Shown: piece after piece, positions 1-64,000 of the stretch
Position numbering within the stretch: the first letter of the stretch is position 1
Layout of the letters: each line of letters opens with the position of its first letter
NCBI GenBank assembly: GCA_049322615.1
Contig: JBMORX010000010.1
Location: 25,416-89,415, forward strand
Direction of reading: 5' to 3'
DNA length: 64,000 bases
DNA from: Patescibacteria group bacterium
Lineage (GTDB): Bacteria; Patescibacteriota; Microgenomatia; CAYGWK01
Translations under genes and position numbers: made by a program
Notes under the pieces: model-generated
What the model was told of the DNA's origin: nothing
Database searches by the model: none
The model's input: the letters and a program-made list of their open reading frames with translations, nothing else

Positions 1-94
1 CGAAAATAATTTTAAAAACCTTAGCTCAATTCAAAACGCCAAAGGTGGCGATTTGGTTTTTTAAAACTGCCTGGAATTTTTGGAGGTGGACCAA

Positions 95-997
95 ATGAAA
101 GCAAGCGTGATTATTCCCGCTTACAATGCCCAAAAAACCATTAAAGACTTGCTTGCCTCGCTTGTTTCTCAAGATTATCCTCAAAAGGATTATGAGGTAA
201 TTGTCGTTGATGATGGCTCCAAAGATAATTTAAAATTGAAACTGGAAATTAAAAATTTAATTTTTCTGCAACAGAAACATCAGGGAGCGGGAGCGGCACG
301 GAATTTGGGGGCGAAAAAAGCCCAAGGTGAGATTTTGGTTTTTACGGATAGCGATTGTCTGATTCCCAAAGACTGGGTAAAAAATCACTTCAAAAGTCAG
401 GAAAAATATAAAGATTTTGGGATTATTGGTGGGGGAGTCAAAAAACCCAAGGAAGGAACTTATCTGGCTTGGGCTGATTTTCTCTCTTCTTGGTTTAATG
501 CCCATGAAGATTTGCCCAAACAGGAGGTTAAGGAATATCTTCCTAGCTTAAACATAAGTGTTAAAAAGGAGGTGTTTGAAGAACTTGGTGGTTTTTGGGA
601 GAAAAAATTAACTGGCGAAGATGTTGATTTTTGTTTTCGCGGCCGTCAAAGAGGAGTTAAAATTTTATTTGAGCCTGCCTTGGCTGTCTGGCATCAAGCC
701 CCAACTTTTCAGGGTTTCTTAAAACATAACTTCAATTGGGGTTATCACGCCTCATTTGTCCGCGGACAACATCAAGCTTTGAGTTTTCATTGGCTCCTTT
801 CTGGCGGTTTTTTTAAGGCTTTAATTTTATTTTTGCCCCTTGTTTGCGGGTATACTCTCTATTTGCTTATCCGTTGGTGGCGCTATCAACCCCTAAGATT
901 TATTCTCTGTTTGCCTTTAATTTTTTTCGGCAAGACAAGCTATGCTTTAGGTGTCTTGGTTGGTTCTTGGCAGAAATCATTGAAGAAAAATGATTAG
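95..997 (+). CDS. Family 2 glycosyltransferase with hydrophobic C-terminus
   Basis: ORF 80..997. ATG at 95 follows GGAGGTGG (82-89). SVIIPAYN...VIVVDDGS...FTDSD is the GT-A/GT2 pattern. C-terminal hydrophobic stretches. Confidence 0.8.
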   Translation: MKASVIIPAYNAQKTIKDLLASLVSQDYPQKDYEVIVVDDGSKDNLKLKLEIKNLIFLQQKHQGAGAARNLGAKKAQGEILVFTDSDCLIPKDWVKNHFKSQEKYKDFGIIGGGVKKPKEGTYLAWADFLSSWFNAHEDLPKQEVKEYLPSLNISVKKEVFEELGGFWEKKLTGEDVDFCFRGRQRGVKILFEPALAVWHQAPTFQGFLKHNFNWGYHASFVRGQHQALSFHWLLSGGFFKALILFLPLVCGYTLYLLIRWWRYQPLRFILCLPLIFFGKTSYALGVLVGSWQKSLKKND

Positions 998-2072
998 TAA
1001 AGTCTTAAAAACAGCGCTTGTCAGCTCTCTTTTTGGCTGGCAACAACCGAAACATCTTATCTTCCATGTCACCAGTCGTTGTAATGCCCGCTGTGGAATG
1101 TGTTTTGTCTGGAAGAGATTGAACAAAAATAAGGATTTGACTCTTGAGGAAATTGAAAAAATTGCCAAAATCTTACCTGGTCTTATTTTTCTCGATATCT
1201 CCGGTGGCGAACCCTTTTTACGAGATGATTTAACCCAAATTCTGGCTATTTTTGAAAAAGAAAGCCCGGGTGTTTATGTTAATCTTCCCACCAATGGTCT
1301 AATGCCGGAAAGAATCGAAAAAGAAACCCGGAAAATTTTGCGGGAAACAGATCTATCAATTTCTCTTAATCTTTCTTTAGATGGACTGGAAAAGACTCAC
1401 GATGAAATAAGAGGAGTGAAGGGAAATTTTGAGAAGGTTTTGCAAACCTACCGTCGGCTGGCTCAAGTGAAGAAAGAAAATCCCCGCCTTTCTTTAAAAG
1501 TAGCCACCGTTGTCTCTAAACTAAACTTTCATGAGCTTGAGGGTCTGGCTGATTTTGTCAAAAGGGAAATGAAAGAGATTGATTTTCAAACCTTAATCTT
1601 AGTGAGGGGAGAACCAGCGGATAAAAGTTTTACTTTGCCTCCGCTTGAGGAGTTGAAAAAGCAACAATCAACCTTTTTTGAGATTTGGCAAAATTATGGT
1701 TATGGGAAAAATCTTGGTTGGTTTGGCTCAAAAGTGGCTAATTCCTCTCATCGTTTCCTTTTTCATCTTTATCTTAAAACCCTAAAAGAAAAGAAAATGT
1801 CCTTACCTTGTTTAGCCGGCAATGCCCATGTCGTTGTCTTTGCCAACGGAGATTTGTCTTTTTGCGAACTGCGCCAGCCAATCGGCAATTTGAGAAAAGT
1901 TAACTTTAACTTTTGGTCACTCTGGCAAGGAAAAGAGGCTCAAAAGCAACGCCAAGAAATTGCCCAAAACGCTTGTTTTTGTACCCATGGCTGTAACTGG
2001 ACAGATAACATTTTTTTCAGTCTCAAAACCTACCCGTTTCTTGTTCGAGAATTAATCAGAAGTTTTTGCTAA
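990..2072 (+). CDS. Radical SAM protein, SPASM/twitch-like C-terminal Cys cluster
   Basis: CNARCGMC (CxxxCxxC), GGEPFLR, SLDG..HDEIRGVKGNF, C-terminal CFCTHGC. 8-nt overlap with the upstream GT2 gene. Confidence 0.8.
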   Translation: MISKVLKTALVSSLFGWQQPKHLIFHVTSRCNARCGMCFVWKRLNKNKDLTLEEIEKIAKILPGLIFLDISGGEPFLRDDLTQILAIFEKESPGVYVNLPTNGLMPERIEKETRKILRETDLSISLNLSLDGLEKTHDEIRGVKGNFEKVLQTYRRLAQVKKENPRLSLKVATVVSKLNFHELEGLADFVKREMKEIDFQTLILVRGEPADKSFTLPPLEELKKQQSTFFEIWQNYGYGKNLGWFGSKVANSSHRFLFHLYLKTLKEKKMSLPCLAGNAHVVVFANGDLSFCELRQPIGNLRKVNFNFWSLWQGKEAQKQRQEIAQNACFCTHGCNWTDNIFFSLKTYPFLVRELIRSFC

Positions 2073-2084
2073 AATGGTCTAAAA

Positions 2085-4835
2085 ATGAAAAGGATTTTGT
2101 CCATATTGGGACATTTATTGGCTTTAGGAGTGATTCTTTTATTTTGGTTTCCAATTGCCAAATCTTATTATCAGGCGGTACCGACCATTGGGGCTGATTT
2201 TTTACAATTCCCAACCTATGTCGCTTATATTAAAAACCATTTCCAGCTTCCCCCTGCTTCTTGGAAATACATTTGGTACTCTGGTTTTCCTTTAGTTTTC
2301 GATATGGCTTGGCTTCATATGTATTTGACCCTACCCCTGACTTTTTTTCTGAGTGTTGTTAATGCCTCTCGCGCTTATCTGATCTTGACGATGTTTGGAC
2401 AATTGGCTTTTTCTTATCTTTTGCTTTACGAGCTTTGCCGAAGTCGCTTTGTCTCCCTGGCGCTCACCCTCGCTCTTTCCTCCTCAGTTAATTTCTATCA
2501 TGGGCTTTGGGATGGGGGAACAGCCACTTTTTCGGCCACCCGAATGTTTCTTCCCTTAACCTTACTCTGGTTCGTCAAATATTTTAAAAGTAAAAATAAC
2601 AAATTTCTCCTTTTGTCAGGACTGATCATCGGCTTGGCGATCCTTGGCCACCCAGGCTCACTTTTTCTTATCATTCTCGGCCCGGCCGTCTTATTCTTTT
2701 TGTTTTGGCAAGATAAAGAAACTCCCCTTTTGAGCCTTAAGAAAATCTTAGGCACCATTGTTTTTACCTTAATCGGTTTTCTGATTGGCGGAGTCACTCT
2801 CTATCCAATTATCGAGCAGATTTTGACCCATCCTGGCTTTGCCCAATTCGGTCTGACGACTAAAATCCATGAAGATGCTTTAACCGGAATTTACAGCTTC
2901 AGCAATCCTTTTTTACTTTTTTTGTTTTTTCTTTTTAGCTTCTTAGTTTTCTTCAGAGGAAAGATTAGAAGAGTGCCTGAGGCGACTGCCTTTTTGATCC
3001 TTATCCTTTATGTTTTAGGTTCTTGCGTCCTTTATCTTATTGGCCATCATCCTTTATCTCAAGCTTTGGGACCGGGAAGAATTTGGTGGATTTTCTCTTT
3101 GGCTCTCGCGGGGGCAATTGCTCTTTTTTGGCAGGCTCTTTTTCCAAGTCGGGAGGGAAAATGGTGGGCGAAAAAAAATTTGCTTTCTTTTTTAAGCCTC
3201 TTGCTTTTTGTGCCTATTTTTGCTTCATTTTATCTTCCTAGCTTCAAAGAAAGACTAGATAAGATTACCGCTGAACATATGGGTTATCCTTCTAATGTTC
3301 AATTAGCAGTTATTAACGAAGACAGACAAGCAATCGAAAAAGCCATTGTTCCTTCATGGTTGAACACTCAATTAATTGATTACCGCTATTATGAAATCAG
3401 TCCCGGAGTAGAAACTTGGTGGAATTCAGTTTTTCCCCTACCCTTGGTTAAGGGTTATTATGGAATTTTTGGGGTCAAAGCGACTGACTGGCTTTATTGG
3501 GTTGATAATACGCTTTTGGGCGAGTATGTTTGGCATTTTGGCGTCCCTGAGGCGATTGCCAAAAAGCATGCTCTTTTTCTTATTGACTGGTATGCTATTC
3601 GCTATTTTGAGGGAGGAGGTTTGGCCTTGGCTGAGTATCTTGAGCAAGATCCAGGAGTGGTGGAAACCAAAACAGAAGTTAATATTGAAGCCAGTGAACC
3701 CCTCAAGCCCTATAAATTTTTTGATGAGATCACCTCGCCCATTATTCGCCCAACCAACTCACCAACGATTCTTATGGTGGGCGACACGGTCGCCTACGAT
3801 ACCTTCTTAAAGGTGTTGGCCACAGAAAACTTAAACTCGCGCTATCTTATTCCTCTTCATGGGCCGGAATATCTCGAGGATCTTTCTTCCTGGGACTTGG
3901 CAGATTTTGATGTTATTTTTCTTTACAGCTACAAATACCGTAACGAAAAAGATTTCCGTTCCCGACCTAATAGGGTTTGGGAAAAGCTTGAGGAGTATGT
4001 CCGAGCGGGGGGAAGGCTTCTGATTGAAACCGGGGAGGAGGTTATGGAATCTGATTCAAGCGCTCTTTCTTCTCGGGGTCAAGACATTCTTCCTGACGTT
4101 TTTCCGATAGAGAGAACCTTAAGAGGAGCCCTAGGAGAAAGTTGGGATTTGACCGTGACCGAGAGCCCAATTGTTGAGGGGATAGAATTTGGAAAATTTT
4201 CTCAACTTTTGTATGAAGGCTCTCCTTGGAAACTTTCTTATGCCTCAAATAGTGTTCGCCCCTGGGCGAAAACGATTTTATCTCAAGGAGGAAAGCCAAT
4301 TTTAGTTGAGGGCAAATTAGGGGAAGGGAAGGTTATCTGGAGCGGGATTAATCTTCCTTACCATTTTTTATATTATCTTAATCTAGAAGAGGGAGAATTA
4401 TTCAAAAATATTTTAGGAGAGATGGTTAGTTTAGGAAGGGAGGAAGATATTAAAACTGCTCGGGTTTGGCGAATCTCTCCGGAGAAAATTGAGGTTTCTG
4501 GAGAAAATTTTTCCGGGATAGTCTTTAAAGAGCAGGCCTATCCCGGCTGGCAAGGCAATCTTTTGGAGCCCCAAAACAAAAAACTTAAAGTTTATCGGGC
4601 TGGTCCCTATTTTATGTATTTTAAAATTCCCGAAGAGACAAAGGGAAAGATTAAAGCCAGTCTCACCTATAAAGGAGCCCCTTTGGGATGGTTATTATTT
4701 ATTATCAGCATGGAGACCATCATCTTTGTTTTCCTCGGTTTTATTTTTGAAAAAAGTCTTTCAAGGTTTATCTTAATCTTGAGCAGTAAGGTTGGAAGAA
4801 GGCTAAATACTTGGTGGGGGAAGGAGGAGGAATGA
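2085..4835 (+). CDS. Large polytopic membrane protein (GT-C-like N-terminal half, soluble C-terminal half), function unknown
   Basis: 916-aa ORF. About the first 400 aa are repeated hydrophobic segments, then a long soluble region and one C-terminal TM. Operon context with GT2 and radical SAM genes. Confidence 0.6.
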   Translation: MKRILSILGHLLALGVILLFWFPIAKSYYQAVPTIGADFLQFPTYVAYIKNHFQLPPASWKYIWYSGFPLVFDMAWLHMYLTLPLTFFLSVVNASRAYLILTMFGQLAFSYLLLYELCRSRFVSLALTLALSSSVNFYHGLWDGGTATFSATRMFLPLTLLWFVKYFKSKNNKFLLLSGLIIGLAILGHPGSLFLIILGPAVLFFLFWQDKETPLLSLKKILGTIVFTLIGFLIGGVTLYPIIEQILTHPGFAQFGLTTKIHEDALTGIYSFSNPFLLFLFFLFSFLVFFRGKIRRVPEATAFLILILYVLGSCVLYLIGHHPLSQALGPGRIWWIFSLALAGAIALFWQALFPSREGKWWAKKNLLSFLSLLLFVPIFASFYLPSFKERLDKITAEHMGYPSNVQLAVINEDRQAIEKAIVPSWLNTQLIDYRYYEISPGVETWWNSVFPLPLVKGYYGIFGVKATDWLYWVDNTLLGEYVWHFGVPEAIAKKHALFLIDWYAIRYFEGGGLALAEYLEQDPGVVETKTEVNIEASEPLKPYKFFDEITSPIIRPTNSPTILMVGDTVAYDTFLKVLATENLNSRYLIPLHGPEYLEDLSSWDLADFDVIFLYSYKYRNEKDFRSRPNRVWEKLEEYVRAGGRLLIETGEEVMESDSSALSSRGQDILPDVFPIERTLRGALGESWDLTVTESPIVEGIEFGKFSQLLYEGSPWKLSYASNSVRPWAKTILSQGGKPILVEGKLGEGKVIWSGINLPYHFLYYLNLEEGELFKNILGEMVSLGREEDIKTARVWRISPEKIEVSGENFSGIVFKEQAYPGWQGNLLEPQNKKLKVYRAGPYFMYFKIPEETKGKIKASLTYKGAPLGWLLFIISMETIIFVFLGFIFEKSLSRFILILSSKVGRRLNTWWGKEEE

Positions 4836-5713
4836 TCAGCTGCAGCCTCGGGGTCATGGCTTACAATGAGGAAAAAAATATTGCCCGGGCCTTAGAGGCT
4901 CTTCTTTCCCAAAAACTGAAGAAAGTGAAAATAAAAGAAATCTATATCATTGCCTCAGGCTGCACTGACAGGACAATTCCGATCACTAAAAGAATCGCCA
5001 AAACCGACAAACGGATTAAACTCTTGATTCAAAAAAAACGGGAAGGAAAGTCGTCGGCCGTTAATCTATTTTTAAAGCACGCTCGGAGCAAAATTGTCGT
5101 TTTGGTCGGGGCGGATACGCTCCCTCAAGAGGATGTCGTCGAGAAATTAGTGACCCCTTTTTTAGATCCCCAGATAGGGATGACCGGGGCTCACCCCATT
5201 CCGGTTGATCCGGATAATACCTTTTTCGGTTTTGCGGCCCATCTTTTATGGGAACTGCATCATCAAGTTTCTTTAAGCTCACCTAAAATGGGGGAGATGG
5301 TGGCTTATCGGAAAGTTTTTGAGAGAATCCCTTATGCTTCGGTAGTCGATGAAGCCACGGTTGAACCCCTAATTGTGGGTCAAGGGTATAAACTTCTTTA
5401 TGTTCCTTCGGCGATTGTTTTTAACAAAGGAACAGAGAATTTAAGGGAATTTCTAAAACAACGCCGGAGAATTCATACCGGACATCTAGCTTTAATTAAA
5501 GTCCAAGGCTATAGCGTTTCTACCTTGAGCAAAAGGCGGCTGTTTTTGGCTTGGCTTAAAAGTTTTAGGTTTGAGCCAAGATTTATTTTTTGGTCACCAT
5601 TAGTGGCTTTTTTGGAGATTGTCGCCCGGCTCTTGGGGACTTATGATTTCTATTTTAAAAAAGATAAGCACACAATTTGGGAAGTCGCTTACTCAACTAA
5701 AAGATTGAAATGA
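4832..5713 (+). CDS. Family 2 glycosyltransferase
   Basis: ATG 4832 after GGAGGAGG, ATGA overlap with the previous stop. GVMAYNEEKNI..., GADT (DxD-like), GT2-like layout. Confidence 0.75.
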   Translation: MISCSLGVMAYNEEKNIARALEALLSQKLKKVKIKEIYIIASGCTDRTIPITKRIAKTDKRIKLLIQKKREGKSSAVNLFLKHARSKIVVLVGADTLPQEDVVEKLVTPFLDPQIGMTGAHPIPVDPDNTFFGFAAHLLWELHHQVSLSSPKMGEMVAYRKVFERIPYASVVDEATVEPLIVGQGYKLLYVPSAIVFNKGTENLREFLKQRRRIHTGHLALIKVQGYSVSTLSKRRLFLAWLKSFRFEPRFIFWSPLVAFLEIVARLLGTYDFYFKKDKHTIWEVAYSTKRLK

Positions 5714-6783
5714 GGCGAATACTTTTTAAAATTCCATTTTTCTGGTTTTTTTATTCTTTTGGCTGGCCCAAGGTTTTGCCGGCCAACTATACATTCAGTC
5801 TGACTTTTAAATGCAATTCTCGCTGTCTAACCTGCAATATTTGGCAAAAGAGTGAAGAGGGGGAATTAACCCAGGCAGAATGGCAGAAAATCTTTTTGGC
5901 TTTGGGTAAATCGCCTTACTGGGTAACTCTTTCTGGAGGGGAGCCATTTTTAAGAAAAGATTTAATTGAAATTGTTAAAAATCTTTGCCAAATTTGTCAG
6001 CCAAAAATAATTACTATCCCCACCAATGGAATTTCAACTGCTAAAATCCAAAAAGATGTTCAGGCAATTTTAAAAGGTTGCCCCAAGACGCGTTTAATTA
6101 TCAACCTTTCTCTAGATGGAATCGGGGAAAAACATGATCAAATAAGGGGGGTTAAAGGTAATTTTGATAAAGCAATGGCAACTTATAAAAAACTGAAAAG
6201 GATAAAATCAAGAAATTTTGTCTTAGGAATTCATACCGTTATTTCAAGAGAGAATGTTAAAGACTTTTCTGAAATCTGCGATTTTGTTTTGGACCAACTT
6301 AAGCCTGATTCATATGTGACAGAAATCGCTGAACAAAGGGTTGAACTTGAGACAATGGGTAAAGATATTACTCCTAGTCTTGAAAATTATCAAAGGGCAG
6401 TAGATTATTTAGAGCAGAAGATGAGAAGGCAAAAATTAAAGGGCTTTTTCAAATTAACTCAAGCCTTTAGATTTACTTATTATGATTTAGTTAAAAAAAT
6501 CATGGAAAAAAAAGCCCAAGTTATTCCTTGCTATGCTGGGATACTTTCTTGCCAGATAGCCTCCAATGGCGATGTTTGGCAGTGTTGTGTTCGCGCCGAT
6601 GTTTTAGGCAATTTAAAAAAAGAAAATTTTGATTTTTCAAAGATTTGGTTTTCAAAAAAAGCTGATAAAATAAGAAAATCAATCAAAAATAGAGAGTGTT
6701 ACTGCCCATTGGCTAATGCTTCCTATACTAATGTTTTAATGAGCCCAACCTCAATGACTAAAGTTATCTTTAATTTTTTTTAA
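5710..6783 (+). CDS. Radical SAM protein (paralog of 990..2072)
   Basis: CNSRCLTC, SGGEPFLRKDL, PTNG, SLDGIGEKHDQIRGVKGNF, C-terminal CYCP. ATGA overlap with the upstream gene. Confidence 0.8.
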   Translation: MRRILFKIPFFWFFYSFGWPKVLPANYTFSLTFKCNSRCLTCNIWQKSEEGELTQAEWQKIFLALGKSPYWVTLSGGEPFLRKDLIEIVKNLCQICQPKIITIPTNGISTAKIQKDVQAILKGCPKTRLIINLSLDGIGEKHDQIRGVKGNFDKAMATYKKLKRIKSRNFVLGIHTVISRENVKDFSEICDFVLDQLKPDSYVTEIAEQRVELETMGKDITPSLENYQRAVDYLEQKMRRQKLKGFFKLTQAFRFTYYDLVKKIMEKKAQVIPCYAGILSCQIASNGDVWQCCVRADVLGNLKKENFDFSKIWFSKKADKIRKSIKNRECYCPLANASYTNVLMSPTSMTKVIFNFF

Positions 6784-7706
6784 TGAATGTCTTAATTACC
6801 GGCGGGACAGGCTTTATTGGTAAGCATCTAGTTGATGCTTTAGTCAAAAAAGGGCACCTGGTGAAGGTTATTGCCAGAAATCCCCAAAAAGCAGAGCCAG
6901 TGAAAAAGTTGGGGGTTAGGGTTGTGATTGGCGATTTAGGAAATAAAGAGTTTTTGAAAAAAGAGCTTGAGGGAATTGAAATTGTTTATCATTTAGCGGC
7001 TATTCCAGGCCAAGCCTGGGGCATTCCTTGGGAGGAATATAAAAAGGTGAATGTTGATTTTACCAAGAATTTGCTTAAAGCAGCCGTTCAAAATAAAATT
7101 GAAAAATTTATCTTCTGCAGTTCGGTTCAAGCTGTTGATCCCTCGACTTTTTATGGCAAATCAAAACTTGAGGCAGAAAAAGAAGTTAAAAAAAGCAATT
7201 TGGAATACGTTATTGTCAGGCCTGGCGTAGTTTATGGACCAGGTGATAAGCAGGCAATTTTGCGGATTTGTCAGCTAGTTAAGAAGGGATTTTTCCCTTT
7301 GATTGGCGGAGGGAAGACAAAATTAGCGATTATTTTTATTGATGATTTAATTGATCTTTTTTTGCAATGTCTTACTTCGAAGGTAAAAAATAAAACAATT
7401 TGGGGAATTGGTGAAGAGATTACTTATAAAAACTTAGTCAAAATAATAGGCAAGGAGTTGGGCAAGCCCTGTTGGCAGGTTTTTTTACCGGCGCCATTGG
7501 TAAAAACAGTCGCTTTTCCTTTGGAGGCGATTTCCTCAATCACTGGGATTCGACCTTTGGTTACCCGAGCCCAGGTTGATTTTGTTACTTTTGGTTGGTA
7601 TTTTGCTGTTCCCAAGGAACAAAAACGAATTTGGCAGCCGAAGGCAAAGTTTGCCGAAGAAATTAAAAAAACAATTGAGTGGTATAAAGAAAATGGCTAT
7701 CTATAA
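6783..7706 (+). CDS. NAD-dependent epimerase/dehydratase (SDR family)
   Basis: VLITGGTGFIGKHL Rossmann motif, YGKSK (YxxxK). TAATG start/stop overlap. Confidence 0.85.
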   Translation: MNVLITGGTGFIGKHLVDALVKKGHLVKVIARNPQKAEPVKKLGVRVVIGDLGNKEFLKKELEGIEIVYHLAAIPGQAWGIPWEEYKKVNVDFTKNLLKAAVQNKIEKFIFCSSVQAVDPSTFYGKSKLEAEKEVKKSNLEYVIVRPGVVYGPGDKQAILRICQLVKKGFFPLIGGGKTKLAIIFIDDLIDLFLQCLTSKVKNKTIWGIGEEITYKNLVKIIGKELGKPCWQVFLPAPLVKTVAFPLEAISSITGIRPLVTRAQVDFVTFGWYFAVPKEQKRIWQPKAKFAEEIKKTIEWYKENGYL

Positions 7707-8091
7707 AAAACTCCCGCTTTGGCAAAAATACAAACCCAAAATTTATGGTTTAGGAGAGGTTTATGAGCAGATTTCCGTAGAAAGAAAGAAAAAGAGATTA
7801 AAGGAAAAATTTGGGTCAGGAATTTTGTTTCTTTGTCCAAATAAAAAGCATTCTGGTAGGGGGTTAGCCCTAGAAGAACTGCAAGAAAAAGTCCGCCAGC
7901 AAAAATATCTAATTTTAACCAGTGGCTTTGTTGATTCACCACCGTGGCGATCTTCTCCTGGCAAAAGAAAAGGCTTGAAATTACCCCTTTTCTTGGCGAA
8001 AATAATTTTTTATGGCTTGAGTTTCTTGGAGTCTTTTTGGGAAGGAGAAGAAAATTCTCATATAGTTTATGTTTTAGGCAGAAAAAAGTAA
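7693..8091 (+). CDS. Hypothetical basic protein
   Basis: ORF 7576..8091 trimmed to the ATG at 7693 so it does not overlap the epimerase C-terminus. No recognisable motif. Confidence 0.4.
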   Translation: MAIYKKLPLWQKYKPKIYGLGEVYEQISVERKKKRLKEKFGSGILFLCPNKKHSGRGLALEELQEKVRQQKYLILTSGFVDSPPWRSSPGKRKGLKLPLFLAKIIFYGLSFLESFWEGEENSHIVYVLGRKK

Positions 8092-8092
8092 G

Positions 8093-9467
8093 ATGAAAGT
8101 TTTATTGCTTCACCCCCAACTGAAAAAATATAAACAGCCCCGTCTTCCGCCTTTGGGACTTTTGTCAATTGCCGCCGTTTTGGAGAAAGAAGGACATCAG
8201 GTTTTTGTTTTGGATTTGAATGTTGAGCCTAATAACTTAGAAAGGTTTCTCAGAAAGAGATTTGATTTAGTTGGGATTACCGCAACCACTCCTTTAATCA
8301 AAGAAGCCTGGCGACTGACTAAGATTTGTAAGAGAAGAAAGTTGCCCGTAATTTTGGGCGGACCCCACCCTTCGGCTTTACCTGAAGAATCTTTAAAAAA
8401 GGGAATAGTTGATATTGTTGTTCGTCACGAGGGTGAGGAGACAATGAAAGAACTTTGTGCCAAATGGCCAAAATACCAAAAAATTGCGGGAATTTCTTAT
8501 ATTAAAAATGGGAAAGTTGTCCATAATCCTAATCGCCCCCTAATTCAAAACCTGGATAGTCTTCCTTTCCCTGCCCATCATCTTTTAGGCGATATTAGTC
8601 GCTATAGTCCCCCTCAACCTGTTTTAACTAAACAGAAAAAAACTTTGACCTTGATTTCTTCCCGCGGTTGTCCTTATCATTGTAATTACTGCTACAAGGG
8701 TGTTTTTGGCGATCGCTGGCGAGCCCACAGCCCGGAATATATTTTAAATCTTTGGGAATATTTGGTTAAGGAATTTGGGGTCGAAGAAATCGGAGTGGAA
8801 GACGATACTTTTAATCTAGACCCAAAAAGAGTCGAGGCAATTTGTGCTGGTTTGGGCAAAAGAAAAAATTAAAACTTCCTGGACCACCGCCCAGGGATTA
8901 AGGGCGGATAGAATCACCAAAGGCCTTTTAGTGAAAATGAAAAAAACTGGTTTTTATCGAACAGGCTTTGGGATTGAATCAGGCAGCCAAGAAATGGTTG
9001 ACAAAATCGGCAAAAATTTGAATTTAGCCAAGGTCCCCGAAGTCATTTCTTTCTGTAGAAACCTGGGGATAGAATCTATTGGTTATTTTATGATCGGTAA
9101 CGCTGGCGAAAACAAAAGGACGATGGAGGAAACGATTGATTACGCCATTAAGCTTGACCCAGATATTGCTCATTTTACTATTGCCACCCCCTTACCTGGT
9201 AGCCCCCTTTATGACCAGGTAAAAAAAGAAGGAAAACTGCTGATTACTGATTGGGATCTTTATGGTTATACCCAAGGCAGGTGTTATTTTGAGATGGGTG
9301 AGGTAAAAAAGGAGCTGGTGGAGAGGATGTGGCGAAAGGCTTATCGCCAATTCTACTTACGTCCTGCAGTGATTAAACGATTTTTAACCAGAAAAGAGAC
9401 GTGGCTTAACCTCCCCAAAATGGTTCAAGCTAGTCTTTCTTATCTGGGTATACGAAAGGAAACTTAA
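8093..9467 (+). pseudogene. B12-binding-type radical SAM gene split by a +1 frameshift
   Basis: ORFs 8093..8872 (B12-like N-domain, GGPHPS, CPYHCNYC) and 8844..9467 (GIESGSQEM onward) together are colinear with the intact paralogs at 9467 and 10944. Frames switch in gggcaaaagaaaaaatt (8854-8870). Confidence 0.7.
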
Positions 9468-10939
9468 TGGCGGATATCGTTTTAGTTCAACCAGTGGTGG
9501 GTCTTTTAGATAATATTAAGACGGCTCCTGGTTTGCCCCTCTCCCTTCTTTCGGCAGCTAAGTTGGTATCCAAGGAATTTAAGGTTAAGATTATTGACCA
9601 AAGGCTGGATTTTGCCTGGAGAGAAACCCTGAAAAAAGAATTGAAAAAGAAGCCTTTGTTGGTGGGGACAACGGCGATGCTTGGGCCGCAGGTTGAATTT
9701 GCCAGGATGGTTGGGGAGGAGGCAAAAAAGATAAATCCAGAAATCCCGGTAGTTTGGGGCGGACCCCATCCCTCTGTTTTGCCTGAGCAAACTCTTCAAG
9801 ATGAAACAGTGGATATCATTGTTGAGGGCGATGGGGAAGAGACGTTTTTAAAGCTGGCTCGGGGTTTGAAAAAAAAGAAATCTTTAAAAGCAATTCCTGG
9901 TCTTTATTTCAAAAAAGGAAACAAGGTGATTTACACCCGGCAGGCACCCCTAGTTGATTTAAATAAAATGCCGGATATTCCCTATGAGTTAGTTGATGTT
10001 TATCAATACTTGCCAAGAAGGGGAAAAGTGACGGCTTTGGATATGGAAACTTCTCGGGGTTGTCCTTATCGGTGTCGTTTTTGTTACAATCCCTTTTTTA
10101 ATCGCGGTCGCTGGCGGGCTTTAAAAGCGGAAATAGTTTTGGCAAGGATAAGGAAAATTGTTGAGAAATACAAAATTAAGGGGATTTGGTTTATTGATGA
10201 TGAATTTTTTATTGATCTTAAAAGAGCCAGAGAGATCATTGAGGGGTTGATAGAATTAAATCTTCACTGGACAATTCAGGGTGTAACTGCCAATTCGGTG
10301 CTAAGGATGGATGATAGTTTTTTGTCTTTGTTGGAGAAATCGGGTTGTGAACAATTAAATATTGGGGCTGAGTCAGGATCATTGCGGATTTTAAAAATGG
10401 TGGAAAAAGGCATTACTCCTCAAGATATTTTAAGGGTTAATCGCAAGCTTAAGCCCTACAAAATTATGCCCTGGTTTTATTTTATGATTGGCTTCCCTCA
10501 AGAAACGAAAACAGATGTTCACAAAACAATTAACCTCGTTCTTCGCTTACTTAAAGAAAACCCCAGGGCGAAAGTTTCCGGGATTGGCTGTTTTACTCCC
10601 TATCCGGGGACATCTCTTTTTGAGGAAGCGAAAAAAGAGGGTTTTGTGCCCCCCAAAGATCTTCTTGGTTGGCGGACTTTTTCGGTTGACCAAATTAATG
10701 TCCCTTGGTTAAAAGGGGAGAAAAAAGCAATGGTAGAAGCGGTTCAGTTCGCCTCCTTTTTTGTTGACGAAAAAGCCCGCGATGTGGCTTCTTCACTTTT
10801 GGTCAGACTGATTGCCGAGCTTTATCGACCCATCGCTCATTGGCGCCTAAAACGGAAGTTTTGGGGTTTACCTTTTGATGTTATGATTGGCAACCGGATT
10901 AAAAAAGAATTGGCTAAAAGGAGGATTTCCGTTTTTTAA
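9467..10939 (+). CDS. B12-binding domain radical SAM protein
   Basis: 490 aa. GGPHPS, CPYRCRFC, GAESGS. TAATG overlap with the upstream gene. Confidence 0.8.
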   Translation: MADIVLVQPVVGLLDNIKTAPGLPLSLLSAAKLVSKEFKVKIIDQRLDFAWRETLKKELKKKPLLVGTTAMLGPQVEFARMVGEEAKKINPEIPVVWGGPHPSVLPEQTLQDETVDIIVEGDGEETFLKLARGLKKKKSLKAIPGLYFKKGNKVIYTRQAPLVDLNKMPDIPYELVDVYQYLPRRGKVTALDMETSRGCPYRCRFCYNPFFNRGRWRALKAEIVLARIRKIVEKYKIKGIWFIDDEFFIDLKRAREIIEGLIELNLHWTIQGVTANSVLRMDDSFLSLLEKSGCEQLNIGAESGSLRILKMVEKGITPQDILRVNRKLKPYKIMPWFYFMIGFPQETKTDVHKTINLVLRLLKENPRAKVSGIGCFTPYPGTSLFEEAKKEGFVPPKDLLGWRTFSVDQINVPWLKGEKKAMVEAVQFASFFVDEKARDVASSLLVRLIAELYRPIAHWRLKRKFWGLPFDVMIGNRIKKELAKRRISVF

Positions 10940-10943
10940 AAAA

Positions 10944-12353
10944 ATGAAGTTCCTTTTTATTCAGAAAAGCGCTTTTCCTTTAGCTGGAGTGATGAGTCTT
11001 GGGGCGGTCATCAAAAAAACCGGCTGGCAAGTGGATCTAGTTTTAGCGGGAGAAGAGGATATTTTAAAAAAGGTTTGGGAGTTTCAGCCCCAGGTAGTGG
11101 CTTTTCCTGTTTTTACCGGTGAACATCAGTGGGTCCTTCGGCAGGCGCGGGTTTTAAAGAAAAAACATCCTCGTATTTTTATTCTTCTTGGTGGTTCCCA
11201 TCCCACTTATTATCCTGACATCGTTAAAGAAAAAGGAGTTGATGGCATTATTAGGGGAGAAGCCGAAGGAGCAGTTTTGGACTTATTGAAAGCTTTAGAA
11301 CAAAAAAAATCCTTAACTAAAATCAAGAATCTTTGGTTGAAGAAAGGAAAAAGGATTCATAAAAATCCCTTGCGTCCCCTGATTGAGGATTTGGATAGTT
11401 TGCCTGTTCCCTTAAGAGGAATTTATTATCAATATAATTTTTTAAAAAATGCCTCGGTCAAACAATTTTTAACCGGCAGGGGATGTCCTTATAATTGCAC
11501 TTTTTGCTCTAACCATCTTTTGCGCCAGATGTATCAGGGTAAGGGTAAATATCTTCGCCGACATTCTCCTTTAAGGGTTATTCAGGAGATAAAAGAAGTT
11601 TGGGAAAAATATGGCTTTAAGACAATTTCTTTTACTGACGATGTTTTTACTGTTGATAAAAATTGGTTAAAAGAATTTTTGCCTCTTTACCGAAAGAAGA
11701 TTGGGGTGCCTTTTATGGTGAATGTCACTGCCAACTCGTTGGATGAAGAATTAGCCAAGATGCTTAAAAAGGCTGGTTGTTACGGAATTGCCATGGGAAT
11801 TGAATCAGGAAGCCAAGAAATGAGGTTTAAAGTCCTTAAGAAATTTATCACCGATAAACAGATTTTTGAAGGAGGAAGATTGGCAAAAAAATACAATTTA
11901 GTTCTTAAGACCTACAATATTTTATCCTTGCCTGGCGAGACACTTCAAGATGCCATTAAGACGATTAAAATCAATGCTGCCCTTAAACCCTTATCAGCCA
12001 CGGCTTCCCTTCTTCAACCGTATCCAGATTACGAAATTACCCGCTACGCGGCCAGAAAAGGCTTTTTAGCGAAAAATTTTGGGATCGATGATGTCTTCGA
12101 AAGTATTTATCTGGCTTCCCCAATTAAGGGGAAAGAATCCCAAGAAATTGAAAACCTTCAGGCTTTTTTCCCTTTTTTGGTGGCCCATCCCAAATTTATT
12201 CCCCTCGTCAAACCATTGCTCAGGTTGCCATTCCGCTGGCTTTTTAGATTAGTGGCCAGAATTACTTACGGATTTTATATGAGCCGCGTCCATCGACTTT
12301 CTTTGCTAGATAAGATTCGATTCCTCCATCATATAGACCCTTTGAAGGTTTGA
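10944..12353 (+). CDS. B12-binding domain radical SAM protein
   Basis: ORF 10887..12353 trimmed to the ATG at 10944 (MKFLFIQK). GGSHPT, CPYNCTFC, GIESGSQEM. Confidence 0.8.
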   Translation: MKFLFIQKSAFPLAGVMSLGAVIKKTGWQVDLVLAGEEDILKKVWEFQPQVVAFPVFTGEHQWVLRQARVLKKKHPRIFILLGGSHPTYYPDIVKEKGVDGIIRGEAEGAVLDLLKALEQKKSLTKIKNLWLKKGKRIHKNPLRPLIEDLDSLPVPLRGIYYQYNFLKNASVKQFLTGRGCPYNCTFCSNHLLRQMYQGKGKYLRRHSPLRVIQEIKEVWEKYGFKTISFTDDVFTVDKNWLKEFLPLYRKKIGVPFMVNVTANSLDEELAKMLKKAGCYGIAMGIESGSQEMRFKVLKKFITDKQIFEGGRLAKKYNLVLKTYNILSLPGETLQDAIKTIKINAALKPLSATASLLQPYPDYEITRYAARKGFLAKNFGIDDVFESIYLASPIKGKESQEIENLQAFFPFLVAHPKFIPLVKPLLRLPFRWLFRLVARITYGFYMSRVHRLSLLDKIRFLHHIDPLKV

Positions 12354-12504
12354 AGACCTTGACCCGCCTAATCTTCCCTTGCGACTTTTCAGTTCTATTC
12401 GAACACGCCGCAAGGAGCGATTTATGTCGGGTCGGCGCCCCGCACCGAACTTTGTTCTGGTGCGGGGCTTGACTTTTCGATTTTTGGGATATAGGATAAA
12501 AGTA

Positions 12505-12753
12505 ATGAAGAAAAGATTGACTCCAGGGCAAATAGACCGCTGTTTTGGTGTTATCTTGGCGATTTTTTTGGCGTTTGCCGGATTTTTGTATTGGCAAGGC
12601 TATATCCAAGGGAGTGGTTTTTTACTTACGGCAATTGTTGTTTTATTAGCCGGAGCTTTCTGTGTTTTTAATACTCGAAGAGCCCAGAAAGATGGATTTT
12701 TAAATGGCTACGCTCGGGCAAAGGATGATTTTGAGAAAAAGAAAAAGGGTTAA
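12505..12753 (+). CDS. Small two-TM membrane protein
   Basis: ATG 12505 downstream of TTGACT-17-TAGGAT (about 12468-12496). Two hydrophobic helices. Confidence 0.45.
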   Translation: MKKRLTPGQIDRCFGVILAIFLAFAGFLYWQGYIQGSGFLLTAIVVLLAGAFCVFNTRRAQKDGFLNGYARAKDDFEKKKKG

Positions 12754-13085
12754 ATTTCTTCTAAAAGTTTTTCCGAAATATCCTTTCGACAGTGACCGCA
12801 GATAACCTCTTTTTCGTCTCCTTTAGCATAAGTTGGCTTTTCGCAAACATTACATTTAACAGATTTGTAGGGTGGGGGAACGACTAAACTTCTGGCAACT
12901 TCATCAAGAGTCAAAATCGTAAAGACAACCCCCAAGGGAATAATTATTAAGCCAAAAAACAAACTCCAGCCAGGAATTTTAGCAAGGAGAATGAGAATGC
13001 CGCCAAAGAAAAGACCTAAAGACAAGACAACCATTAAAACCTGTTTTGAGACAAGAGTCACCAGTTGGGAATTCTTAAACATCAC
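12750..13085 (-). CDS. Membrane protein with C-terminal zinc-ribbon (CxxC...CxxC)
   Basis: 111 aa. Two TM segments, then CNVCEKP...CGHC. Confidence 0.5.
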   Translation of the reverse strand: MMFKNSQLVTLVSKQVLMVVLSLGLFFGGILILLAKIPGWSLFFGLIIIPLGVVFTILTLDEVARSLVVPPPYKSVKCNVCEKPTYAKGDEKEVICGHCRKDISEKLLEEI

Positions 13086-13088
13086 TTA

Positions 13089-13182
13089 ATCATAGCAAGT
13101 GAAAAAGAAATTGTGAATGGTCAATTTTGAGTAGCATCATAGCAAGTGAAAAAGAAATTGTGAATGGTCAATTTTGAGTAGC
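13089..13182. repeat. Perfect 47-bp tandem duplication
   Basis: atcatagcaagtgaaaaagaaattgtgaatggtcaattttgagtagc occurs at 13089-13135 and again at 13136-13182. Confidence 0.95.
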
Positions 13183-13975
13183 CTCGCAAGGCGATTCCTT
13201 GCGAGGCTAAAGGTCGTAATCGATTAAGGCAGTTTTGATTAAAGAAAAATCTTCTGTTTGTTTAACAAATGCTAGATAGTCTAATCGGGGATTCTTTTTA
13301 GAAAAATAAGAGAGTATTTCTTCTGGATGAACCCAGCTTGCTTGTCTTTGTCCTAAATATTCTGGCAACGAAGACGGTTGAGAAGTCCACCCACGAAAGG
13401 CATTGCCTTTTGAGGCTAATTCTTCAGGGTTGCGGTGAATATAACTAGTTAAATAAAGGAGTTGCTCTTCGGATTCAGCCATAACCGCTTTATATTGCGA
13501 TTGATACAGATGTCCAACGCGTTTATATTTTTTATTAAAAAACATGGTATATCTTGTCCCTAAAGAGTTCATAAATCTATCAATTGCATCTTTCGACTTT
13601 TGTTTTAAGAGAAAATGAAAATGGTTGGGCATTAAACAATAAGCGAGGAGAATTATTTCCCTCGAGAAGTTATTCAATCGCAAAAGTTTCAAAGCTTTGT
13701 CTTTCTCTTTGTAACTTGTTGATGGGCTAGAGAGTATTTCTCTAAGTTGCTTCTCGTTTTTGGGGAGGAGATATGTTTTAAGATATGAAAGAAAAACGGC
13801 ATAATCTTGTTCGTCAGAAAATATTTGGCGTTTTTCCACTCCCCGGTTATAAATATGATAGTAGCCATTTTCGATATATACTTTAAGAGCATTTTTAGCA
13901 GGCATAATTGCAGTCTTACACAAACGAAAGTATTTGTCAAGTTCACAAGGAGTTGCCTTGCGAGGCTAAAAGATC
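13183..13975 (-). mobile_element. IS200/IS605-family or RayT-like unit (Y1 transposase gene with similar subterminal hairpins)
   Basis: 15-nt direct repeat ccttgcgaggctaaa at 13197-13211 and 13956-13970. Each is the 3' arm of a small hairpin (gcctcgcaagg/ccttgcgaggc; caagg/ccttg), and they flank the transposase ORF. Confidence 0.55.
13207..13923 (-). CDS. Y1 (HUH) transposase, IS200-like/REP-associated type
   Basis: YHIYNRG, PNHFHFLL (HUH motif), YIHRNP (catalytic Tyr region). Confidence 0.75.
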   Translation of the reverse strand: MCKTAIMPAKNALKVYIENGYYHIYNRGVEKRQIFSDEQDYAVFLSYLKTYLLPKNEKQLREILSSPSTSYKEKDKALKLLRLNNFSREIILLAYCLMPNHFHFLLKQKSKDAIDRFMNSLGTRYTMFFNKKYKRVGHLYQSQYKAVMAESEEQLLYLTSYIHRNPEELASKGNAFRGWTSQPSSLPEYLGQRQASWVHPEEILSYFSKKNPRLDYLAFVKQTEDFSLIKTALIDYDL

Positions 13976-14063
13976 CGTTAGCGAAGGAGAGGAGGAAACT
14001 GGTGGGGAAGAGTAAGACTCGCCCGAAGTTTTTGAGCCCTTTTGAGAGAAATCTTGAAAGGGC

Positions 14064-14603
14064 TCATTTTTTGAGGTGTTCGACTATTTTATAAAGAATA
14101 ATTCCTGCCGAAACCATCACGTTTAAAGAACGGTTTATTCCTAACATTGGTAGTTCGACGATAACATCGGCTTTTTCTAAGACGCTTTTCGAGATACCAT
14201 ATGTTTCGTTGCCAACCACCACTGCTACAGGAAATTTTGGCTGTAAATCTTTATAGGAAATTGCTTCTTTTTTCTGCTCAACGCAAATTATTTGAACACT
14301 TTTTTTCTTCAGTGAATTGACAACTGAAAGAGCACTTTTTGAATATTCCCAAGGGACCCATTTCCAAGTGGAAACCGAAGCCTTTTTAATTTTTGGGTTA
14401 GGAGGGGTTTCGGTTTGACCACAAAGATAAATTTTTTCTGCCGCCACCGCATCAGCTAAGCGAAAAAGAGCGCCAACATTGTAGGTATCCAAAACATTAT
14501 CCAAAACAAGATAAATTGGATTGCGCTTGATTTTTTTAAGTTCTTCTTCGGTTGGTTCGGTCGTCCTTAGTTCTTTAGCGCCAAGTTTAAGCATCATGTT
14601 CAT
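14064..14603 (-). CDS. SpoU/TrmH-family RNA 2'-O-methyltransferase
   Basis: YNVGALFRLADA, VVVGNETYGIS, LPMLGINRSLNVMVSAGIILY (SPOUT knot motifs). Start choice among M1/M11/M13 is uncertain. Confidence 0.75.
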   Translation of the reverse strand: MNMMLKLGAKELRTTEPTEEELKKIKRNPIYLVLDNVLDTYNVGALFRLADAVAAEKIYLCGQTETPPNPKIKKASVSTWKWVPWEYSKSALSVVNSLKKKSVQIICVEQKKEAISYKDLQPKFPVAVVVGNETYGISKSVLEKADVIVELPMLGINRSLNVMVSAGIILYKIVEHLKK

Positions 14604-14701
14604 TTTAGCACAAAAATTTGCTATAATTAACACGGTTTTGGCCCCACCACGTCGGACGTGGTAGGGAGCCGCGTTTGACGCGGGAACGTCAGACGTTCCG
14701 C

Positions 14702-14774
14702 GGCCCCATCGTCTAGTGGTTTAGGACATGAGGTTTTCAGCCTTAAAACCAGGGTTCGAATCCCTGTGGGGTCA
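14702..14774 (+). tRNA. tRNA-Glu(UUC)
   Basis: Hand-folded cloverleaf: GGCCCCA/TGGGGTC acceptor, anticodon loop TTTTCAG, T-arm CAGGG-TTCGAAT-CCCTG. No encoded CCA. Confidence 0.85.
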
Positions 14775-16473
14775 CAGACAAGGATTTTGAGGTTTTAAAA
14801 TCGCTTTTTAGGGCGAAAAGACGGGCTAATTTAGGTGTTCGATTAACTAAATCATCATAAGTTGGCAACTCTTCGAAAAGTAACCCAAACATAGCTGCGT
14901 TTCTAAGGGGTTCGGAGCTTGAGAACAATAATTCTTCGGGGTGTTCGATGTAATATTTCAGGTATCCTAAGACTACCTGGACATCCACTTGTTGCTTTTC
15001 CTTTCGATCACGGATAAGAGTCGCTTGGGCTTTTTCTTGCTCCAAGTTGTCAATATCATCTTCTAAAAGCTTGATGGCTGCCACAGAAGTTAAGACTTTA
15101 ATCTTTTCTTTTAGGTTCTGAATTTCTTGTTCAATTTGGGTGACTCTTTGACCAAAGTTTATTGTATCATCAGATAAATTCTTCTCCCGCTTCTCCCACT
15201 CCTCCAAAACGATTTGCCTGAACCGAATAAAATACTCCTCACTAAACTTAACATCTTCTACGAAGGATTTAATTGTTTTATGAAACTCTGCAACTGGAAT
15301 CCCGATATATTTATGGTTCCTCCCACAGTTGCCGCAGTGATAATAACCATGACGTTCTCCGTTCTTGCTTCTGGAGAAAGAGGCTAAGAGAGACTTTCGA
15401 CAGATGGGACATAAAACATAGTGACGGTAAGGAAATAGGGGATTTTCCTTTAACTTCTTTTGCCCCCAAGGCGATTTTTGGTTTCTTAGAAGAGATACGG
15501 TTCCATCGGGATTTTCTACGATAACAATCTTGCCTCGGTTAGCTTTGTTAAACATGTCTATTGTAACTAAACCATCGAACCGTTCCTTAATTGGTTTACC
15601 TTCTGTCCAAAACTCATCGTTAATTCCAGCGTAGATGGGATTCTGAATATATCGTTGAAATTGTTTCACTGTTAATTTATTGCCACCGCCAAAACCTATT
15701 ATTTTCTTTTTATCGTTGGGGTCATGTCTTTTAAACTTTCTTGATCTAAAACCCATGTCGTTTATTTCCTTTACAATCTCTTTATCATCCAAATTTCCCT
15801 GAATCCTTAGCTCATACATGCGAATAAACCAAGGCGCTTCGGTAGGATCGCCTTCAAGAATTACTCTCATCCCACGCTCGGTTTCTATTTTTTGGTTGCG
15901 AAATCCCATCGGTGCCTGCCTAACATGGTATCCCATGCGAACATATCGAATTTCTGCCCCGATTAGTCTTGTCAAAATCGTTCTGACCTCCTCACGTGCC
16001 CGCTCTGCATCAAGAAGTTCAGTAATCCAGGTAGGGGAAAACTCTGACCAGTCGTATCGGACGTTTAGGTGTGCCAGGGTATTTATTTTTTGGGTGCCGA
16101 TAATTCCCATAACGTCTACAAGCTGGATTCCTAATTTTGAAAGTTGTGTTTTAAGAAGACCGTAGATGGTCGAACCACCTCTGGTAAATCTATCTATGCT
16201 TTTAGTGAAGAAGAACCTGATTTTGTTCGCGGGGTTTTTACAGTATTCTATAGCTTTTAAGACAGGTTGCGTGTCCAACTCGCCTGAAGCTGACTCAGTA
16301 AATTCGAATATCTTCCTAATTTCTATTCGGCAGTTAAGAAGTGTTCCTAATTGTTCTGCTCGAATTTTTATTTGTTCAAGCTGCTCTTCTGGAGAGTCAC
16401 CCGTCATCTCCTGCTTAAGAGAGCTTACCCGAATATCCGCAACCGCGTATTGAATTTCCCGCTCATCCTTCAT
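14743..16473 (-). CDS. Large serine recombinase (integrase)
   Basis: N-terminal YAVADIRVSSLKQ (catalytic Ser), recombinase domain, zinc ribbon CPICRK...CGNCG, coiled coil. The last 32 nt overlap the tRNA-Glu 3' end on the opposite strand. Confidence 0.85.
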   Translation of the reverse strand: MKDEREIQYAVADIRVSSLKQEMTGDSPEEQLEQIKIRAEQLGTLLNCRIEIRKIFEFTESASGELDTQPVLKAIEYCKNPANKIRFFFTKSIDRFTRGGSTIYGLLKTQLSKLGIQLVDVMGIIGTQKINTLAHLNVRYDWSEFSPTWITELLDAERAREEVRTILTRLIGAEIRYVRMGYHVRQAPMGFRNQKIETERGMRVILEGDPTEAPWFIRMYELRIQGNLDDKEIVKEINDMGFRSRKFKRHDPNDKKKIIGFGGGNKLTVKQFQRYIQNPIYAGINDEFWTEGKPIKERFDGLVTIDMFNKANRGKIVIVENPDGTVSLLRNQKSPWGQKKLKENPLFPYRHYVLCPICRKSLLASFSRSKNGERHGYYHCGNCGRNHKYIGIPVAEFHKTIKSFVEDVKFSEEYFIRFRQIVLEEWEKREKNLSDDTINFGQRVTQIEQEIQNLKEKIKVLTSVAAIKLLEDDIDNLEQEKAQATLIRDRKEKQQVDVQVVLGYLKYYIEHPEELLFSSSEPLRNAAMFGLLFEELPTYDDLVNRTPKLARLFALKSDFKTSKSLSVTPQGFEPWF

Positions 16474-16501
16474 GGTTTTATCCTCCTTCCATCTTACTAT
16501 T

Positions 16502-16750
16502 TTACGATATAAACCTCAAGGCTCCTTTCTCCTTATCCTCAAGAATCAAATCAATTAAACGATTAGCTAAAATTCTCATCCTGTCTTCTAGGTCTTGTTC
16601 TAATTGAACGCCTGAGATGGTAGTAATCCCCGACATAGTTGTATAGACCTCGGTAAATTTATCCAGAGTTGAATTAGTTTCTTGACCAAGAACTGTTTCT
16701 AATAAGACGTATGCCTGTGGTTCGCAGTAAACTGGCAGTAATTCAAGCAT
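16502..16750 (-). CDS. Hypothetical protein
   Basis: 82-aa ORF tightly packed behind the integrase gene. No motif. Confidence 0.4.
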   Translation of the reverse strand: MLELLPVYCEPQAYVLLETVLGQETNSTLDKFTEVYTTMSGITTISGVQLEQDLEDRMRILANRLIDLILEDKEKGALRFIS

Positions 16751-16752
16751 GG

Positions 16753-17001
16753 TTAGTAGTCCTCCAAAAAGGCAGACAAGACTTGGTTAAAATCTTTTTT
16801 GTTGGTATATTCACCATCGTTATAAGACCCACCGCCATAACTCACCCGCAGGTAAACTTTTAAAGGCCTATTTTGCCAATTAATCCTGCGTATTTTAGTG
16901 TAGAAACGGCGAATCGAGTGGGTCTCGTATCTTTCTACCAATTTACCGTTTTTGATAACCCGAAAAGTAAAATTTAGCCTGTTTTTGTTTTTCTTTTCCA
17001 T
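16753..17001 (-). CDS. Hypothetical protein
   Basis: 82-aa ORF, 2-nt gap to the next gene. No motif. Confidence 0.4.
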   Translation of the reverse strand: MEKKNKNRLNFTFRVIKNGKLVERYETHSIRRFYTKIRRINWQNRPLKVYLRVSYGGGSYNDGEYTNKKDFNQVLSAFLEDY

Positions 17002-17123
17002 ACTACCTCCTTAATCCTTATGTCATATATGTCATGTTTAGTGTCATATATGCTTTATTTCTTATAAGGGAGAAAAACATATTAGACTGAGAACATAGTC
17101 TTCTTACATATTCGGCTGATAAC

Positions 17124-17432
17124 TTAAAACATATCTTTTTCATAGCTTGGTTCTTCCATGGCTTCCTTCATCAAATATTCGTCATAACTTTTTAGAATTC
17201 CGTTTTTGATTGCTTGCCAGTCTTCAGGAGAATCTGTCTTGAAAATAGGCCTCCAACCATGGGGGGATAAATAACTAGGAGGGGTTACATAATTTGCTCC
17301 ACTCTCATCTCGGAGAACTTTGAAACCTTTGACCAAAAAACCGTCGAAGTGAATATCGGCACGGGCGATAACTTCACCTTTGTTAGCTTTGAAAATATCA
17401 ATCGAAAGAATTTTAAGTTTGGCTGCTTCCAT
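17124..17432 (-). CDS. SpoVG-like protein
   Basis: VIARADIHFDGFLVKGFKVL..G.NYVTPPS resembles the SpoVG core (A.A.I.fd..fvv.dikV...G.fVamPS). Confidence 0.45.
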   Translation of the reverse strand: MEAAKLKILSIDIFKANKGEVIARADIHFDGFLVKGFKVLRDESGANYVTPPSYLSPHGWRPIFKTDSPEDWQAIKNGILKSYDEYLMKEAMEEPSYEKDMF

Positions 17433-17685
17433 GATTTTTTCCTTTTTCCTTCATCTCAAAAACCATGTCTCGATAACTTTCTACCGAATCCAGTAAATCT
17501 TTTGCCTGAACTAAAGGGGCTTGTCTGCTTAGATAGGCGTTAACCAATTTCTCGCACCTATCTTTGGGGGCAAAAAGAAAATATATGGTCGTGCCAAGAA
17601 GTTTGGAACCAAGAAATTTAACATCAGGCTGAATCAGAAGATACGGCGTTAATTGTTTATCCTTTGTCTCAAATATATCGTTCAT
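17413..17685 (-). CDS. Hypothetical protein (DUF5659-like pattern)
   Basis: 90 aa. TIYFLFAP...CEKLVNAYLSRQAPLVQAKDLLDSVESYRDMV resembles the DUF5659 family from memory. Not verified. Confidence 0.35.
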   Translation of the reverse strand: MNDIFETKDKQLTPYLLIQPDVKFLGSKLLGTTIYFLFAPKDRCEKLVNAYLSRQAPLVQAKDLLDSVESYRDMVFEMKEKGKNHGSSQT

Positions 17686-18079
17686 AATTTTTTCCCAACA
17701 AAAAAAGCCGCGAGCTTTTCACTCGTGGCTTAAACTTTTCCCACCTCGTTGTGGGATTTTAAACCCTTTATGATTTTATTTTACCCCTAAAATTTCGTTT
17801 GTCAATAGGCACTTGATGGACAACTTCAGAACCTATTTTACCTCAAATAAATCAATAAATTCCAACTTTCTTTATTTAGGAACCGATTTTTATCAAAACG
17901 ACTCCCAGAATCATATTGGGAAAACAGTAGCTTAAGGGAAAATTTGTTAAAGAAGACAATCCGTTCCTCAAAATAAGGAAATTCAATTCAATTCAATTCA
18001 AGTCAATTCAATTTAAGAAAAGATAATTCAAGTTAACATCGCTATTATACCAGAAAATTTGTATATTTTCAACTTCGTC

Positions 18080-18610
18080 TTACCCTCGCCAGCTCTCTAG
18101 TTTATCCTTGCAAGATAAGAGGGCTTCCTTAACTTCCTCTGCCGCCTTTAAAAGAGGCTGGTCTAAAAATCCTCCACCATAAGAAACTTTTCCTAAATCA
18201 TAATCAACTAAAACGTTATATCGATGAATTTTGGTGTAGGATTTTTGCAAATTTTCCTGTAGTTCCTCACTCAGAAAATAGATATCTCCCTTGGCGGTCG
18301 ACCAGGCTTCCGTTATAAACCGTATTTTTGCGTTATTAACCATAATATTTTCAGTTAACGCAAGATTTTCGTTAACTTCTGCCAATAATCGTTTTACCGT
18401 GCTTGCCCTGGCTTTTTCCTCTTCTTCTTTTCGCTTTTCTGACTCTTGTTCATAAACCGCTTTAATACTTTTCTCGGCGGCCTTAATCGAACCAAAATAT
18501 GATAACAATCCACCGATAACGGCTCCTATCAGACCGCTTAACAAATTACTTAGTTCCATGCTTAGACAATTATACTCCTCTCGGAGGCGATTACTAAAAG
18601 GGGGACTCAA
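18080..18610 (-). CDS. Membrane-anchored coiled-coil protein, partner of the DUF4238 gene
   Basis: 176 aa. One N-terminal TM (LLSGLIGAVIGGLLSYFG), charged helix EKRKEEEEKARA. 17-nt overlap with the upstream gene. Confidence 0.5.
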   Translation of the reverse strand: MSPPFSNRLREEYNCLSMELSNLLSGLIGAVIGGLLSYFGSIKAAEKSIKAVYEQESEKRKEEEEKARASTVKRLLAEVNENLALTENIMVNNAKIRFITEAWSTAKGDIYFLSEELQENLQKSYTKIHRYNVLVDYDLGKVSYGGGFLDQPLLKAAEEVKEALLSCKDKLESWRG

Positions 18611-19544
18611 TTTTTATACCTGGTTTTCTTGGCATCTTGTCAATCTTGCTCTTTTTAACCAGGTTCAAAAGTTGTTTTCTTTTCCTTGAGATGATAAACC
18701 TATCCGAAAAAAATATTGTCCTAAGGTTAAAATTGTTGATTATCTTATCATCTGCGTCCTGCCAAAAAGTCACCCCACCGTATTTGTGCATATATAGACA
18801 AATTCTAGAAGATAAAGGGAGGGTTAATTCGGCCAAACTGATATGATAAGGCTGAAGTGGGACGGCTCCAAATCTCATGACCGAAAAAGGGTTATCAGAG
18901 GTGAGGAAAAGATTATTTCTTGCTGACCTTACAAAAACCCAATTAAGACGAAAGAATATCCCGTAAAATTCTTTAAAGGACTCCAACATAAAGGTCAGAT
19001 GATATTCCTTCGGCACTTCTATCTTATATTTGTCTTCCTTAATAAATTTCATCGCCTCTTCTGGTGTTATATCGAATTTTTGGCCAGTGTTCCGCTCGAA
19101 ATTTTCAATAGTTTTCTGGGCCCGTTCCTCGTTAAAAAAGCTCATCCTTAACATAATTTTTGAAAATTGCTCGTAGGAATAACTCACATCTCGCCTGAAG
19201 GCTGTAGTTCGTAAGTATTGCGTGGTAACAAATTCACACAGGTCTCTTCTCTCTTCTGGCAAGTTAGGCAAAGTGCCCTTTTCAAGTTTTTCGATAACCC
19301 TGTTTGCCCTTTCTTCAATACTTTTTGCGAAAAGGTCAATTTCGATACTAAGGTTTTTGTCACCATCTTTAGTATGGAAAGTATAAAAATCCCTCTCGAT
19401 TGTCGTGTCTTTTGTAGGTTGTTTTCTCAACTCTTTCTTTTCCCTATCGTAAACCCAAACCATGGAATTGGTGTCGCTAAAACGCTTTAGGTAAAAATTG
19501 GGCATGGTGTGCTGTTTAACTGGTGCCCTTGGCTGGTTTTTCAT
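18594..19544 (-). CDS. DUF4238-family protein
   Basis: N-terminal HTMPNFYLKRFS matches the H-x-x-P-x-FYL-x-x-F signature I associate with DUF4238. 316 aa. Confidence 0.55.
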   Translation of the reverse strand: MKNQPRAPVKQHTMPNFYLKRFSDTNSMVWVYDREKKELRKQPTKDTTIERDFYTFHTKDGDKNLSIEIDLFAKSIEERANRVIEKLEKGTLPNLPEERRDLCEFVTTQYLRTTAFRRDVSYSYEQFSKIMLRMSFFNEERAQKTIENFERNTGQKFDITPEEAMKFIKEDKYKIEVPKEYHLTFMLESFKEFYGIFFRLNWVFVRSARNNLFLTSDNPFSVMRFGAVPLQPYHISLAELTLPLSSRICLYMHKYGGVTFWQDADDKIINNFNLRTIFFSDRFIISRKRKQLLNLVKKSKIDKMPRKPGIKIESPF

Positions 19545-19603
19545 AATTCACCCTTATATCGGATATTATACCGTTTATTGCCCAAAACAGTTAAAATATA
19601 AGT

Positions 19604-20137
19604 ATGGTTAGGAAGTATGATTGGCTTAAATTACAGCAAGAATTTATAACGGGTGGCTGGCTAACCGTCAGTGACTTCTTCAGGTCAAAGGGTGTCCCCT
19701 CCAACTCAAGAACACGCGCGAACGCTAAGGGATGGCGTGAGAAAAAAGTTGCCTACGGAAAAAGGGTGATTGCCGAGGTTAGAGAAAAAACAATCGAATC
19801 GGAAGCTGAAATACGGTTAAGACAACAACGGGCGGCAAAATATCTCCAGTATAAAGGCTTAAAGAAGCTGGAAGAACTGCCAGTCGAGAAACTTGATACG
19901 AAAGAGGCGAGAAAGTTGCTCGTGGATGGATTGCAACAAGAAAGGGAAGCTTTGGGTCTTGATAAGGACATAAAAGCCACGCAAATCAATATCAGTTATC
20001 CTTCTAGGACTGAATTAGATAAATTTATTGAGACCGCAACTTACGAACAAATTCTTGAGCTTATCGCCGAAGTTAAAAAGGAAAAGGCAAGAAGAAAATC
20101 AACTCTCGCATGCGAGAGTCTTCGAAACAAACTATAA
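19604..20137 (+). CDS. Hypothetical protein (phage small-terminase-like N-terminus?)
   Basis: YDWLKLQQEFITGGW.TVSDFFRSKGVP...ANAKGWREKK resembles the HTH N-termini of phage small terminase/packaging proteins. Weak. Confidence 0.3.
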   Translation: MVRKYDWLKLQQEFITGGWLTVSDFFRSKGVPSNSRTRANAKGWREKKVAYGKRVIAEVREKTIESEAEIRLRQQRAAKYLQYKGLKKLEELPVEKLDTKEARKLLVDGLQQEREALGLDKDIKATQINISYPSRTELDKFIETATYEQILELIAEVKKEKARRKSTLACESLRNKL

Positions 20138-28722: not shown

Positions 28723-28751
28723 TTGCCAAAAATCAAGTTTTTTAGTAAAAT
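28723..28751 (+). promoter_or_regulatory. Promoter TTGCCA-17-TAAAAT for the tRNA-Ile unit
   Basis: TTGCCA 28723-28728, 17-nt spacer, TAAAAT 28746-28751. The predicted start is just upstream of 28764. Confidence 0.5.
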
Positions 28752-28763
28752 ATTTTTAAGATT

Positions 28764-28805
28764 GGGCGATTAGCTCAGTTGGTTAGAGCAGCCCGCCAAA
28801 ATTTT
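28764..28805 (+). other. tRNA 5'-half-like leader (acceptor, D-arm, anticodon-stem strand) without a matching 3' half
   Basis: GGGCGATTAGCTCAGTTGGTTAGAGCAGCCCGCCAAAATTTT. Shares TAGAGCAGCCCGCCAAAA with the scaffold at 31291. Confidence 0.6.
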
Positions 28806-28877
28806 GGGTCGGTAGTTCACCGGTAGAACGCTTACCTGATAAGTAAGAAGTAGATGGTTCGACTCCATCCCGACCCA
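28806..28877 (+). tRNA. tRNA-Ile(GAU)
   Basis: GGGTCGG/CCGACCC acceptor, loop CTGATAA, T-arm GATGG-TTCGACT-CCATC. Confidence 0.85.
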
Positions 28878-28931
28878 CAGTTTTGAAGAAGAAGGCGAAT
28901 CGGGAAGGGCGCTCCGCTCCAAATTAGCCTC

Positions 28932-28960
28932 TTGACAAAAAATCGCACGTGCGATAATTT
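28932..28960 (+). promoter_or_regulatory. Promoter TTGACA-17-TAATTT with palindromic spacer
   Basis: TTGACA 28932-28937. The spacer contains tcgcacgtgcga. TAATTT at 28955-28960. Confidence 0.5.
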
Positions 28961-29208
28961 GTCAATAAATTAGCCTCAAAATTTAAAAGAAAAACCCAAA
29001 AATTCTAAAGAACAATGTTTAAAACTTTAAAGGCGCAACCGGTGGAGTCAACAAGAAATTGCTTTCCGTTGCCCGATTGCGCCATCAAAAAAAGCAATCT
29101 CCAAAATGTTGACTCCAATAACAATATACCAAAACTAAGAATAGAAAAACAAGTGGATTTCGGTACTTGAATTTTGAAAATATGATATACTTTTACTTGG
29201 AGGTAAAA

Positions 29209-29982
29209 ATGGAAAATCAAATAAGCATAGGTGATCAAAATAGCCAGCAAATTGGCCAAAATTCGATAAATCCACTTATCAGCAACAAACAGGACACAAA
29301 GCCCGTTTGGCAATCCGACGCCTTTATCATATTGACTCTATTATTATTTTGGCCAGTGGGCTTGTTTCTGATGTGGAAATATGGACCGTGGAGGAAGTTG
29401 GTAAAGTGGTTACTTACCGTATTTTTTACACTAGCGTGGTGGCCGGTCATTTTAATATTTTTGTTTATAGTTTTTCTCAAGGGGGTTGGAGTGGCCAATA
29501 AGGCTTATTACTCTCTGCCGATGGTAAAGAAAAACACTGATATTTTTTCTTGCAGTGCTGTTACCCAACCATGGGGCAAGTGTAAAAATACGGAAGTTGG
29601 TTTTTCATTCGAATATCCGGCTGACTGGTACTATAAAGTTGTAAATCCGCCAAAGGATATAGTATTTAGTGATAAGCAAGAAAAATTAGAAGAAGCTTAT
29701 ATTATTTCTCTTTACCATGATTTCTACGACACCGAAGAAAGAGCTAAAAGAAAAGAGGATGTAAACGATAAAGAACTAGTTGTAAATGGTTTATGGGCTA
29801 CTAGACATGATGTACGATCTAGTGGAATTTATGCTTCACGCGTAAAAATATTATATAATCGTACACTTTACACATTCCAAATAATGCTAACTCCCGGATT
29901 GGGAGGGAGGCAATATTCTGAAACAGAGCTGAAGAATTTTGACTCTATATTTGATCATATGTGGAACAGTTTTCAAATCTAG
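29209..29982 (+). CDS. Membrane protein, unknown function
   Basis: ATG 29209 after ggaggt. Two TM helices, then a soluble domain. Confidence 0.55.
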   Translation: MENQISIGDQNSQQIGQNSINPLISNKQDTKPVWQSDAFIILTLLLFWPVGLFLMWKYGPWRKLVKWLLTVFFTLAWWPVILIFLFIVFLKGVGVANKAYYSLPMVKKNTDIFSCSAVTQPWGKCKNTEVGFSFEYPADWYYKVVNPPKDIVFSDKQEKLEEAYIISLYHDFYDTEERAKRKEDVNDKELVVNGLWATRHDVRSSGIYASRVKILYNRTLYTFQIMLTPGLGGRQYSETELKNFDSIFDHMWNSFQI

Positions 29983-29991
29983 AAGTAATTT

Positions 29992-30210
29992 ATGAATGAC
30001 GATACACTGAAGAGCAAAGAAAAGATCATAGTTTGGATTGCAAATTTAATAAATCCTTTGATTGCCGGGTTTTTATTTTATTACTCGTGGAGGAAAAGAT
30101 TTCCAAATAAAGCAAAACAGGCAAATACAATTTCTTTTCTAGCTCTTGGGATTGACTTTATTATTTATATTTTGCTAACTAACTGGTTTAAACTAGGGAG
30201 AACGTTTTAA
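29992..30210 (+). CDS. Small two-TM membrane protein
   Basis: 72 aa, followed by the hairpin tgctcggcggagccgagca. Confidence 0.45.
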   Translation: MNDDTLKSKEKIIVWIANLINPLIAGFLFYYSWRKRFPNKAKQANTISFLALGIDFIIYILLTNWFKLGRTF

Positions 30211-30413
30211 ATTTGCTCGGCGGAGCCGAGCAAAAATCGCGCGCGCGAAACATAAGCGAGGCCGAAGGCCGAGCCCTTCGACTGCGCTCAGGGTAAACTC
30301 CAAGATGGCGCGGCGAGTGGGCGGCGGCACTCGCGGCGCTACCCTTGAAATAAAGTCCGAATTTTTTCGTAAAGAGTCCACCGTTTCCCAAACTGCCCAA
30401 AGAGCAGTTTTTT

Positions 30414-30866
30414 ATGCGAGAAAGAGAAGACCTTAGTCAGCAAATAAGAGAAATAAAAAAAAGAGCCTTGCTCGTTCTTCAGGGGGAAAGGCGAGAGGTA
30501 ATTCTTTGGTCTTTTGGAGCACCTTTGCCCAAAGAGGTGGAAGAAGCAATTTTAGAGTTTGAAAGAGAGTATGAGGATCCTAGAAGAAATATTTTTTCCT
30601 CCGCCAGAGAAGAAGTTTATTCTGGTTTGCGAATTTGGGTTCAAACAAAAGACTATCCTCTAAAAGGTCTGTCTTCCCATCGGGATGCTGAAATTATCTT
30701 AAGACAAAAAGTTCGGAATTTTCCGGCTAGACCGCCCCATATTCCCCACCTTCCTTCCATGCCCCATCGATTTTCTCATCAAGAGGAATGGAGAGTAATT
30801 AATTTTAGTTGGCAGAGAATACTTGAACGAATTCGAGAAAAGTTGGCTTCGTTCCTTCGGGCTTAA
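30414..30866 (+). CDS. Hypothetical protein
   Basis: 150-aa ORF. No motif. Confidence 0.4.
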   Translation: MREREDLSQQIREIKKRALLVLQGERREVILWSFGAPLPKEVEEAILEFEREYEDPRRNIFSSAREEVYSGLRIWVQTKDYPLKGLSSHRDAEIILRQKVRNFPARPPHIPHLPSMPHRFSHQEEWRVINFSWQRILERIREKLASFLRA

Positions 30867-30932
30867 CCCTGTACAACACTTACCTGCTCCCGAATACTTC
30901 GTGTTCGCGTCGCAAGGGCGTGTATGCGGGGC

Positions 30933-30961
30933 TTGACAAGACAAAATGCCTTTGTTATAAT
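30933..30961 (+). promoter_or_regulatory. Perfect consensus promoter TTGACA-17-TATAAT, likely for the tRNA-Ala/23S/5S unit
   Basis: TTGACA 30933-30938, 17-nt spacer, TATAAT 30956-30961. Confidence 0.7.
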
Positions 30962-31105
30962 GCTTTTTAGTTAGGAGTCAGTCCTAAGTTTAATTCATGA
31001 GAAGCCTAAGAAATTTAATAAGTCGTTTAAGACAGTTTTTGCGTGGGAAATAGTTTGGGCTTTTCAAAGCACATTAAGCTGGCTCCGATAAGGAGCCATT
31101 TTGTT

Positions 31106-31244
31106 TCGGAGTAATCAGAAGACTCGGAAAACTCGGAGAATCAGGCGGTCAGATTGTCAGAAATTCTGATTATCAGATTTCTCTGATCTTTCCGACGCAC
31201 TGAGTTTTCTGATTCTCTGAAACGAGGGCCCGTAGTTCAACTGG
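31106..31244 (+). repeat. Word hairpin copy 2 plus duplicated tRNA-Lys 5' fragment
   Basis: Shares actcggaaaactcggag, ctgattatcagattt and ctgagttttctgat with 21625-21743. Followed by gggcccgtagttcaactgg (compare the tRNA-Lys start gggcccgtagctcaatgg). Confidence 0.7.
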
Positions 31245-31290
31245 CCCCGTAAATCCGCCTTCGGCGGTAACGGGGTAAACAGAACATTTT

Positions 31291-31455
31291 GGGCCGTTAG
31301 CTCAACTGGCTAGAGCAGCCCGCCAAAAATTGTGAGAAGGGCCTATGGCGTAACGGTAGCGCATTTCGTTTGCAACGAAAAGGTTGGGAGTTCGATTCTC
31401 CCTAGGTCCACACAATTTAGGCGGGAGGTAGAGGGTTCGAATCCCTCACGGTCCA
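31291..31455 (+). other. tRNA-like scaffold (G3:U70, D- and T-arms, no anticodon loop) enclosing tRNA-Ala
   Basis: GGGCCGT/ACGGTCC acceptor and T-arm GAGGG-TTCGAAT-CCCTC. CCCGCC (31319-24) pairs with GGCGGG (31420-25), and AAATTGTG (31327-34) pairs with CACAATTT (31411-18). Confidence 0.6.
31339..31410 (+). tRNA. tRNA-Ala(UGC)
   Basis: GGGCCTA/TAGGTCC acceptor with G3:U70, loop TTTGCAA, T-arm GGGAG-TTCGATT-CTCCC. Confidence 0.85.
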
Positions 31456-31847
31456 CTAGCACCTTAACAATTGAAGAGAACCGCATTTATTCTAATTCAT
31501 GGCCTAATTTTTATTAAAGCAAATGGTGGATGCCTTGGTGGCAAGAGCCGAGGAAGGACGCGGCAGGTGGCGATACTCGTCGGGGAGAAACCTAGCATTC
31601 TTTGATCCGGCGGTTTCCGAATGGGGCAACCCGGCGCAGTGAAAACTGCGTCAAGCGCTGTTTCACTGCGATATTAAATAGTAAATAGTAAAAATCAAAA
31701 ATACATATTAAAATTCAAAAAGATTTTTCTCTTTAAAATTTTACTATCTATATTTACTATTTAATTTTTAATATTTGATATCGCTGCGAAGCAGCGTTGG
31801 GGAACCACCCGAACTGAAACATCTAAGTAGGGTGAGGAAAAGATAGA

Positions 31848-32030
31848 GCTTGTGCTTCGCACAAGTTTCCGAATGAATCCGAATGCTTTTCATTGGTCTA
31901 AAATCTATTCGGATAAATTCGGATGAAGAACTTGACTTGAAAGTTAGTTTCAACATCCGAATAAATCCGAATAAACAAAATCAAGAAAGCGTATTAGGAC
32001 TAAATTCGGATACTCGCGCGAAGCGCGAGC
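31848..32030 (+). repeat. ~184-nt multi-hairpin insertion element, 23S copy
   Basis: Colinear with 24161..24344. Long identical runs: gcttgtgcttcgcacaagtttccgaat, attcggataaattcggatgaagaacttgac, caacatccgaataaatcc. Confidence 0.85.
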
Positions 32031-33116
32031 AGATTCCGCAAGTAGCGGTGAGCGAAAGCGGAAAAGCCTAAACTCGTGCGGAGCACGAGTTCGCTGAACT
32101 ACGCTGATTCATACGCTGAACTACGCTGAAACCTAATTTTCTTCTGCGTTAATCCGCGTCTTGATCTGCGTTTATCGGCGATCTCATGCTTCGCATGAGA
32201 GTTGGAGGACTCCAACGTGGGAGTGTCGAGGGTAGTCGAAGGACATGGAATTGTCCACCAGAGAAAGTGAAAGTCTTGTAGACGAAACCTGAAACACCCC
32301 TAGGAGCACCTAAGTACCATGGGGCAAATACCCTGTGAGAATCTGGCCGAACCATCGGCTAAGGCTAAATACTCTTGCTGACCGATAGTGTACCAGTACC
32401 GTGAGGGAAAGGTGAAAAGAAGGGTTTAAAACCTAGTGAAATAGAACCTGAAACCGTTTGCTTTCAAACAGATAGAGGCCCGGGAGTGAATTCTGTTTAC
32501 AATCTTCAGCGATTTTCAGCGTTTTGTTCAGCGTCAATCAGCGCTAATCGCTGATAAACGCGGATAACTACGCGGATTAACGCTGAAATAATTGTAGATA
32601 GTACTCACTTCCGAGCTAATATCGTGCCTATTGAAGAATGAACCGGCGAGTAACTATGTGTTGCGTTTTGGTTAATCCCATTTAAATGGGAGAAGCCGTA
32701 GCGAAAGCGAGTCTTAATAGGGCGTTAAGTAGCACATAATTGACCCGAAACCGGGCGAGCTAACCATGGGCAGGGTGAACCCGCCTAAATCGGCGAGGGG
32801 AGGCCCGAACCCGTTGCTGTTGCAATAGCATGGGATGACCGGTGGTTAGAGGTAATATGCCAAACGAGCCCGGAGATAGCTGGTTCTCCCCGAAATATAT
32901 ATAGGTATAGCCTTAATTTTAACTCCTCCTGAGGTAGAGCACTGGATGGTCTCGGCAGCGCAAGCTGTCGTGATCAACCAAACTCCGAATTCGGGGGCGA
33001 GAAATTGAGGAGTCAGAACGACCGGGCTAAGCTGGTCGCTCGAGAGGGAAACAACCCAGACTTTCGTCTAAGGTCTCAAAACTTTGGCTTAAGTGGAAAA
33101 GGAAGTATTTACCCTA

Positions 33117-33153
<37 letters not shown>

Positions 33154-34122
33154 AAAAGAAAGCGTAACAGCTCACTGGAAGACCCGTCTCGACTCAGTCG
33201 AGCCGAGGCGGATTGGGTGGGTGCGCCGAAAATTTACCGAGGCTAAAAGCCAATACCGAAGACAAAGGTTTCGTGCAGAGCACTGCTCTGCGCGAGGCAG
33301 TAGGGGAGCGTCCCGATAGCAGTGAAGTCCTTCCGCAAGGTCAGGATGGAGCTGTCGGGAGTGAGAATGCCGGTATGAGTAGCGAAAGTCCGATAAGAAT
33401 TCGGACCGCCGAAAACCCGAGGTTTCCCCCGCAATGTTCGTCAGCGGGGGGTTAGTCGGTCCTAAGCCAAGTCCCCGATTTAATCGGGGAGTAGGCGATG
33501 GAGGAGCCGTTTATATTCGGCTACAGGAAAGAAATCATTTTTAGTCGGGGATTGACAGAAATGGAAGAGCCAAGTCTCGAAATGACACGGGATTTAAGTT
33601 ATAAGGCAGTTCCGATAGGAAAATCCATCGGAACGTTTTAACCGAGTAACAAATAAGAGTCCAACCCGCAAGGGAAGGGCAATTTGGTAAGCTTTCAATT
33701 CTTGAAAAAAGATTCGCGACGAACCCGAATAGTCTTACCATTCGCCTTAGTACATTTGTACTGCGGCTTATGGAGCGACTTAACGGGTCTAGGATTTCTT
33801 TTTTACCGTACCGCAAACCGACACAGGTGGGTTGGACCAGAAGTCTAAGGCGAGCGGGAGAAGGAAGTTTGAGGAACTCGGCAAAAAATCTGGGCGTAAG
33901 CTATGCAAGATGCCCTCCCCCACACCAAATTTTGGTGTGGGGGTGCAACAAAAGATTGTTTGGCGACTGTTTAACTAAAACACAGGCCTCTGCAAAGGGT
34001 AATACCCAAGGTATAGGGGCTGAAGCCTGCCCAGTGCCGGAAGGTTATGGGGACTTGTCCTTCGGACATTTGCCCGGAGGGCGAGAAACTTAAGCCCCGG
34101 TGAACGGCAGCAGTAACTATAA

Positions 34123-34539
34123 ACGAAAGTATTGTAGTTATAAAACTTGGCTATATGCTGGAAAGTCCGTCCTGAAAAAAGAATAGCATGCAGTGGTACC
34201 CTTGATACCGTGATGTTGTACTATTGTAATAGTACAGTGAAACAAAAGGCGATATAAAGGGTAAAAATCCACCTGCTGCGGACAATCAGCAGGAAAGACC
34301 AAGAAATATCAAATATAAAATATCAAAAAGTAAATATACAGATTAAAAATAAAATATTTTAATTTTGCTTTGTATTTTTGATATTTAATCTTTAATTTTT
34401 GATTTTCTTCGGAATCCTCAGAGACTATACGCCAAGGTCGCCGAATTGGCGACATGAGATAGTCCGACCTCCCAAGAGATTGGGAGAGCCGTAAACAATC
34501 GGTCTTAGGGACGTCAAACGTCCCGAGTAACAAAGTGAA
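34123..34539 (+). other. ORF-less group I-like intron in the 23S helix 69-71 region (~E. coli 1917-1921)
   Basis: Splits gtaactataa | c.gttcgatggtagcgaag. Contains ggctatatgctggaaagtcc, cagagactatacgcc and gagatagtcc core-like strings, and itself carries an AT-rich word hairpin (about 34300-34400). Confidence 0.6.
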
Positions 34540-35137
34540 CTGTTCGATGGTAGCGAAGTCCCTCGTCGGGTAAGTTCCGACCCGCACGAAAGGCTAAACG
34601 ACCAAACAACTGTCTTGAACTTTCACCCGGCGAAATTGAAATGGCTGTGAAGATGCGGCCTACATGCTCTTGGACAAAAAGACCCCGTGGAGCTTTACTA
34701 TAGCTTGGCATTGGGTTGGGTTTTGAAATTGTCTAGCGTAGGAGGGAGCTTGTGCGTAGCACAAGCACGCGGATAAACGCTGATTTTGACGCCGATTGAC
34801 GCTGATTTTTTTTCAGCGTTCTTCAGCGTTTTATTCAGCGTAATTCAGCGTGCTCGCGCTGCGCGCGAGCATTAATGTAACACCTCTCTTTTCAAGACTT
34901 CAATTCTTACCTATGGGCTTTGCAAACAAGCTCGGGAAAAGTGTCAGGTGGGTAGTTTGACTGGGGAAGTCGCTTGCTAAAAGGTAACGCGAGCGCACAA
35001 AGGTCGGCTTAGTCCGGATGGAAATCGGACCGAACGTGCAAAGGCGAAAGCCGGCTTGACAGTGAGACCGACAGGTCGAACTGGTGCGAAAGCAGGTCTT
35101 AGTGATCCCCCGCCTGTTCGTGGGAACGGCGGGGCTT

Positions 35138-35174
<37 letters not shown>

Positions 35175-35218
35175 GGACCCGAGAGTCCATATCGACGGTC
35201 CGGTTTGGCACCTCGATA

Positions 35219-36128
35219 AACAAGAGTCGATTGTCGAGGTTAAACTCAGCTCATAACGGTGAAATCCTTATCATTTTAGAACCCAGCTTGAGAATGTTAA
35301 AATAAATGAGAGGACAATACCGTGGGAAGTTATTGGGAAAACAAAAACTTACAGAGACGATGGGTTCTTCTTAAGAAAGGCTTGCGATTGACACAAAAGC
35401 AGAGATCAGTGTTAATTGGTTCCTTACTTGGAGATGGAACATTGAGACGTGGCATAAGAGCAATCAATGTTAATTTTAAAGTTGAACACGGTTTGCGTCA
35501 GAAAGAATATGTTTTCTGGAAGTATCTGGTTTTCAGAAATTGGGTATTTACTGAACCTAAATTGAGTTACAGATATAGAGATAATGGGAAGAGATATTTA
35601 AAATCTTGGTGGTTTAGGACAGTTCGGCACCCTGTTTTAACCAAGTATTGGAAGCATTTTTACTCTGGCAGGAAAAAGATTATTCCAGATTTAATCGACA
35701 AACTGTTTGATTCATTGGTTTTGGCTGTTTGGGTCATGGATGACGGGTGTTATCAACACGGAAGAATTGATATTAGCACCTATGCTTTTACACTTAAAGA
35801 AATCCATCGTTTACAGGATGCATTAAGGACGGTGTTTGCTCTTGAATCTCACTATTTCAAGGATAGAGAAAAAGGTTATCGGATATATTTCTCTGTTTCG
35901 GAGACAAAGAAAGTTATAAATTTTATTCGTCCTTATATAATTCCTTCAATGCAGTATAAAATTGGTTTATCCCAACAACCCCGTAACGACTGATCCCTGA
36001 AGTATGCGCGCAAGTGCTTAATTTTGGGGTGAGATGGAAAGAATTCTTTCTTCCATCACACGCTGAGTCCTGGACTGTTTGGCCCAGGAAAGGTATAGTC
36101 TACACCATTAGTAATATTGGATTTTGTG
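35219..36128 (+). other. 23S intron with LAGLIDADG ORF in the peptidyl-transferase-centre region (after CACCUCGAU, ~E. coli 2500-2504)
   Basis: Exon ggcacctcgat ends at 35218 and gtcggctcatc resumes at 36129. Confidence 0.7.
35322..35993 (+). CDS. LAGLIDADG homing endonuclease (double-motif monomer)
   Basis: LIGSLLGDGTL and LAVWVMDDGCY motifs. 223 aa, GTG start. Confidence 0.8.
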   Translation: MGSYWENKNLQRRWVLLKKGLRLTQKQRSVLIGSLLGDGTLRRGIRAINVNFKVEHGLRQKEYVFWKYLVFRNWVFTEPKLSYRYRDNGKRYLKSWWFRTVRHPVLTKYWKHFYSGRKKIIPDLIDKLFDSLVLAVWVMDDGCYQHGRIDISTYAFTLKEIHRLQDALRTVFALESHYFKDREKGYRIYFSVSETKKVINFIRPYIIPSMQYKIGLSQQPRND

Positions 36129-36601
36129 GTCGGCTCATCGCATCCTCCCGCTGAAGTAGGCGGGAAGGGTTGGACTGTTCGTCCATTAAAGCGGTACGTG
36201 AGCTGGGTTCAGAACGTCGTAAGACAGTTCGGACTCTATCCAGAGCATGCGTTGATTTCTGAGGGGAGCTCTCCTTAGTACGAGAGGACTAGGAGGGAGG
36301 AATCCCTGGTGTGTCGGCTGTTCCGTCAGGAGCATCGTCGAGTAGCCACATTCCTAGTGGATAACCGCTGAAAGCATCTCAAGTGGGAAGCCCACCCCAA
36401 GATTAGAAATCGTTAAAGACCCGTCGAAGATGACGACGTTTCCCCCTTCGCTGCTTTGCAGCTTCGGGGGGACCCCGCGTAGCTCGCAAGAGCGAAGTGG
36501 GGGATAGGCTGGAGGTTAAAGGGCAGTAATGCCTTAAGCTTACCAGTACTAATCGGTCAAAAGAATTAGGCCATGAACTAGAATAAATGAAGAGGCGTAA
36601 A

Positions 36602-36974
36602 AGTTTTTGCGCTTAAGCCTTTCGGTCTCCGGAGCGGACTGGAGCCACTCCTTCCCATTCCGAACAGGATAGTGAAACAGTCCAGCGACCCGTAAAATTT
36701 GCGCAATTTAAGATTTCAAAGTATAATAAATATGCTTCGGTGATAAGAGCGCCGTCGAACTACTCCTTTCCATTCCGAACAGGATAGTAAAAGGCGGCAG
36801 CGGGGACGATAGTTAGACCTTGTGTTTAGCGAAAATACCTCATTGCCGAAGCTTTTTTATTGCGCAAATTAACGGGTCAGGGACGTTACGAAGCTTTACG
36901 TCCCGCTGACGATAGTTCCCCGTCTAACGGGGGCGAAAATAGGTCGAGGCCGGAGGACTTGAGCGCAAAAACTT
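36602..36974 (+). other. Outer 5S-like RNA interrupted by an insertion that carries a complete 5S gene
   Basis: Closing stem aagtttttgcgct (36602-14) / agcgcaaaaactt (36962-74). Contains the 5S core ccattccgaacaggatagtgaaac and gacgatagttcccc, split by 36691-36875. Confidence 0.6.
36734..36852 (+). rRNA. rrf: 5S rRNA (inner, uninterrupted copy)
   Basis: 119 nt. Helix I gcttcgg.../...ccgaagc. Core ccattccgaacaggatagtaaaag and gacgatagt. Confidence 0.8.
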
Positions 36975-37187
36975 ATCCCGTTGAACCGCGTGGTCACGCG
37001 GCATGGGACTTTGCGCGGCGCTTCAAAGACGTTATTCCGCTTACAGGGATATTGTTTTCCTCCCCCAAAAGGGGTAAAATTAAAAAAATCCTAAAAAGAA
37101 AGAAGGTTGAGATGGGTGGGAAAAACAAAAGTATCACAAGAAGCAAAAGTATCACGAGTATCACGGGCTAAAAAAGAACCCCAGACA

Positions 37188-38243
37188 ATGGCGGAACTCC
37201 TGGCATCCTCTTCTTATCAAATAAAAGGTTTGAAGCGTGGAGAAGAAAGAGAAGGGATTGTGACCGGGATTTCCTCAAAAGCAGTTTTTGTTGATATTGG
37301 TGCCAAAACCGAGGGACTGGTGGTTAACCGGGAGTTTGAAGCAGCGTGCGAATATATAAAAAATTTAAAAATTGGCGATAAAGTTTTAGTTTCCATAGTC
37401 TCTCCAGAAGACCATTTGGGTCAAATTCTTCTTTCCTTAAAAAGGGCGGCTTATACCTTGGCTTGGAAAAAATTTCTTGAGGCAGAGCATACCCAGGAAG
37501 AAGTCGAAGTTAAGGTATTAGAGGCAACCCCGGCTGGACTTTTAGTTGAAGCCTTTGGACTTTCAGGTTTTATTCCTCAATCACAAATCGGGAAAAGTTG
37601 CCAGGGGAAGGCAAAAGAGTTGATAGGTAAAAGACTTAAAGTAAAAGTCCTGGAGACAGACCAGCTTCAAAACCGCCTCGTCTTTTCCGAAAAGCAAGTG
37701 TCGGAGAAGGAAAAAATTGCCAAAGTAAAAAAATTTTTGGGAAAAGTGAAAATCGGACAAATTTTTGAAGGAGAAATAACTGGTTTTGTCCCTTTTGGAA
37801 TTTTTGTCCAAATAAAAGTTGACGGAGAAGAAATTGAAGGACTGGTTCATATTTCCGAAGTTTCTTGGGATAAGGTAGTTGACCCAACAGAACTTTTTAA
37901 GGAAGGAGAGAAAATCAAAGTTAAGGTGATTGGTAAGGACAAGGAGGGAGAAAGACTTTCTCTTTCACTTAAGCAAACAGTGCCTGATCCTTGGCAAGAG
38001 AAAGTTAAGAAATATCCGCCTGAGAGTATAATTTCCGGTAAAGTTTCTCGCCTTATTTCTTATGGAGCCTTTGTGGAGATAGAGGAGGGTTTAGAGGGAC
38101 TTTTACATATTTCAAAAATACCTCCGGAGACAAAAATTGATATTGGAGAGAAAATTACTTGTTTCGTTGAGAAAATTGAGCCTGAAAAAAGAAGACTTTC
38201 TTTGGGGTTGGTTTTAAAGGAAAAACCAGTAGGATATAAATAA
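37188..38243 (+). CDS. rpsA: 30S ribosomal protein S1 (four S1 domains)
   Basis: Repeated S1/OB motifs (G.V....s.gvFV.ig...eGlv, EGLVHISEVSWD, EGLLHISK). Start set to the ATG at 37188. Confidence 0.8.
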   Translation: MAELLASSSYQIKGLKRGEEREGIVTGISSKAVFVDIGAKTEGLVVNREFEAACEYIKNLKIGDKVLVSIVSPEDHLGQILLSLKRAAYTLAWKKFLEAEHTQEEVEVKVLEATPAGLLVEAFGLSGFIPQSQIGKSCQGKAKELIGKRLKVKVLETDQLQNRLVFSEKQVSEKEKIAKVKKFLGKVKIGQIFEGEITGFVPFGIFVQIKVDGEEIEGLVHISEVSWDKVVDPTELFKEGEKIKVKVIGKDKEGERLSLSLKQTVPDPWQEKVKKYPPESIISGKVSRLISYGAFVEIEEGLEGLLHISKIPPETKIDIGEKITCFVEKIEPEKRRLSLGLVLKEKPVGYK

Positions 38244-38354
38244 ATAAGTACCAATGTCAAATAAATACCAATAAATACAAATGACCAATAAAAAAATTGT
38301 GAATTTGACATTTGAAATTGGTATTATTTGAAATTACGAGGAGGAGCAAGCATT

Positions 38355-39779
38355 ATGCGAGCGACGACGAAGTTTGTCTGCCAGCAATGTGGATATGAGT
38401 CGGCTGGGTTTTTGGGCCGCTGTCCAAATTGCCAAACCTGGGGAAGTTTAGTTGAGACGTTGGTGCCAGGAGAAGAGACCCGCCTTCGCCAAGGCTTCGG
38501 CGGGCAAGGGGCGGAGGTAAAACCAGTGAGTCTTGGAGAAATTAAAGTTTCCACCCTTCAAAGAATTTCCACCAAAATCCAAGAGTTTGATCGGGTTTTG
38601 GGTGGAGGAATCGTCCCAGGCTCGGTTATTCTTTTGGCTGGCGACCCAGGAATTGGAAAATCAACCCTGCTTCTTCAGGTAGCAGCAGAAATAAGTGATA
38701 AGGGCGAAGGGCGAAGTGGGAAGCAGGGAAATTTAGTTCTCTACGTTTCGGGAGAGGAATCGCCGGAGCAGATAAAAATTCGAGCCGAAAGGCTGGGGAT
38801 TAAGAATAAAAATATTTTGTTTTTGACCGAGACGAATGTAGAAGCGGTAATTGAGGAGATAGAGAAATGGGAAATGAGAAATGGGTCGGGAAGTGGGGGT
38901 GGGAACTGGGAAAACAAAAATCATCTCACTTCTCACATCTCACCCCCACCCATTCTAGTTATTATCGATTCCATCCAAACCCTCTATACTTCCTCTTTAA
39001 CCGGAACCGCGGGGAGCGTTGGTCAGGTAAGAGAGTCTGCGGGAAAATTACTCAATTTTGCCAAAACGCACGGAATTCCCATGTTTTTTATTGGTCATGT
39101 AACCAAAGAAGGGGCGATTGCCGGACCAATGGTTTTGGCTCATTTAGTTGATACGGTTTTGTTTTTTGAAGGAGAGAGATTTCAGAGTTTAAGAATCCTT
39201 AGGAGTTTTAAAAATCGTTTTGGACCAACCGATGAAGTTGGCGTTTTTGAAATGGGAGAAAAGGGACTTGAGGAGGTCTCAAATCCTTCAAAATTATTTT
39301 TAGAAGAAAGAAGAGAAAAAGTTCCTGGATCAGTCGTTACTTGCCTAATGGAGGGTTCAAGACCCTTGCTTTGCGAAATTCAGGCGTTGACTGTTCCCAG
39401 CCAACTTGCCATTCCTCGCCGGGTTGGGCAGGGAATAGACTGGAATAGACTTCAGCTTTTGGTGGCGGTTTTATCAAAAAGAGCAGGCCTTCCCCTCTCT
39501 TCTTTTGATGTCTTTGTTAATGTCGCTGGCGGAATTAAGGTGGCAGAACCTGGAGTAGATTTAGCTGTCTGTCTTGCTATTGCCTCATCTTTTGCCGATA
39601 AGCCCTTGGACCCCAAAATCTGCGCCTTAGGCGAAGTTGGACTGTTAGGAGAAGTCAGACAGGTCGGAAATTTAGAAAAAAGAGCCAAAGAAGCCCGCCG
39701 ACTGGGATTCACAAAAATTTTAAGCCCCAGGGAAGTCAGAACCGTTTCTTCAGCCATCAAAACCTTCATCGGCAAATAA
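38355..39779 (+). CDS. radA: DNA repair protein RadA/Sms
   Basis: N-terminal zinc finger CQQCG...CPNC, Walker A GDPGIGKST, KNRFG motif, Lon-like C-terminus. ATG after aggagg. Confidence 0.9.
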   Translation: MRATTKFVCQQCGYESAGFLGRCPNCQTWGSLVETLVPGEETRLRQGFGGQGAEVKPVSLGEIKVSTLQRISTKIQEFDRVLGGGIVPGSVILLAGDPGIGKSTLLLQVAAEISDKGEGRSGKQGNLVLYVSGEESPEQIKIRAERLGIKNKNILFLTETNVEAVIEEIEKWEMRNGSGSGGGNWENKNHLTSHISPPPILVIIDSIQTLYTSSLTGTAGSVGQVRESAGKLLNFAKTHGIPMFFIGHVTKEGAIAGPMVLAHLVDTVLFFEGERFQSLRILRSFKNRFGPTDEVGVFEMGEKGLEEVSNPSKLFLEERREKVPGSVVTCLMEGSRPLLCEIQALTVPSQLAIPRRVGQGIDWNRLQLLVAVLSKRAGLPLSSFDVFVNVAGGIKVAEPGVDLAVCLAIASSFADKPLDPKICALGEVGLLGEVRQVGNLEKRAKEARRLGFTKILSPREVRTVSSAIKTFIGK

Positions 39780-40025
39780 CTTTTGGGACCACAAAATCCA
39801 GCACAAAATCCAGGACTATCCTGGGTTGTCTCTGTAAACAATCGAATCACCATCGAATGACTACTGAATTACTACAGAATCACCTTCTTATTTAGAATTG
39901 TCAACCTTTTCCTCAATTTATCCACAAAATCCTAAAACTTCTAAAAATTAGTCAAAATTGAAGCTATTTCCCTGGAGAATTTTCTTATAAGACATAGCAT
40001 TTTTACTCATCTTTTTCTTATAGGA

Positions 40026-40054
40026 TTGACAAACTTGACAACCTGTGATATATT
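40026..40054 (+). promoter_or_regulatory. Promoter TTGACA-17-TATATT in a long non-coding spacer
   Basis: TTGACA 40026-40031, TATATT 40049-40054. Confidence 0.45.
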
Positions 40055-40884
40055 TGGAAGTGTATGAGCAAGAGATTTTTGGGAAACTTCTTAAAAAGAA
40101 GAATCAAGGTAAAATTACCTAATTTAGGTAATGGAAAAACCATTCTAGGTCTTTGGGGAAGCGAGCAAATTAAAAAATTAGGGAGTCTGGGGCAGGATTT
40201 GGTAATAATGAGAATGTCCGCCTAATCTTACTTCTCGCCTTACCCCGTCTGACGGGGTGCGGCTCGAAGAGCGATTATCGGCGGATAAAGGATGAAGGTA
40301 GTAAGTAATTAGTAATTAGTAATTGGTAATTTGGATTAGTTCATTGAAATTTTTCGCGTTAATCAGCGCGCGACACAAGTAGACACTTAAGGTAATCAGA
40401 GGTTTGCGTGTCGCGTAATCTGCGTTAATCCAGGCCTATCAGCGGGGAAAGAGTTCCAGAATGAACAAAAGAGCATTGCTATCGCTGGTTTGATAGAGTC
40501 TTACCACGAGTAGCAATGCTCTTCGAACGGTTTTCAAGTTTGGACAGGAAACTTGTAAAACCGTATTGACAATAGCATATCCTAACAAGTCTGTCAAGGG
40601 GTAAACCAGAATAATATTCGGTTTACCCCGCAGACCCCGCGTATAGTGCGGCGTTGCCGCAACGCGGCTTTACGCCGTTAAAATCGCGCCATGAGTCGCG
40701 CTACGAATAGTAGATAAGACGAATGGCAAGATTATACGGGGTCAAGTGGATAAGTTGGTTGACTTTAATTTTGTTCGACCCTAGAGATGGCGGGTGGTAT
40801 GTAGGGCAGGCGTACCACCTGCCTTTTGTGGGGTCGAAAATTGTTTTACGTGCCAGGCGTACTCTGTTTTCATAATTTTGGGTC

Positions 40885-40913
40885 TTGACAAGAGTAGAAA
40901 TTTCGTTTAAATT
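40885..40913 (+). promoter_or_regulatory. Promoter TTGACA-17-TAAATT upstream of rho
   Basis: TTGACA 40885-40890, TAAATT 40908-40913. Confidence 0.5.
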
Positions 40914-40979
40914 AGAATTGGATCACGATTGAATCGTGGTGGATTTTCCCCAAATGTTTTCTTTTTTCCTCTAAATCTT

Positions 40980-42149
40980 ATGATTTCTAAAACAAAAGGC
41001 ATATCTGTTGACAATCGAGTGTTGCCTGACTCAAGCCTTCCGACGGAATACCTTGAGGGAATCCTGGATATTTCCGAAGAAGGTTCAGGAGTTTTGCGAC
41101 CGAAGTTTATTCCTTCTGAGAAGGATATTTATATTTCCGCCTCACAAATCCGCCGCTTTTCTTTGCGTCAGGGAGATTTAGTTGGTGGTCAAGCCCGGGC
41201 TCCGAAAGAAAATGAACGCTACTTTGGTTTACTTAAAGTCGAGAAAATTAACGGTCTTGAAGCCGAGGGAGAGGAAATCCAAAAAAGACCATTTATTGAT
41301 GACCTAACGCCAATTTTCCCCCAACCCCAAATCAAACTTGAAACGGAAAAAGATGTTTTAACTTGTCGGATGATTGATTTGGTCTCTCCAGTTGGTTTTG
41401 GTCAAAGGGGACTGATTGTCTCACCGCCCAAGGCTGGCAAAACTTGGTTACTCAAAGATATTGCTGCGGGAATTGCTAAAAACTATCCCAAAGTTCACCT
41501 AATGGCGGTTTTAATAGGGGAGCGACCGGAGGAGGTCACTGATATCTCTCGAAGCGTTAAGGGCGAAGTGGTGGCTTCAAATTTTGATGAACCCCCAACT
41601 CATCAAACCAAAACTGCGGAAATTGCCCTTGAGCGAGCCAAACGCTTAGTCGAACTAGGAAAAGATGTCTTTATTATTTTGGACTCAATCACCAGACTTG
41701 CTCGCGCCTATAATCTGGCGATGCCGACCTCGGGCAGGACTCTTTCTGGCGGGTTTGATCCGGCCGCCCTTTTTCCCGCCAAGCACTTTTTTGGGGCGGC
41801 TCGAAAAATTGAAAAAGGCGGCTCTTTGACGATTATTGGCACTTGTCTTGTCGATACTGGTTCGCGCATGGACGATTTAATTTATGAGGAGTTTAAAGGC
41901 ACCGGCAACATGGAACTTCATTTGGACCGTCGCCTGGCGGAACGCCGGGTCTTTCCCGCCATTGATATTCAAAGATCGGGCACTCGCCAGGAAGAGCTTT
42001 TATATGAGCCCAAAGTGTACGAAAAGATTGTCACCATGAGGAGAATGATCGACATGCTTTCCCCTGAAGAGAGAACCGATGTCTTTATTGAGAGACTTAA
42101 GAAAACCAAAAGTGATAAAGAATTTTTAGAAAGCCTGAATAAGGGTTAG
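40980..42149 (+). CDS. rho: Transcription termination factor Rho
   Basis: EGILDISEEGSGVLR (CSD-like RNA-binding start), Walker A SPPKAGKT, LIGERPEEVTD, DSITRLARAYN. Start trimmed to the ATG at 40980. Confidence 0.9.
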   Translation: MISKTKGISVDNRVLPDSSLPTEYLEGILDISEEGSGVLRPKFIPSEKDIYISASQIRRFSLRQGDLVGGQARAPKENERYFGLLKVEKINGLEAEGEEIQKRPFIDDLTPIFPQPQIKLETEKDVLTCRMIDLVSPVGFGQRGLIVSPPKAGKTWLLKDIAAGIAKNYPKVHLMAVLIGERPEEVTDISRSVKGEVVASNFDEPPTHQTKTAEIALERAKRLVELGKDVFIILDSITRLARAYNLAMPTSGRTLSGGFDPAALFPAKHFFGAARKIEKGGSLTIIGTCLVDTGSRMDDLIYEEFKGTGNMELHLDRRLAERRVFPAIDIQRSGTRQEELLYEPKVYEKIVTMRRMIDMLSPEERTDVFIERLKKTKSDKEFLESLNKG

Positions 42150-42270
42150 AGAATAAATACCAATTAACCAATTATCCAATCAACTAATTATCCAATTTAA
42201 GATTTGTTGATTTGCTGATTAGATGATTAGTTGATTTGTTCCCCTTTTTGTGTTATCAATTTAATACTGA

Positions 42271-43356
42271 ATGAAAGAGCTGATTTCGGATTTTGTTTTA
42301 TTCTTGCGTGCTTGGGGAAATTATCTTTCCAAAACAAGTTTTCGCACCTATGTTTATTTTGAAAAAGCCAAAGATGCCTTGGTGGAAAAATTAACCTTCG
42401 GGCGAGGTAGGCTGGTTCGGCCCTTTGTTCATTCGGGAATGGCGGCTTTAGTGATTTTGGGAATGGCTCTGGCACCAGTGATTGCCTCTTCTGGCTTTGC
42501 TCAAAAGTCTTGGCAGGAGGTCCCCTCTCCTTCGGCAGTTTTATCCTCGGCAACTACCGCTGATCCCCAAACCACGACCTTAATCTCGGAAAAACCAAGA
42601 AGCGAAATTATAAACTATACTGTCCAGAGCGGTGATACTGTTTCTGGGATTGCCCAAAAATTTGGAATTTCCATTGACACCATTCGTTGGGCAAATAATC
42701 TTGAGTCTATCTCGGCAATCAAGCCTGGTCAAACCCTGCGGATTCTTCCGGTCACTGGCGTTTCCCATAAAGTTAAAAAAGGCGAGACAATTTATTCAAT
42801 TGCTAAATATTATTCAACTGATCCCCAAGGGGTGGTTGATTTTCCCTTTAATACCTTTGTTAATGATGAAACTTTTGCTTTGGCCGTCGGTCAAGTCTTG
42901 ATTGTTCCAGATGCAGTGATGCCTAAAGTCACTCCTTGGGCACCAGGGGTTTATATTGCCCGGAAGACTCCAGATGCCGGAACGGTCGTTGCTTCAGGAG
43001 TCTTTGTCTGGCCAGCCGGAGGAACAATTTCCCAACCATTTAGGTGGTATCATAAAGGGATTGATATTGCCAACAAAGGGGGTCCGGCGATTTTGGCCGC
43101 CGATGCAGGGAAAATTATTATTGCTGGTTGGCCTGATGGCGGAGGATACGGAAACAGGGTTTTGATTGACCACGGTAATGGCTATCAAACTTTATATGCT
43201 CATCTTTCAAGGATTTATGTCACTTCCGGTCAGACTGTCAAAAGGGGAGACCAAATAGGGGTGATGGGTTCAACCGGTCGGTCAACCGGCATTCATCTTC
43301 ACTTTGAGGTTCACAAGGATGGCGTTTCAATTGACCCAATGGGGGTTTTGAGATAA
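42271..43356 (+). CDS. LysM-domain M23 metallopeptidase
   Basis: Two LysM repeats (YTVQSGDTVSGIAQKFGIS, HKVKKGETIYSIAKYY). M23 motifs HKGIDIA and GIHLHFEV. Confidence 0.85.
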   Translation: MKELISDFVLFLRAWGNYLSKTSFRTYVYFEKAKDALVEKLTFGRGRLVRPFVHSGMAALVILGMALAPVIASSGFAQKSWQEVPSPSAVLSSATTADPQTTTLISEKPRSEIINYTVQSGDTVSGIAQKFGISIDTIRWANNLESISAIKPGQTLRILPVTGVSHKVKKGETIYSIAKYYSTDPQGVVDFPFNTFVNDETFALAVGQVLIVPDAVMPKVTPWAPGVYIARKTPDAGTVVASGVFVWPAGGTISQPFRWYHKGIDIANKGGPAILAADAGKIIIAGWPDGGGYGNRVLIDHGNGYQTLYAHLSRIYVTSGQTVKRGDQIGVMGSTGRSTGIHLHFEVHKDGVSIDPMGVLR

Positions 43357-43497
43357 AATTAGAGAAATAAGCAAATAAGCAAATAAGCAAATAAGCAAAT
43401 AAGCAAATGACAAATATCAAATTATAATTTGTAATATTTGTTTATCGCGAAGCGACAAGTTTTGCTTATTTGAGATTTGTAGTATTTGCTTATTCTT
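43357..43497 (+). repeat. Word hairpin (aagcaaat / atttgctt) with five tandem 8-mers
   Basis: aataagca x5 at about 43366-43410. The complementary arm is tttgcttatttgag...atttgcttatt at about 43461-43495. Confidence 0.7.
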
Positions 43498-43500
43498 GTG

Positions 43501-43574
43501 GGGCCTATAGGTAAACGGTATACCGCACCCTTCGCATGGGTGAATTCCGAGTCCGATTCTCGGTAGGTCCACCA
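43501..43574 (+). tRNA. tRNA-Ala(CGC)
   Basis: GGGCCTA/TAGGTCC acceptor (G3:U70), loop TTCGCAT, T-arm CCGAG-TCCGATT-CTCGG. CCA encoded. Confidence 0.8.
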
Positions 43575-43727
43575 CGTAATCCCGCCTCTGGCGGGAAACG
43601 TGGTAGGAACGTTTTCGCCAAAGGCGAATTACGTTCCACCCTTCGTCGGGGGCATGCCCCAGACATGCACCCTTAATTCTTGATTTTAATTCTTGACATT
43701 TTTCTGAGCCAATGTTATCCTCTTTGT

Positions 43728-43759
43728 ATCAGCGTTACGTAACGCTGTAACAAGAGAGG
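43728..43759 (+). promoter_or_regulatory. Palindromic operator-like site, copy 1
   Basis: cagcgttacgtaacgctg (43730-43747) + taacaagagagg, between the promoter TTGACA-17-TATCCT and the GTG start. Confidence 0.55.
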
Positions 43760-43761
43760 GG

Positions 43762-44292
43762 GTGAAGAGAGTGAGGAGGAGTTTTGAACCAAGAGAAAAA
43801 AGATTAGAGAAATTATCAAAAGAGCAACAATTAGATTTAATCTTTGACCTTATCAATGCCTTTAGTTTAGTAAGAAATCCTTACGAGACGGCTCTTTTAA
43901 TGGAGGATCTTTTGACCGCTGATGAGGTAAAAGATTTGGGCAAGAGGTTGCGCATCGCTAAGTTATTGCTTTTGGGGAAAACCCAGAGAGAGATTTCCGA
44001 AGAACTTCATTGTAGTCTGGCGACGGTGGCTAAAGTAAATTTGTGGCTTAACCAGAAAGGGGAGGGTTTTAAAAGAATTATTGCCAAATTGCCCAAAAAA
44101 TATCAAATGCCAAAGTTGCCTAGCCGACCTTTGACTTATCATTTCCCAGAAACATTAATAAGTTTAGCTTCCCATGCATTAGCCGTAAGACAAAAAAGAC
44201 AACTAGAGAATTTTGCTGACAAGATGGCGGACAAGGCCGTTATGGACAAATCGTTTCAAGAAGCAGTTGACGAAAAGTACCGAAATTCTTAA
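43762..44292 (+). CDS. TrpR/YerC-YecD-family DNA-binding protein
   Basis: RLRIAKLLLLGKTQREISEELHCSLATVAKV is a TrpR-like HTH. Confidence 0.65.
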   Translation: MKRVRRSFEPREKRLEKLSKEQQLDLIFDLINAFSLVRNPYETALLMEDLLTADEVKDLGKRLRIAKLLLLGKTQREISEELHCSLATVAKVNLWLNQKGEGFKRIIAKLPKKYQMPKLPSRPLTYHFPETLISLASHALAVRQKRQLENFADKMADKAVMDKSFQEAVDEKYRNS

Positions 44293-44315
44293 AAGAATTT
44301 TTTAAAAGATAGTCA

Positions 44316-44350
44316 GTTACAGTGTTACGTAACACTGTAACAAAGAGAGG
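44316..44350 (+). promoter_or_regulatory. Palindromic operator-like site, copy 2, upstream of the tRNA-Ala(GGC) promoter
   Basis: Perfect 26-nt palindrome gttacagtgttacgtaacactgtaac (44316-44341) + aaagagagg. An extended -10, TGGTATAAT, lies at 44360-44368. Confidence 0.55.
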
Positions 44351-44388
44351 TGGCGTTTGTGGTATAATAAATTGTGGCAGAATAATTT

Positions 44389-44464
44389 GGGCCGTTAGCT
44401 CAGTTGGTAGAGCGTCCCGATGGCATCGGGAAGGTCACCAGTTCAAATCTGGTACGGTCCACCA
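44389..44464 (+). tRNA. tRNA-Ala(GGC)
   Basis: GGGCCGT/ACGGTCC acceptor (G3:U70), loop ATGGCAT, T-arm ACCAG-TTCAAAT-CTGGT. CCA encoded. Confidence 0.8.
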
Positions 44465-44761
44465 CACTTCGTCCCGATTAAATCGGGACTACGCGTGGCG
44501 AGCCACGAGTCAAGAAGTGTGCCCCGCGTCGGGTTTTGCCTTTAGAAATAAAAGATTAATTTGATTTGTTAGTGAGTATTCTGAAATTTGCTTTTTAAGT
44601 TTAAAAAGAGTATAGTCTAACAAGGAGTCGCGGATCAGCGTGAATCAGCGTTGTCTGAAAAGCACCTTCTCCTGGACGCGGAAAAACGCGGATACAAGAA
44701 GGAATCTTTGAGCAACGGAAGTATCTGCGTTAATCTGCGTTTCCAGAGAGGAGGTGAGAAA

Positions 44762-45040
44762 ATGCCATTTACTGATCAAACATTAAAATGCCGTGATTGC
44801 GGCAAGGATTTTGTTTGGACTGCCTCAGAGCAGGAGTTTTACCAACAAAAAGGTTTTACTAATGCTCCGGTTCGCTGTCCAGATTGCCGGCAGGCAAAAA
44901 AGCAACAGAGAATGGGAGAAAGACAAATGTTTACCATTACCTGTGCCCAATGCGGAAAAGAGGACCAAGTTCCCTTTGAACCAAAAGGAGACAGACCAGT
45001 TCTTTGTCGAGAGTGCTTTAGAAAATCAAGGGGAGCGTAA
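44762..45040 (+). CDS. Zinc-ribbon protein with repeated CxxC pairs
   Basis: ATG 44762 after gaggaggtgag. CRDCG...CPDCR...CAQCG...CRECF. Confidence 0.7.
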   Translation: MPFTDQTLKCRDCGKDFVWTASEQEFYQQKGFTNAPVRCPDCRQAKKQQRMGERQMFTITCAQCGKEDQVPFEPKGDRPVLCRECFRKSRGA

Positions 45041-45193
45041 TTCGGAAAACTCAGAGAAATCGGTGTGTCAGAAAAATCAGATAAGTCAGACAGTCAGAGT
45101 GTCAGATTTTCTGAGTCTCTGGAATTCTGATTCACTGGCGCTCTGAGTATTCCGACCGCGTCTGACGCGGTTCCGAGTTTTCTGATCCTCTGA
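45041..45193 (+). repeat. Word hairpin copy 3 (tcggaa/tcagag vs tctgag/tctgat)
   Basis: ttcggaaaactcagagaaatcgg...ccgagttttctgatcctctga. Shares words with 21625 and 31106. Confidence 0.65.
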
Positions 45194-45202
45194 CTCTCCG
45201 AA

Positions 45203-47164
45203 TTAGGGTGTCGGGCTAACCTCTGGCTCGACTCCAGTTGGGAGGCTTAGAGGAGGCTTTATTCCTGGGGGAAGCGGCTGGGGTTGACTAAGGGTTTCTG
45301 ATGGTTTTTGCGATTCTTTTTCCGCCTTTTCTCCTAATTTTTTCTTTAGGGCTTCAAGTTCGGAATTTGCTTTAGTAAAGTCATCAGAGTCTTTAGGAAC
45401 CAGGGAAAGAGTTGTTTCCATTGCGGAAACTGCTTTCTCGTAGTCTTTCTTTTCCCTTAAGGCAGCCGAAAGATTATAATGACCGTTGGCAAAATTTGGT
45501 TTAAGGGAAACTGTCTGTTCAAATAATCTTTGCGCCTCATCCCAGTTCTGCAGACTAAAATAAACTCCACCTAGGGAAAGTCTCAATTGGGGATTTGCTG
45601 GGTCAAGGCTGATTGCCTGCTGATAGGCGGCGATGGTCCAAGAATCTGACCCTTGGGCAAAATTAATTAAGGAACGATAAATTCCCGCTAAGTTTTCCCA
45701 AGAAATTGAATTTCTTGGGTCTAAAGCGACGGCTCCCTTTCCCTCTCTGATTGCCTGCTGGACTAAAATTGAGATATTCTGCCTGTCTTGGTCTGATAGT
45801 CCGCCAGCTGGCGGATTTGCCGCCAGGGAATTGGCTAAAGCCAAGTTTGTTTGCGAATAGGTCAGCCGATAATTAACTCGATAAGGAGCAAGGGTGATGG
45901 CTTGAATTTGGAAATTATAAGTTTCTGTTCCCTTGTTTTGGGCTAAGGCATCCAAGGAGCGCTTAAAATAAACTTCGGCGGCATAGGCTCGACCGATAAA
46001 GTACAAAGTGGAGAGGGCGAAGAGTGAAGTGGGGACGAAGATCACCCAGGGCAGGATTTTTGATTCCTCGGAGTATTCTTTGGTTGGAAGGCTTGCGGCC
46101 AAAAGAGCAAGTAAAAAGTAAAAAGTAAAAAGTAAAAGAAAATTGGCAGGAAGGACAAAAAACAGGAGCAGAGAGACTAAGAGACTAAGATACAAAGTGC
46201 TCTTAATATCATAATATCTTAATATCTTAATCTCCTTTAATATTTGCCAGATTAACCAGAGAAACATTCCTAAACCAATTACACCAACTGTTGTCAAAAG
46301 TTGAAGATAGAAGTCCGAAGAGACCCCGAATTTAACTGCCCAAAAATCTGAAAGATTGAAAGCCAAAGGTCTTAGTTGATTGAAGGCGACAATAAAACTC
46401 GTTGGACCAACCCCAAAAAGGGGAGCAAATTTTAAGGTTTCAATGGCAATCTGCCAGCCGGTTTGGATTGGGAGAAGGAGGGGTCGGGCACTGGTAAGCA
46501 ATTGATAAAGAGAAACACCTAATCCACCTAAAATAAATACCAATAATACCAATAAATACCAATAAGTACCAATAGAGAATCGGCGTTGATCAGCTTTTAA
46601 ATCAGCGTAAATCCGCGTGATGGTAAGCACCAGCGCCACCACCAGAAAGGTCGCCAAAGGTAAAAGACCACCGGCTGGGGTAAAGGTTTTTTGAACAAGC
46701 CAGACGGGAAGATTCAAATTCCAGACCTTGGCAAATTCTAAGAAAGAGAAAATGCTAATAAGTGCCAGGATACTGGCACTAGCAATATAGCAATATAGCA
46801 ATTTAGCAATATAGTTTTCTTTGAGATTGTTAACAATGATGAAGTAGAGAAGAGTTAGCGCCAGAATCGTTCCCGCTCCCCCAGGGAGAATGAGGGCTTC
46901 GGCTTTATTTGGGCTGACCGCAAAGGTTGAGAGCAAAAAAGCGGCGGTAATGGCTAAAACTGGGAGATCAAATGGTGTTCTTCTGAAAACAACCTTCTTT
47001 TCAAGAACCATCTTCAAAAGCCAAACAATTAGCAATATAGCAACATAGCAATAAAGCAAGATATTTTTATTAAATTCATAAAATTCCGAAGTTATCGGCA
47101 GGAAAAACAAAGGCAAAAGAAAAACTAAGATAATAAGCCCCCAGTTTATGATTTTGTTAAGCAT
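45203..47164 (-). CDS. O-antigen-ligase-like polytopic membrane protein with C-terminal TPR repeats
   Basis: More than 10 predicted TM segments, TPR-like repeats (AIAAYQQAISLDPANPQ..., AQRLFEQTVSLKPNFANGHYNL...), Pro-rich tail. Confidence 0.6.
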   Translation of the reverse strand: MLNKIINWGLIILVFLLPLFFLPITSEFYEFNKNILLYCYVAILLIVWLLKMVLEKKVVFRRTPFDLPVLAITAAFLLSTFAVSPNKAEALILPGGAGTILALTLLYFIIVNNLKENYIAKLLYCYIASASILALISIFSFLEFAKVWNLNLPVWLVQKTFTPAGGLLPLATFLVVALVLTITRIYADLKADQRRFSIGTYWYLLVLLVFILGGLGVSLYQLLTSARPLLLPIQTGWQIAIETLKFAPLFGVGPTSFIVAFNQLRPLAFNLSDFWAVKFGVSSDFYLQLLTTVGVIGLGMFLWLIWQILKEIKILRYYDIKSTLYLSLLVSLLLFFVLPANFLLLFTFYFLLALLAASLPTKEYSEESKILPWVIFVPTSLFALSTLYFIGRAYAAEVYFKRSLDALAQNKGTETYNFQIQAITLAPYRVNYRLTYSQTNLALANSLAANPPAGGLSDQDRQNISILVQQAIREGKGAVALDPRNSISWENLAGIYRSLINFAQGSDSWTIAAYQQAISLDPANPQLRLSLGGVYFSLQNWDEAQRLFEQTVSLKPNFANGHYNLSAALREKKDYEKAVSAMETTLSLVPKDSDDFTKANSELEALKKKLGEKAEKESQKPSETLSQPQPLPPGIKPPLSLPTGVEPEVSPTP

Positions 47165-47468
47165 AGGTGGCTAGCTCCTTTTGGTGGATTTCTTCTAATT
47201 TTCTTAGGGTTTTAAACTCTTCTTTGGTTGGCATATCAGCCTTTAAGTCAGAAACATCTCTTTTGATATCTCTGACATCCGTTTCCACCCTTTCAAGTCT
47301 TTCTTCTACCATTTTTAGTTCCTTTTTGGTAGCTAAATTTTCAAGATCTTCTTTAGTCGCCACATTTTCCAAGGCTTTCGTTATGGCTCTTGAAATTTGG
47401 GCCACTGCCTCCTCAATTTGCCTTTTTATAAGTTCATTAATCTCTTGAAGGTCTTTTTTAGTTAGCAT
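47157..47468 (-). CDS. Coiled-coil protein
   Basis: 103 aa, heptad-like charged repeats. 8-nt overlap with the downstream gene. Confidence 0.45.
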   Translation of the reverse strand: MLTKKDLQEINELIKRQIEEAVAQISRAITKALENVATKEDLENLATKKELKMVEERLERVETDVRDIKRDVSDLKADMPTKEEFKTLRKLEEIHQKELATYA

Positions 47469-47530
47469 ATTAGTTTATCACCCACAAATTGAATTTTATC
47501 TCACGATCTATCGGCGTGTCAACCCCGACT

Positions 47531-50500
47531 TTATTTAATTGTCATCCCCTCGACCGTAACTCCGCTTATATTCATATCTCCAGTTGCCAGATTAACTGTT
47601 TGGGTCATACACCAATCAGAGCTGCCACCACTAACTTCTGCTCTAACTCGATATTGATAAGTATGACCTGAAGAAACGTTGGTATCAGTATGAGAAGTAC
47701 TGTCAATTGCCTTGTCTATCAAAAAAGTAAATCCTCCACTATCGGTATTCTTTTCAATTCGATAACCTGTCTCAACCGCGGTATTGTCCTGCCATTTAAC
47801 TATCAGCTGACTTGGTTGACCGCTATCATCAATCAAACAACCTGTTGGTGGGTAAAATGAAGCGGTGGTAAAAGAATAAACCGGAGACTGGGTGGTACTC
47901 CAGATATTTGAACCGCCTGGATCAATCGCATAAGAGCGCCAATAATAGGTTGTTAGGGGAGAGAGAGCCGATTGAACAGTATAAGTCGCTTGAGTGCCTG
48001 AAGTGTAAGCAGTTCCTCCTTGGGTATTCTGACCCGACCAGCCAGTTTGAGAAGAGGTTTGGTCAAAGGTTTGGCAATTTTGAGTCATTCCAGAGTCGGT
48101 ACAAACTTGAATTTTATATCTTAGGTAATCGCTTTCGGTATCAGTGGCGGTAGTTTTCAAAGCAGGAGTTAGACTAACATTGGTGGCAGCGTTAGTTGGT
48201 GAATCCAAACTTGGCGTATTCGGACGATTGTTGATCGTGTAGTTAATAGTGACACTGGTAAGTTGGGGAGAAACTTGAGTGTCATTGGTGGAAAGAATGG
48301 CGCGATATTGAATATAACGATTAGCTGTCGAGGAAATAGTTGAGCCTCCCGGCGTCGTGAGATAGTTGGTATTTGAGCGGAAATCATCAAGGTACATGGT
48401 AAAACCTTCGGAAGCATCCAAAATTCGCAACCCTAGCCTAACAATGGCATTCCTGTCGGCAACGGAAACATCACCAATATCCCAATATTCTCTTTGCCAT
48501 TTGAAAACATCGGCATCAGTAGAGTAGCCGCCAGAAGGGGCAGTTCCCGACCAGGAAGAAACGGTGACCAGTCCTGAAGAAATTGAACTTACCTCTCCTT
48601 GCATAATATAGAGAGTGCCATTGTAATTTTCTCGGACAATGACGGTGTCGCCTTTATAAAGCCCGGTGGTTGAATCAGGGGTGAATTGGGTGTCCGAAGT
48701 TGAAGTCGGACCATCGGAACCAGCGGTGGTGACAAAATCAACATTTACCTGATGCGTTCTCAAGCTATATTGATAAGCCAGGCGGATTTCCTCAGGCGTG
48801 CGGGCGGTATTAGAGATGCGGACTTCGTCAATAATTCCTTTATAAAATTGAGTCATACTCCCATTATTATTAGCCGCTCCTATAGAAGCATTTGTGACGA
48901 CGAGGGCATTTCTTGAGGTTGTATCACTACCGATTTGATTGCTATCCAGGTAGAGTTTTCTGTCGCTGGCACTTGATTGAACAAAAGCCACATGATGCCA
49001 TAGACCATCGGAGACACTTTGAGAATAGGTAATAATACTACCGCCTGTTCCGCCACTGTCTCGATACCAAACTCGAATCCCACCATTGGTTGAAGGATTG
49101 TCTCCGTAGTAAATAATAAAGAGGTTATTGGACCAGTTTGCCGGGGTTCCCTCTGAGTATACGACCGGAGCAGTGGTGAAGACGCCTAATTCCGCTTTTG
49201 CCCAAAACTCGACTGTATAAGCAGTGCCTTCGGTGACTCCAATATCAGGGAGTCCAATATAGTCATTTAATCCATTAAAATATCTTCCATTACCAATTTT
49301 TCCTTGGGTAATGGTATGCTCTGGACCAGCATAATTACCTAAAGAGGTTAAAGAGCCATTGCTAATTAAATGGTTAGCGTAGCTTAAGGAGCCGGCATTA
49401 TAAATTACCTTTCTTATTGTTCCCGAACCGTTGGTAATGGCGATAGCATCAAAATATCCAGTTCTCGTTGAAGTGGTATCGTCCTCACAGGCAACATCAA
49501 AATAAGTAATTGTTTTGCCAACGTGACCACTTGGTAAGGCGATTTTTCGGTGGTACCATTTCCCTAGAGCCTTGGCATCGAGATCGGTATTAGGATGGGC
49601 ATTCAAGTTATTTTGATCAACAACACCGGCATCTCGAAGAGTTGCTCCATCAGAGGTGGTGTAATCAAAGGCGATCTTGTCAAGCGAAGCTGTCCAATAA
49701 ATATCGTATTCAAGATAATCTCCTGACTGAATAACATAGTCGGCAACTCCAGTTAAATCAATATAAGCATAGGAGTTTCCCGAGGCAGTCATCGAATAAA
49801 CAGTTCTTAAAGAATTATAGGAAGTGCCGTCATTATTGTTTGCTGAACTGTCGTCAAGATTAGTGGATTGGTCATCTAAATGCCAAAGACCCCTAGTGTT
49901 GGTATCTGTTCCATAAACCGAATGGTCCGTTTCCCCAATATAGGTTTCGGCAATGGTTCCTTGACGGTCAGCAGCAAAATAAAAGGGAACTTTGGTTTTG
50001 CCTGAAAGATCGGTTGAGGAGATGGTTTTTTGTAATCGATGGTCTCTTCCTGCCCGATAGGCTTCGGCAATTTCCTCGGCGGTCATCGCCGTCGCTTTGA
50101 CAAATGGTTCATCGATAATGCCGTCGAAAAACGAGGCAGGGGTGGAGGTCATTGACGCCCCAATTCCAAAAGAACCAGTGTTGTCGAAGATACCTGAAGA
50201 ATAAGAAGTTGTTCCGATTAATGCCCCATCAAGATAAATTTTTAAGGCAGAACCATCATAAACTCCGACTGCCAAATGCCATTGGTAAGTGGGAACGGCC
50301 GAAGTGCCCGAGACGCCGGCGAGGGCTGTTCCGTTTGAGGAGACTAAAAAATCTAGAGAGCCGTCGGCTGAACCCGAACAGGCGCCACAAACATAAAGAT
50401 AGTAACCATATTGTCCAGAATCTCCACCTTTGGTGACAATCGAATGGTCGGCGTCAGTGTTGGCATGGGGGTAAACCCAAGCCCCGACTGTCCAGCCACC

Positions 50501-53386
50501 ACTACCGGTATAGTCGAGTTTGGTTGTTCCTCCGCAATTTCCATCGGTACAAGAAAGATATTGACTTGAACCGGAAAATTCCCTGGCGCTTGAGAAAAAT
50601 CCGCTGTTGGTGACGGTTGCCCCGGTTGGGGTGAGGTCATTATTTAAGGAAGTTTCATCTTGAATATAAGCACTCGACCCTCCTGTTTCTTCTAAGTGCC
50701 AAAGACCTCGGGTATTGGCGTCTGTTTGGGGAGCGCCGACAGTGGATTTTAAGGAACCTGTACCTTCCATTTTAATCGTTGATTCATCGGTTTTGGTAAG
50801 CATCGTTGTACTTGAGGTTGACCAATTAGTGGCATCTGAATCCATTGAGGCAATAGCAGTTTCATTGGTGATTGGTCTCCACTCTTCCCAAGTGGAATTG
50901 TCAGCCGAGGTTCGGGTCTGAAATTCCACATCCGCCCCAACCCCGGCAACAGGTTCGGGAGAGGAGTATTGGTGGACCCTTAAGTCATCAACATAAAAAG
51001 TCGTAGTTCCGCCCCAATAGCCCTGAACCCTTATTTGGGTAATGGTTGTAATTTGTCCCGTAAGAGTTCCTACTTGGTTTCCATCTATAAAAAATGTTAT
51101 CTCACCAGTAGATTTCATCCTAATAGCAAATTTATGCCAGCCAGTGGTTCTAGCAACCGTTGTGGCAGTATAAGTGAAAGCTGTATTGTGATATACATAG
51201 TTAGTAGAAGAGCTATCTGTCCAAACTCCAATCCCAACTGTATTGGTGCCATCATATAACCGAATCACCTTAAAGGCGGTGGTGTCCGAGTCATCATACA
51301 TATCAAAAGTAAGATAAATATTGGGAGTAGTAAATGCCTTATAAGCCGTTATTGAGGTATCCACTGAGTTTGTCTGGACGAGCTTGCCGCTATAGCTACC
51401 TCTTTTTGCCTGCTCGGTTGAAGCTGACCAAGTGCCGGCAGTTGGATTGAGAACAGTCCAATCGCTAACATCCCCATCCTCAAAATTATCCCAAAAAGGG
51501 AAAGTAGCCGAGCCATTACTTCCGGTGCTGGCTCCGGAATTTCCATACCACATAAAGATAGTCGTAAAGGAACTGGCGGTGATTGAGTCCACCTCCACCC
51601 AAACCTTTGCCCAGGCGCCATCGGCTTTATCTTCAATCCAATAATCAAGACTTGTTCCTGAAGAATTAGTAAAGCGCAAATCATCAAAGTCTGTTTGCAT
51701 ATTGGAGTCATAGTCAACGTTGACTTTGACTTGATAATTAGTCAAAGTGTTGGAATTTTGGGTATTATCAATAATCACCGGTTTGTAGTTGCTCCAGCCT
51801 GGAAGTGAAGCGCTTGAAGAAGCAGTATCACTCCAAGATAAAGAATCAAGACTGGTAACTTTTGAAGTGCCGGAGGTTAGGTCAATTGAATCAGAAGTGT
51901 GGATTCCATAAGGAAATCTTTGGGCATCCTGGCGAATTTCCTCAGGGGTGCGGGCGATGTCAGAGATGCGGACTTCGTCAATTACACCATTAAAATAATC
52001 GCCACTATACCAAGACGCTTTACCAATTGTCGGGGCAGTGGTGTCTTGAGACAAGGCAGACGCAGTTCCAGTACCTGTCAAAATTCCATTTATATAGATT
52101 TTTATACTTGAACCATCCCAAGTGCCAGCAAGATGGCTCCATGTTCCGCTTGGAAGGGCAACCGTACTTGTTGCAGATGGGCATGTTGATGGGGTGCAGA
52201 TATTAAAAAATGGAATACCGCTACTTGTTACTTCTAATTTATAACCTATCCAATTCCCGCCATACTTTGAAAAAATAGCACAATTGGTATCGGCCCCTGT
52301 ACAGGTAAAATTAGTTGGTTTTACCCAGGCTTCAACAGTAACCGCTGATGTAGGTTTTAGTGAAGAAGAGTCAGAGAAAGAAATATAATCACTTGAACCG
52401 TTAAAACTCCGGGCATTGCCGAATTTGCCGGTGGTGACATTAGTGCTACTTGCTGATGTGCCGGTGTTTGAGTTTCCAGAGCTATCGGCGACAGTGGTGG
52501 TTCCTGAACTTTCATTCATATGCCATAATCCTACGGTCCGAATATCGGCTGCAAGTTCATGGTAGGGAAGCTCAAGTTTTGGCGAGGAGCCGGAACCAGC
52601 ATCGCTAATTCGATTGAAGGTGCCGGTGGAGAATTCAGAAGAGGTATCGTGGACGACCGAAGGGTCAATAATAACCGGATATTGGCGAGCCGGATGAGAA
52701 AGCCAGTCTGAAGAAGGCGAGATGATAATCTCGTAAGACGTAGAACCAGAAAGACTTGAACGCGAAACAACGCGGAGTTCAACCTCGGTGCTTCTGGCGC
52801 CCGCCGCATCAACCATAAAAGGCTTGGGAATATGGAAGCGATATTGACCATCTTGGGTGTCAATAAAGTAAGTTGAAACTCTGCCATCTAAGGATTTCCT
52901 TGGCACCGCATTCTTTAAATTAAGCGCGAATCTAAATTGCTTAATTGCTAGATTGCTAGATTGCTGATTGCTGAGAATAATTTCTTCCTTAATGCCTTTA
53001 TCGTTAAGCGAATATTTAATATCAATTCCCGGCTGGATATCTTTATAAAGAAGTGAGCTACAGTTCACCTCCGAGGTGGAAGAGGCTCCGCCTTCGGCGG
53101 AGAGACACCTCGGAGGTGGATTTCCAAATTCGGCAGGAGAAAATTCTGCGGACGAGTCTTCTTGTTCAAATTTGACTTTGGGTTTGTTTTCTTGAAGCCT
53201 ATCTCCCAGATATACTGCGAAATCTTTAGATATATTTTGATAGAGATAAGAGGTGGTTGGGGGAGCAGGTGATAATTGGGGGACAGAGGCTTTTTTGGGA
53301 GAAGGCTTAATTACGGAAAAAGCTATAATAATTATAATTATTATAATTGTTATAAATTTTATAATCTTTATAATTTTTTTCTTCAT
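47531..53386 (-). CDS. 1,951-aa surface protein with LamG-like, DUF2341-like and Fn3-like modules
   Basis: N-terminal TM. Repeated ...F.G.IDEVRIS..ARTPEEIR (LamG/laminin-G_3 C-terminal signature). LDYWIED...AKVWVEV...IFMWYGN (DUF2341-like). C-terminal Fn3-like repeats. Confidence 0.7.
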   Translation of the reverse strand: MKKKIIKIIKFITIIIIIIIIAFSVIKPSPKKASVPQLSPAPPTTSYLYQNISKDFAVYLGDRLQENKPKVKFEQEDSSAEFSPAEFGNPPPRCLSAEGGASSTSEVNCSSLLYKDIQPGIDIKYSLNDKGIKEEIILSNQQSSNLAIKQFRFALNLKNAVPRKSLDGRVSTYFIDTQDGQYRFHIPKPFMVDAAGARSTEVELRVVSRSSLSGSTSYEIIISPSSDWLSHPARQYPVIIDPSVVHDTSSEFSTGTFNRISDAGSGSSPKLELPYHELAADIRTVGLWHMNESSGTTTVADSSGNSNTGTSASSTNVTTGKFGNARSFNGSSDYISFSDSSSLKPTSAVTVEAWVKPTNFTCTGADTNCAIFSKYGGNWIGYKLEVTSSGIPFFNICTPSTCPSATSTVALPSGTWSHLAGTWDGSSIKIYINGILTGTGTASALSQDTTAPTIGKASWYSGDYFNGVIDEVRISDIARTPEEIRQDAQRFPYGIHTSDSIDLTSGTSKVTSLDSLSWSDTASSSASLPGWSNYKPVIIDNTQNSNTLTNYQVKVNVDYDSNMQTDFDDLRFTNSSGTSLDYWIEDKADGAWAKVWVEVDSITASSFTTIFMWYGNSGASTGSNGSATFPFWDNFEDGDVSDWTVLNPTAGTWSASTEQAKRGSYSGKLVQTNSVDTSITAYKAFTTPNIYLTFDMYDDSDTTAFKVIRLYDGTNTVGIGVWTDSSSTNYVYHNTAFTYTATTVARTTGWHKFAIRMKSTGEITFFIDGNQVGTLTGQITTITQIRVQGYWGGTTTFYVDDLRVHQYSSPEPVAGVGADVEFQTRTSADNSTWEEWRPITNETAIASMDSDATNWSTSSTTMLTKTDESTIKMEGTGSLKSTVGAPQTDANTRGLWHLEETGGSSAYIQDETSLNNDLTPTGATVTNSGFFSSAREFSGSSQYLSCTDGNCGGTTKLDYTGSGGWTVGAWVYPHANTDADHSIVTKGGDSGQYGYYLYVCGACSGSADGSLDFLVSSNGTALAGVSGTSAVPTYQWHLAVGVYDGSALKIYLDGALIGTTSYSSGIFDNTGSFGIGASMTSTPASFFDGIIDEPFVKATAMTAEEIAEAYRAGRDHRLQKTISSTDLSGKTKVPFYFAADRQGTIAETYIGETDHSVYGTDTNTRGLWHLDDQSTNLDDSSANNNDGTSYNSLRTVYSMTASGNSYAYIDLTGVADYVIQSGDYLEYDIYWTASLDKIAFDYTTSDGATLRDAGVVDQNNLNAHPNTDLDAKALGKWYHRKIALPSGHVGKTITYFDVACEDDTTSTRTGYFDAIAITNGSGTIRKVIYNAGSLSYANHLISNGSLTSLGNYAGPEHTITQGKIGNGRYFNGLNDYIGLPDIGVTEGTAYTVEFWAKAELGVFTTAPVVYSEGTPANWSNNLFIIYYGDNPSTNGGIRVWYRDSGGTGGSIITYSQSVSDGLWHHVAFVQSSASDRKLYLDSNQIGSDTTSRNALVVTNASIGAANNNGSMTQFYKGIIDEVRISNTARTPEEIRLAYQYSLRTHQVNVDFVTTAGSDGPTSTSDTQFTPDSTTGLYKGDTVIVRENYNGTLYIMQGEVSSISSGLVTVSSWSGTAPSGGYSTDADVFKWQREYWDIGDVSVADRNAIVRLGLRILDASEGFTMYLDDFRSNTNYLTTPGGSTISSTANRYIQYRAILSTNDTQVSPQLTSVTINYTINNRPNTPSLDSPTNAATNVSLTPALKTTATDTESDYLRYKIQVCTDSGMTQNCQTFDQTSSQTGWSGQNTQGGTAYTSGTQATYTVQSALSPLTTYYWRSYAIDPGGSNIWSTTQSPVYSFTTASFYPPTGCLIDDSGQPSQLIVKWQDNTAVETGYRIEKNTDSGGFTFLIDKAIDSTSHTDTNVSSGHTYQYRVRAEVSGGSSDWCMTQTVNLATGDMNISGVTVEGMTIK

Positions 53387-53946
53387 CTTGATTTTCCTTT
53401 CTTAAACTCTAGTCTTTTTCTAAACAGGTTTTCTCTAAATCCGCCCTCTTTGATAAATCTTTCCTCGGTCCAGCGGAGTTTTTGGTCTAACAGAGAGTTG
53501 GTTTGGTTGATAAGACAGATTAGGGTGTTGGCGGCCGTCTCGGGAGATTTCTGAATATAAATTTTATAATCTTTATAACTTTTATAATTTTTATAGGCGA
53601 TTCTTCGAATCGCCAGGGATCGAGGATCGTCTTTCAGCCAAAGAGTAAGTCCTCTTTGTCTTAAAAAATCTAAGAAGTCGTTTAGAAGTTCTTCGTAGGA
53701 GCCCCGAGAAACTCCTAGCATCTTTAATCTCCCTTCAACGCTTTTTTGGAGGTAGCCCTCGGCAATGCACTGTTTGCCGGATCTTGCGGCTTGAGTCATT
53801 TGCTCTTTTTGGCGAAGAGAGCGGATATAGCGGTCGCAAAACTCAACCGTTCCATCGTAAACAATCTCCGCCTGTTGGAAGAAGGGAAGGGTTTTATAAC
53901 CGCTAGGTTTCAAACTCTGCTTATAACCTTTATAATTTTTATCCAT
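53383..53946 (-). CDS. Four-helix-bundle suffix-domain protein
   Basis: QAARSGKQCIAEGY...SRGSYEELLNDFLDFLRQRGL..W matches my memory of the four-helix-bundle suffix family. ATGA overlap with the LamG gene. Confidence 0.6.
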   Translation of the reverse strand: MDKNYKGYKQSLKPSGYKTLPFFQQAEIVYDGTVEFCDRYIRSLRQKEQMTQAARSGKQCIAEGYLQKSVEGRLKMLGVSRGSYEELLNDFLDFLRQRGLTLWLKDDPRSLAIRRIAYKNYKSYKDYKIYIQKSPETAANTLICLINQTNSLLDQKLRWTEERFIKEGGFRENLFRKRLEFKKGKSR

Positions 53947-53947
53947 C

Positions 53948-56900
53948 TTAATTTATTATCCACCAGTTAAACCTTATCTCTTGGTCAATTGGGGTATCAA
54001 TTCCAACCTTAAACCATTCGCCAGATTTCTTGGCCGAAACGTACAAGACCTTATTTTGAGTATCTGAAACTGGAGTAAGATAAACTAAAGTATTTTCGCT
54101 GACTTTTGGATTAAAAATTGTAAATTCAGTTGAGCCCGCAGGTAAAATTCCCAACCCCGAGGTGGCGTTAGTTCGGATTTCTGCCAGGCTTGCCGATTGG
54201 GTAGCCGAGTAATCGGCGGCAATGACCAGAGAGGCAAATTGGGCTGAACCCGAAGCATCGATTGAGGCGACGGTCTCCCCAAGCGGGTTTTGAATCGCCA
54301 AGAGCTTGCCAAAAGCAGATTCTTCTGGGGAGGTCGAACCTCCGGAGAGGTTCGACCTCTTAAGGACTAAACCAGAAGCCGAGATCTCACCGCCGACTGC
54401 CAGATTGCCGGCGACCTGAACATTGCCATCGGTATCAATCGTCATCTTTCCTGCCAGAATATCAACTGGTCCCCAACCAGAGGACTGAAGACGGAGGACA
54501 GAAGACGGAAGAGAGTTGATACCCGTGCTGTCGATAACAACTGCTCCATCAACCATTAATTGTCCAGCCACAGTCGTGTCAGCCAAAGAGGTTCGGCCTA
54601 AAACCTTTAAGTTTGCGGTGATTTTCAGGTCAGAAGAAGGATCGGTGATTGGCCAAGATTGAGTCTCAGCTAAAAGACTGCTTGCAGTTGCGGTTTCGTT
54701 GGCATATGATAGAGTTGGCGTGGGGTTGGCAGGTTGGCTGGATGGGCTTGTCAAGCCACGTCCATCGGGTTCAACTCCCGACAGCTCCACGCCCTCTTGA
54801 GATTGGGACTTGACAGGCGTGTTATTATCTGTTATATTATTGTCAAGCTTGACAGGCCCATCTATTAGCGAACTTGCTGGACTTACCAGAGCCGCTTCAT
54901 TTGAGGCGGTTTTTTGGTTCTCGAGATTTTCTAACCTTGCCAATAATTCTCCAAAGCTGCCCCTTAAGGCGCTTATTTCTTTAGTTTCTATCTTGTCCGC
55001 GTAGAGGGTGCCGGAAACCGTCGCATCTTGGGTTACTTGTAACGTCTCACTTGTCACCTGTCCGGCGAAGCTTGCTGAGCCGGAAGAATCTATACTCGCC
55101 ACCGTTTCTCCTTGCTCATTCTGAACCAGAAGCTTGCCGAAGCCAGATCCTTCGGAGGTCGAACCTCCTTGGAGGTTCGACCTCTTAAGGGAAATCACGA
55201 TTTCCGAAGAGTCTGGTAATGGTGAAATAATTCCAGTCTCAACCACCGGCGAGATAATCTTCTTCTCGGCGATTAATCTTTGTCCAAAAATCGTTCCTGC
55301 TTCGTCAATTGAGGCAATGGTTTTACCAAGAGAGTCTTTAATCTCAAGAACTTTTTCAGCTACATCAACTGCCTTCTTGGTGTTAATAACTACCTTATTT
55401 AAAGTGGCTACTCCCAATTCGTCAATTAACCAATTGCCGTCCGTTGATTTAATAGTCTTAGTCACTATTTCCTGGGCTTGTATTTGTTCCTCTGGTGGTG
55501 AGTCTTGGTTCCAAGAGAGATTGGCAAAGGCGGTAACTTCTCCTAGGGCATTGATGTCTCCATTGGTTTCAAAGGGAGAAAGGGCGATTCCGATAGTTCT
55601 TACTTTACCGGTCGCCTTCATTGCCCGACCCGGGACAGGTGAGGCCGTCAAGAAATCGCCTCTTTTGATCGAGCCGCCAATTCCAGAAACCTTAACTGGA
55701 ACACGACCCGCAAGAGCAAGAGGATATTTAAATTTAGCTTCGGGCATATCGCCGTCAAGAGTTATAGCGGGCGCAGTCGAAATAATACCCAAAACATCCC
55801 CTTGATTAGCCTTTGTAGTCCTTACCAGGTTTTCGTTGTTATTTGGGTCAACAGCAACTAGTTCTCCCGGTTCAAGGGGCATACTAGCGGGAAACATTTC
55901 TGCTAAATCAAAACCGTTAGATAGACGACAACATTGAGCATACCAACCCGGATTACAAGTTCCGGGGCAGGAGCCTCCCCCTGAAACAGAGGTACATTTA
56001 TAAGTGGTGGAAATATTACTACAAGCAGTATTCCCGGTTATACCATTGCAATCTGCGGAAGTTGTACATTCAATATTTAACGCCGTACCACTTTTTCTTA
56101 TTTGACCAGTAAAGTTAATATCTCCGGAAACATCTAATTTATAGGAGGGCCCCGTCGTCCCGATGCCGACGTTGCCGTTCATATAAATCTTACCTTCACT
56201 ATCTACAATTTCCCCATAACCCGCATGCTTATACATCTGAATGTATGCACCAGCAGTACCTTCGTACAATCTTAATTTCGCTTCGCTACCACTTGTAGAT
56301 GTTCCAGCAACAATGTCCCCTGCAACTGCCAATTTAAAATTTGAACCAAGATTATTCCAGATATTAGAACCAACTTGTGTGAGATACGCTGGACTCGTCG
56401 TCCCGATGCCGACATTGCTACCATCCAGAGTCATTACATTCGCAACACCGAGATTAGTGAAAGTCAATTTACTACTTAAATTTTCGATTCTCCAGGTTTT
56501 TCCTGCGGTAGAGTTTGTAAGGTCCAGTTGGACATCGCCAGCACGTTCAATATCTAAAGCAACTGTTGGACTTGTCGTCCCGATTCCGATATTGCCAGCG
56601 TTGGTAATTCTTAGCCTTTCTGTTGCTCCGGCGTCGCCTCCAACCGAGGTATAAAAAGCCAAATCGCCAGCGTTTAAGGTATAAATCTTGGAAAGTCCGG
56701 AAGTGGGGAGAAGAGTAAGATTGGGGGTGCCGGAAATTGAGGCAATTCCACCCATCGTTAAATTGCCAACATTAATTAAGTTGTCACTTGCAAGAGAAAT
56801 ATTATTTGAGGCAGCGTTAATGGTAATATCTCCTGAACTATTGCTAATTAAAGATTGGGCGCCGCCAACAGTCAAACTTCCACTTTGGGTGGAGGAACCG

Positions 56901-59900
56901 CCGGCATCCAAAGACCATTTAGAAACACCATTATTTTGAATATCAAAGAGTTTCCTGCCAGTAGAGAGAGTATTTGCGGTATTGAAAAGATAAGCAGTAT
57001 TTGAGCCGGTATCAGCCACCGTTGAAAGCAAGGTTAATTGTCCGCTTGCGCCAATGGTAAAAGAGGTATAATTTGAGGCATTGTAGGCAAGCCTTAATTG
57101 CTCGGTTGTCTTTAAGACCTCCAAAAGAGCGTTCGGTGAAGTCGTCCCGATGCCGACGTTGCCGGCGACTAAAAGGGAATTGGTGGAAGCGGCTGGGTCT
57201 AAGAAATAGGCAGTATTGGCGGTATCCACAAACCGAGCGGCATTAACATAGTTTGAAGAATCAATCGTCACTCCGCCGGAATTAAAAGAAGCGGTTCCGG
57301 TGGTAGTAATATTGCCGGCATTAGAAATTGTAAATCTGGGGGTGCCAGAGGAGGAGGCGGTAAAGATGTCATTTACTGTTCCGGTTTCATTTAGGATGGT
57401 CAAAGCCTTGCCGGTGGTAGTGCCATCAACATGAAGTTTGGTTAAAGGAGAGGTGGTGCCAATGCCGACGTTGCCAGAAATATACGTGTTGTGTGCCAAA
57501 ATCCCGTTACCGACAAAGTTATGAGTCCCCTCAACCTCTATGTCATAAACTTGTTCTTCTCCTACATACTTAATGGATTGGATTTTGTCCCACACCACAT
57601 ATGGTTCGGAGTTCGAAGAGCGAAGATCGGAGAAAGAAACGGTAGCGATAGAATCGCCAGGCTGGAGATAGATTACTTTTGACCAGAGGAGGTTTTGAGA
57701 TAATTGATGAGGCTGGTAATCATTTTGCGAATCTGATGGGTTTGTCCCAACAGAGGCTTGATTTGCTGTTCCGTCAGATAGCCTAATTCCACTGCCAGTC
57801 TGAGACAGGCTACTACCTCGAAGAGGCTGCCTCTGGCTTGATAGAGAAACTGGATAAACTCTGTCTTGTGATACCTGCCCGACCCCTCGGCTAGGTTGAG
57901 GAGAATCGAGACCACCGCTCTCCTTAACTGATCCGCCAGACCATACTGTTCGTGTTTGGGAAAATTCGTAATCAGTTGATAAACTGCCTTGACTAAGATC
58001 ATAGTCTTTTTCCAAACCTCCAGTTTCTCGAAGTTGAACTCTTCGTTGGTATTCATCATAAGTTAATTGTACCAGATAGGGATGGTTACCAGTAGTTCTA
58101 ATTTCTTTGCCGCTTTCAGTCTTGAGCTTAAAGACTGGTTTAATCCCCATGTCCAAAAGTTTGTTAATCTTCGCTGGTTGAACTTTACCTGTCTGCTCAT
58201 TCCTTGAGTAAACCAGTGTTCCTGGTTGAACATCTTTAATCTGAACTTCGCTCTTCGAACTTCGATCTTCAGAAACTTCACCTTGTTTATCTAGGTCTTG
58301 AGTAACAATAGAGAGGAGGGTATCACCGGTAACGCACTGACCTTCAACGTGAAGTTTCTGAACAGGCCCCGTCGTCCCGATGCCGACGTTGCCGCTTACA
58401 TATAAAATATTGTTCCCTGCCCCTGGACTTCCACCTACTCCAAACCCCCCGCTGGTATAGAATTGCCCCCACCCAGTCGAGTAAATAATACCCGCTTGAG
58501 TATTATCTGTACGAGTGCTTTCAATAAGAGCAGTATCTGAATCAGCCGCAAAATTCAATGCAGCATTATTAAACCCAGCGCCGATGATAACATTACCTCC
58601 ACTAACATGTAACTTCGCCCCCGGTCCCGTCGTCCCGATGCCGACGTTGCCGGAGGCTAATAACATCGTGTCACTGCTACGTCCACTCTCTCGAAATCCC
58701 AAACCGGCACTTGAGGTAATTCTTGCGTTATTGCTGTCAAAAGTCAGAATATTTCCATAGTTTAAGGTTTCAACACCTTGGGTAGTAACTGTCCAACGAT
58801 TAGCCGTCCCATCTGACAAAATCAGTGAGGGATTTGACGAAGAAGAATCCTGAACAACAAATCTCGCCCCCGGCCCCGTCGTCCCGATGCCGACGTTGCC
58901 GGCGTTAGTGATGGTCATTCTTGGAGTTAGTCCCGCATCTCCACCAACCGAGGTCTGGAAATCAAGCCTTGAGCCATTTAAGACATCAATCGTTCCTGGC
59001 GAGGTTCCTCGTAAAACCAAACTCCCTGAAGCCGAGGCATCTCCGACAATATCAAGCGAATCATCAGTCTTAAGCCAATTGGCGGCCGAGCGGTAAAGAT
59101 TAGTGTCAGTTCCAAAAGTAATTCCCGAGGCAGCGTCGCCATCAGTTGAGGCAAGTTGTAAAGAGTAAGTATCGGCATCAGCAATATAAAGACCAATATC
59201 AGTTGAGCCGCCAGCAGTTTGATTGCCAATGTAGATACCATAATTGTTGGAAAGGGTTCCGCCACCACTATTTATGGCATCACCAACATAAAAGCCGTAG
59301 GCGTTAGTTATTGTTCCGGTTGAGAGATTGGACCGACTGGTATAAAACGAATAGGCATTGTTAACTGTTCCATTAGAGGTGTTTTCTATCGAAGCATAAT
59401 TGCCGGCTGCTTGGGTAACAGTTCCCGAGCCGGCATGGATCGCCTTGGCGTTGGTTCCCCACAGGGCACCGATATTTTGCGCTCCCATTCCGTAAGCCTG
59501 TGCCTGGTGTCCATAGAAGTTGGCGGTTGAGGCGGAGGCTGGGTTGGCGACAGCTTCGGTGTAGAGAGCGGTTACCTCTCCACTGGTGTTTGTAAAAACT
59601 TCTCTAGACATTGTGGTTTTAGTTGTGTCAAAGAAACCGCCGGAGCCGAGGGCAACGTTGCTAGCAGCGAAAAATTGATCATCTGTTCCCAATCTGTTTG
59701 CCGCCGAGCGGTAAAGGTTGGTGTCAGGAGCCCCTGAACCTGAACCCCATCGAAGATAACCAGCACTTGCTCCGGTACCAATGACTTGAAAGTAGGCAGA
59801 ATTGGTGGCAGTTCCTCCAATTAAAAGATCATCAGTAATATTAGTGGGGGATAAAGCCCCGGCGTTTCTCTGCCAATATCCGGAGGTTCCTGTTCCCGGA

Positions 59901-62900
59901 GCGTAGATATTATTAACATAAAGATTATTCCAATATAAAGCAGAGGAGCCCAGATTGTAAGTAGAGGTAGCTGAAGGAAGAAGATTAGCCGTTAAGGAAA
60001 CATCTCCTCCTGAAGGAGCGATGGTTAAATCGCCCCCTGAAGAAACAGTAAAGGTTGTCTGATTTGAACCATCATATTCTAATTCTAGTTGAGTCGCTGT
60101 GCCACGCACCGACAGCTTGCTGTCTGGTGCTGTGGTCCCGATGCCGACGTTGCCGCCAGATTTTAAGTACACCTGATTTGCCGTTGTATCTGTCCCTAAA
60201 GCCACATCAGATCCGCTTGCAGTATTTCGTATTCTTGCAACTCCAGGACTTCCAGGATTTTCTATGGTAATGTCCCCATTGTAGATGTGAAGTTTAGTAC
60301 TTGGTCCCGTCGTCCCGATGCCGACATTGCCTACCGTATTTACCGTCAAAGCCGGTGTCCAAGAGTTAACTCCGGATTTGTAGTCAAGAGTAAGTATGCC
60401 ATTAGTTCTTGGTCTGACTGCTCCTCCCGAAGCAAGATACAGATTACTGGAAACAGAAGCATCGCCGGAGACATCAAGTGTAGCTAAAGGAGAGGTGGTC
60501 CCAATCCCAATCTGACTGCCAGTTTCGTAGATTATCGAATCAGTTAAAGATGAAGAAGTACTCCATTTCGGAATGTAATTTTGCGTTCCTGAACCCGAAA
60601 CCCCACTTGCTCCTGAAGCAACTGCCTTCCAAGAAGAACCATCACAATAGTAGTATTCATCTTGGGCATTGTCATAGTACATTTTCCCTTCAGAGGAAGC
60701 ATTACAAGTTCCGGCATATGCCTGAACTTGCGGACCAAGGGAAAGAGTACCGGAAATAGTCGCATCCTCGGCCAAAGTTAAATCATTGAGAATATAGGTA
60801 TTATGAGCGACAATCCCATTAGCGACAAAATTATGGGTTCCCTCAACCTCAATATCATAGACCTGCTCATGACCTACATACTCAATTGAGGCAATTTTTG
60901 CCCACTTGACTCGGCTGCCAATTCCTTCACCATCCGAGGAGTCCTTCGGCCACCTCGGAGGTGTTCCCTTGGCAGCCTCGTCCGAAGTGTCAGCAACGGC
61001 AATTTCCATTCCCGGCTTAAGGTAAATTACCTTAGTCCATTGTCCATTGACAGGAGAATGATTATCTGTTAGATTGTTTTTAATGGTTTTTGATTTAAAG
61101 CTAGCCAAATTGCTTTCTGATTTTTTCTTAGACATTGCCAAGGCATTTTTTATTGCAACTTTTGTAACACCATCCTTAACAGGAGTCTCTTCAACCCCTG
61201 AACTATTTTTAATATTGACAAAGGGATTAGGTAATGTTACGATGTTTTTAGTCCTTTCCTGGTATTTAGCTAAATTGGAGGAAAGATTATGAATCAAATC
61301 AACTGGCTTGATGTTTTCAACTCGGCGACTACCTTTGGTGTTTTGACTGTTATTGCCGTTGCCTTGTTGTTCTTGCTTTTCCGAAGAGATTTCGGCTCCA
61401 AATCCACCAAGCGATGAGAGTTTAACCAGATACGGATGGTTTCCGGTTGTTCTTATCTGTCTTCCGTCTTCAGTCGTCAGTCTATAGACTGGTTTGACCC
61501 CCATATCCAACAATCCCTTGATTTTCGCCGGCTCGATTTTACCAGTTTTTTCGTTTAAGGAAAGAACATATTCTCCACCTTTAATGTCCTTGATCTGGAC
61601 GAAGGAGATATTAGGTGATTTTTCTTTTTTGTTTTCGCTCTTAGTATCATAGTCTCTTAGTATCTTAGTATCTTCTGTTGCCACGATTGGTAAAAGACTG
61701 TCTCCTGTAACACATTGTCCTTCTACATGGAGCTTTTGGGTAGGACTCGTCGTCCCGATGCCGACGTTGCCGCTACTTCTTTGAATAAACATTCTCGGTG
61801 TCCCTGGATACGCCGCCGATTCATCAGAGATTTGAAAATCCCCATTGGTCGTTGTCATCTGCATACCCCATGAATATGAACCTCTCTGTATCAAGGCTAT
61901 TGCAGGCATGTAAGCCGTACTGCTAACCTCTGCCAAAATTTGACCCTCTGTAGTGGAATCCTTTTTTACATTGAGTGCCCAGCTTGGCCCCGTCGTCCCG
62001 ATGCCGACGTTGCCATCATTTCGGACATAAAGTAGGGAAGTCCCCGAGGAATTGTAAACCTGAAGTCCGGCTTTAGTTGAGTCGGCGGTTGAACCTTGGA
62101 TATAAGTATTGTGAGCCACAATCCCGTTAGCGACAAAGTTAGCCGTATTGGCAATTTGAAGATCATAGACATGCCTTGTACCGGTTTTTTTAATAGAAAC
62201 AATTTTCTCCCAGCCTAGGGTAGGAGACTTGACATCGCCACTTTCATTTATGCTAGAATGGGAATCGGTGAGGAAATTATCTTCAGACCAGCGGAGAGCA
62301 TTTACAGAATTTTGGGCTAATTTTGCCGTTGTTTGGTTAGCCGCAGGGGTTGTCCCCTCATTTGTGACCGGTAAAATTAGTGTTGAAGAAGTTAAATCAG
62401 TGGTCGCCTCTCTCGTTTGGGGTGGAGTTTCTTTATTGTTTATGCTATATTTTAGTAGAGGAGGCAAGAAATGAATTTCTGGCCGGCTTATGCCCTCGCC
62501 TCGGCGATGACGGCGGCGATTATTGTTTTCATTTATTTTCTTGTTAGAAAAGGATAAATTATGTCTGATACCACGGCCACGGTTGTCATCTTGTTGTCCA
62601 TGGTTATTGCTGTCTTTGTTCTCTGGCGTCTTTCCCGCGAGCGTTGAGGAGACCCCTTTAGTCAAGACGGCGATTTCCTGATTTTTATTAAGATAGACGA
62701 CCTTTTCCCAACCTTCTTTAGTTAAGTACGGATGATTTCCGGTGGTTTCGATTCTTTTTCCTGATTCGGTTTTTAGTTCATAGACTTCCTGAATACCTTT
62801 ATCCAGAGTTTTTTCCACTTTCTGCCATTCAAATTTGCCAGTTTGTTCGTTTAAAGAAAGGACTTGGTCGCCAGGTTTTATATCTTTAATCTTCTCTCTT

Positions 62901-64000
62901 CGCCCTTCTCTCTTCTCACTTCTCTCTTCGCCCTTCTCTCTTCTCACTTCTATTAAGGAATTCTCTTCCACACATTCGCCGATGACCTTAAGTTTATTTG
63001 TTCCCGGGTCGGTCGTTCCAATTCCGACATTCCCTAAATTATTAACCGTCAAGGCCGGTGTCCAGGAGTCGACTCCGGATTTATAGGAAAGAGAAAGACT
63101 ACCGCTGGTCCTTGGTCTGACTTCTCCTCCGGCGGCAAGATATAAGTTCCCGGAAACCGAAGCATCTCCAGAAACATCAAGTTTAGCCAGGGGAGAAGTT
63201 GTTCCAATTCCAATCTGGGAACCAGTCTCATAAATAATAGAGTCAGTCAAAGTCGAGGAAGTAGACCACTTGGGAATATAATTTTGTGTTCCCGAACCCG
63301 AGACGCCACTTGTTCCTGAAGCCACTGCTTTCCAAGAAGAACCATCACAGTAGTAGTATTCATTATTAGCATTGTCATAGTACATCTTTCCTTCAGAAGA
63401 AGCGTTACAAGTCCCAGCGTAAGCCTGAACCTGGGGTCCTAAAGCCAAAGTCCCAGAGATAGTGGCATTACCGGCAATATCGAGTTTCTGCGATGGAGAA
63501 GTTGTCCCGATGCCGACGTTGCCGCTATCAATGACCATTCTCGTGCCACCTTGATAGAAACTGAGTTTTCCTCCAGTATCAATATTTTTGCCAATTATCC
63601 ATTTGGTAGAATCTGCATCACCTGTAGCAAAGAAGCCGATTGAAGCTTCTGCATTGGCAGTTGAAGCAATTGCCTGAATTTGGCCATAACTAGTTGTACC
63701 GTACACTGACAGTTTTGCGCTTGGTCCCGTCGTCCCGATGCCGACGTTGCCATTCGTTATCGTCATTGTCTCTGTTCCACCGGCTACTAGACCTAATTTA
63801 TCTGCCGCAGTGCTGTAAAGACCGGTATTTGTATCACCTGTAAATGTTAAAGATGGCGTTGCCGCCGCCCCTGCTGGTAAGAGAGCATATCCAGAAGAAT
63901 TCACTCCAAACAGATCACCAGAACCAACGGTGAGGAGATAGGCAGGTGAAGCATCCCCGATGCCGACGTTGCCGGTTGTATCTATGACTACTTTGCCCCT
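53948..64000 (-). CDS. Giant repeat protein (>3,350 aa, 5' end outside the window) with GNVGIGTT.P repeats and three inteins
   Basis: ORF 53948..63904 stays open to the window edge (upstream codons read RGKVVIDTTGNVGIGDASPAYLL...). At least 20 GNVGIGTT(S/G/A/D)P..KL.V.G repeats of tail-fibre-like type. Cys-rich module and DLAEMFP motif near the C-terminal third. Confidence 0.85.
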   Translation of the reverse strand, partial: RGKVVIDTTGNVGIGDASPAYLLTVGSGDLFGVNSSGYALLPAGAAATPSLTFTGDTNTGLYSTAADKLGLVAGGTETMTITNGNVGIGTTGPSAKLSVYGTTSYGQIQAIASTANAEASIGFFATGDADSTKWIIGKNIDTGGKLSFYQGGTRMVIDSGNVGIGTTSPSQKLDIAGNATISGTLALGPQVQAYAGTCNASSEGKMYYDNANNEYYYCDGSSWKAVASGTSGVSGSGTQNYIPKWSTSSTLTDSIIYETGSQIGIGTTSPLAKLDVSGDASVSGNLYLAAGGEVRPRTSGSLSLSYKSGVDSWTPALTVNNLGNVGIGTTDPGTNKLKVIGECVEENSLIEVRREKGEERSEKREGRREKIKDIKPGDQVLSLNEQTGKFEWQKVEKTLDKGIQEVYELKTESGKRIETTGNHPYLTKEGWEKVVYLNKNQEIAVLTKGVSSTLAGKTPENKDSNNHGQQDDNRGRGIRHNLSFSNKKINENNNRRRHRRGEGISRPEIHFLPPLLKYSINNKETPPQTREATTDLTSSTLILPVTNEGTTPAANQTTAKLAQNSVNALRWSEDNFLTDSHSSINESGDVKSPTLGWEKIVSIKKTGTRHVYDLQIANTANFVANGIVAHNTYIQGSTADSTKAGLQVYNSSGTSLLYVRNDGNVGIGTTGPSWALNVKKDSTTEGQILAEVSSTAYMPAIALIQRGSYSWGMQMTTTNGDFQISDESAAYPGTPRMFIQRSSGNVGIGTTSPTQKLHVEGQCVTGDSLLPIVATEDTKILRDYDTKSENKKEKSPNISFVQIKDIKGGEYVLSLNEKTGKIEPAKIKGLLDMGVKPVYRLTTEDGRQIRTTGNHPYLVKLSSLGGFGAEISSEKQEQQGNGNNSQNTKGSRRVENIKPVDLIHNLSSNLAKYQERTKNIVTLPNPFVNIKNSSGVEETPVKDGVTKVAIKNALAMSKKKSESNLASFKSKTIKNNLTDNHSPVNGQWTKVIYLKPGMEIAVADTSDEAAKGTPPRWPKDSSDGEGIGSRVKWAKIASIEYVGHEQVYDIEVEGTHNFVANGIVAHNTYILNDLTLAEDATISGTLSLGPQVQAYAGTCNASSEGKMYYDNAQDEYYYCDGSSWKAVASGASGVSGSGTQNYIPKWSTSSSLTDSIIYETGSQIGIGTTSPLATLDVSGDASVSSNLYLASGGAVRPRTNGILTLDYKSGVNSWTPALTVNTVGNVGIGTTGPSTKLHIYNGDITIENPGSPGVARIRNTASGSDVALGTDTTANQVYLKSGGNVGIGTTAPDSKLSVRGTATQLELEYDGSNQTTFTVSSGGDLTIAPSGGDVSLTANLLPSATSTYNLGSSALYWNNLYVNNIYAPGTGTSGYWQRNAGALSPTNITDDLLIGGTATNSAYFQVIGTGASAGYLRWGSGSGAPDTNLYRSAANRLGTDDQFFAASNVALGSGGFFDTTKTTMSREVFTNTSGEVTALYTEAVANPASASTANFYGHQAQAYGMGAQNIGALWGTNAKAIHAGSGTVTQAAGNYASIENTSNGTVNNAYSFYTSRSNLSTGTITNAYGFYVGDAINSGGGTLSNNYGIYIGNQTAGGSTDIGLYIADADTYSLQLASTDGDAASGITFGTDTNLYRSAANWLKTDDSLDIVGDASASGSLVLRGTSPGTIDVLNGSRLDFQTSVGGDAGLTPRMTITNAGNVGIGTTGPGARFVVQDSSSSNPSLILSDGTANRWTVTTQGVETLNYGNILTFDSNNARITSSAGLGFRESGRSSDTMLLASGNVGIGTTGPGAKLHVSGGNVIIGAGFNNAALNFAADSDTALIESTRTDNTQAGIIYSTGWGQFYTSGGFGVGGSPGAGNNILYVSGNVGIGTTGPVQKLHVEGQCVTGDTLLSIVTQDLDKQGEVSEDRSSKSEVQIKDVQPGTLVYSRNEQTGKVQPAKINKLLDMGIKPVFKLKTESGKEIRTTGNHPYLVQLTYDEYQRRVQLRETGGLEKDYDLSQGSLSTDYEFSQTRTVWSGGSVKESGGLDSPQPSRGVGQVSQDRVYPVSLSSQRQPLRGSSLSQTGSGIRLSDGTANQASVGTNPSDSQNDYQPHQLSQNLLWSKVIYLQPGDSIATVSFSDLRSSNSEPYVVWDKIQSIKYVGEEQVYDIEVEGTHNFVGNGILAHNTYISGNVGIGTTSPLTKLHVDGTTTGKALTILNETGTVNDIFTASSSGTPRFTISNAGNITTTGTASFNSGGVTIDSSNYVNAARFVDTANTAYFLDPAASTNSLLVAGNVGIGTTSPNALLEVLKTTEQLRLAYNASNYTSFTIGASGQLTLLSTVADTGSNTAYLFNTANTLSTGRKLFDIQNNGVSKWSLDAGGSSTQSGSLTVGGAQSLISNSSGDITINAASNNISLASDNLINVGNLTMGGIASISGTPNLTLLPTSGLSKIYTLNAGDLAFYTSVGGDAGATERLRITNAGNIGIGTTSPTVALDIERAGDVQLDLTNSTAGKTWRIENLSSKLTFTNLGVANVMTLDGSNVGIGTTSPAYLTQVGSNIWNNLGSNFKLAVAGDIVAGTSTSGSEAKLRLYEGTAGAYIQMYKHAGYGEIVDSEGKIYMNGNVGIGTTGPSYKLDVSGDINFTGQIRKSGTALNIECTTSADCNGITGNTACSNISTTYKCTSVSGGGSCPGTCNPGWYAQCCRLSNGFDLAEMFPASMPLEPGELVAVDPNNNENLVRTTKANQGDVLGIISTAPAITLDGDMPEAKFKYPLALAGRVPVKVSGIGGSIKRGDFLTASPVPGRAMKATGKVRTIGIALSPFETNGDINALGEVTAFANLSWNQDSPPEEQIQAQEIVTKTIKSTDGNWLIDELGVATLNKVVINTKKAVDVAEKVLEIKDSLGKTIASIDEAGTIFGQRLIAEKKIISPVVETGIISPLPDSSEIVISLKRSNLQGGSTSEGSGFGKLLVQNEQGETVASIDSSGSASFAGQVTSETLQVTQDATVSGTLYADKIETKEISALRGSFGELLARLENLENQKTASNEAALVSPASSLIDGPVKLDNNITDNNTPVKSQSQEGVELSGVEPDGRGLTSPSSQPANPTPTLSYANETATASSLLAETQSWPITDPSSDLKITANLKVLGRTSLADTTVAGQLMVDGAVVIDSTGINSLPSSVLRLQSSGWGPVDILAGKMTIDTDGNVQVAGNLAVGGEISASGLVLKRSNLSGGSTSPEESAFGKLLAIQNPLGETVASIDASGSAQFASLVIAADYSATQSASLAEIRTNATSGLGILPAGSTEFTIFNPKVSENTLVYLTPVSDTQNKVLYVSAKKSGEWFKVGIDTPIDQEIRFNWWIIN
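57488..58336 (-). other. Mini-intein 3 (residues 1857-2139)
   Basis: GQ|CVTGDTLLSIV, TTGNHPYLV, VYDIEVEGTHNFVGNGILAHN|T. Confidence 0.8.
57673..58059 (-). CDS. Four-helix-bundle protein (23S rRNA intervening-sequence protein family) nested in intein 3 in a different frame
   Basis: FEKLEVWKKTMILVKAVYQLITNFPKHEQYGLADQLRRAVVSILLNLAEGSGRYHKTEFIQFLYQARGSLFEV matches the four-helix-bundle (S23p-like) family pattern. Same strand as the giant ORF, frame offset 1. Confidence 0.75.
   Translation of the reverse strand: MMNTNEEFNFEKLEVWKKTMILVKAVYQLITNFPKHEQYGLADQLRRAVVSILLNLAEGSGRYHKTEFIQFLYQARGSLFEVVACLRLAVELGYLTEQQIKPLLGQTHQIRKMITSLINYLKTSSGQK
60800..61714 (-). other. Mini-intein 2 (residues 731-1035)
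   Basis: GQ|CVTGDSLLPIV, TTGNHPYLV, VYDIEVEGTHNFVANGIVAHN|T. Confidence 0.8.
62108..62974 (-). other. Mini-intein 1 (residues 311-599 of the listed ORF)
   Basis: C1 in GE|CVEENSLIEV, block B TTGNHPYL, blocks F/G VYDLQIANTANFVANGIVAHN|T. Confidence 0.8.

Follow-up and report, generated by a model that had tools for sequence, protein, structure and literature searches.

What might a Patescibacteria cell build with a set of genes in which five radical-SAM (rSAM) enzymes stand beside two glycosyltransferases and a large membrane protein? This set occupies about 12 kb of the stretch of DNA analysed here (hereafter the window, 64 kb in full). The original prediction saw in it ten genes for modifying a glycan or lipid by radical chemistry. 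We believe that the product is most likely a surface sugar with unusual modifications, and the features on which this reading relies are as follows:

37..58, + strand: terminator-like hairpin (CGCCAAAGGTGGCG) with a T-run, 5′ boundary of the operon
95..997, + strand: GT2a, family-2 glycosyltransferase (PF00535, 101 bits)
990..2072, + strand: SPASMa, radical-SAM enzyme (CNARCGMC) with a C-terminal Cys-rich twitch/SPASM-like domain (PF04055, 75 bits)
2085..4835, + strand: 916-aa glycosyltransferase, assigned by its GT-C fold
4832..5713, + strand: GT2b, family-2 glycosyltransferase, conserved partner of SPASMb (PF00535, 82 bits)
5710..6783, + strand: SPASMb, radical-SAM enzyme (CNSRCLTC) of a large, unnamed, highly conserved family (Radical_SAM match)
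6783..7706, + strand: extended SDR of the NAD-dependent epimerase/dehydratase family (PF01370, 111 bits)
7693..8091, + strand: orf132, small conserved protein of 132 aa with orthologues at the equivalent position
8093..9467, + strand: B12_1, B12-binding domain and radical SAM (CPYHCNYC), frameshifted (PF02310, 76.7 bits)
8861..8866, + strand: A6 homopolymer, the frameshift site (A5 in the L010 orthologue)
9467..10939, + strand: B12_2, B12-binding-domain radical-SAM enzyme (CPYRCRFC; PF02310, 59.8 bits; PF04055, 82 bits)
10944..12353, + strand: B12_3, B12-binding-domain radical-SAM enzyme (CPYNCTFC; PF02310, 55.8 bits; PF04055, 82 bits)

Positions 95–12353 of the + strand form one operon of 11 genes, encoding two GT2s, the GT-C membrane protein, the SDR, orf132 and five radical-SAM enzymes, one of them frameshifted; it was the 132-aa gene at 7693–8091 that the earlier count of ten had overlooked. 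The single operon claimed at that time holds, because the genes overlap or abut and a hairpin with a T-run lies just 5′ of the first gene; no intergenic gap between 95 and 12353 is longer than 30 nt. The ATGA overlaps at 4832 (stop of the GT-C gene, start of GT2b) and 5710 and the TAATG junctions at 6783 and 9467 are present as described, and GT2a and SPASMa share a further overlap at 990–997. Each membrane-associated GT2 is translationally coupled to one twitch/SPASM-type radical-SAM enzyme. The operon had been drawn from position 80, where the first ORF opens with TTG, but the probable start of GT2a is ATG 95, preceded by GGAGGT at 82–87, downstream of the hairpin. ATG 4832 and ATG 10944 are likewise the likely starts of GT2b and B12_3; the B12_3 ORF is open from 10887, and its orthologues align with the long ORF from residue 25 onwards. 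Pfam bears out both GT2s (PF00535) and the epimerase (PF01370), and places each of the five CxxxCxxC motifs within a Radical_SAM match above the gathering score.

The GT2b–SPASMb pair is a widespread and strongly conserved two-gene module of many anaerobic bacteria and archaea. SPASMb has more than 6,452 homologues across phyla and domains, about 50–58% identical. A GT2b orthologue (40–76% identity) adjoins the rSAM gene in 59 of the 80 genome-contig loci (L010–L089), nearly always immediately 5′ of it, and stands beside it in L001, L007–L009 and L091 as well. Most of the 80 species genomes that were retrieved have the two genes side by side, and the range of the pair takes in Cloacimonadota, Chloroflexota, Actinomycetota, Omnitrophota, DPANN archaea and methanogens. 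When the neighbouring ORFs were grouped by Louvain clustering, GT2b, followed by the SDR, emerged as the cross-lineage partners of the rSAM gene. In Chloroflexota, the rSAM gene is followed by GT87-like, PMT_2/TMEM260-like or YfhO-like GT-C genes; in Cloacimonadota, the GT2–rSAM pair is near-universal and single-copy, lying beside ribH and nusB, with GT-C genes absent nearby. The GT2–rSAM core extends far beyond CPR and is often found beside GT-C genes.

The best PDB relative of GT2b is 6yv7, a minimal membrane mannosyltransferase; NCBIfam gives GT2b generic matches. Judged by its sequence, GT2b is not clearly of the DPM1, GtrB or ArnC type, and the role of a polyprenyl-phosphate transferase is putative. 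SPASMa and SPASMb, described before as two paralogs of ~360 aa with extra C-terminal cysteines, are 34% identical; SPASM (PF13186, cut-off 21.5 bits) matches SPASMb with 27.5 bits and SPASMa with 21.4. A full SPASM domain was taken to comprise seven cysteines and two clusters. Across the SPASMb family, only five C-terminal cysteines never vary (C274, C292, C293, C330 and C332; alignment A2), which suggests one auxiliary, twitch-like cluster rather than two. The folds nearest to the AF2 model of SPASMb (pLDDT 92.5) are SkfB, SuiB, BlsE, MoaA, DesII and BtrN, none of them close. Since these neighbours include both peptide-modifying (SkfB, SuiB) and sugar-modifying (BlsE, DesII, BtrN) enzymes, the fold does not identify the class of substrate. 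SPASMa is the divergent paralogue, retaining 39 of the 63 residues that never change within the SPASMb family and having lost that family's PDSYxTEIAExRxEL signature. Its partner GT2a carries two C-terminal hydrophobic helices (segments 232–250 and 269–287).

Downstream of this module lie the SDR, with GGTGFIG and YGKSK motifs, and orf132, which has no Pfam or NCBIfam match. Homologues of orf132 were found in 51 cluster representatives at E<=1e-3 (27 at E<=1e-10); its orthologues, 40–58% identical, fill the same slot in syntenic loci, and in P0285 and P0298 the domain occurs as a fusion, with a GT2 and with DUF2284, respectively. The last three genes all combine an N-terminal PF02310 domain (55.8–76.7 bits, cut-off 32.1) with a radical-SAM core, as originally described, and are by this architecture enzymes of class-B type and putative cobalamin users; no cobalamin riboswitch was found in the 64-kb window. 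Their portrayal as tandem paralogs needs a correction. The three are mutually only 28–30% identical, and each has its own orthologue, 54–80% identical, in other loci, which makes them old paralogues rather than products of recent tandem duplication. Nor is B12_1 intact: a +1 frameshift at the A6 run splits it into ORFs 8093–8872 and 8844–9467, whose PF04055 scores are 32.4 and 28.9 bits (cut-off 29.5), compared with 68–82 bits for the intact radical-SAM genes. Removing one base from the run restores a protein of 457 aa, while the NCBI annotation holds only a product of 259 aa. Orthologues of 453–463 aa are abundant, and every orthologue is intact. The same frameshift is present in the Logan contig L092 (SRR32167786), which is 100% identical over window positions 5772–9774.

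The gene combination is not peculiar to the source genome but is a recurrent cassette. Seven genes (GT2b, rSAM, SDR, orf132 and the three B12 genes) recur in 10 or more other contigs, the majority of which are CPR-like, and their order is identical in L010, L019, L091, L093–L097 and L101; the SDR was scored as syntenic in L010, L019, L091 and L093–L096. In L100 and L102, the cassette is rearranged or has diverged further. Wherever a locus has enough flank, the B12_2 orthologue (57–80% identity) is directly followed by that of B12_3. Besides the cassette, L091 carries a flippase of the GtrA family, a GT2 that is DPM1/PpgS-like and another large membrane protein. The DUF4430 and DUF6580 genes of L091 have no homologues in the 64-kb window.

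The original prediction proposed that the 916-aa polytopic protein be placed among GT-C folds, and this is where it belongs: the transmembrane fold of the GT-C enzymes was found in it. Besides a polytopic N-terminal domain (~1–400), the protein comprises an extracytoplasmic GATase1/DUF4159-like domain, a beta-sandwich domain and, at the C-terminus, a TM anchor. The acidic residue that GT-C enzymes conserve in the first extracytoplasmic loop is also there: TM1 is immediately followed by a GxD motif (D39), kept in all eight homologues that cover the position, and a catalytic role of D39 may be supposed from this conservation. No Pfam family, including YfhO, PTPS_related and PMT_2, matches the protein above the gathering score; among its nine homologues, five match PTPS_related, one YfhO and one PMT_2, all weakly. 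More distant homologues occur in ordinary glycan loci with GT2, GT4, methyltransferase and PMT_2 genes.

Does this set of genes belong to any known pathway? The earlier statement that it does not still stands, because no component reaches the cut-off of a curated NCBIfam family (Hpn, BchE, Mft, RiPP maturases) and no paper describing the gene set was found in a full-text literature search. The best curated match of the SDR is HpnA (143 bits, cut-off 368) and that of B12_2 is HpnJ (148 against 578); HpnH (51 against 225) and HpnI (~19 against 310) score lower still. GT2a matches MftF best (130 against 280) and B12_3 matches BchE (138 against 481), while MftC (59 against 265), ApyD (132 against 750), ScmE (80 against 400), WgkB, SkfB and PqqE also remained under their cut-offs.

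The operon can be compared with transmembrane glycosylation systems, namely GtrB/GtrA/GtrC, CsbB/GtcA/YfhO, ArnC/ArnD/ArnEF/ArnT, the PPPRS/MATE/GT136 pentofuranose systems with an auxiliary epimerase, and DprE1/E2 with Emb/Aft. As in these, membrane-associated GT2s adjoin a GT-C enzyme with an extracytoplasmic accessory domain, and the SDR occupies the place of the auxiliary epimerases known from multi-component GT2/flippase/GT-C systems (PMC11127046, PMC8035078). L091, with its GtrA flippase and DPM1/PpgS-like GT2, comes closer to them. The differences are that the operon has five radical-SAM enzymes, a kind of enzyme absent from the systems listed and from any GT2/flippase/GT-C system found by the full-text search; that its GT-C protein has no GT-C Pfam match, only some of the homologues having one; and that it lacks a flippase.

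Overall, a little beyond even chances, we favour a membrane-associated envelope glycosylation system, built on a lipid carrier and a GT-C enzyme, in which radical-SAM enzymes tailor the transferred sugar. That a glycan or lipid is modified, as first proposed, we likewise infer from gene context, given the recurrent linkage of the GT2–rSAM pair to GT-C genes, to the SDR and, in one related locus, to a GtrA flippase. In such a scheme, GT2b would load a sugar onto a membrane lipid, most likely polyprenyl phosphate. SPASMb would then abstract a hydrogen from the lipid-linked sugar, and an oxidation, epimerisation, deoxygenation or ring rearrangement would begin; the SDR would complete the redox step. 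The three class-B enzymes might add C-methyl groups or perform further rearrangements. The modified product would be flipped across the membrane, whereupon the GT-C enzyme would move the sugar to a cell-surface acceptor. GT2a and SPASMa could be the source of a second, different modified sugar. For a GT and radical-SAM enzymes that rework a lipid-linked hexose, HpnI/K/J and Cds are a published precedent (PMC13459092). Against envelope glycosylation we count the lack of a dedicated flippase gene (GtrA, MATE or Wzx type) in the operon and adjacent ORFs, the class of GT2b, which is not clear-cut, the Cloacimonadota pairs that lie beside ribH and nusB with no GT-C gene nearby, the peptide-modifying enzymes among the folds nearest to SPASMb, and the fact that one B12 gene is inactivated as sequenced.

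The lack of GT-C genes near the pair in Cloacimonadota would suit lipid head-group remodelling better. Herein, a GT2 would glycosylate a membrane lipid, possibly scavenged from a host, and the rSAM enzymes would convert its hexose with no carrier glycosylation, yielding an acid- or hydrolase-resistant head group that is carbocyclic (cyclitol- or calditol-like) or C-methylated. HpnI/HpnK/HpnJ and the Cds enzyme of Sulfolobus offer the precedent, since in both a glycosyltransferase acts before radical reworking of a lipid-linked hexose, with ring contraction by the GT and rSAM pairing (PMC13459092). The hopanoid HpnA/B/H/I/J and archaeal Cds sets share with the operon a GT2, an SDR, a MoaA/PqqE-type rSAM and a B12-domain rSAM. 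HpnA is the best curated model for the SDR and HpnJ the best for B12_1 and B12_2 and the second for B12_3, with weak echoes of HpnH in SPASMb, of HpnB and HpnI in GT2a and of HpnI in GT2b. In [Eubacterium] cellulosolvens (L090), a GT2 and a polysaccharide deacetylase are joined by two rSAM enzymes, one B12_1-like (44% identity) and the other SPASMb-like. Yet all of the Hpn scores lie far under cut-off, and the operon has three B12 paralogues instead of one. Squalene-hopene cyclase and other hopanoid/tetraether core or lipid-synthesis genes are absent from the 64-kb window. The hpn and cds genes considered include no GT-C enzyme, whereas the operon and related loci do include one, and it bears a large external domain, which points to an extracytoplasmic acceptor; the GtrA flippase of L091 also speaks against remodelling of a lipid. 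We therefore regard this reading as rather unlikely.

The abundance of rSAM, GT and SDR genes at the locus could also bring to mind a cluster for a diffusible glycosylated small molecule of the aminoglycoside, nucleoside or cyclitol type. Its sugar would be tailored by rSAM enzymes of the GenK, AprD4, BtrN, DesII and BlsE kind, which have the radical-SAM core in common with the operon's enzymes, together with a twitch-type or B12-type domain, and are among their nearest solved structures and sequences. Among PDB sequences, AprD4 ranks first for B12_3 and second for B12_2, OxsB, TokK, TsrM and CysS being weak matches of the B12 genes; AprD4 is reported not to use B12. BlsE, DesII and BtrN are close to SPASMb in fold, and BlsE matches SPASMa by sequence. 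These matches are all weak, however, and confined to the superfamily core (12–20% identity in fold alignments). The operon includes a GT-C membrane enzyme in a context of envelope glycosylation rather than of an antibiotic cluster, and contains no aminotransferase, cyclase, nucleotidyltransferase, exporter or resistance gene. In Cloacimonadota, moreover, the GT2–rSAM core is a near-universal pair, single-copy and next to housekeeping genes, which is not the pattern of a secondary-metabolite cluster, and we consider such a product improbable.

Finally, a RiPP pathway, in which SPASM maturases and B12 C-methyltransferases would modify a peptide encoded elsewhere and glycosylated afterwards, seems very improbable: the solved structures closest to SPASMa and SPASMb in sequence and fold are SkfB, SuiB and PqqE, and ApyD and other RiPP C-methyltransferase models weakly match the B12 genes, but the maturase models score 5- to 10-fold under their cut-offs, the gaps of at most 30 nt leave no room beside the maturases for a precursor-peptide gene, a small ORF being absent from the operon (the original prediction had found none), the syntenic loci have no conserved small ORF, protease or ABC exporter, and the conserved partners are a GT2, an SDR and a GT-C enzyme, not peptide-handling proteins.

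Returning to envelope glycosylation, it is tempting to go further and suppose, as a possible but doubtful extension, that the pair of a GT2 and a twitch-type rSAM, often with the SDR, represents an unrecognised pathway for the oxygen-independent radical modification of lipid-linked sugars that feed GT-C enzymes, extended in CPR by class-B enzymes. If so, the pathway would be very widespread in anaerobic bacteria and archaea, and its chemistry might be, for example, an epimerisation (an anaerobic counterpart of DprE1/DprE2), a deoxygenation or a ring contraction. CPR bacteria would have added three to five cobalamin-dependent radical-SAM enzymes to it, giving a heavily C-methylated or rearranged surface sugar, and, through its A-run frameshift, one of the methylase genes could place the surface chemistry under phase-variable control.

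Two small TM ORFs downstream of the operon have no family match. The CPR origin assumed in the original prediction is borne out, the DNA coming from a Patescibacteria MAG that carries an intron-bearing rRNA operon.

The operon at 95-12353 (+ strand) is real and uncharacterised, and it belongs to a recurrent cassette whose core, a radical-SAM (rSAM)/GT2 pair, is very widespread. An ORF listing together with Pfam and NCBIfam domain scans of the window bore out the gene inventory of the original prediction on the + strand: the genes it listed are real, but it had overlooked a conserved small gene, orf132, and the split of the first B12-type gene, B12_1. The resulting gene order is as follows.

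80/95-997, + strand: GT2a
990-2072, + strand: SPASMa, radical-SAM/SPASM enzyme with the motif CNARCGMC
2085-4835, + strand: membrane protein of 916 aa, without a Pfam or NCBIfam match
4811/4832-5713, + strand: GT2b
5710-6783, + strand: SPASMb, radical-SAM/SPASM enzyme with the motif CNSRCLTC
6783-7706, + strand: SDR, an extended SDR
7693-8091, + strand: orf132, a conserved 132-aa protein
8093-12353, + strand: B12_1, B12_2 and B12_3, three genes with a B12-binding domain plus radical SAM

The junction sequences contain the start/stop overlaps (ATGA and TAATG) that had been claimed, and every internal gap within 95-12353 was found on inspection to be no longer than 30 nt. A hairpin plus T-run at 37-58 is followed by GGAGGT and an ATG at 95; thus, the 5' end of the operon lies inside the window. 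On the 3' side there are two small ORFs without a family match, one at 12379-12753 (+ strand, 124 aa, two hydrophobic segments) and the other at 12750-13085 (- strand, 111 aa, three hydrophobic segments plus a CxxC...CxxC tail). No counterparts of these small membrane ORFs (12379-13085) were found at the corresponding positions of the syntenic loci inspected.

Orthologues of orf132 with 40-58% identity occupy the equivalent position in related loci, and the way NCBI accessions are numbered along the operon agrees with orf132 having been annotated as a gene. The interval 7707-8092 was also considered as non-coding or as encoding a precursor peptide, which the conserved 132-aa gene located there rules out. 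The orf132 family is small, comprising 51 cluster representatives at E<=1e-3. Two homologues are fusions: in P0285 (454 aa) the domain is attached to the C-terminus of a GT2, and in P0298 (359 aa) it is joined to DUF2284, a 'predicted metal-binding' domain.

The original prediction did not recognise the gene combination as a characterised pathway. It is indeed uncharacterised, yet neighbourhood comparison showed that it recurs as a cassette in other contigs. The order GT2b-SPASMb-SDR-orf132-B12_1-B12_2-B12_3 was found in the retrieved contigs L010, L101, L019, L095, L091, L093, L094, L096 and L097, with rearranged or more divergent versions in L100 and L102. Wherever the flanking sequence sufficed, B12_2 was followed by a B12_3 orthologue, and the GT-C gene either precedes the cassette or sits between orf132 and B12_1. 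Some loci carry additional genes: two more B12-rSAMs, two more rSAMs and two methyltransferases in L010, a fourth B12-rSAM in L019, and a DPM1/PpgS-like GT2, a second large membrane protein and a GtrA flippase in L091. The closest syntenic cassettes come from L010 (CAZPUR010000011.1), assigned to a 'Pseudomonadales' MAG, and L091 (WVZI01000087.1), assigned to an 'Aenigmarchaeota' MAG; the latter contig also encodes the bacterial ribosomal protein bL25. These labels reflect either mis-binned contigs or horizontal transfer of the cassette.

At the core of the cassette is the GT2b-SPASMb pair. Homologues of SPASMb number more than 6,452 across bacteria and archaea, with an identity of about 50-58%; among the best 120 of them (52-78% identity), Patescibacteria, Cloacimonadota, Nitrospirota and DPANN archaea are represented. 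When one genome per species was scanned, at least 572 carriers of the family emerged, including Chloroflexota, Calditrichota (Caldithrix abyssi), Actinomycetota, Omnitrophota, Methanomassiliicoccales and Methanomicrobiales. When the window proteins were compared with 80 retrieved loci by tblastn, a GT2b orthologue (40-76% identity) adjoined the rSAM gene in 59, nearly always directly upstream, and an SDR match lay within 10 kb in 23. Unsupervised clustering of the neighbouring ORFs gave a ranking that agrees, leaving aside the housekeeping synteny (ribH, nusB) specific to Cloacimonadota. In Chloroflexota, GT-C genes of the GT87, PMT_2/TMEM260 or YfhO types come after the rSAM gene. No GT-C gene was found near the GT2-rSAM pair in the Cloacimonadota neighbourhoods retrieved; there, a free-standing DUF4159 protein is encoded two genes downstream, its fold being the one that the GT-C enzyme of the window carries as a fused domain. 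In two such loci (L020 and L021, ~11.0-13.9 kb) the order is ribH-nusB-GT2-rSAM-BamB-like beta-propeller-DUF4159-metallophosphoesterase-cyclophilin, a conserved housekeeping order in Cloacimonadota. There was no sign of phage-borne SPASMb, as a scan of viral contigs gave only two distant matches (31% identity).

The SPASMb family alignment contains 63 invariant residues, only five of them C-terminal cysteines, a number that would fit one auxiliary cluster. The structure of SPASMb was predicted with a pLDDT of 92.5, and a Foldseek search with this model returned no close structural relative: SkfB, SuiB, BlsE, MoaA, DesII and BtrN matched with query-normalised TM scores of 0.44-0.65. Peptide-acting and sugar-acting enzymes are intermixed among these matches, so the fold does not settle the substrate class. 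GT2b-SPASMb ranks among the larger well-conserved radical-SAM families that are functionally unassigned. The rSAM gene is carried by the cultured or enriched Caldithrix abyssi and Ca. Syntrophosphaera thermopropionivorans, and related genes are present in [Eubacterium] cellulosolvens; such carriers of the pair or of related genes make the chemistry testable.

The paralogues within the operon are old. SPASMa and SPASMb share 34% identity, and GT2a does not match GT2b at E 1e-3. Of the 63 residues that never vary in the SPASMb family, SPASMa retains only 39, and it no longer has the PDSYxTEIAExRxEL signature; judging from these sequence differences, its role is probably distinct from that of SPASMb. 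The B12-type genes had been read as tandem paralogues, and a recent tandem duplication was not borne out, because B12_1, B12_2 and B12_3 are only 28-30% identical to one another and each has a separate orthologue (54-80% identity), with the order kept, in other contigs.

B12_1 is broken into two ORFs, 8093-8872 and 8844-9467, and its NCBI annotation covers only a 259-aa N-terminal piece. Removal of any single base within 8851-8870 gives back a 457-aa protein, and unbroken orthologues of 453-463 aa are abundant. An A6 run (8861-8866) is the site of the lesion according to a comparison with the orthologue from L010, which has A5 there. An error of a single assembly was considered and rejected: the Logan assembly of SRR32167786 is 100% identical across 4,003 nt and contains the same frameshift, though both assemblies may share one read set. 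The frameshift may mark a pseudogene, act as a switch prone to slippage, or be a systematic sequencing error.

Three B12-type enzymes would also pose the question of the organism's cobalamin source. Beside the cassette of L091, at 14607-15957, there is a GtrA-family flippase gene together with a DUF4430 + DUF6580 gene pair. DUF4430 is the transcobalamin-like domain, so this pair could serve cobalamin uptake beside the three B12-type enzymes. A homology search found no homologues of the L091 GtrA, DUF4430 and DUF6580 genes in the window.

The 916-aa membrane protein has only nine homologues among 5.8 billion proteins, and an exact look-up found no identical record. Structure prediction, the check suggested for its placement among GT-C folds, bore out this assignment: the AlphaFold model built from the nine-homologue alignment (pLDDT 75.7, pTM 0.74) is that of a predicted GT-C enzyme. 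Its soluble part (residues ~470-860) is similar in fold to GATase1/ThuA/DUF4159 and to the non-catalytic domains of GH42 and GH164. The catalytic acid of GT-C enzymes is located in the loop directly after TM1, and a GxD aspartate right after TM1 is kept by all homologues covering this position. Several homologues show weak matches to PTPS_related, YfhO or PMT_2. The nearest one (56% identity) belongs to a similar cluster with GT2, rSAM/SPASM and B12-rSAM genes, and those with ~30% identity reside in ordinary GT2/GT4/methyltransferase/PMT_2 glycan loci.

All NCBIfam matches scored far below their cut-offs; therefore, none is an orthologue of the Hpn, BchE, Mft, Nir/Ahb, Tes or RiPP-maturase families. 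PDB sequence searches with six components gave only weak superfamily-level matches. Literature searches on GT2/rSAM/GT-C or SPASM pathways and on CPR with cobalamin found no description of this gene set, and the original view that the pathway is not a characterised one is upheld on both grounds. The operon architecture fits two published frameworks. One is multi-component GT2/flippase/GT-C glycosylation, in some cases with an epimerase as auxiliary (PMC11127046, PMC8035078). In the other, a lipid-linked hexose is reworked by radical-SAM enzymes after a GT has acted, as in HpnI/K/J and Cds (PMC13459092). The gene combination of the operon is absent from the former systems as well as from the latter.

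The components and their conservation come directly from the searches, and from them we infer the chemistry. We lean towards an envelope glycosylation system, in which a GT2 would make a lipid-linked sugar, the paired radical-SAM enzyme and the SDR would modify it, the B12-type enzymes would tailor it further, and the GT-C enzyme would move it to a target outside the membrane. The main rival is the remodelling of membrane-lipid head groups in the manner of HpnIJK or Cds, which we regard as rather unlikely; the top NCBIfam models do include HpnA (for the SDR) and HpnJ (for two B12 genes) of the hopanoid side-chain set, but at only one quarter to one third of the required score. A secondary-metabolite cluster is improbable, being a poor match to the genomic context, and a RiPP pathway, which matches this context equally poorly, is more improbable still. 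CPR/Patescibacteria have tiny genomes and live attached to host cells, with a surface chemistry that is little known. A conserved ~12-kb cassette with five radical-SAM enzymes, three of them of the B12 type, plus a GT2/GT-C system suggests that an unusual surface sugar or glycolipid is made; such a product might play a part in attachment or in withstanding host and phage enzymes.

The window comes from a Patescibacteria MAG, and its rRNA operon has a group I intron and long insertions, as is usual for CPR. Within the unusual rRNA region (22676-36851), the 16S gene spans 2.4 kb with the intron at 23474-23703, the 16S-23S spacer is 6.4 kb long and contains tRNA-Ile and tRNA-Ala, and the 23S gene spans 3.8 kb. 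LAGLIDADG endonuclease ORFs are found at 25522-25974 and 26301-26807, and ahead of the full 5S (36736-36851) there is a partial copy of it (36634-36686).

Between the operon and the rRNA region lies an IS200-like Y1 transposase gene (13207-13923, - strand) with 26-nt inverted repeats at 13179-13204 and 13943-13968. A perfect 47-nt tandem duplication is located beside it (13089-13182), each copy carrying a promoter-like TTCACA-17-TATGAT site. Further on, the 3' part of tRNA-Glu (14702-14775) is overlapped by a 576-aa ORF (14743-16473, - strand) that resembles serine recombinases and weakly matches Pfam Recombinase; the region 14702-16473 has the appearance of an integrated element's border. Beyond this ORF, 18080-21171 contains a DUF4238 gene and unannotated ORFs. 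Finally, two giant ORFs occupy the - strand: 47531-53386 encodes 1,951 aa with LamG, DUF2341 and fn3 domains, and 53948-63904 encodes 3,318 aa with three stretches matching the intein-splicing domain. A small ORF between them shows a weak likeness to the 23S rRNA intervening-sequence protein.

Follow-up and report, generated by a model that had tools for sequence, protein, structure and literature searches.

The window, i.e. the whole 64,000-nucleotide stretch of a Patescibacteria MAG that was analysed, carries a serine-integrase element of 6.9 kb, which spans about 14753-21627 and has integrated at the 3' end of a tRNA-Glu gene (Table 1). The overlap between integrase and tRNA seen at its left junction recurs in related loci at tRNA-Lys (L015), tRNA-Glu (L009) and tRNA-Ile (L008) genes. 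The integrase was 87%, 49% and 25% identical to the corresponding proteins of L015/16, L021 and L009, respectively; its match to the Pfam Recombinase profile (E=1.3e-3) stayed below threshold, and the L009 protein carries Resolvase, Recombinase and Zn_ribbon_recom domains. Among the small genes of the left arm, the first 82-aa gene and the 90-aa gene recur in L015/16, at 63% and 48% identity, respectively, and also in L021, and the 102-aa product resembled SpoVG at a level below threshold (E=4e-5). The adjoining spacer holds pentamer repeats, two promoter-like sites and one terminator-like hairpin; it gave no match in Rfam, and the same search of the whole island returned tRNAs and rRNA only. 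In the right arm, the membrane protein is 84% identical to its counterpart in L015/16 and showed only weak family matches, and the HTH regulator is 94.5%, 51% and 44% identical to those of L015/16, L010 and L018, respectively. A tRNA-Lys gene is located at 21749, beyond the right end. No direct repeats of at least 14 nt were found flanking the island, as would be expected with a serine integrase. Its boundaries were set by homology to the sister element.

Table 1. Features of the integrative element and the adjoining tRNA-Glu gene (positions are those of the window).
Feature	Position	Strand	Remarks
tRNA-Glu(UUC)	14702..14775	+	ARAGORN; 3' end is the left junction, integrase ORF extends into the tRNA
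Large serine recombinase (integrase), 576 aa	14743..16473	-	phrog_95 integrase, E=3.7e-28
Four small left-arm genes: 82, 82, 102 (weak SpoVG-like) and 90 aa	16502..17685	-	ORFs
Non-coding spacer, 394 nt, 31.5% GC	17686..18079	-	
Partner protein, 159 aa: N-terminal Gly-zipper membrane helix, charged stalk, helical bundle	18080..18559	-	
DUF4238 (PF14022) protein, 316 aa	18594..19544	-	candidate single-gene anti-phage effector
Divergent intergenic region between DUF4238 and terS-like gene, 59 nt	19545..19603	.	
Orphan small-terminase (TerS) homologue, 177 aa	19604..20137	+	identity by synteny
Membrane protein, 269 aa, Pro/Thr-rich linker, right arm	20362..21171	-	ORF
Cro/cI-type HTH regulator, 73 aa, right arm	21278..21499	+	Pfam HTH_3, E=2.8e-14
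Right end of element	21500..21627	.	sister homology ends at 21627

The 316-aa ORF, whose product begins with MKNQPRAPVKQHTMPNFYLKRFS, had been assigned to DUF4238 in the first-pass annotation on the basis of this N-terminus, and the profile searches bore this out. Pfam PF14022 matched with E=1.1e-44 and 153.4 bits (gathering threshold 27 bits) in a nearly complete alignment of residues 10-289 to profile positions 1-280 of 281, a PHROG match pointed to the same family, and PF14022 was present in all 25 homologues found for the protein. The motifs inspected were the N-terminal H-x-x-P-x-x-Y-L-x-x-F and S/T-D-N-P; in the family alignment H12, F22 and D217-N218-P219 are invariant and P15, Y18, T215 and S216 nearly so, and the window protein possesses all of them. 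The PADLOC model DUF4238-Pers (PDLC03000) also recognised the protein (E=4.2e-12, 44.2 bits), with a match confined to profile positions 7-222 of 309, i.e. the N-terminal two thirds, and no other PADLOC model matched either this protein or its neighbour at E<=0.1. A structure search with the high-confidence model retrieved no solved relative of the fold, and the sole structural match in BFVD was a protein of the P2-like Stenotrophomonas phage Smp131. Neither of the two proteins had a tblastn match among 50,697 GenBank phage records, a pattern scan of GTDB species genomes and IMG/VR found no close DUF4238 relatives, and a second viral scan using a distant DUF4238 subgroup gave nothing. Both ORFs are real and far exceed what chance would give, with homologues at E=1e-54 to 1e-149.

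An association of DUF4238 with phage defence, likewise proposed from the first reading of the sequence, is upheld by the PADLOC match and by the finding that a single DUF4238 protein from E. coli P2 prophage hotspots protects against T7 (Rousset 2022, PMC9122126). The system named at that time, Dazbog, proved to be a misattribution, as its named domain is DUF262, which has been linked to the sensing of modified DNA (PMC10952713). Homologues of the window gene lie next to a C5-MTase and Vsr (L005), a type III R-M system (L010) and SocA_Panacea (L008), and the defence-type neighbourhoods of relatives also include a PDC-S02 nuclease and SIR2. By sequence, the window gene is best described as a new, distant member of the already known single-gene DUF4238 defence family, which DefenseFinder lists as 'Rst_DUF4238'.

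The longest ORF of the partner gene comprises 176 aa (18080-18610, minus strand) and starts with TTG at 18610, and only with this start does it overlap the DUF4238 gene by 17 nt, as initially reported. The NCBI gene call has 159 aa, as has the closest cluster representative, and the N-termini of all partner homologues align just before MELSNLLSGL; the start codon is therefore likely to be the ATG at 18559. With this start there is no overlap, and 34 nt separate the partner gene from the DUF4238 stop codon (18596-18594). The single transmembrane helix and the charged stretch of the first reading were confirmed: the N-terminal hydrophobic segment reaches a Kyte-Doolittle peak of 1.67 (residues 7-25 of the 159-aa form), a charged helical stretch comes after it, and the AlphaFold2 model (pLDDT 86.8) shows a continuous helix from residue 3 to 70 followed by a helical bundle. 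The Gly-zipper of the membrane helix is invariant among homologues. Fold searches retrieved generic four-helix bundles only (talin rods, designed proteins and chemoreceptor sensor domains), and no function was drawn from matches of such a general kind. In agreement with the first reading, which could not name the protein, searches of Pfam, PADLOC, PHROG and other collections returned no annotated relatives; its family, which as yet has no name, comprises about 140 clusters of membrane-anchored proteins.

Elsewhere, members of this family move as stand-alone single-gene cassettes, each equipped with a promoter region and a Shine-Dalgarno sequence of its own: the DNA upstream of them is AT-rich and includes the ribosome-binding site AAGGAG, and a segment of 0.6-1.1 kb with 83-92% nucleotide identity is common to otherwise different contexts. 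Such cassettes are sometimes found within defence islands. In L001 and L020 the partner homologues are followed by a multi-TM gene, of which the window holds no remnant. Our best guess is that the partner might act at the membrane as an exclusion or abortive-infection factor.

The first-pass annotation had interpreted the two genes as a two-gene defence module and had tied this proposal to conservation of the pair in other genomes. A profile HMM survey detected a partner-family gene in none of nine independent DUF4238 loci of 28-71% identity (L005/6, L007, L008, L009, L010, L011, L012, L013 and L014), and none was present at five more distant DUF4238 loci on viral contigs, so that the family is missing from all 14 other DUF4238 loci, at identities down to 24%. 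Conversely, DUF4238 was found in none of the five partner-family contexts (L001/2/19, L003, L004, L020 and L021). The sample of close relatives, nine DUF4238 loci and five partner contexts, is small, and many of these are on short contigs. About 100 nt beyond the stop codon of the closest DUF4238 homologue (71%) lies a convergent gene; no gene lies downstream of DUF4238 in L005, L007 and L011, and where one does, it varies between a 246-aa protein of unknown function (L009), SLFN_AlbA_2 (L010), an HTH-like protein (L008) and a 202-aa unknown (L014). No neighbour is conserved throughout the 14 loci. On this comparative evidence the two genes appear to be evolutionarily independent neighbours, and because they are not co-conserved the proposed two-gene system is left unsupported; the same data support a DUF4238 protein that would work without an obligatory conserved partner. 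A type II toxin-antitoxin pair was also considered and dropped, since the two genes show neither co-conservation nor a DNA-binding fold of the antitoxin kind.

The proposed location of the genes as cargo on a tRNA-linked integrative island was, on the other hand, confirmed, as the element abuts tRNA-Glu and shares both of its arms with a sister element. In the latter (L015/16), window positions 14753-16677 and 19613-21627 are present at 83% nucleotide identity, the right-hand block corresponding to L015 8010-10026 in blastn and the left-hand homology starting at 14753. The intervening segment, 16678-19612, is not shared; its place in the sister is taken by genes for a SAM methyltransferase and a 321-aa protein. 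Further cargo variants occur in L009, L010 and L021, the last of which, with an integrase 49% identical to that of the window, contains the partner family and lacks DUF4238. Judging from these alignments, DUF4238 and its partner occupy the variable, swappable middle of the element.

The explanation that we favour, and hold to be moderately probable, is that of two independent cargo genes in this variable middle, with DUF4238 acting alone against phages. Distantly related to the validated single-gene system of E. coli P2-prophage hotspots, it would be expressed from its own promoter-like site (TTAACT-18-TATAAT, 19594-19565, minus strand) in the divergent region common to it and the orphan terS gene. 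The protein would most likely be soluble and cytoplasmic, an autonomous mode of action being supported by the comparative data, and the invariant residues H12, D33/R34, Y54, E68, E77, D217/N218, N273 and D281/R282 may form a putative enzyme-like polar site. Competing phages or helper phages would be its targets, and the block would probably come about in the manner of abortive infection, with a nucleic acid or a nucleotide as the substrate attacked. Since the fold has no solved relative, the mechanism is one that we infer, the suggestion of an enzyme-type action being drawn solely from the invariant polar residues. That the partner occupies the swappable position behind DUF4238 would be a matter of chance, and the two genes are probably co-transcribed.

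It could instead be argued that DUF4238 is a conserved sensor or adaptor which works with whichever effector follows it (the partner here, the Schlafen/AlbA_2 protein in L010, the 246-aa protein in L009), so that the pair in the window would be a functional two-gene variant even though this specific pair is not conserved. The two genes are indeed co-directional and 34 nt apart, and a consensus scan detected neither a promoter-like nor a terminator-like site between them, which is compatible with an operon; in L009 and L010, likewise, only 5 and 9 nt, respectively, separate DUF4238 from the gene downstream, and a different gene follows DUF4238 in each of the three elements in which it abuts terS. 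Furthermore, a validated E. coli TIR system in which a DUF4238 domain accompanies the TIR effector (Nat Commun 2024, PMC11350192) indicates that DUF4238 can work with another effector, and the invariant Gly-zipper would fit an oligomerising membrane effector. We nevertheless regard such a modular system as unlikely, as DUF4238 homologues at 71%, 65%, 48% and 28% identity have no co-directional downstream gene, the five distant copies on viral contigs are solitary, in E. coli one DUF4238 protein is enough, and the partner homologues, with expression signals of their own, never adjoin DUF4238.

The gene divergent from DUF4238 bears on the nature of the carrier. None of the 22 members of its family had a match in Pfam, PHROG or PDB, and the 177-aa gene was therefore called a small terminase by synteny: family members lie directly upstream of TerL-portal-MuF in L017, L022 and L024 and upstream of TerL in L025, whose contig ends after TerL, as well as directly upstream of TerL in 15 IMG/VR contigs, giving about 20 phage loci overall. 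No TerL was found near the gene in the window, L009, L010, L015/16 and L018, and no other gene of the element had a structural-protein match in PHROG. The element thus combines an integrase, a regulator and a TerS homologue with the absence of TerL, portal and capsid genes, and its conserved arms surround a variable cargo slot. By virtue of this orphan small terminase, it looks like a phage satellite, and that it is a satellite with a defence hotspot we consider a serious possibility, at somewhat less than an even chance. The literature that was searched contained no account of phage satellites, or of defence-gene exchange, in Patescibacteria/Candidate Phyla Radiation.

In L009 and L010, copies of this gene with 53-54% identity are likewise divergent from DUF4238, and the intergenic region of 59-61 nt is conserved in all three elements, including GGTATAAT, while the other neighbours differ. 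This conserved linkage would be explained if DUF4238 served the satellite-like element in its life cycle or in interference, acting on a helper phage or on packaging and not in host defence, with the partner as unrelated cargo, and TerS without TerL is a hallmark of satellites. Such a role is, in our view, quite unlikely: the sister element, which has the closest terS (81%), lacks DUF4238, which is accordingly dispensable for the element, an HMM survey found no terS-family gene near most DUF4238 homologues (L005-L008 and L011-L014), and any action against a helper phage would itself count as anti-phage activity. Slightly more doubtful still is a broader proposal, in which the elements would form an undescribed satellite-like family of Patescibacteria, marked by a serine integrase that overlaps a tRNA gene, a cI-like regulator and an orphan small terminase and bearing a terS-adjacent defence hotspot, and DUF4238 would be a conserved sensor or adaptor coupled to swappable effectors, here the partner. 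Under that proposal, the partner, as a new kind of membrane-anchored protein with a Gly-zipper and a helical bundle, would cause the death or depolarisation of infected cells.

Least probable of all, and in our opinion very unlikely, is that neither gene is anti-phage and both are selfish or neutral hitch-hikers in a decaying prophage remnant, for although the partner lacks annotated relatives and the DUF4238 fold is uninformative, both ORFs are intact with all family-invariant residues in place, the architecture is maintained with intact genes at 83% nucleotide identity in the sister genome, relatives occur in defence-type neighbourhoods (R-M systems, the PDC-S02 nuclease, SIR2), and one member of the DUF4238 family has been validated experimentally.

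A distant member of a single-gene defence family beside an unrelated orphan gene is helpful for annotation and in itself unsurprising. The invariant polar residues of DUF4238 offer targets for mutagenesis in this defence family, and the partner defines an unnamed membrane-anchored family that moves as single-gene cassettes and is present in defence islands. The carrier, a satellite-like element of the Candidate Phyla Radiation that holds a cargo hotspot, is a more interesting lead than the gene pair.

Compared with known systems, the two genes have in common with Dazbog (DzbA/DzbB) that both are recently described kinds of anti-phage loci with uncharacterised domains, but apart from PF14022 no Pfam domain, DUF262 included, was found in the two proteins, and they have no PADLOC match beyond DUF4238-Pers. 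The validated E. coli TIR systems show that a DUF4238 module can accompany a separate effector domain (PMC11350192), whereas no TIR domain is found in or near the window genes, and the neighbour is a membrane-anchored helical-bundle protein of no known family. The closest parallel to the DUF4238 gene itself is the system described by DUF4238-Pers, with which it shares the family PF14022, a match to the system HMM, the lack of a conserved partner and a place in the variable part of a phage-related mobile element, here the internal slot and for the validated gene the P2-like prophage hotspots. It differs from that system in that the protein is very distant, with the HMM match limited to the N-terminal two thirds, the host is a member of the Patescibacteria, the carrier is a serine-integrase element with an orphan terS and not a P2 prophage, and the anti-phage activity is predicted. 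With regard to the P2, P4 and PICI hotspots, the element of the window is distinguished by its serine integrase, the 3' end of which overlaps a tRNA gene, and by its size of only 6.9 kb, and no primase/replicase or capsid-remodelling gene was recognised in it. It resembles them in its integrative nature and small size, in a gene set that includes an integrase, a cI-like regulator and a TerS homologue and is devoid of TerL, portal and capsid genes, and in an internal slot whose defence-type genes differ between near-identical elements.

A full-length match to Pfam PF14022 (E=1.1e-44; 153 bits, where the cut-off is 27) bore out the first-pass assignment of the 316-aa protein to DUF4238; phrog_29785 was also matched, and an identical NCBI entry from a Patescibacteria group bacterium MAG is annotated as 'DUF4238 domain-containing protein'. 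Its confident structure model (pLDDT 89.5, pTM 0.86, 25 sequences) starts with beta-hairpins at the N-terminus, continues with a block of six helices and ends in a beta/alpha region. Residues invariant among homologues down to 24% identity were mostly polar or charged (H12, D33, R34, Y54, E68, E77, D217, N218, N273, D281 and R282), a pattern that would fit a catalytic or ligand-binding site rather than a scaffold, and neither a membrane segment nor a signal peptide was found in this protein. On these grounds we read it as a putative cytoplasmic enzyme-type defence protein, which would act autonomously once the phage has entered, probably on nucleic acid or a nucleotide, and might bring about an abortive-infection-like outcome.

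Both ORFs were present as first described. The TTG-started form of the downstream partner gene does exist, but its reported 17-nt overlap with the DUF4238 gene is doubtful: as homologues, the NCBI gene call (an identical 159-aa 'hypothetical protein' from a Patescibacteria group bacterium MAG) and the closest cluster representative all start just before MELSNLLSGL, the real start is most likely ATG 18559, which would leave a 34-nt gap 3' of the DUF4238 stop codon. The partner gave no significant match in Pfam, PADLOC, PHROGs, NCBIfam or PDB sequences. Its N-terminal segment is glycine-rich and moderately hydrophobic (Kyte-Doolittle peak 1.67), and an AlphaFold2 model (15 sequences, pLDDT 86.8) placed a helical bundle after a single long helix (residues 3-70). 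Only four close homologues were found in an index of 5.8 billion proteins; an exhaustive HMMER search yielded a wider unnamed family of 144 clusters at E<=1e-3 (66 at E<=1e-10), mainly of 150-180 aa, with S-G-x-x-G-x-x-x-G invariant in the membrane helix and E61, N65, K78, Y108, N115, Y120, G130 and D133 as further invariant residues.

The proposal that the two genes form a defence module was not sustained from either side. A DUF4238 profile HMM detected nothing in five partner contexts (L001/2/19, L003, L004, L020 and L021, the last two added through a pattern scan of GTDB genomes), and the partner-family HMM found no ORF in nine independent DUF4238 loci (L005/6 and L007-L014, 28-71% identity); five more distant DUF4238 copies on IMG/VR contigs, likewise lacking the partner, were all solitary. 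The gene directly 3' of DUF4238 was never the same between loci, being a 246-aa unknown in L009, a Schlafen/AlbA_2 protein in L010, an HTH-like protein and then a serine recombinase in L008 and a 202-aa unknown in L014, with no co-directional gene in L005, L007 and L011, and the end of a convergent gene lies ∼100 nt past the stop codon of the closest homologue (71%). By these comparisons a two-gene module is not supported, and the autonomy of DUF4238 is shown on comparative evidence.

Upstream of the partner homologues lies an AT-rich region of their own that includes an AAGGAG ribosome-binding site, and a 0.6-1.1-kb gene-bearing segment of 83-92% nucleotide identity is common to otherwise different contexts, which is how a stand-alone mobile cassette behaves. 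The segment is shared across MAGs placed in different phyla and so indicates either recent transfer or a binning error. In L020 the homologue has a PDC-S02-type PD-(D/E)xK nuclease (PADLOC E=1e-52) on one side and a SIR2 protein on the other, together with a type IIG R-M fragment, and in L001 it adjoins a T5orf172/SeqA-C protein; the family is thus linked to defence islands in its own right, without DUF4238. One and the same multi-TM 153-aa gene follows it in both loci, and L021 carries tandem paralogues. An alternative is that DUF4238 is a modular sensor working with a swappable downstream effector, as tight spacing to the downstream gene in the window, L009 and L010 might suggest, together with its occurrence alongside TIR in E. 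coli, where the domain is present in one validated TIR system (PMC11350192); with many DUF4238 genes solitary and the partner cassette autonomous, however, we consider this unlikely.

Comparison with the sister element L015/L016 defined the carrier. DNA aligned to L015 at 83% over window positions 14753-16677 and 19613-21627, which sets the island limits at ∼14753-21627, and 16678-19612 remained unaligned; the DUF4238 gene and its partner therefore occupy a variable slot between conserved arms. In L015 this slot holds a SAM-dependent methyltransferase (PADLOC mad2-like, E=2e-16) and a 321-aa protein without family match, which may be another defence-type cargo. L021 has a 49% identical integrase, a homologue of the 90-aa gene and, in its slot, a partner-family gene plus tandem paralogue without DUF4238. 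The integrase ORFs of the window, L015, L009 and L008 each run with their 3' end into that of an opposite-strand tRNA gene, so that the integrase C-terminus is encoded across the attachment junction. No long direct repeats were found in the island flanks, as is expected for serine integrases. Downstream of the partner lies a 394-nt AT-rich non-coding spacer without Rfam match, which could encode a small RNA or act as a regulatory region.

Features of the element, its surroundings and related loci (identity: window versus L015/L016 protein)
Locus	Feature	Position	Strand	Identity	Remark
Window	DUF4238 ORF	18594-19544	-		316 aa
Window	partner ORF, longest form	18080-18610	-		176 aa, TTG start
Window	integrase	14743-16473		87%	
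Window	tRNA-Glu	14702-14775			
Window	82-aa gene			63%	
Window	90-aa gene			48%	
Window	177-aa gene	19604-20137	+	81%	
Window	269-aa gene			84%	
Window	HTH regulator			94.5%	
Window	spacer	17686-18079			
Window	TTGAA/AATTC pentamer repeats	17980-18009			in spacer
Window	strong promoter-like site	18072-18044			11/12 matches, TG extension
Window	second strong promoter-like site	17805-17778			11/12 matches
Window	terminator-like hairpin	17725-17711			immediately ahead of 90-aa gene
Window	DUF4238/terS intergenic region	19545-19603			
L009	DUF4238/terS intergenic region	4578-4638			
L010	DUF4238/terS intergenic region	5922-5982			
L009	integrase	1334-2857			
L009	tRNA-Glu	1299-1372			
L008	integrase	4055-5743			
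L008	tRNA-Ile	5718-5790			
L015	integrase	3294-5096			
L015	tRNA-Lys	3326-3398			
L015	methyltransferase	6285-6890	-		
L015	321-aa protein	7025-7990	+		
L001	partner homologue	5927-6427			
L020	partner homologue	3956-4456			
L021	partner paralogues	3986-4474, 4476-5300			
L010	type III R-M, Schlafen/AlbA_2	130-4756, 6936-7826			
L005	C5-methylase, 311-aa, Vsr	389-2815			
L008	SocA_Panacea, small overlapping ORF	1652-2527			
Window	GIY-YIG ORF	21935-22171	+		78 aa, Pfam E=9e-16
Window	16S rRNA gene	22676-25051			2376 nt
Window	group I intron	23474-23703			Rfam 57 bits
Window	23S gene	31503-35313			

Homologues of the 177-aa gene (53-54% identical) occupy the same divergent position beside DUF4238 in L009 and L010, and the intergenic region (59-61 nt) is conserved in all three loci, with a conserved GGTATAAT element that coincides with a promoter-like site upstream of DUF4238; the conserved unit is therefore this pair and not DUF4238 with its downstream gene. 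The 177-aa family had no Pfam, PHROG or PDB match. Distant members (35-43% identity) lie directly upstream of a GpA-type large terminase, followed by portal and MuF in L017, L022 and L024 and by the contig end in L025, and the same TerS-TerL order was found in 15 of 21 IMG/VR viral contigs; by position, the family is thus a small terminase subunit. No TerL flanks the copies in the window, L015/16, L009, L010 and L018, and these count as orphans. Although the conserved junction could speak for an element life-cycle or helper-interference function of DUF4238, the closest sister element does without the gene, which weakens this reading; it is unlikely as well, slightly more so than the modular sensor.

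The window element (14753-21627), L015/L016, L021, L009, L010 and L018 form a family of ∼7-kb elements in Patescibacteria-type genomes. Besides a large serine integrase and small conserved genes, these carry a variable cargo slot, an orphan homologue of the small terminase, a PT-rich membrane protein and a cI-like HTH, and TerL, portal and capsid genes are absent. A conserved architecture of 6.7-6.9 kb that combines integrase, cI-like HTH and orphan terS and lacks structural genes looks like a phage satellite with a defence or cargo hotspot. A full-text literature search found no paper describing phage satellites in Patescibacteria.

The DUF4238 clade lives in defence-island-like neighbourhoods, and that the protein has no defence role at all is improbable, the least likely of the rivals. 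Near close homologues are a type III R-M system with a Schlafen/AlbA_2 protein (L010), a C5-methylase/311-aa/Vsr block (L005) and SocA_Panacea with a small overlapping ORF (L008). Just outside the element, a stand-alone GIY-YIG domain ORF sits between tRNA-Lys and tRNA-Gln upstream of the rRNA operon, in which the 16S gene contains a group I intron and ends ∼3.7 kb from tRNA-Ile (28806), and the 23S gene is ∼890 nt longer than the model. Candidate Phyla Radiation genomes typically carry such insertions in their rRNA genes.

Taken as a whole, the first-pass observation was largely correct; of its interpretation, DUF4238 and the island cargo were right, the name Dazbog was wrong and the two-gene module was not supported. 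Leads worth pursuing are the unnamed membrane-protein family and the satellite-like element with its cargo hotspot. Dazbog is characterised by a DUF262 domain (PMC10952713), whereas the sole PADLOC match of either window protein was that of the 316-aa protein to DUF4238-Pers (E=4.2e-12, profile positions 7-222 of 309), and Dazbog was rejected. Of relevance instead is a known system in which a single DUF4238 protein, cloned from an E. coli P2-prophage hotspot, gave strong T7 resistance, its molecular function being stated as unknown (PMC9122126); the window protein is a new, distant member of this single-gene defence family.

Follow-up and report, generated by a model that had tools for sequence, protein, structure and literature searches.

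How does the 5' half of a tRNA gene come to lie, without its 3' half, directly in front of a complete tRNA gene? This question is raised by tRNA-Ile(GAU) in the rRNA gene region of a Patescibacteria group bacterium, which we analysed within a 64,000-nt stretch of DNA (in the following referred to as the window). The region begins with the 16S rRNA gene (from position 22676) and continues with tRNA-Ile(GAU) (28806-28877), three ORFs, tRNA-Ala(UGC) (31339-31410), the 23S rRNA gene (31503-35313) and the 5S rRNA gene; the ORF adjoining tRNA-Ile corresponds to ACOZBZ_04480 in the NCBI annotation of the Patescibacteria group bacterium. The first-pass annotation had recognised in front of tRNA-Ile a tRNA 5' half without a partner, with neither a T arm nor an acceptor 3' strand following tRNA-Ile. 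This description holds: in positions 28764-28805, an acceptor strand and a D arm are followed by a GC-rich strand. We regard the segment with high confidence as the orphan half of a nest, i.e. of an outer tRNA gene that carries a complete inner tRNA (the cargo) between two complementary arms.

Sequence and layout of the tRNA-Ile locus

The following elements were assigned around tRNA-Ile:

28723 to 28751, forward strand: putative sigma-70-like promoter, TTGCCA-17-TAAAAT (10/12 positions of the consensus; a consensus match only)
28764 to 28790, forward strand: orphan tRNA-Ile 5' half, tRNA positions 1-26, composed of GGGCGAT, TA, GCTC-AGTTGGTTA-GAGC and A26 (matches to loci L060 and L001)
28791 to 28805, forward strand: left arm of a type A cassette, GCCCGCC plus AAAATTTT (arm matches in other nests; shared 18-mer)
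28806 to 28877, forward strand: cargo tRNA-Ile(GAU), complete, CCA not encoded (ARAGORN; Rfam RF00005, 67.9 bits)
28878 to 28885, forward strand: trailer strand CAGTTTTG, pairing with CAAAAUU of the left arm in the predicted fold; remnant of the cargo-proximal helix 2
28886 to 28924, forward strand: expected site of the missing right side (right arm, T arm, acceptor 3' strand); not recognisable, any collinear traces being faint at most

The -35 element (TTGCCA, 28723-28728) and the -10 element (TAAAAT, 28746-28751) were read from the sequence, and transcription from this promoter would be predicted to start about 5-7 nt ahead of the orphan half. The latter consists of GGGCGAT (28764-28770), TA, the D arm GCTC-AGTTGGTTA-GAGC (28773-28789) and an A, and is followed by GCCCGCC (28791-28797) and AAAATTTT (28798-28805). 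Its segment TA-GCTC-AGTTGGTTA-GAGC (28771-28789) shows the D arm of a canonical tRNA gene, including G18G19 and T8/A14; neither an anticodon stem closed by a 7-nt loop nor a T arm (GTTCRANNC) was found in the 5' segment, where GCCCGCC leads via AAAATTTT into the cargo.

At 25/27 positions, the orphan 5' half agrees with the tRNA-Ile(GAU) gene that L060 has in plain form; taken together with the arm, it matches the 5' half of the L001 outer at 37-38/41. The alignment with 31291-31455, which the first-pass annotation had proposed, gave 86% identity over 43 nt (28762-28804 versus 31289-31331). The exact sequence that it had reported as shared with the scaffold at 31291 is the 18-mer TAGAGCAGCCCGCCAAAA, which occurs in two exact copies in the 64 kb, at 28784 and at 31311 (31311-31328), and the segment is homologous to the 5' side of that scaffold. 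The left arm at 28791-28805 is one A short compared to six other nest copies (five of them distinct), and is otherwise identical to them. GCCCGCC had been taken for a canonical anticodon-stem strand of Ile/Ala type, a reading that we revise, as it belongs to the inserted cassette; the proposed pairing of trailer and leader is reproduced by the predicted fold.

The 3' half is missing from the window

Neither a T arm nor an ATCGCCC strand was found downstream of tRNA-Ile, and searches of the whole 64 kb for ATCGCCC, for T-arm motifs and for GGCGGG plus T arm did not reveal an acceptor 3' partner of GGGCGAT with a T arm. Pairing by hand, the best downstream acceptor candidate, CCGCTCC, matches GGGCGAT at only 3/7 positions, and the only orphan canonical T arm in the 64 kb is the one of the Ala scaffold (31431-31447). 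Relaxed tRNA detection, which had been suggested as a check, was run with Rfam (E<=10) and with ARAGORN in intron mode, and returned only inner tRNAs and no extra tRNA features at 28700-29000. Since ARAGORN (also in intron mode) and Rfam report the inner tRNA only, outer genes and relics are invisible in current annotations.

Several other matches were inspected and rejected. As a potential partner, ATCGCCCA at 28677 is located upstream of the promoter, has no T arm and represents a single other exact copy, with about two expected by chance. A second AATTTAGGCGGG at 25362 lies inside a 16S intron, and was attributed to chance, since an exact 12-mer is expected an estimated 1.5 times or so per 7-kb self-comparison. 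Of two T-arm-like matches, the one at 39351 falls inside a coding region and the one at 54765 is part of a separate tRNA-like element.

According to the seven intact copies described below, the right side of a type A nest consists of AATTT-A-GGCGGG, then AGGTN as the variable loop, a T arm and an acceptor 3' strand complementary to the 5' strand. The left side of such a nest is present at 28764-28877, with outer positions 1-26, GCCCGCC-(A/G)AAAATT lacking one A, and a complete cognate tRNA; the right side is absent from 28878-28930 and present at 31411-31455. The collinear similarity of 28886-28924 to the 3' side of the scaffold reached p about 0.08 alone and 0.014-0.02 with the flank included in a global alignment, and for 28878-28945 the best of seven local alignments to scaffold 3' halves gave p 0.02, which is marginal and carries no weight in our conclusions. 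The replaced 3' side measures 47 nt, with 45 nt expected, and is followed by a similar flank (TTAGCCTCTTGACAA versus CTAGCACCTTAACAA). Thus, a pristine 5' half stands next to a 3' side that is unrecognisable yet of equal length, an asymmetry that fits simple decay poorly.

The absence of a 3' partner, and nothing else, would also agree with a leader that is tRNA-like by chance, a chimeric assembly or a split tRNA with its 3' half encoded elsewhere. These explanations appear scarcely credible to us in view of the 25/27 match to real tRNA-Ile genes, the lack of a T arm plus ATCGCCC strand within 64 kb, and the recurrence of the same architecture in at least 10 independent assemblies.

Intact nested tRNA genes in the window and in other genomes

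The arrangement around tRNA-Ala that served as the reference for these comparisons is intact:

31291 to 31455, forward strand: type A nest with an outer tRNA-Ala-like scaffold, GGGCCGT/ACGGTCC with G3:U70; T arm 31431-31447, arms 31318-31334 and 31411-31425, cargo tRNA-Ala(UGC) 31339-31410

The minimum-free-energy fold of 31291-31455 is a cloverleaf inside a cloverleaf (z -5.07). The outer part has an acceptor stem, a D arm and a T arm (GAGGG-TTCGAAT-CCCTC), and in place of its anticodon arm there are two helices, of 6 bp (GCCCGCC/GGCGGG) and of 8 bp (AAATTGTG/CACAATTT), separated by an AA/A internal loop; the complete tRNA-Ala(UGC) sits at the tip of the second helix.

One scan of species-representative genomes yielded L001, in a Patescibacteria MAG, as the sole further locus. 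Its nest, with tRNA-Ile(GAU) as cargo, is located in a 16S-tRNA-Ile-tRNA-Ala-23S spacer, i.e. at the same position as the Ile locus of the window. The left side reads GGGCGAC-TAGCTCAGATGGTTAGAGCA-GCCCGCC-AAAAATTTT, the right side TCAAAATTT-A-GGCGGG-AGGTC-ATTGG-TTCAAAT-CCAAT-GTCGCCC-A, and the whole folds as a nested cloverleaf (z -5.69). The first-pass annotation had suggested that relatives might retain the 3' half, which is indeed the case for L001 with its tRNA-Ile(GAU) cargo: at the orthologous position, the same 5' half occurs together with a right arm, a T arm and an acceptor 3' strand that are all intact. This bears out the proposal that the window Ile locus is a decayed version of the nest at 31291. 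Homologous loci could alternatively have identified the 5' segment as an unrelated leader; their examination favours the tRNA-like reading. The two inner tRNA-Ile sequences, of the window and of L001, are roughly 60% alike in our own sequence comparison.

A metagenome scan added five intact nests with GCCCGCC-AAAAATT...AATTT-A-GGCGGG arms, which carry Thr(GGU) (L006 and L035), Pro(GGG) (L014), Pro(UGG) (L029) and Val(UAC) (L043) tRNAs; the arm pattern without the last C of the arm gave 46 loci with 5 nests, and ordinary tRNA-Met(CAU) genes (AGCCCGCTCATAACGGGT) flooded the matches. In sum, the seven intact type A copies represent six distinct nests, L006 and L035 containing one Thr nest in two species, and these seven were the only nested genes in a set of 210 tRNAs from the sequences compared. 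In all six distinct nests the outer helices are fully paired (acceptor 7/7, T stem 5/5, helix 1 6/6), and the cargo-proximal helix 2 varies with compensation (GTG/CAC, TTG/CAA, CGG/CCG, C/G, TG/CA). The junctions are always A26|GCCCGCC...GGCGGG|A44 in six different outer genes; the anticodon arm is wholly absent, corresponding to a target loss of 17-18 nt, and there is no target duplication. The arms are near-invariant across hosts with rRNA of about 70-77% identity, and the cargos differ.

The outer parts of the intact nests are conserved as well. All nucleotides of the outer tertiary interactions are kept (T8, A14, G18G19, T54T55C56, A58), and the 15:48 pair covaries, being G:C in four nests and A:T in L043. 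In the CCA-encoding genomes (L014, L029, L043), CCA is encoded on the outer gene. The outers of L006 and L035 are identical at 87/88 positions, with flanks of about 72% identity, which suggests at the level of sequence that an intact outer is not mere debris; selection or recent transfer could account for this conservation.

From these features one may argue that the outer gene is a selected RNA device in which a lengthened anticodon-arm helix presents the cargo. In the manner of the synthetic "tRNA scaffold", the L-shape and acceptor end of the outer would attract RNase P, RNase Z and the CCA enzyme, or would protect or chaperone the precursor. A conserved nuclease or binding protein would recognise the invariant arms, and the window Ile locus would be a reduced form that still serves with its 5' half and leader-trailer helix. 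The retained tertiary nucleotides with the covarying 15:48 pair, the CCA on the outer and the 87/88 identity between species are in line with this idea, as are the conservation of the arms across hosts with about 75% identical rRNA despite different cargo and the lack of any decay in the 5' half at 28764. However, nests are sporadic (7/210), and plain genes occupy the same sites in close relatives; for instance, a plain tRNA-Pro(GGG) lies upstream of recA in a relative of L014 (RecA 83% identical), where L014 has its nest. Furthermore, the window tRNA-Ile lacks the 3' half, which implies that the scaffold is dispensable, type B nests (see below) stem from a recent and clean insertion, the target gene being intact in L060, and the role reversal of two Ala lineages is hard to square with a dedicated carrier. 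No RNase is known to recognise so sequence-specific a helix, and we consider a dedicated device rather unlikely overall.

The outer gene is cognate to its cargo

In all eight nests, the identity of the outer gene, judged from the acceptor stem and the discriminator, equals that of the cargo: the first 3-5 outer acceptor pairs and the discriminator are the same as those of the cargo in every nest. Cognate marks of the outers include C1:G72 in both Pro nests, G3:U70 in the Ala nest and GCC...U73 in the Thr nest. Among the 120 permutations of five identities, the observed pairing of outers and cargos is the maximum, tied with one other. The notion of the first-pass annotation that the two carriers of the window are paralogs of each other, and not of their cargo tRNAs, is therefore not upheld, since the outer acceptor stems are cognate to the cargo and the outer of L001 equals the resident tRNA-Ile of L060; the two carriers resemble each other because of the insertion arm and a D arm that is common to many bacterial tRNAs.

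The orthologous spacers of L001 relatives were fetched via the MscS-like gene that follows the tRNAs. Other handles proved unsuitable: homologues of the neighbouring 257-aa ORF are not located beside tRNA-Ile, and the loci found with the MscS-like proteins P0238 and P0136 do not contain the tRNAs. L060 has a plain tRNA-Ile(GAU) that equals the L001 outer in the acceptor stem, the D arm, the variable loop and the unusual T stem ATTGG/CCAAT, from which we conclude that the L001 outer is the resident tRNA-Ile gene with its anticodon arm replaced. In L001 and all its relatives, tRNA-Ile and tRNA-Ala are 6-130 nt apart (about 8-70 nt if the outer gene ends are counted); in the window the distance is 2.4 kb, with three ORFs and an own promoter, and so a rearrangement next to the Ile nest clearly occurred.

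In L059 and L061, which encode the identical MscS-like protein, an insert of 124 nt splits the resident tRNA-Ile precisely between positions 35 and 36 of the anticodon. This type B insert is composed of an arm, tRNA-Ile(GAU) and the complementary arm, and its removal yields the gene of L060 (74/74). The cargo of type B agrees at 71/74 positions with the plain tRNA-Ile that is resident in L074. Upstream of the tRNA, L059 and L060 share 94.1% identity, and over 3.5 kb on the downstream side 99.9%, which places a recombination breakpoint at the nest.

The precise position of the type B insert, with exons that rejoin to a perfect tRNA-Ile, would be expected if the outer gene were a genuine intron-containing tRNA, from which the insert is spliced so that one transcript gives rise to two tRNAs; the window Ile locus would then be a dead copy. 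Patescibacteria moreover tolerate group I introns in tRNA anticodon loops, position 35/36 included (PMC13011429). However, Rfam revealed no group I or group II core in the inserts, nor any other ribozyme core or Rfam family, and no RF00028 match was obtained at either window locus or at L059. The base before the 5' junction is A (A35 in type B) and not the U needed by group I introns, and a bulge-helix-bulge is absent: the type A junction is a helix, a 2x1 internal loop (AA/A) and a helix, and that of type B contains a 4x3 loop. Type A outers do not have any anticodon loop, so that there is nothing functional to splice, and the outer loop of the third type is non-canonical. The intact type B exons are equally explained by a recent insertion, given the 99.9% identical downstream flank, and splicing is in our view quite improbable.

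This third type, C, is found in the tRNA-Ala of L059, L060 and L061, with arms CCCCGTACC-AAATT...AATTT-GGTACGGGG and a cargo that is 67/71 identical to the plain tRNA-Ala of L074. Between the window and these loci, two Ala lineages swap roles: GGGCCGT is the outer in the window and the cargo in L059-L061, and GGGCCTA is the cargo in the window and the outer in L059-L061.

The arms resemble the ends of mobile DNA

A palindromic element of 73 nt in L074, CCCCGTACTGAAATT...AATTCTAGTACGGGG, has the termini of type C arms and no tRNA. The element is flanked by TTGA/TTGA, and in L001 the same promoter-proximal site is empty (TATTGA|CTTGAAATT). Type C termini are thus common to a tRNA-Ala cassette and a cargo-less 73-nt element, and type A arms bound six different cargos, i.e. 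shared inverted termini enclose different content, as in MITE-like elements. The arm types are related to each other, A and C sharing the inner AAATT/AATTT and A and B sharing GCCCGCC. A target duplication is represented by TTGA in the L074 element and possibly by CA or CAA in type C; types A and B have none, and type B has a clean empty site in L060.

A proposed cassette that replaces the resident tRNA gene

We propose, with a probability of roughly 60%, that a mobile, palindrome-armed tRNA cassette replaced the cognate resident tRNA gene in the window, the leader being removed as a by-product and the 42 nt representing debris. In this scenario, an older resident tRNA-Ile(GAU) in the rRNA spacer would have been disrupted in its anticodon arm by a small cassette of arm, tRNA-Ile and arm, with arms that are GC-rich outside and AAATT/AATTT inside; such cassettes are, or were, presumably mobile DNA. 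In the intact state, as in 31291-31455, L001, L006, L035, L014, L029 and L043, the transcript is predicted to fold as a cloverleaf within a cloverleaf, in which the outer still has its acceptor stem, D arm and T arm, whereas its anticodon arm has given way to the cassette arms with the cargo at their tip. The cargo would provide the decoding function that the outer gene has lost. At the window Ile locus, outer positions 1-26 and the left arm would have remained, and the right arm, T arm and acceptor 3' strand would have been lost or overwritten. The 5' segment is probably transcribed from the promoter at 28723 as a leader of about 48 nt, which would pair with the trailer beside the cargo in a 7-bp helix and be cut off by RNase P.

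As tRNAs are single-copy in these genomes, only insertions into the cognate gene are likely to survive, and selection against non-cognate disruptions would explain why only cognate nests are seen. The near-invariant type A arms around variable passengers would be explained by conserved transposon ends, but they could equally reflect a sequence constraint at the RNA level. It also counts against a cassette that the type A junctions are without duplication and that the anticodon arm is gone, which simple cut-and-paste insertion does not produce. As a speculation, the fixed type A junctions may stem from homology-driven exchange through the D arm and the variable/T-loop region, which are shared by Ile, Ala, Val, Thr and Pro tRNAs.

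Tentatively, the cassettes may further be viewed as a family of selfish tRNA genes that home into the cognate anticodon arm, inactivate the resident gene and become indispensable, in cycles of invasion, nesting, decay to orphan halves and re-invasion, the two Ala lineages having invaded each other in different genomes. In a stronger variant of this idea, the intact outer might be co-opted as a natural tRNA scaffold, i.e. as a processing or protective handle, and the Ala outer might be chargeable by AlaRS via G3:U70.

Comparison with known systems

tRNA anticodon loops are classic integrase targets, and the elements reportedly restore the tRNA with a copy of their own (Williams, Nucleic Acids Res, 2002). 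The nests are similar to these integrative elements in that foreign DNA enters the anticodon region, restores the tRNA function and leaves orphan fragments. They differ in an insert of only about 105-124 nt, which encodes no recombinase, contains a whole tRNA instead of a 3' part and has complementary arms; in addition, both halves of the old gene stay folded around the insert. The same comparison bears on the possibility that the 5' segment in the window is a scar left by a phage or integrative element, the tRNA gene having served as its attachment site. Integrase scars are partial 3' duplicates with kilobases of element DNA in between, whereas here a 5' half lies 8 nt (AAAATTTT) from a complete, differently sequenced tRNA, and the intact relatives show a palindrome-armed insert of about 105-124 nt without an integrase. 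Viral contigs, scanned for both arms, and phage genomes, searched by BLAST, gave only chance or inner-tRNA matches and did not contain a nest. Such a scar is very improbable.

With MITEs and REP/REPIN-like elements the cassettes share a short, non-coding nature, terminal inverted repeats and occurrence with and without target duplication, the L074 copy having both TTGA and an empty site. In contrast to these elements, nest cassettes carry a functional tRNA gene inside a cognate tRNA gene, and type A deletes 17-18 nt without a duplication. Group I tRNA introns are comparable in host phylum, anticodon-loop target and, for type B, position 35/36, whereas the nest insert is a tRNA with helices and no ribozyme core, and the type A outer is not restorable by splicing.

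Archaeal disrupted tRNA genes comprise tRNAs with bulge-helix-bulge introns as well as split and permuted tRNAs, and the intron of tRNA-Trp encodes a C/D box RNA. There, as in the nests, the halves are separated by a helix-held intervening sequence that can encode a functional RNA; the nests, however, are bacterial, have no bulge-helix-bulge, contain a complete cognate tRNA as intervening sequence and have an outer that is usually without an anticodon. A synthetic "tRNA scaffold" for recombinant RNA was reportedly introduced by Ponchon and Dardel in 2007. In this scaffold and in the tRNA-like domain of tmRNA, as in the nests, two ends form an acceptor stem, a D-like region and a T arm, and a large insert replaces the anticodon arm. 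The Ala outer has G3:U70 as in tmRNA, being the only outer among the nests to do so. Unlike tmRNA, the nests have no mRNA-like domain and the insert is a tRNA; the only match to a tmRNA model, the permuted one at the Ala nest, was non-significant (E 9.4).

In none of these closest known systems does a complete cognate tRNA reside inside the anticodon arm of another tRNA. Full-text searches, and a term search within the one systematic survey of Patescibacteria tRNA interruptions, returned no description of nested tRNA genes, and the phenomenon is apparently undescribed. The window Ile locus would then be one visible trace of a wider phenomenon in several Patescibacteria. If our reading is right, tRNA genes of ultra-small bacteria are replaced by an apparently undescribed route, in which a complete tRNA is delivered inside the anticodon arm of its predecessor, and orphan tRNA halves in these genomes would be explained. 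The cassettes would represent a new kind of target-complementing insertion among mobile DNA, the nests a natural counterpart of the engineered tRNA scaffold, and their transcripts a concrete system for studying how a cloverleaf within a cloverleaf is processed by RNase P and RNase Z.

Further relics and neighbouring ORFs

A second relic is located 65 nt upstream of the Ala nest:

31226 to 31276, forward strand: 5' fragment (19 nt) of a tRNA-Ala of another type (GGGCCCGTAGTTCAACTGG), and after it a hairpin CCCCGT...ACGGGG (repeat family D13; comparison with L063)

The 19-nt fragment was compared with the plain tRNA-Ala of L063, which begins with GGGCCCGTAGTTCAGTTGG, and represents a third tRNA-Ala type; the ends of the hairpin resemble type C arms. 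In L062, a plain tRNA-Ala is followed by what may be the decayed 3' end of an outer gene. Around the Ile locus of the window (25.5-30.9 kb), the ORFs belong to LAGLIDADG, to DUF2946 or to no family. Separately, one GIY-YIG ORF adjoins the nest of L029, and is the only nuclease lead for the cassettes.

Possible remnants of nested tRNA-Ala genes

Ahead of the Ala nest of the window (31291-31455), in which a complete cargo tRNA lies inside the anticodon arm of an outer tRNA gene, we found a further element derived from tRNA-Ala:

31226-31276, tRNA-Ala relic: 19-nt 5' fragment GGGCCCGTAGTTCAACTGG, then a hairpin CCCCGT...ACGGGG

The 19-nt fragment represents a third tRNA-Ala type, like the plain tRNA-Ala of the comparison locus L063, and the hairpin is similar to the type C arms known from the tRNA-Ala nests of L059-61. 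The element looks like a second relic layer ahead of the Ala nest. In the comparison locus L062 (369-460), a plain tRNA-Ala is followed by ...GAAAATCCGTTCAGGTCCA, which is akin to a decayed T arm and acceptor 3' strand of a type C outer tRNA. On this reading the stretch would be a 3' half left without its partner and would mirror the Ile locus of the window, where an orphan outer 5' half (28764-28790) and a left arm (28791-28805) precede tRNA-Ile (28806-28877).

Elements near nests or promoters

Two further elements were located in comparison loci, and a direct and an inverted repeat in the window:

L074 278-350, palindromic element without cargo, 73 nt, termini CCCCGTACTGAAATT/AATTCTAGTACGGGG, TTGA/TTGA on its flanks
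L029 6618-6854, minus strand, ORF of 78 aa with a GIY-YIG nuclease domain (Pfam, E 4.8e-13)
27604-27659 and 28570-28625, direct repeat, 56 nt, 98% identical
27824-27841 and 28534-28551, inverted repeat, 18 nt

The L074 palindrome interrupts the -35 region of a promoter, which is unbroken in L001, a Patescibacteria MAG with an intact tRNA-Ile nest. In L029, some 70 nt lie between the tRNA-Pro nest and the start of the GIY-YIG ORF on its downstream side; since this is a single case, a link between such ORFs and nests is not established. Both repeats of the window flank a proline-rich ORF (27847-28551, minus strand), and with this bracketing the gene appears as if it were an inserted cassette. 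The ORF sits just upstream of the tRNA-Ile promoter.

Other unusual tRNA genes and a tmRNA-like element

The 2.5-kb contig L043 (1-2537) consists almost entirely of densely packed tRNA genes (n = 11), including one with anticodon CUA (Pyl according to ARAGORN) and a nested tRNA-Val, and could be a phage-like tRNA array. In L021 (about 5100-5330), an 18-nt hairpin, ATCGGTCAGACTGCCGAT, lies within the anticodon loop of tRNA-Met(CAU), and the adjoining tRNA carries an insertion in its variable region; these are additional small tRNA gene interruptions, which are not group I.

54722-54792, plus strand, tRNA-like element, 71 nt, with acceptor, T arm and an Rfam tmRNA model match to its ends

The acceptor of this element is of the tmRNA type (GGGGTTG/CAGCTCC-A, with G3:U70), its T arm reads TCGGG-TTCAACT-CCCGA, and the place of the mRNA-like domain is taken by a short hairpin only. 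Both ends match the model (positions 1-374) with 26.4 bits (E 1.8e-8), which is under the gathering score. No full tmRNA was called across the window.

Insertions in the rRNA genes

The 16S gene runs past 25051, the end suggested by the Rfam hit, and 5S is matched a second time in part:

about 25013, 16S exon end, after CTTGTACA
26054, 16S restart, CACTGCCCGTCA
near 26970, 16S gene end, GGATCACCTCCTTTCT
36634-36686, additional 5S match covering model positions 14-66 only; the full 5S follows after about 50 nt

A second break at about 26145 shows a weak group I match, and both 16S insertions (region 25014-26917) contain LAGLIDADG ORFs (25522-25974 and 26301-26807). The 23S gene carries insertions too, because its match (31503-35313) extends over 3811 nt compared to the 2925-nt model.

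Follow-up and report, generated by a model that had tools for sequence, protein, structure and literature searches.

A tRNA-Ala(UGC) gene nested within a second, split tRNA-Ala gene in a Patescibacteria rRNA region: likely replacement of tRNA genes by small inverted-repeat-bounded cassettes

Background

Group I introns are frequent in the anticodon loops of tRNA genes of Patescibacteria, position 35/36 being among their sites (PMC13011429). In the present study we analyzed a stretch of 64,000 nucleotides from a metagenome-assembled genome of the same phylum, here referred to as the window, in which a complete tRNA-Ala(UGC) gene enclosed by inverted repeats stands in the place of the anticodon arm of a second tRNA-Ala. 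Such units, here named cassettes, resemble the described group I introns (PMC13011429) in the phylum and in the anticodon loop as target, and one cassette type is located at position 35/36 as well (between TTTG and CA). Additionally, the cassettes are sporadic among relatives, show a filled/empty polymorphism with a changed flanking "exon" and reside in rRNA operons that are dense with homing-endonuclease genes. Unlike the introns they possess neither a ribozyme core nor splicing; the interrupted gene is never restored and it is the cargo gene which rescues. Furthermore, the cassettes are only ~95-140 bp in size and their layers, up to three, can accumulate because the cargo gene and not splicing rescues the function.

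Integrative elements such as phages and ICEs use tRNA genes as insertion sites and contain a copy of the segment that they displace. A cassette likewise targets a tRNA gene and brings along the sequence of a functional tRNA, while the displaced fragment remains. Integrative elements, however, comprise kilobases, encode an integrase and fuse a partial copy to their target, resulting in direct repeats, whereas the cassettes have a whole tRNA enclosed by both halves, lack an integrase and show inverted repeats on either side of the cargo. Fragments of tRNA genes are discussed in a preprint (bioRxiv 10.1101/2022.07.05.498093).

In archaea, disrupted tRNA genes comprise those with bulge-helix-bulge (BHB) introns as well as split and permuted tRNAs (PMC3218864, PMC4033280, PMC4090602). 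Here too, the halves are parted at or near the anticodon loop and complementary flanks bring them together, and a splicing endonuclease and a ligase generate one functional tRNA. The cassettes differ from these genes in lacking a BHB motif, in halves without anticodon, in the bacterial host and in an intervening sequence which is itself a functional tRNA.

MITEs and REPIN-type repeats are non-coding, very short and delimited by inverted repeats. With these the cassettes have in common that one repeat family is present in many copies and is also found without cargo (L256; L numbers designate related loci). In contrast to them, the cassettes carry a functional gene, their cargo matches the target, a clear target-site duplication is missing and a cognate transposase was not found. 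Finally, tRNA-like processing signals are represented by the t-elements of plant mitochondria and by mascRNA, and minihelices are substrates of AlaRS. As in these cases, an acceptor/T-arm module without anticodon could still be recognized by RNase P, RNase Z, the CCA-adding enzyme or AlaRS. However, no evidence of conservation for such a role was found for the outer halves described here, which decay in sister lineages.

In the searchable literature we found no account of one tRNA gene lying within another, and the study on tRNA introns in Patescibacteria does not mention such an arrangement (PMC13011429).

Results and discussion

Organization of the rRNA region

The rRNA region of the window is fragmented and comprises, in this order, tRNA-Lys, a free-standing GIY-YIG ORF (21935-22171), tRNA-Gln, 16S, tRNA-Ile(GAU), several ORFs, the nested locus, 23S, 5S and rpsA. 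The 16S gene, with a true span of 22676-26961, is interrupted by group I introns and LAGLIDADG ORFs, and a LAGLIDADG ORF is also located within the 23S gene, which starts at 31503. Free-standing GIY-YIG and LAGLIDADG genes occur in these rRNA/tRNA regions.

The tRNA-Ala/23S/5S transcription unit has a sigma-70-type promoter on the + strand (30933..30961, TTGACA-17-TATAAT, 12/12). The leader hairpin GGCTCCGATAAGGAGCC (GGCTCC...GGAGCC) with a T run is located at 31080..31098 (+) and was also found 5' of the plain tRNA-Ala in L003, L004 and L259. It is followed by an insertion of ~160 nt that represents a tRNA fragment relic (31113..31275, +; repeat families D3, D6 and D16). This insertion consists of a copy of the upstream region of tRNA-Lys (21635-21763), followed by 19 nt from the start of tRNA-Lys (31226-31244) and by the hairpin CCCCGTAAATCCGCCTTCGGCGGTAACGGGG (31245-31275). 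Between the nested locus and the 23S gene we found a boxA-like element, GCACCTTAACAATTGAAGAGAA (31459..31480, +), a paralogue of the copy in the 16S leader (22458-22479), as well as the 5' strand of the 23S processing stem (31484..31502, +), which is complementary to 36571-36589. In its position and its terminal GAAGAGAAC the boxA-like element matches the element located 3' of the plain tRNA-Ala of L259.

The window ORFs 29167-29982 and 30414-30866 and a 497-aa ORF of L127 gave no informative Pfam match and are mutually unrelated. For the 150-aa ORF (30414-30866) only its own record was matched in a collection of 5.8 billion proteins. No nuclease, transposase or integrase adjoining the cassettes was found by the Pfam search of the neighbouring ORFs.

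Anatomy of the nested tRNA-Ala locus

The nested locus extends from 31291 to 31455 on the + strand. The initial annotation had described it as a complete tRNA-Ala(UGC) sitting where the anticodon loop of a second tRNA-like scaffold should be, and the coordinates and the anatomy given there hold to the base. The 5' part of the outer tRNA-Ala (31291..31317, +) contains an acceptor strand, the D arm (31298-31316) and A26; its 3' part (31426..31455, +) contains the variable loop AGGTA, the T arm GAGGG-TTCGAAT-CCCTC (31431-31447), the second acceptor strand and A73. Both acceptor strands, GGGCCGT (31291-31297) and ACGGTCC (31449-31455), pair with each other to give G3:U70, and the resulting stem is identical to that of the tRNA-Ala(GGC) at 44389, as stated before.

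In place of the 5' strand of the resident anticodon stem stands the 5' strand of a clamp, G-CCCGCC, AA and AAATTGTG (31318..31334, +). The 3' strand of the clamp, CACAATTT, A and GGCGGG, is located at 31411..31425 (+). Here, CCCGCC (31319-31324) pairs with GGCGGG (31420-31425) and AAATTGTG (31327-31334) with CACAATTT (31411-31418). The inner tRNA-Ala(UGC) (31339..31410, +) is intact, with G3:U70 and A73 and no encoded CCA, and is the only tRNA-Ala(UGC) of the window. It was called Ala(tgc) by ARAGORN and reached 70.3 bits with Rfam RF00005 (gathering score 29), the highest score of all tRNAs in the window. According to its cloverleaf and a covariance-model score above the threshold it passes as a canonical bacterial tRNA.

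Folding, which had been proposed as a check, resulted in a cloverleaf within a cloverleaf: this nested double cloverleaf is the unconstrained MFE structure of 31291-31455, with -70.8 kcal/mol and a z of -5.2 (0/200 shuffles equally good). At the joint, the 6-bp CCCGCC/GGCGGG helix leads over a 2x1 internal loop into the 8-bp AAATTGTG/CACAATTT helix and from there into the second cloverleaf. The outer gene is not a canonical tRNA, as its anticodon stem runs into the 8-bp helix and has no 7-nt loop; the other arms are canonical. When the insert was deleted in silico, ARAGORN called a tRNA spanning 31291-31455 in 319 of 870 variants. Since the body is accepted after deletion of the insert, the outer gene is canonical apart from the anticodon arm. 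The anticodons of these variants were arbitrary and thus uninformative on any splice route.

As a detector for nested genes, each tRNA was deleted together with 0-29 nt on either side and the remaining sequence was rescanned with ARAGORN. The nested Ala locus scored 172/900, the six other tRNAs of the window 0 and the other tRNAs tested in related loci at most 19. The nested structure is real and lies far beyond chance resemblance.

The insert has a length of 95-101 nt, varying with the chosen start of the clamp, and consists of the tRNA plus the helix, with no ORF. The outer gene was not recognized by ARAGORN in intron mode (0-3000 nt). In 24800-31600, an Rfam search by E-value found Intron_gpI only at 26133-26838, and within 31291-31455 Rfam recognized the inner tRNA as the only feature on the + strand, besides a weak sub-threshold match to Plastid-ycf2 on the opposite strand. 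Three candidates were rejected. A group I intron in the outer gene finds no match to a catalytic core (P3-P8) in the insert. For a BHB intron or a split tRNA the 3-nt bulges are missing, and none of the deletions gave back a sensible Ala anticodon loop. An integrative element is not compatible with ~100 bp without ORF, with the lack of recombinase domains in the neighbouring ORFs and with halves that are nested and not directly repeated. The view that the arrangement is not a conventional tRNA intron is supported by the missing outer call in intron mode and by the lack of any Rfam intron family in the insert.

Origin of the outer and the inner gene

Relatives were gathered by synteny with rpsA, the gene next after the rRNA operon. 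Outside the anticodon arm the outer gene shares 88% identity with the spacer tRNA-Ala(UGC) of L256 and 86% with that of L259, but only 72% identity is found between the outer and the inner gene. The acceptor stem is the same in L256 and L259, the variable loop AGGTA is the same in L259, and both carry the T loop TTCGAAT. Furthermore, the outer gene is found in its native surroundings, with the leader hairpin upstream and the boxA-like element and the 23S leader downstream, as in the relatives. Based on the orthology to the spacer tRNA-Ala of the relatives and on these native surroundings, the outer gene is the displaced, vertically inherited resident spacer tRNA-Ala(UGC).

In this gene the resident positions 26/27 to 43 are replaced. 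The earlier statement that no excision regenerates a 7-nt anticodon loop holds. In comparison with the relatives, the whole anticodon arm of the resident is gone.

The inner gene shares 86% identity with the sole spacer tRNA-Ala(UGC) of L004/L253 and 87% with the outer 3' half of L261. It is a different tRNA-Ala(UGC) sequence type, which is found alone in other relatives. The inner tRNA-Ala(UGC) is the functional gene and the outer one the relic that it replaced.

According to rpsA synteny, nested or relic layers are present at the spacer tRNA-Ala locus in four of eight lineages, namely the window, L256, L261 and L274, and the spacer tRNA-Ala is plain in L003, L004/L253, L259 and L275. The replacement is reciprocal: L256 carries a GGGCCGT-type inner gene in an outer gene of the L003-type, L274 an L003-like inner gene in a GGGCTGT-type outer gene.

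Recurrence in related Patescibacteria

A second copy is located at the tRNA-Ile of the window. Here, an Ile-type outer 5' part, GGGCGATTAGCTCAGTTGGTTAGAGCA, is followed by GCCCGCC-AAAATTTT and abuts the tRNA-Ile (28764..28805, +; 86% over 43 nt, repeat family D15). The inner tRNA-Ile(GAU) was found by ARAGORN and Rfam at 28806..28877 (+), and CAGTTTTG (28878-28885), located 3' of it, pairs with CAAAA of the 5' clamp. An outer 3' half was not recognizable after this tRNA-Ile. A genuine tRNA-Ile of L127 has the same acceptor strand as the Ile-type 5' half (GGGCGAT...).

A metagenome scan for GGYTAGAGCAGCCCGCCAAA identified four further nested genes with three distinct sequences. The GCCCGCC clamp was found around Ile(GAU) in L126/L127, around Thr(GGU) in L128, where the nested gene is located upstream of rpmG, around Val(UAC) in L129, where it lies inside a tRNA array, and around Ala(UGC) in L274. 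The latter, which came from the synteny comparison and not from the pattern, has an Ala cargo of a further type within the same clamp. All nested genes of the GGYTAGAGCAGCCCGCCAAA scan also possess the 3' clamp AATTT-R-GGCGGG-AGGT, which the pattern did not include. In total, the inverted repeat GCCCGCC-A(A)-AAATT / AATTT-R-GGCGGG was found at six loci in five organisms, and the 16S identity among the organisms with this common clamp is only ~80%. The outer acceptor and T stems vary by locus, with complete pairing in L128 and L129 and broken stems in L126/L127. As in MITE-like elements, terminal inverted repeats are thus common to multiple copies.

Other clamp types were found as well. In L127 a tRNA-Ile flanked by TATTTTACTTTCAT/ATGAAAGTAAAATA (14 bp) is located within another tRNA-Ile. 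Another type, GCCCGTAA/TTACGGGC, surrounds a tRNA-Ala of the GGGC(C/T)GT-type in L256 and L261, and its site between TTTG and CA corresponds to anticodon position 35/36 in both. The outer gene is of the L003-type and decayed in L256, and of the L004-type in L261. At the tRNA-Ile locus of L261 even three layers were found, with a separate clamp for each layer. The MFE folds of the loci of the relatives give nested cloverleaves. Where it can be judged, the identity of the outer and the inner gene agrees (Ala with G3:U70; both layers of L128 with G1, C2 and U73), and the outer 3' half of L126 is a duplicate of the resident tRNA-Ile of L126.

Altogether, six organisms contributed ten independent insertions (eleven loci when the pair L256/L261 is counted separately), in a small sample of which half was obtained with a pattern that requires the clamp. 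In all ten, the target tRNA has the identity of the cargo, the insertion lies in its anticodon loop or arm, and inverted repeats of 5-14 bp flank the cargo. The survey of CPR relatives for tRNAs flanked by tRNA halves, which had been suggested earlier, shows that the arrangement recurs with several cargoes and clamps. Because the same architecture is present in independent JGI, ENA and NCBI assemblies, an assembly artefact is unlikely as the cause of the nested loci. They are identical across three ENA assemblies (L261-L263) and two JGI assemblies (L256, L257), respectively.

In a further contig search for GAGCAGCCCGCC N{80,110} GGCGGGAGG, none of the matches listed with <55% G+C or with a T-loop-like pentamer in the gap was tRNA-like. 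When a pattern of two T loops within 50 nt was applied to viral contigs, the detector revealed only artefacts of packed tRNA arrays or att-type fragments at 120 loci among the matches listed. The clamp patterns gave chance matches or none in viral contigs, and blastn of 31280-31470 against phage genomes gave no match.

The clamp also occurs without cargo, as hairpins of 28-36 nt with the arrangement CCCGCC-AAAAATT-loop-ATTTA-GGCGGG. Four such copies are present in L256: in a group I intron of the 16S gene, 5' of a LAGLIDADG ORF, 12 nt past the 3' end of 16S and in a 23S intron. Related inverted repeats were found in the 16S leader and the intron of the window. The cargo-less hairpins of rRNA introns and spacers are always oriented in sense direction, which could indicate a role of the clamp at the RNA level.

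Gain of cassettes and decay of the outer halves

L126 and L127 originate from two different JGI metagenome records and share 99.9% identity over 1.9 kb. In L126 a tRNA-Ile is intact (GGGCGCA...TGCGCCCACCA); in L127 a tRNA-Ile cassette of 137 nt is inserted after G34 in the anticodon loop of the same gene. Moreover, positions 6-7 of the outer acceptor of L127 are changed from CA to AT, the bases of the invader, so that two flanking bases of the 5' half differ from L126. Since a simple deletion between repeats cannot yield the empty allele of L126, L127 has gained its cassette recently and its flank was co-converted, which is a hallmark of homing-type repair. This combination of filled and empty alleles with flank co-conversion was found for the sister cassette of L126/L127 and not for the window's own locus. 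We also considered whether the anticodon stems always differ between the layers, as would be expected for allele-specific cleavage; this is contradicted by the inner and outer genes of L126/L127, which share CAGTC/GACTG.

A possible target-site duplication of 2-3 nt, AT(A), is present at the two tRNA-Ile insertions of L261, and none was found at the site between TTTG and CA in L256/L261. The GCCCGCC type represents a precise replacement of the whole resident anticodon arm and not a mere interruption.

The outer halves are damaged in several of the relatives. The outer acceptor stem of L126/L127 has three mispairs. L274 has a G3:C70 pair in the outer gene and a hairpin inserted in the T loop, and the outer Ala gene of L261 has an acceptor mismatch and a hairpin that disrupts the D arm. 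The T arm is lost in the outer gene of L256 and in the tRNA-Ile copy of the window. Because the outer halves decay in other lineages, they appear to have no conserved role. The flawless outer cloverleaf of the window is compatible with recency and also with selection; the window's example is fresh, or at most transiently useful as a processing signal.

These findings bear on the alternative that the outer scaffold has been kept as such a signal. The halves held together by the clamp would then form an acceptor/T-arm minihelix that is cut by RNase P and RNase Z at the original boundaries, so that leader, tRNA unit and 23S precursor come apart, and the clamp would aid the folding and release of the inner tRNA. 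The anticodon arm is not required by RNase P or RNase Z, which speaks for this explanation, as do the perfect outer cloverleaves of the window, L128 and L129, the leader-trailer helix that adjoins the inner tRNA in every cassette type, the location of the unit in the 23S precursor between a conserved leader hairpin and boxA, and the clamp hairpin family being always sense to the rRNA transcripts. However, in L126/L127, L256, L261, L274 and the tRNA-Ile copy of the window the outer halves have been lost or damaged, apparently without harm, and a plain tRNA suffices in half of the relatives. We regard a retained processing signal as unlikely. A processing chaperone, which the initial annotation had named as well, is a possible role.

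Probable replacement of tRNA genes by mobile cassettes

Taken together, the likely origin of the nested locus is a serial replacement of tRNA genes by small mobile tRNA cassettes that are bounded by inverted repeats. A cassette of ~100 bp, with the complete tRNA-Ala(UGC) within GCCCGCC-AA-AAATTGTG / CACAATTT-A-GGCGGG, would have come to stand at the former anticodon arm. Such an insertion would be tolerated because the cassette supplies the lost tRNA function, restoring what it destroyed in a genome which apparently has one gene per anticodon. The earlier suggestion of a selfish insertion bearing a replacement for the disrupted gene is backed by the comparative data.

The cassettes would spread by homing-like repair of double-strand breaks or by gene conversion. 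Both halves of the split tRNA show conservation across species and may serve as homology arms, and a putative nuclease would cut the intact DNA of the anticodon arm. Circumstantial evidence of such a nuclease is provided by the GIY-YIG ORF at 21935-22171, the LAGLIDADG ORFs of the rRNA introns and the GIY-YIG-like ORFs in the tRNA array of L129. The nested unit is predicted to be co-transcribed with the 23S rRNA from the promoter at 30933. In the transcript, the clamp helix may hold the two near-duplicate tRNA sequences in register. RNase III may first cut the coaxial helix of ~21 bp, and RNase P together with a 3' nuclease would release the inner tRNA. The outer halves would be by-products.

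Several observations stand against the replacement by cassettes. The Pfam search of the neighbouring ORFs gave no nuclease, transposase or integrase. The GCCCGCC type replaces the whole arm, and its clamp is found with four different cargo tRNAs in organisms of only ~80% 16S identity; neither simple insertion nor simple homing explains that the cargo matches the identity of the target, and we attribute this match to selection together with homology. Furthermore, the cargo-less sense hairpins could point to a role at the RNA level, the flawless outer cloverleaf of the window would fit selection as well as recency, and the filled/empty pair belongs to a sister cassette. For the exact replacement of the arm and the common clamp there are several possible reasons. 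These are a co-conversion bounded by the short conserved segments TAGAGC and AGGT, an enzyme that recognizes the clamp hairpin, or a role at the RNA level, e.g. as an RNase III site.

There is a substantial chance that the cassettes even constitute a distinct minimal class of selfish elements, for which we tentatively propose the name tRNA replacement cassettes, although we would not yet take this classification as the likelier case. A member would be a tRNA gene bounded by inverted repeats that invades the anticodon arm of an isoacceptor and persists through the replacement it brings, with the split halves acting as homology arms between distant Patescibacteria and the GC-clamped hairpin as the module of a putative mobilizing enzyme. 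Russian-doll tRNA genes and a rapid turnover of essential tRNA genes present in single copy would result.

The same loci might have arisen through accidental capture of foreign DNA bearing a tRNA at breaks in the anticodon region, as these rRNA operons are often rearranged. The complementarity would then derive from the leader and trailer of the donor, and a dedicated mobile element would not be required. Rearrangement debris is indeed abundant, as illustrated by the tRNA-Lys 5' fragment with the duplicated upstream region, and the region contains group I introns with LAGLIDADG genes and the free-standing GIY-YIG gene. Likewise, in L129 a 5' fragment of tRNA-Leu is followed by an ORF, GIY-YIG-like by reading of its sequence, and by an intact tRNA-Leu, and no mobility protein was found among the neighbouring ORFs. 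On the other hand, all ten events hit a tRNA with the identity of the cargo, always in the anticodon loop or arm and with inverted repeats of 5-14 bp. One clamp is shared by six events across ~80% 16S identity and another one is found at the same site in L256 and L261. Because the insertions are too regular, unguided capture is disfavoured, and we consider it decidedly improbable.

The initial annotation had also brought up a chargeable Ala acceptor without anticodon. The outer halves would form it through G3:U70 after release of the inner tRNA, and it would have a non-ribosomal use. AlaRS charges minihelices bearing G3:U70, and the outer acceptor of the window has G3:U70, A73 and an intact T arm. 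The idea could fit the Ala examples only, though, as the architecture hosts Ile, Thr and Val as well, for which charging through the acceptor alone is not expected; the synthetases for Ile, Thr and Val depend largely on the anticodon. Among the Ala examples, the Ala-type outer gene of L274 has G3:C70 and the T-loop insertion, and that of L261 the acceptor mismatch and the disrupted D arm. Furthermore, four of eight related lineages lack any scaffold and CCA is not encoded. With these other cargoes and the decay of the outer halves elsewhere, the suggestion was not upheld and has very little probability.

Least credible of all is a conventional tRNA intron (group I or bulge-helix-bulge) that yields a functional outer tRNA, or an assembly chimera: even though group I introns are common in the tRNA anticodon loops of Patescibacteria (PMC13011429) and present in the rRNA genes of the window, the insert of 95-101 nt matches no intron family even at E<=1, the fold contains no 3-4-3 bulge-helix-bulge motif, the exons carry no anticodon, and the architecture has been assembled independently many times.

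Conclusions

If the replacement by cassettes holds true, it would provide a route by which essential single-copy tRNA genes are replaced wholesale in very small genomes. It would also explain why very different sequences of tRNA-Ala(UGC) and tRNA-Ile(GAU) are found at the same locus in close relatives. As a strategy of mobile elements it would stand between intron homing and integrative elements, since the target is disrupted without splicing and a spare copy is brought along.

There would be consequences for annotation too, as tRNA finders see the inner gene only and the halves may pass for pseudogenes, split tRNAs or misassemblies. The filled/empty pair would offer a direct experimental handle on the nuclease. 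Moreover, a precursor with two near-duplicate tRNAs held in register by a clamp would be a natural test of the processing rules followed by RNase P, RNase Z and RNase III and, the unit being transcribed with rRNA, a potentially abundant source of tRNA-half RNA.

Regions flanking the nested tRNAs of the window

The nested tRNA-Ala(UGC) was preceded by a duplicate of the tRNA-Lys upstream region together with the first 19 nt of tRNA-Lys (31113-31275 compared to 21635-21763). Within this stretch, the tRNA-Lys fragment ended after the TGG of the D-loop and then ran into the hairpin CCCCGTAAATCCGCCTTCGGCGGTAACGGGG. Hairpins resembling it, of the form AATCCGCC-TTYG-GGCGG, were present at 27165-27185 and adjoining the tRNA-Ala of the related locus L003.

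A second instance of the nested type was located at 28764-28885. Here, the 5' half of an Ile-type tRNA and a GCCCGCC-AAAATTTT clamp, i.e. one arm of the inverted repeat that encloses an inner tRNA, were directly followed by tRNA-Ile(GAU). The 3' clamp behind this gene was reduced to a 5-bp remnant (CAGTTTTG), and an outer 3' half was absent downstream of it. Shortly 3' of the tRNA-Ile a near-perfect palindrome of 34 nt (TTGACAAAAAATCGCACGTGCGATAATTTGTCAA, 28932-28965) was found, from which a promoter-like TTGACA-17-TAATTT can be read on both strands.

GC-clamped hairpins and GIY-YIG ORFs

The clamp sequence flanking the nested tRNAs recurs in rRNA introns, spacers and leaders, in a hairpin family whose short, GC-clamped members read CCCGCC-AAAAATT-loop-ATTTA-GGCGGG. 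Members of this family were located at 22581-22654, 25162-25243 and 25361-25373 of the window. Within the related locus L256 all four copies (373, 1142, 1805 and 8267) were in sense orientation.

Free-standing GIY-YIG nuclease ORFs occurred between tRNA genes. The ORF of the window (21935-22171) was confirmed by Pfam, and two putative ones on the reverse strand of contig L129 (~960-740 and 545-300) were assigned from reading the sequence. One of the latter lies between a 5' fragment of tRNA-Leu, whose D loop holds a CCCGCC...GGCGGG hairpin, and an intact tRNA-Leu(UAA). The 10-gene tRNA array of L129 that carries a nested tRNA-Val also includes an amber-reading tRNA with the anticodon CUA (41-116, reverse strand; labeled Pyl by ARAGORN).

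Structure of the rRNA genes and a tmRNA-like domain

The 16S gene of the window spans 22676-26961 and is thus longer than the initial Rfam call (22676-25051). It contained two additional insertions, whose LAGLIDADG ORFs are at 25522-25974 and 26301-26807. The exon with CACTGCCCGTCA restarts at 26054, and the true 3' end of the gene is GGATCACCTCCTT (26949-26961). A partial second copy of the 5S rRNA (36634-36686; model positions 14-66, 39.3 bits) was located approximately 100 nt 5' of the complete 5S gene (36736-36851).

A tmRNA-like stretch of 71 nt at 54722-54792 consisted of the tRNA domain only. With 26.4 bits it stayed under the gathering score of the Rfam tmRNA model, the match collapsing model positions 1-374, and ARAGORN made no call for it. 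Its acceptor GGGGTTG/CAGCTCC carries G3:U70 and is lengthened by a 5-bp leader-trailer helix (GGCGT/ACGCC). A full tmRNA was not seen within the window.

Nesting and empty or filled alleles in related Patescibacteria

A three-layer nest of tRNA-Ile(GAU) was present in L261 (940-1300) as well as in L262 and L263. In the L261 nest every inserted tRNA-Ile(GAU) sits within the anticodon loop of the preceding gene, and each layer has its own flanking helix.

Two 99.9%-identical contigs from separate JGI metagenome records differed in their tRNA-Ile gene, which was empty in L126 (reverse complement 9530-9620) whereas it was filled in L127 (223-440). The cassette, consisting of inner tRNA and clamp, comprised 137 nt in the filled allele, and acceptor positions 6-7 were converted relative to L126.

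In L274 (5317-5430) an insertion of ~100 nt was found 3' of the inner tRNA-Ala, and the last 15 nt of this tRNA (GTCCGCCCGAGTCCA) were repeated between the insertion and the 3' clamp. Taken together, the insertion and the repeated end suggest that the interior of this cassette underwent further rearrangement.
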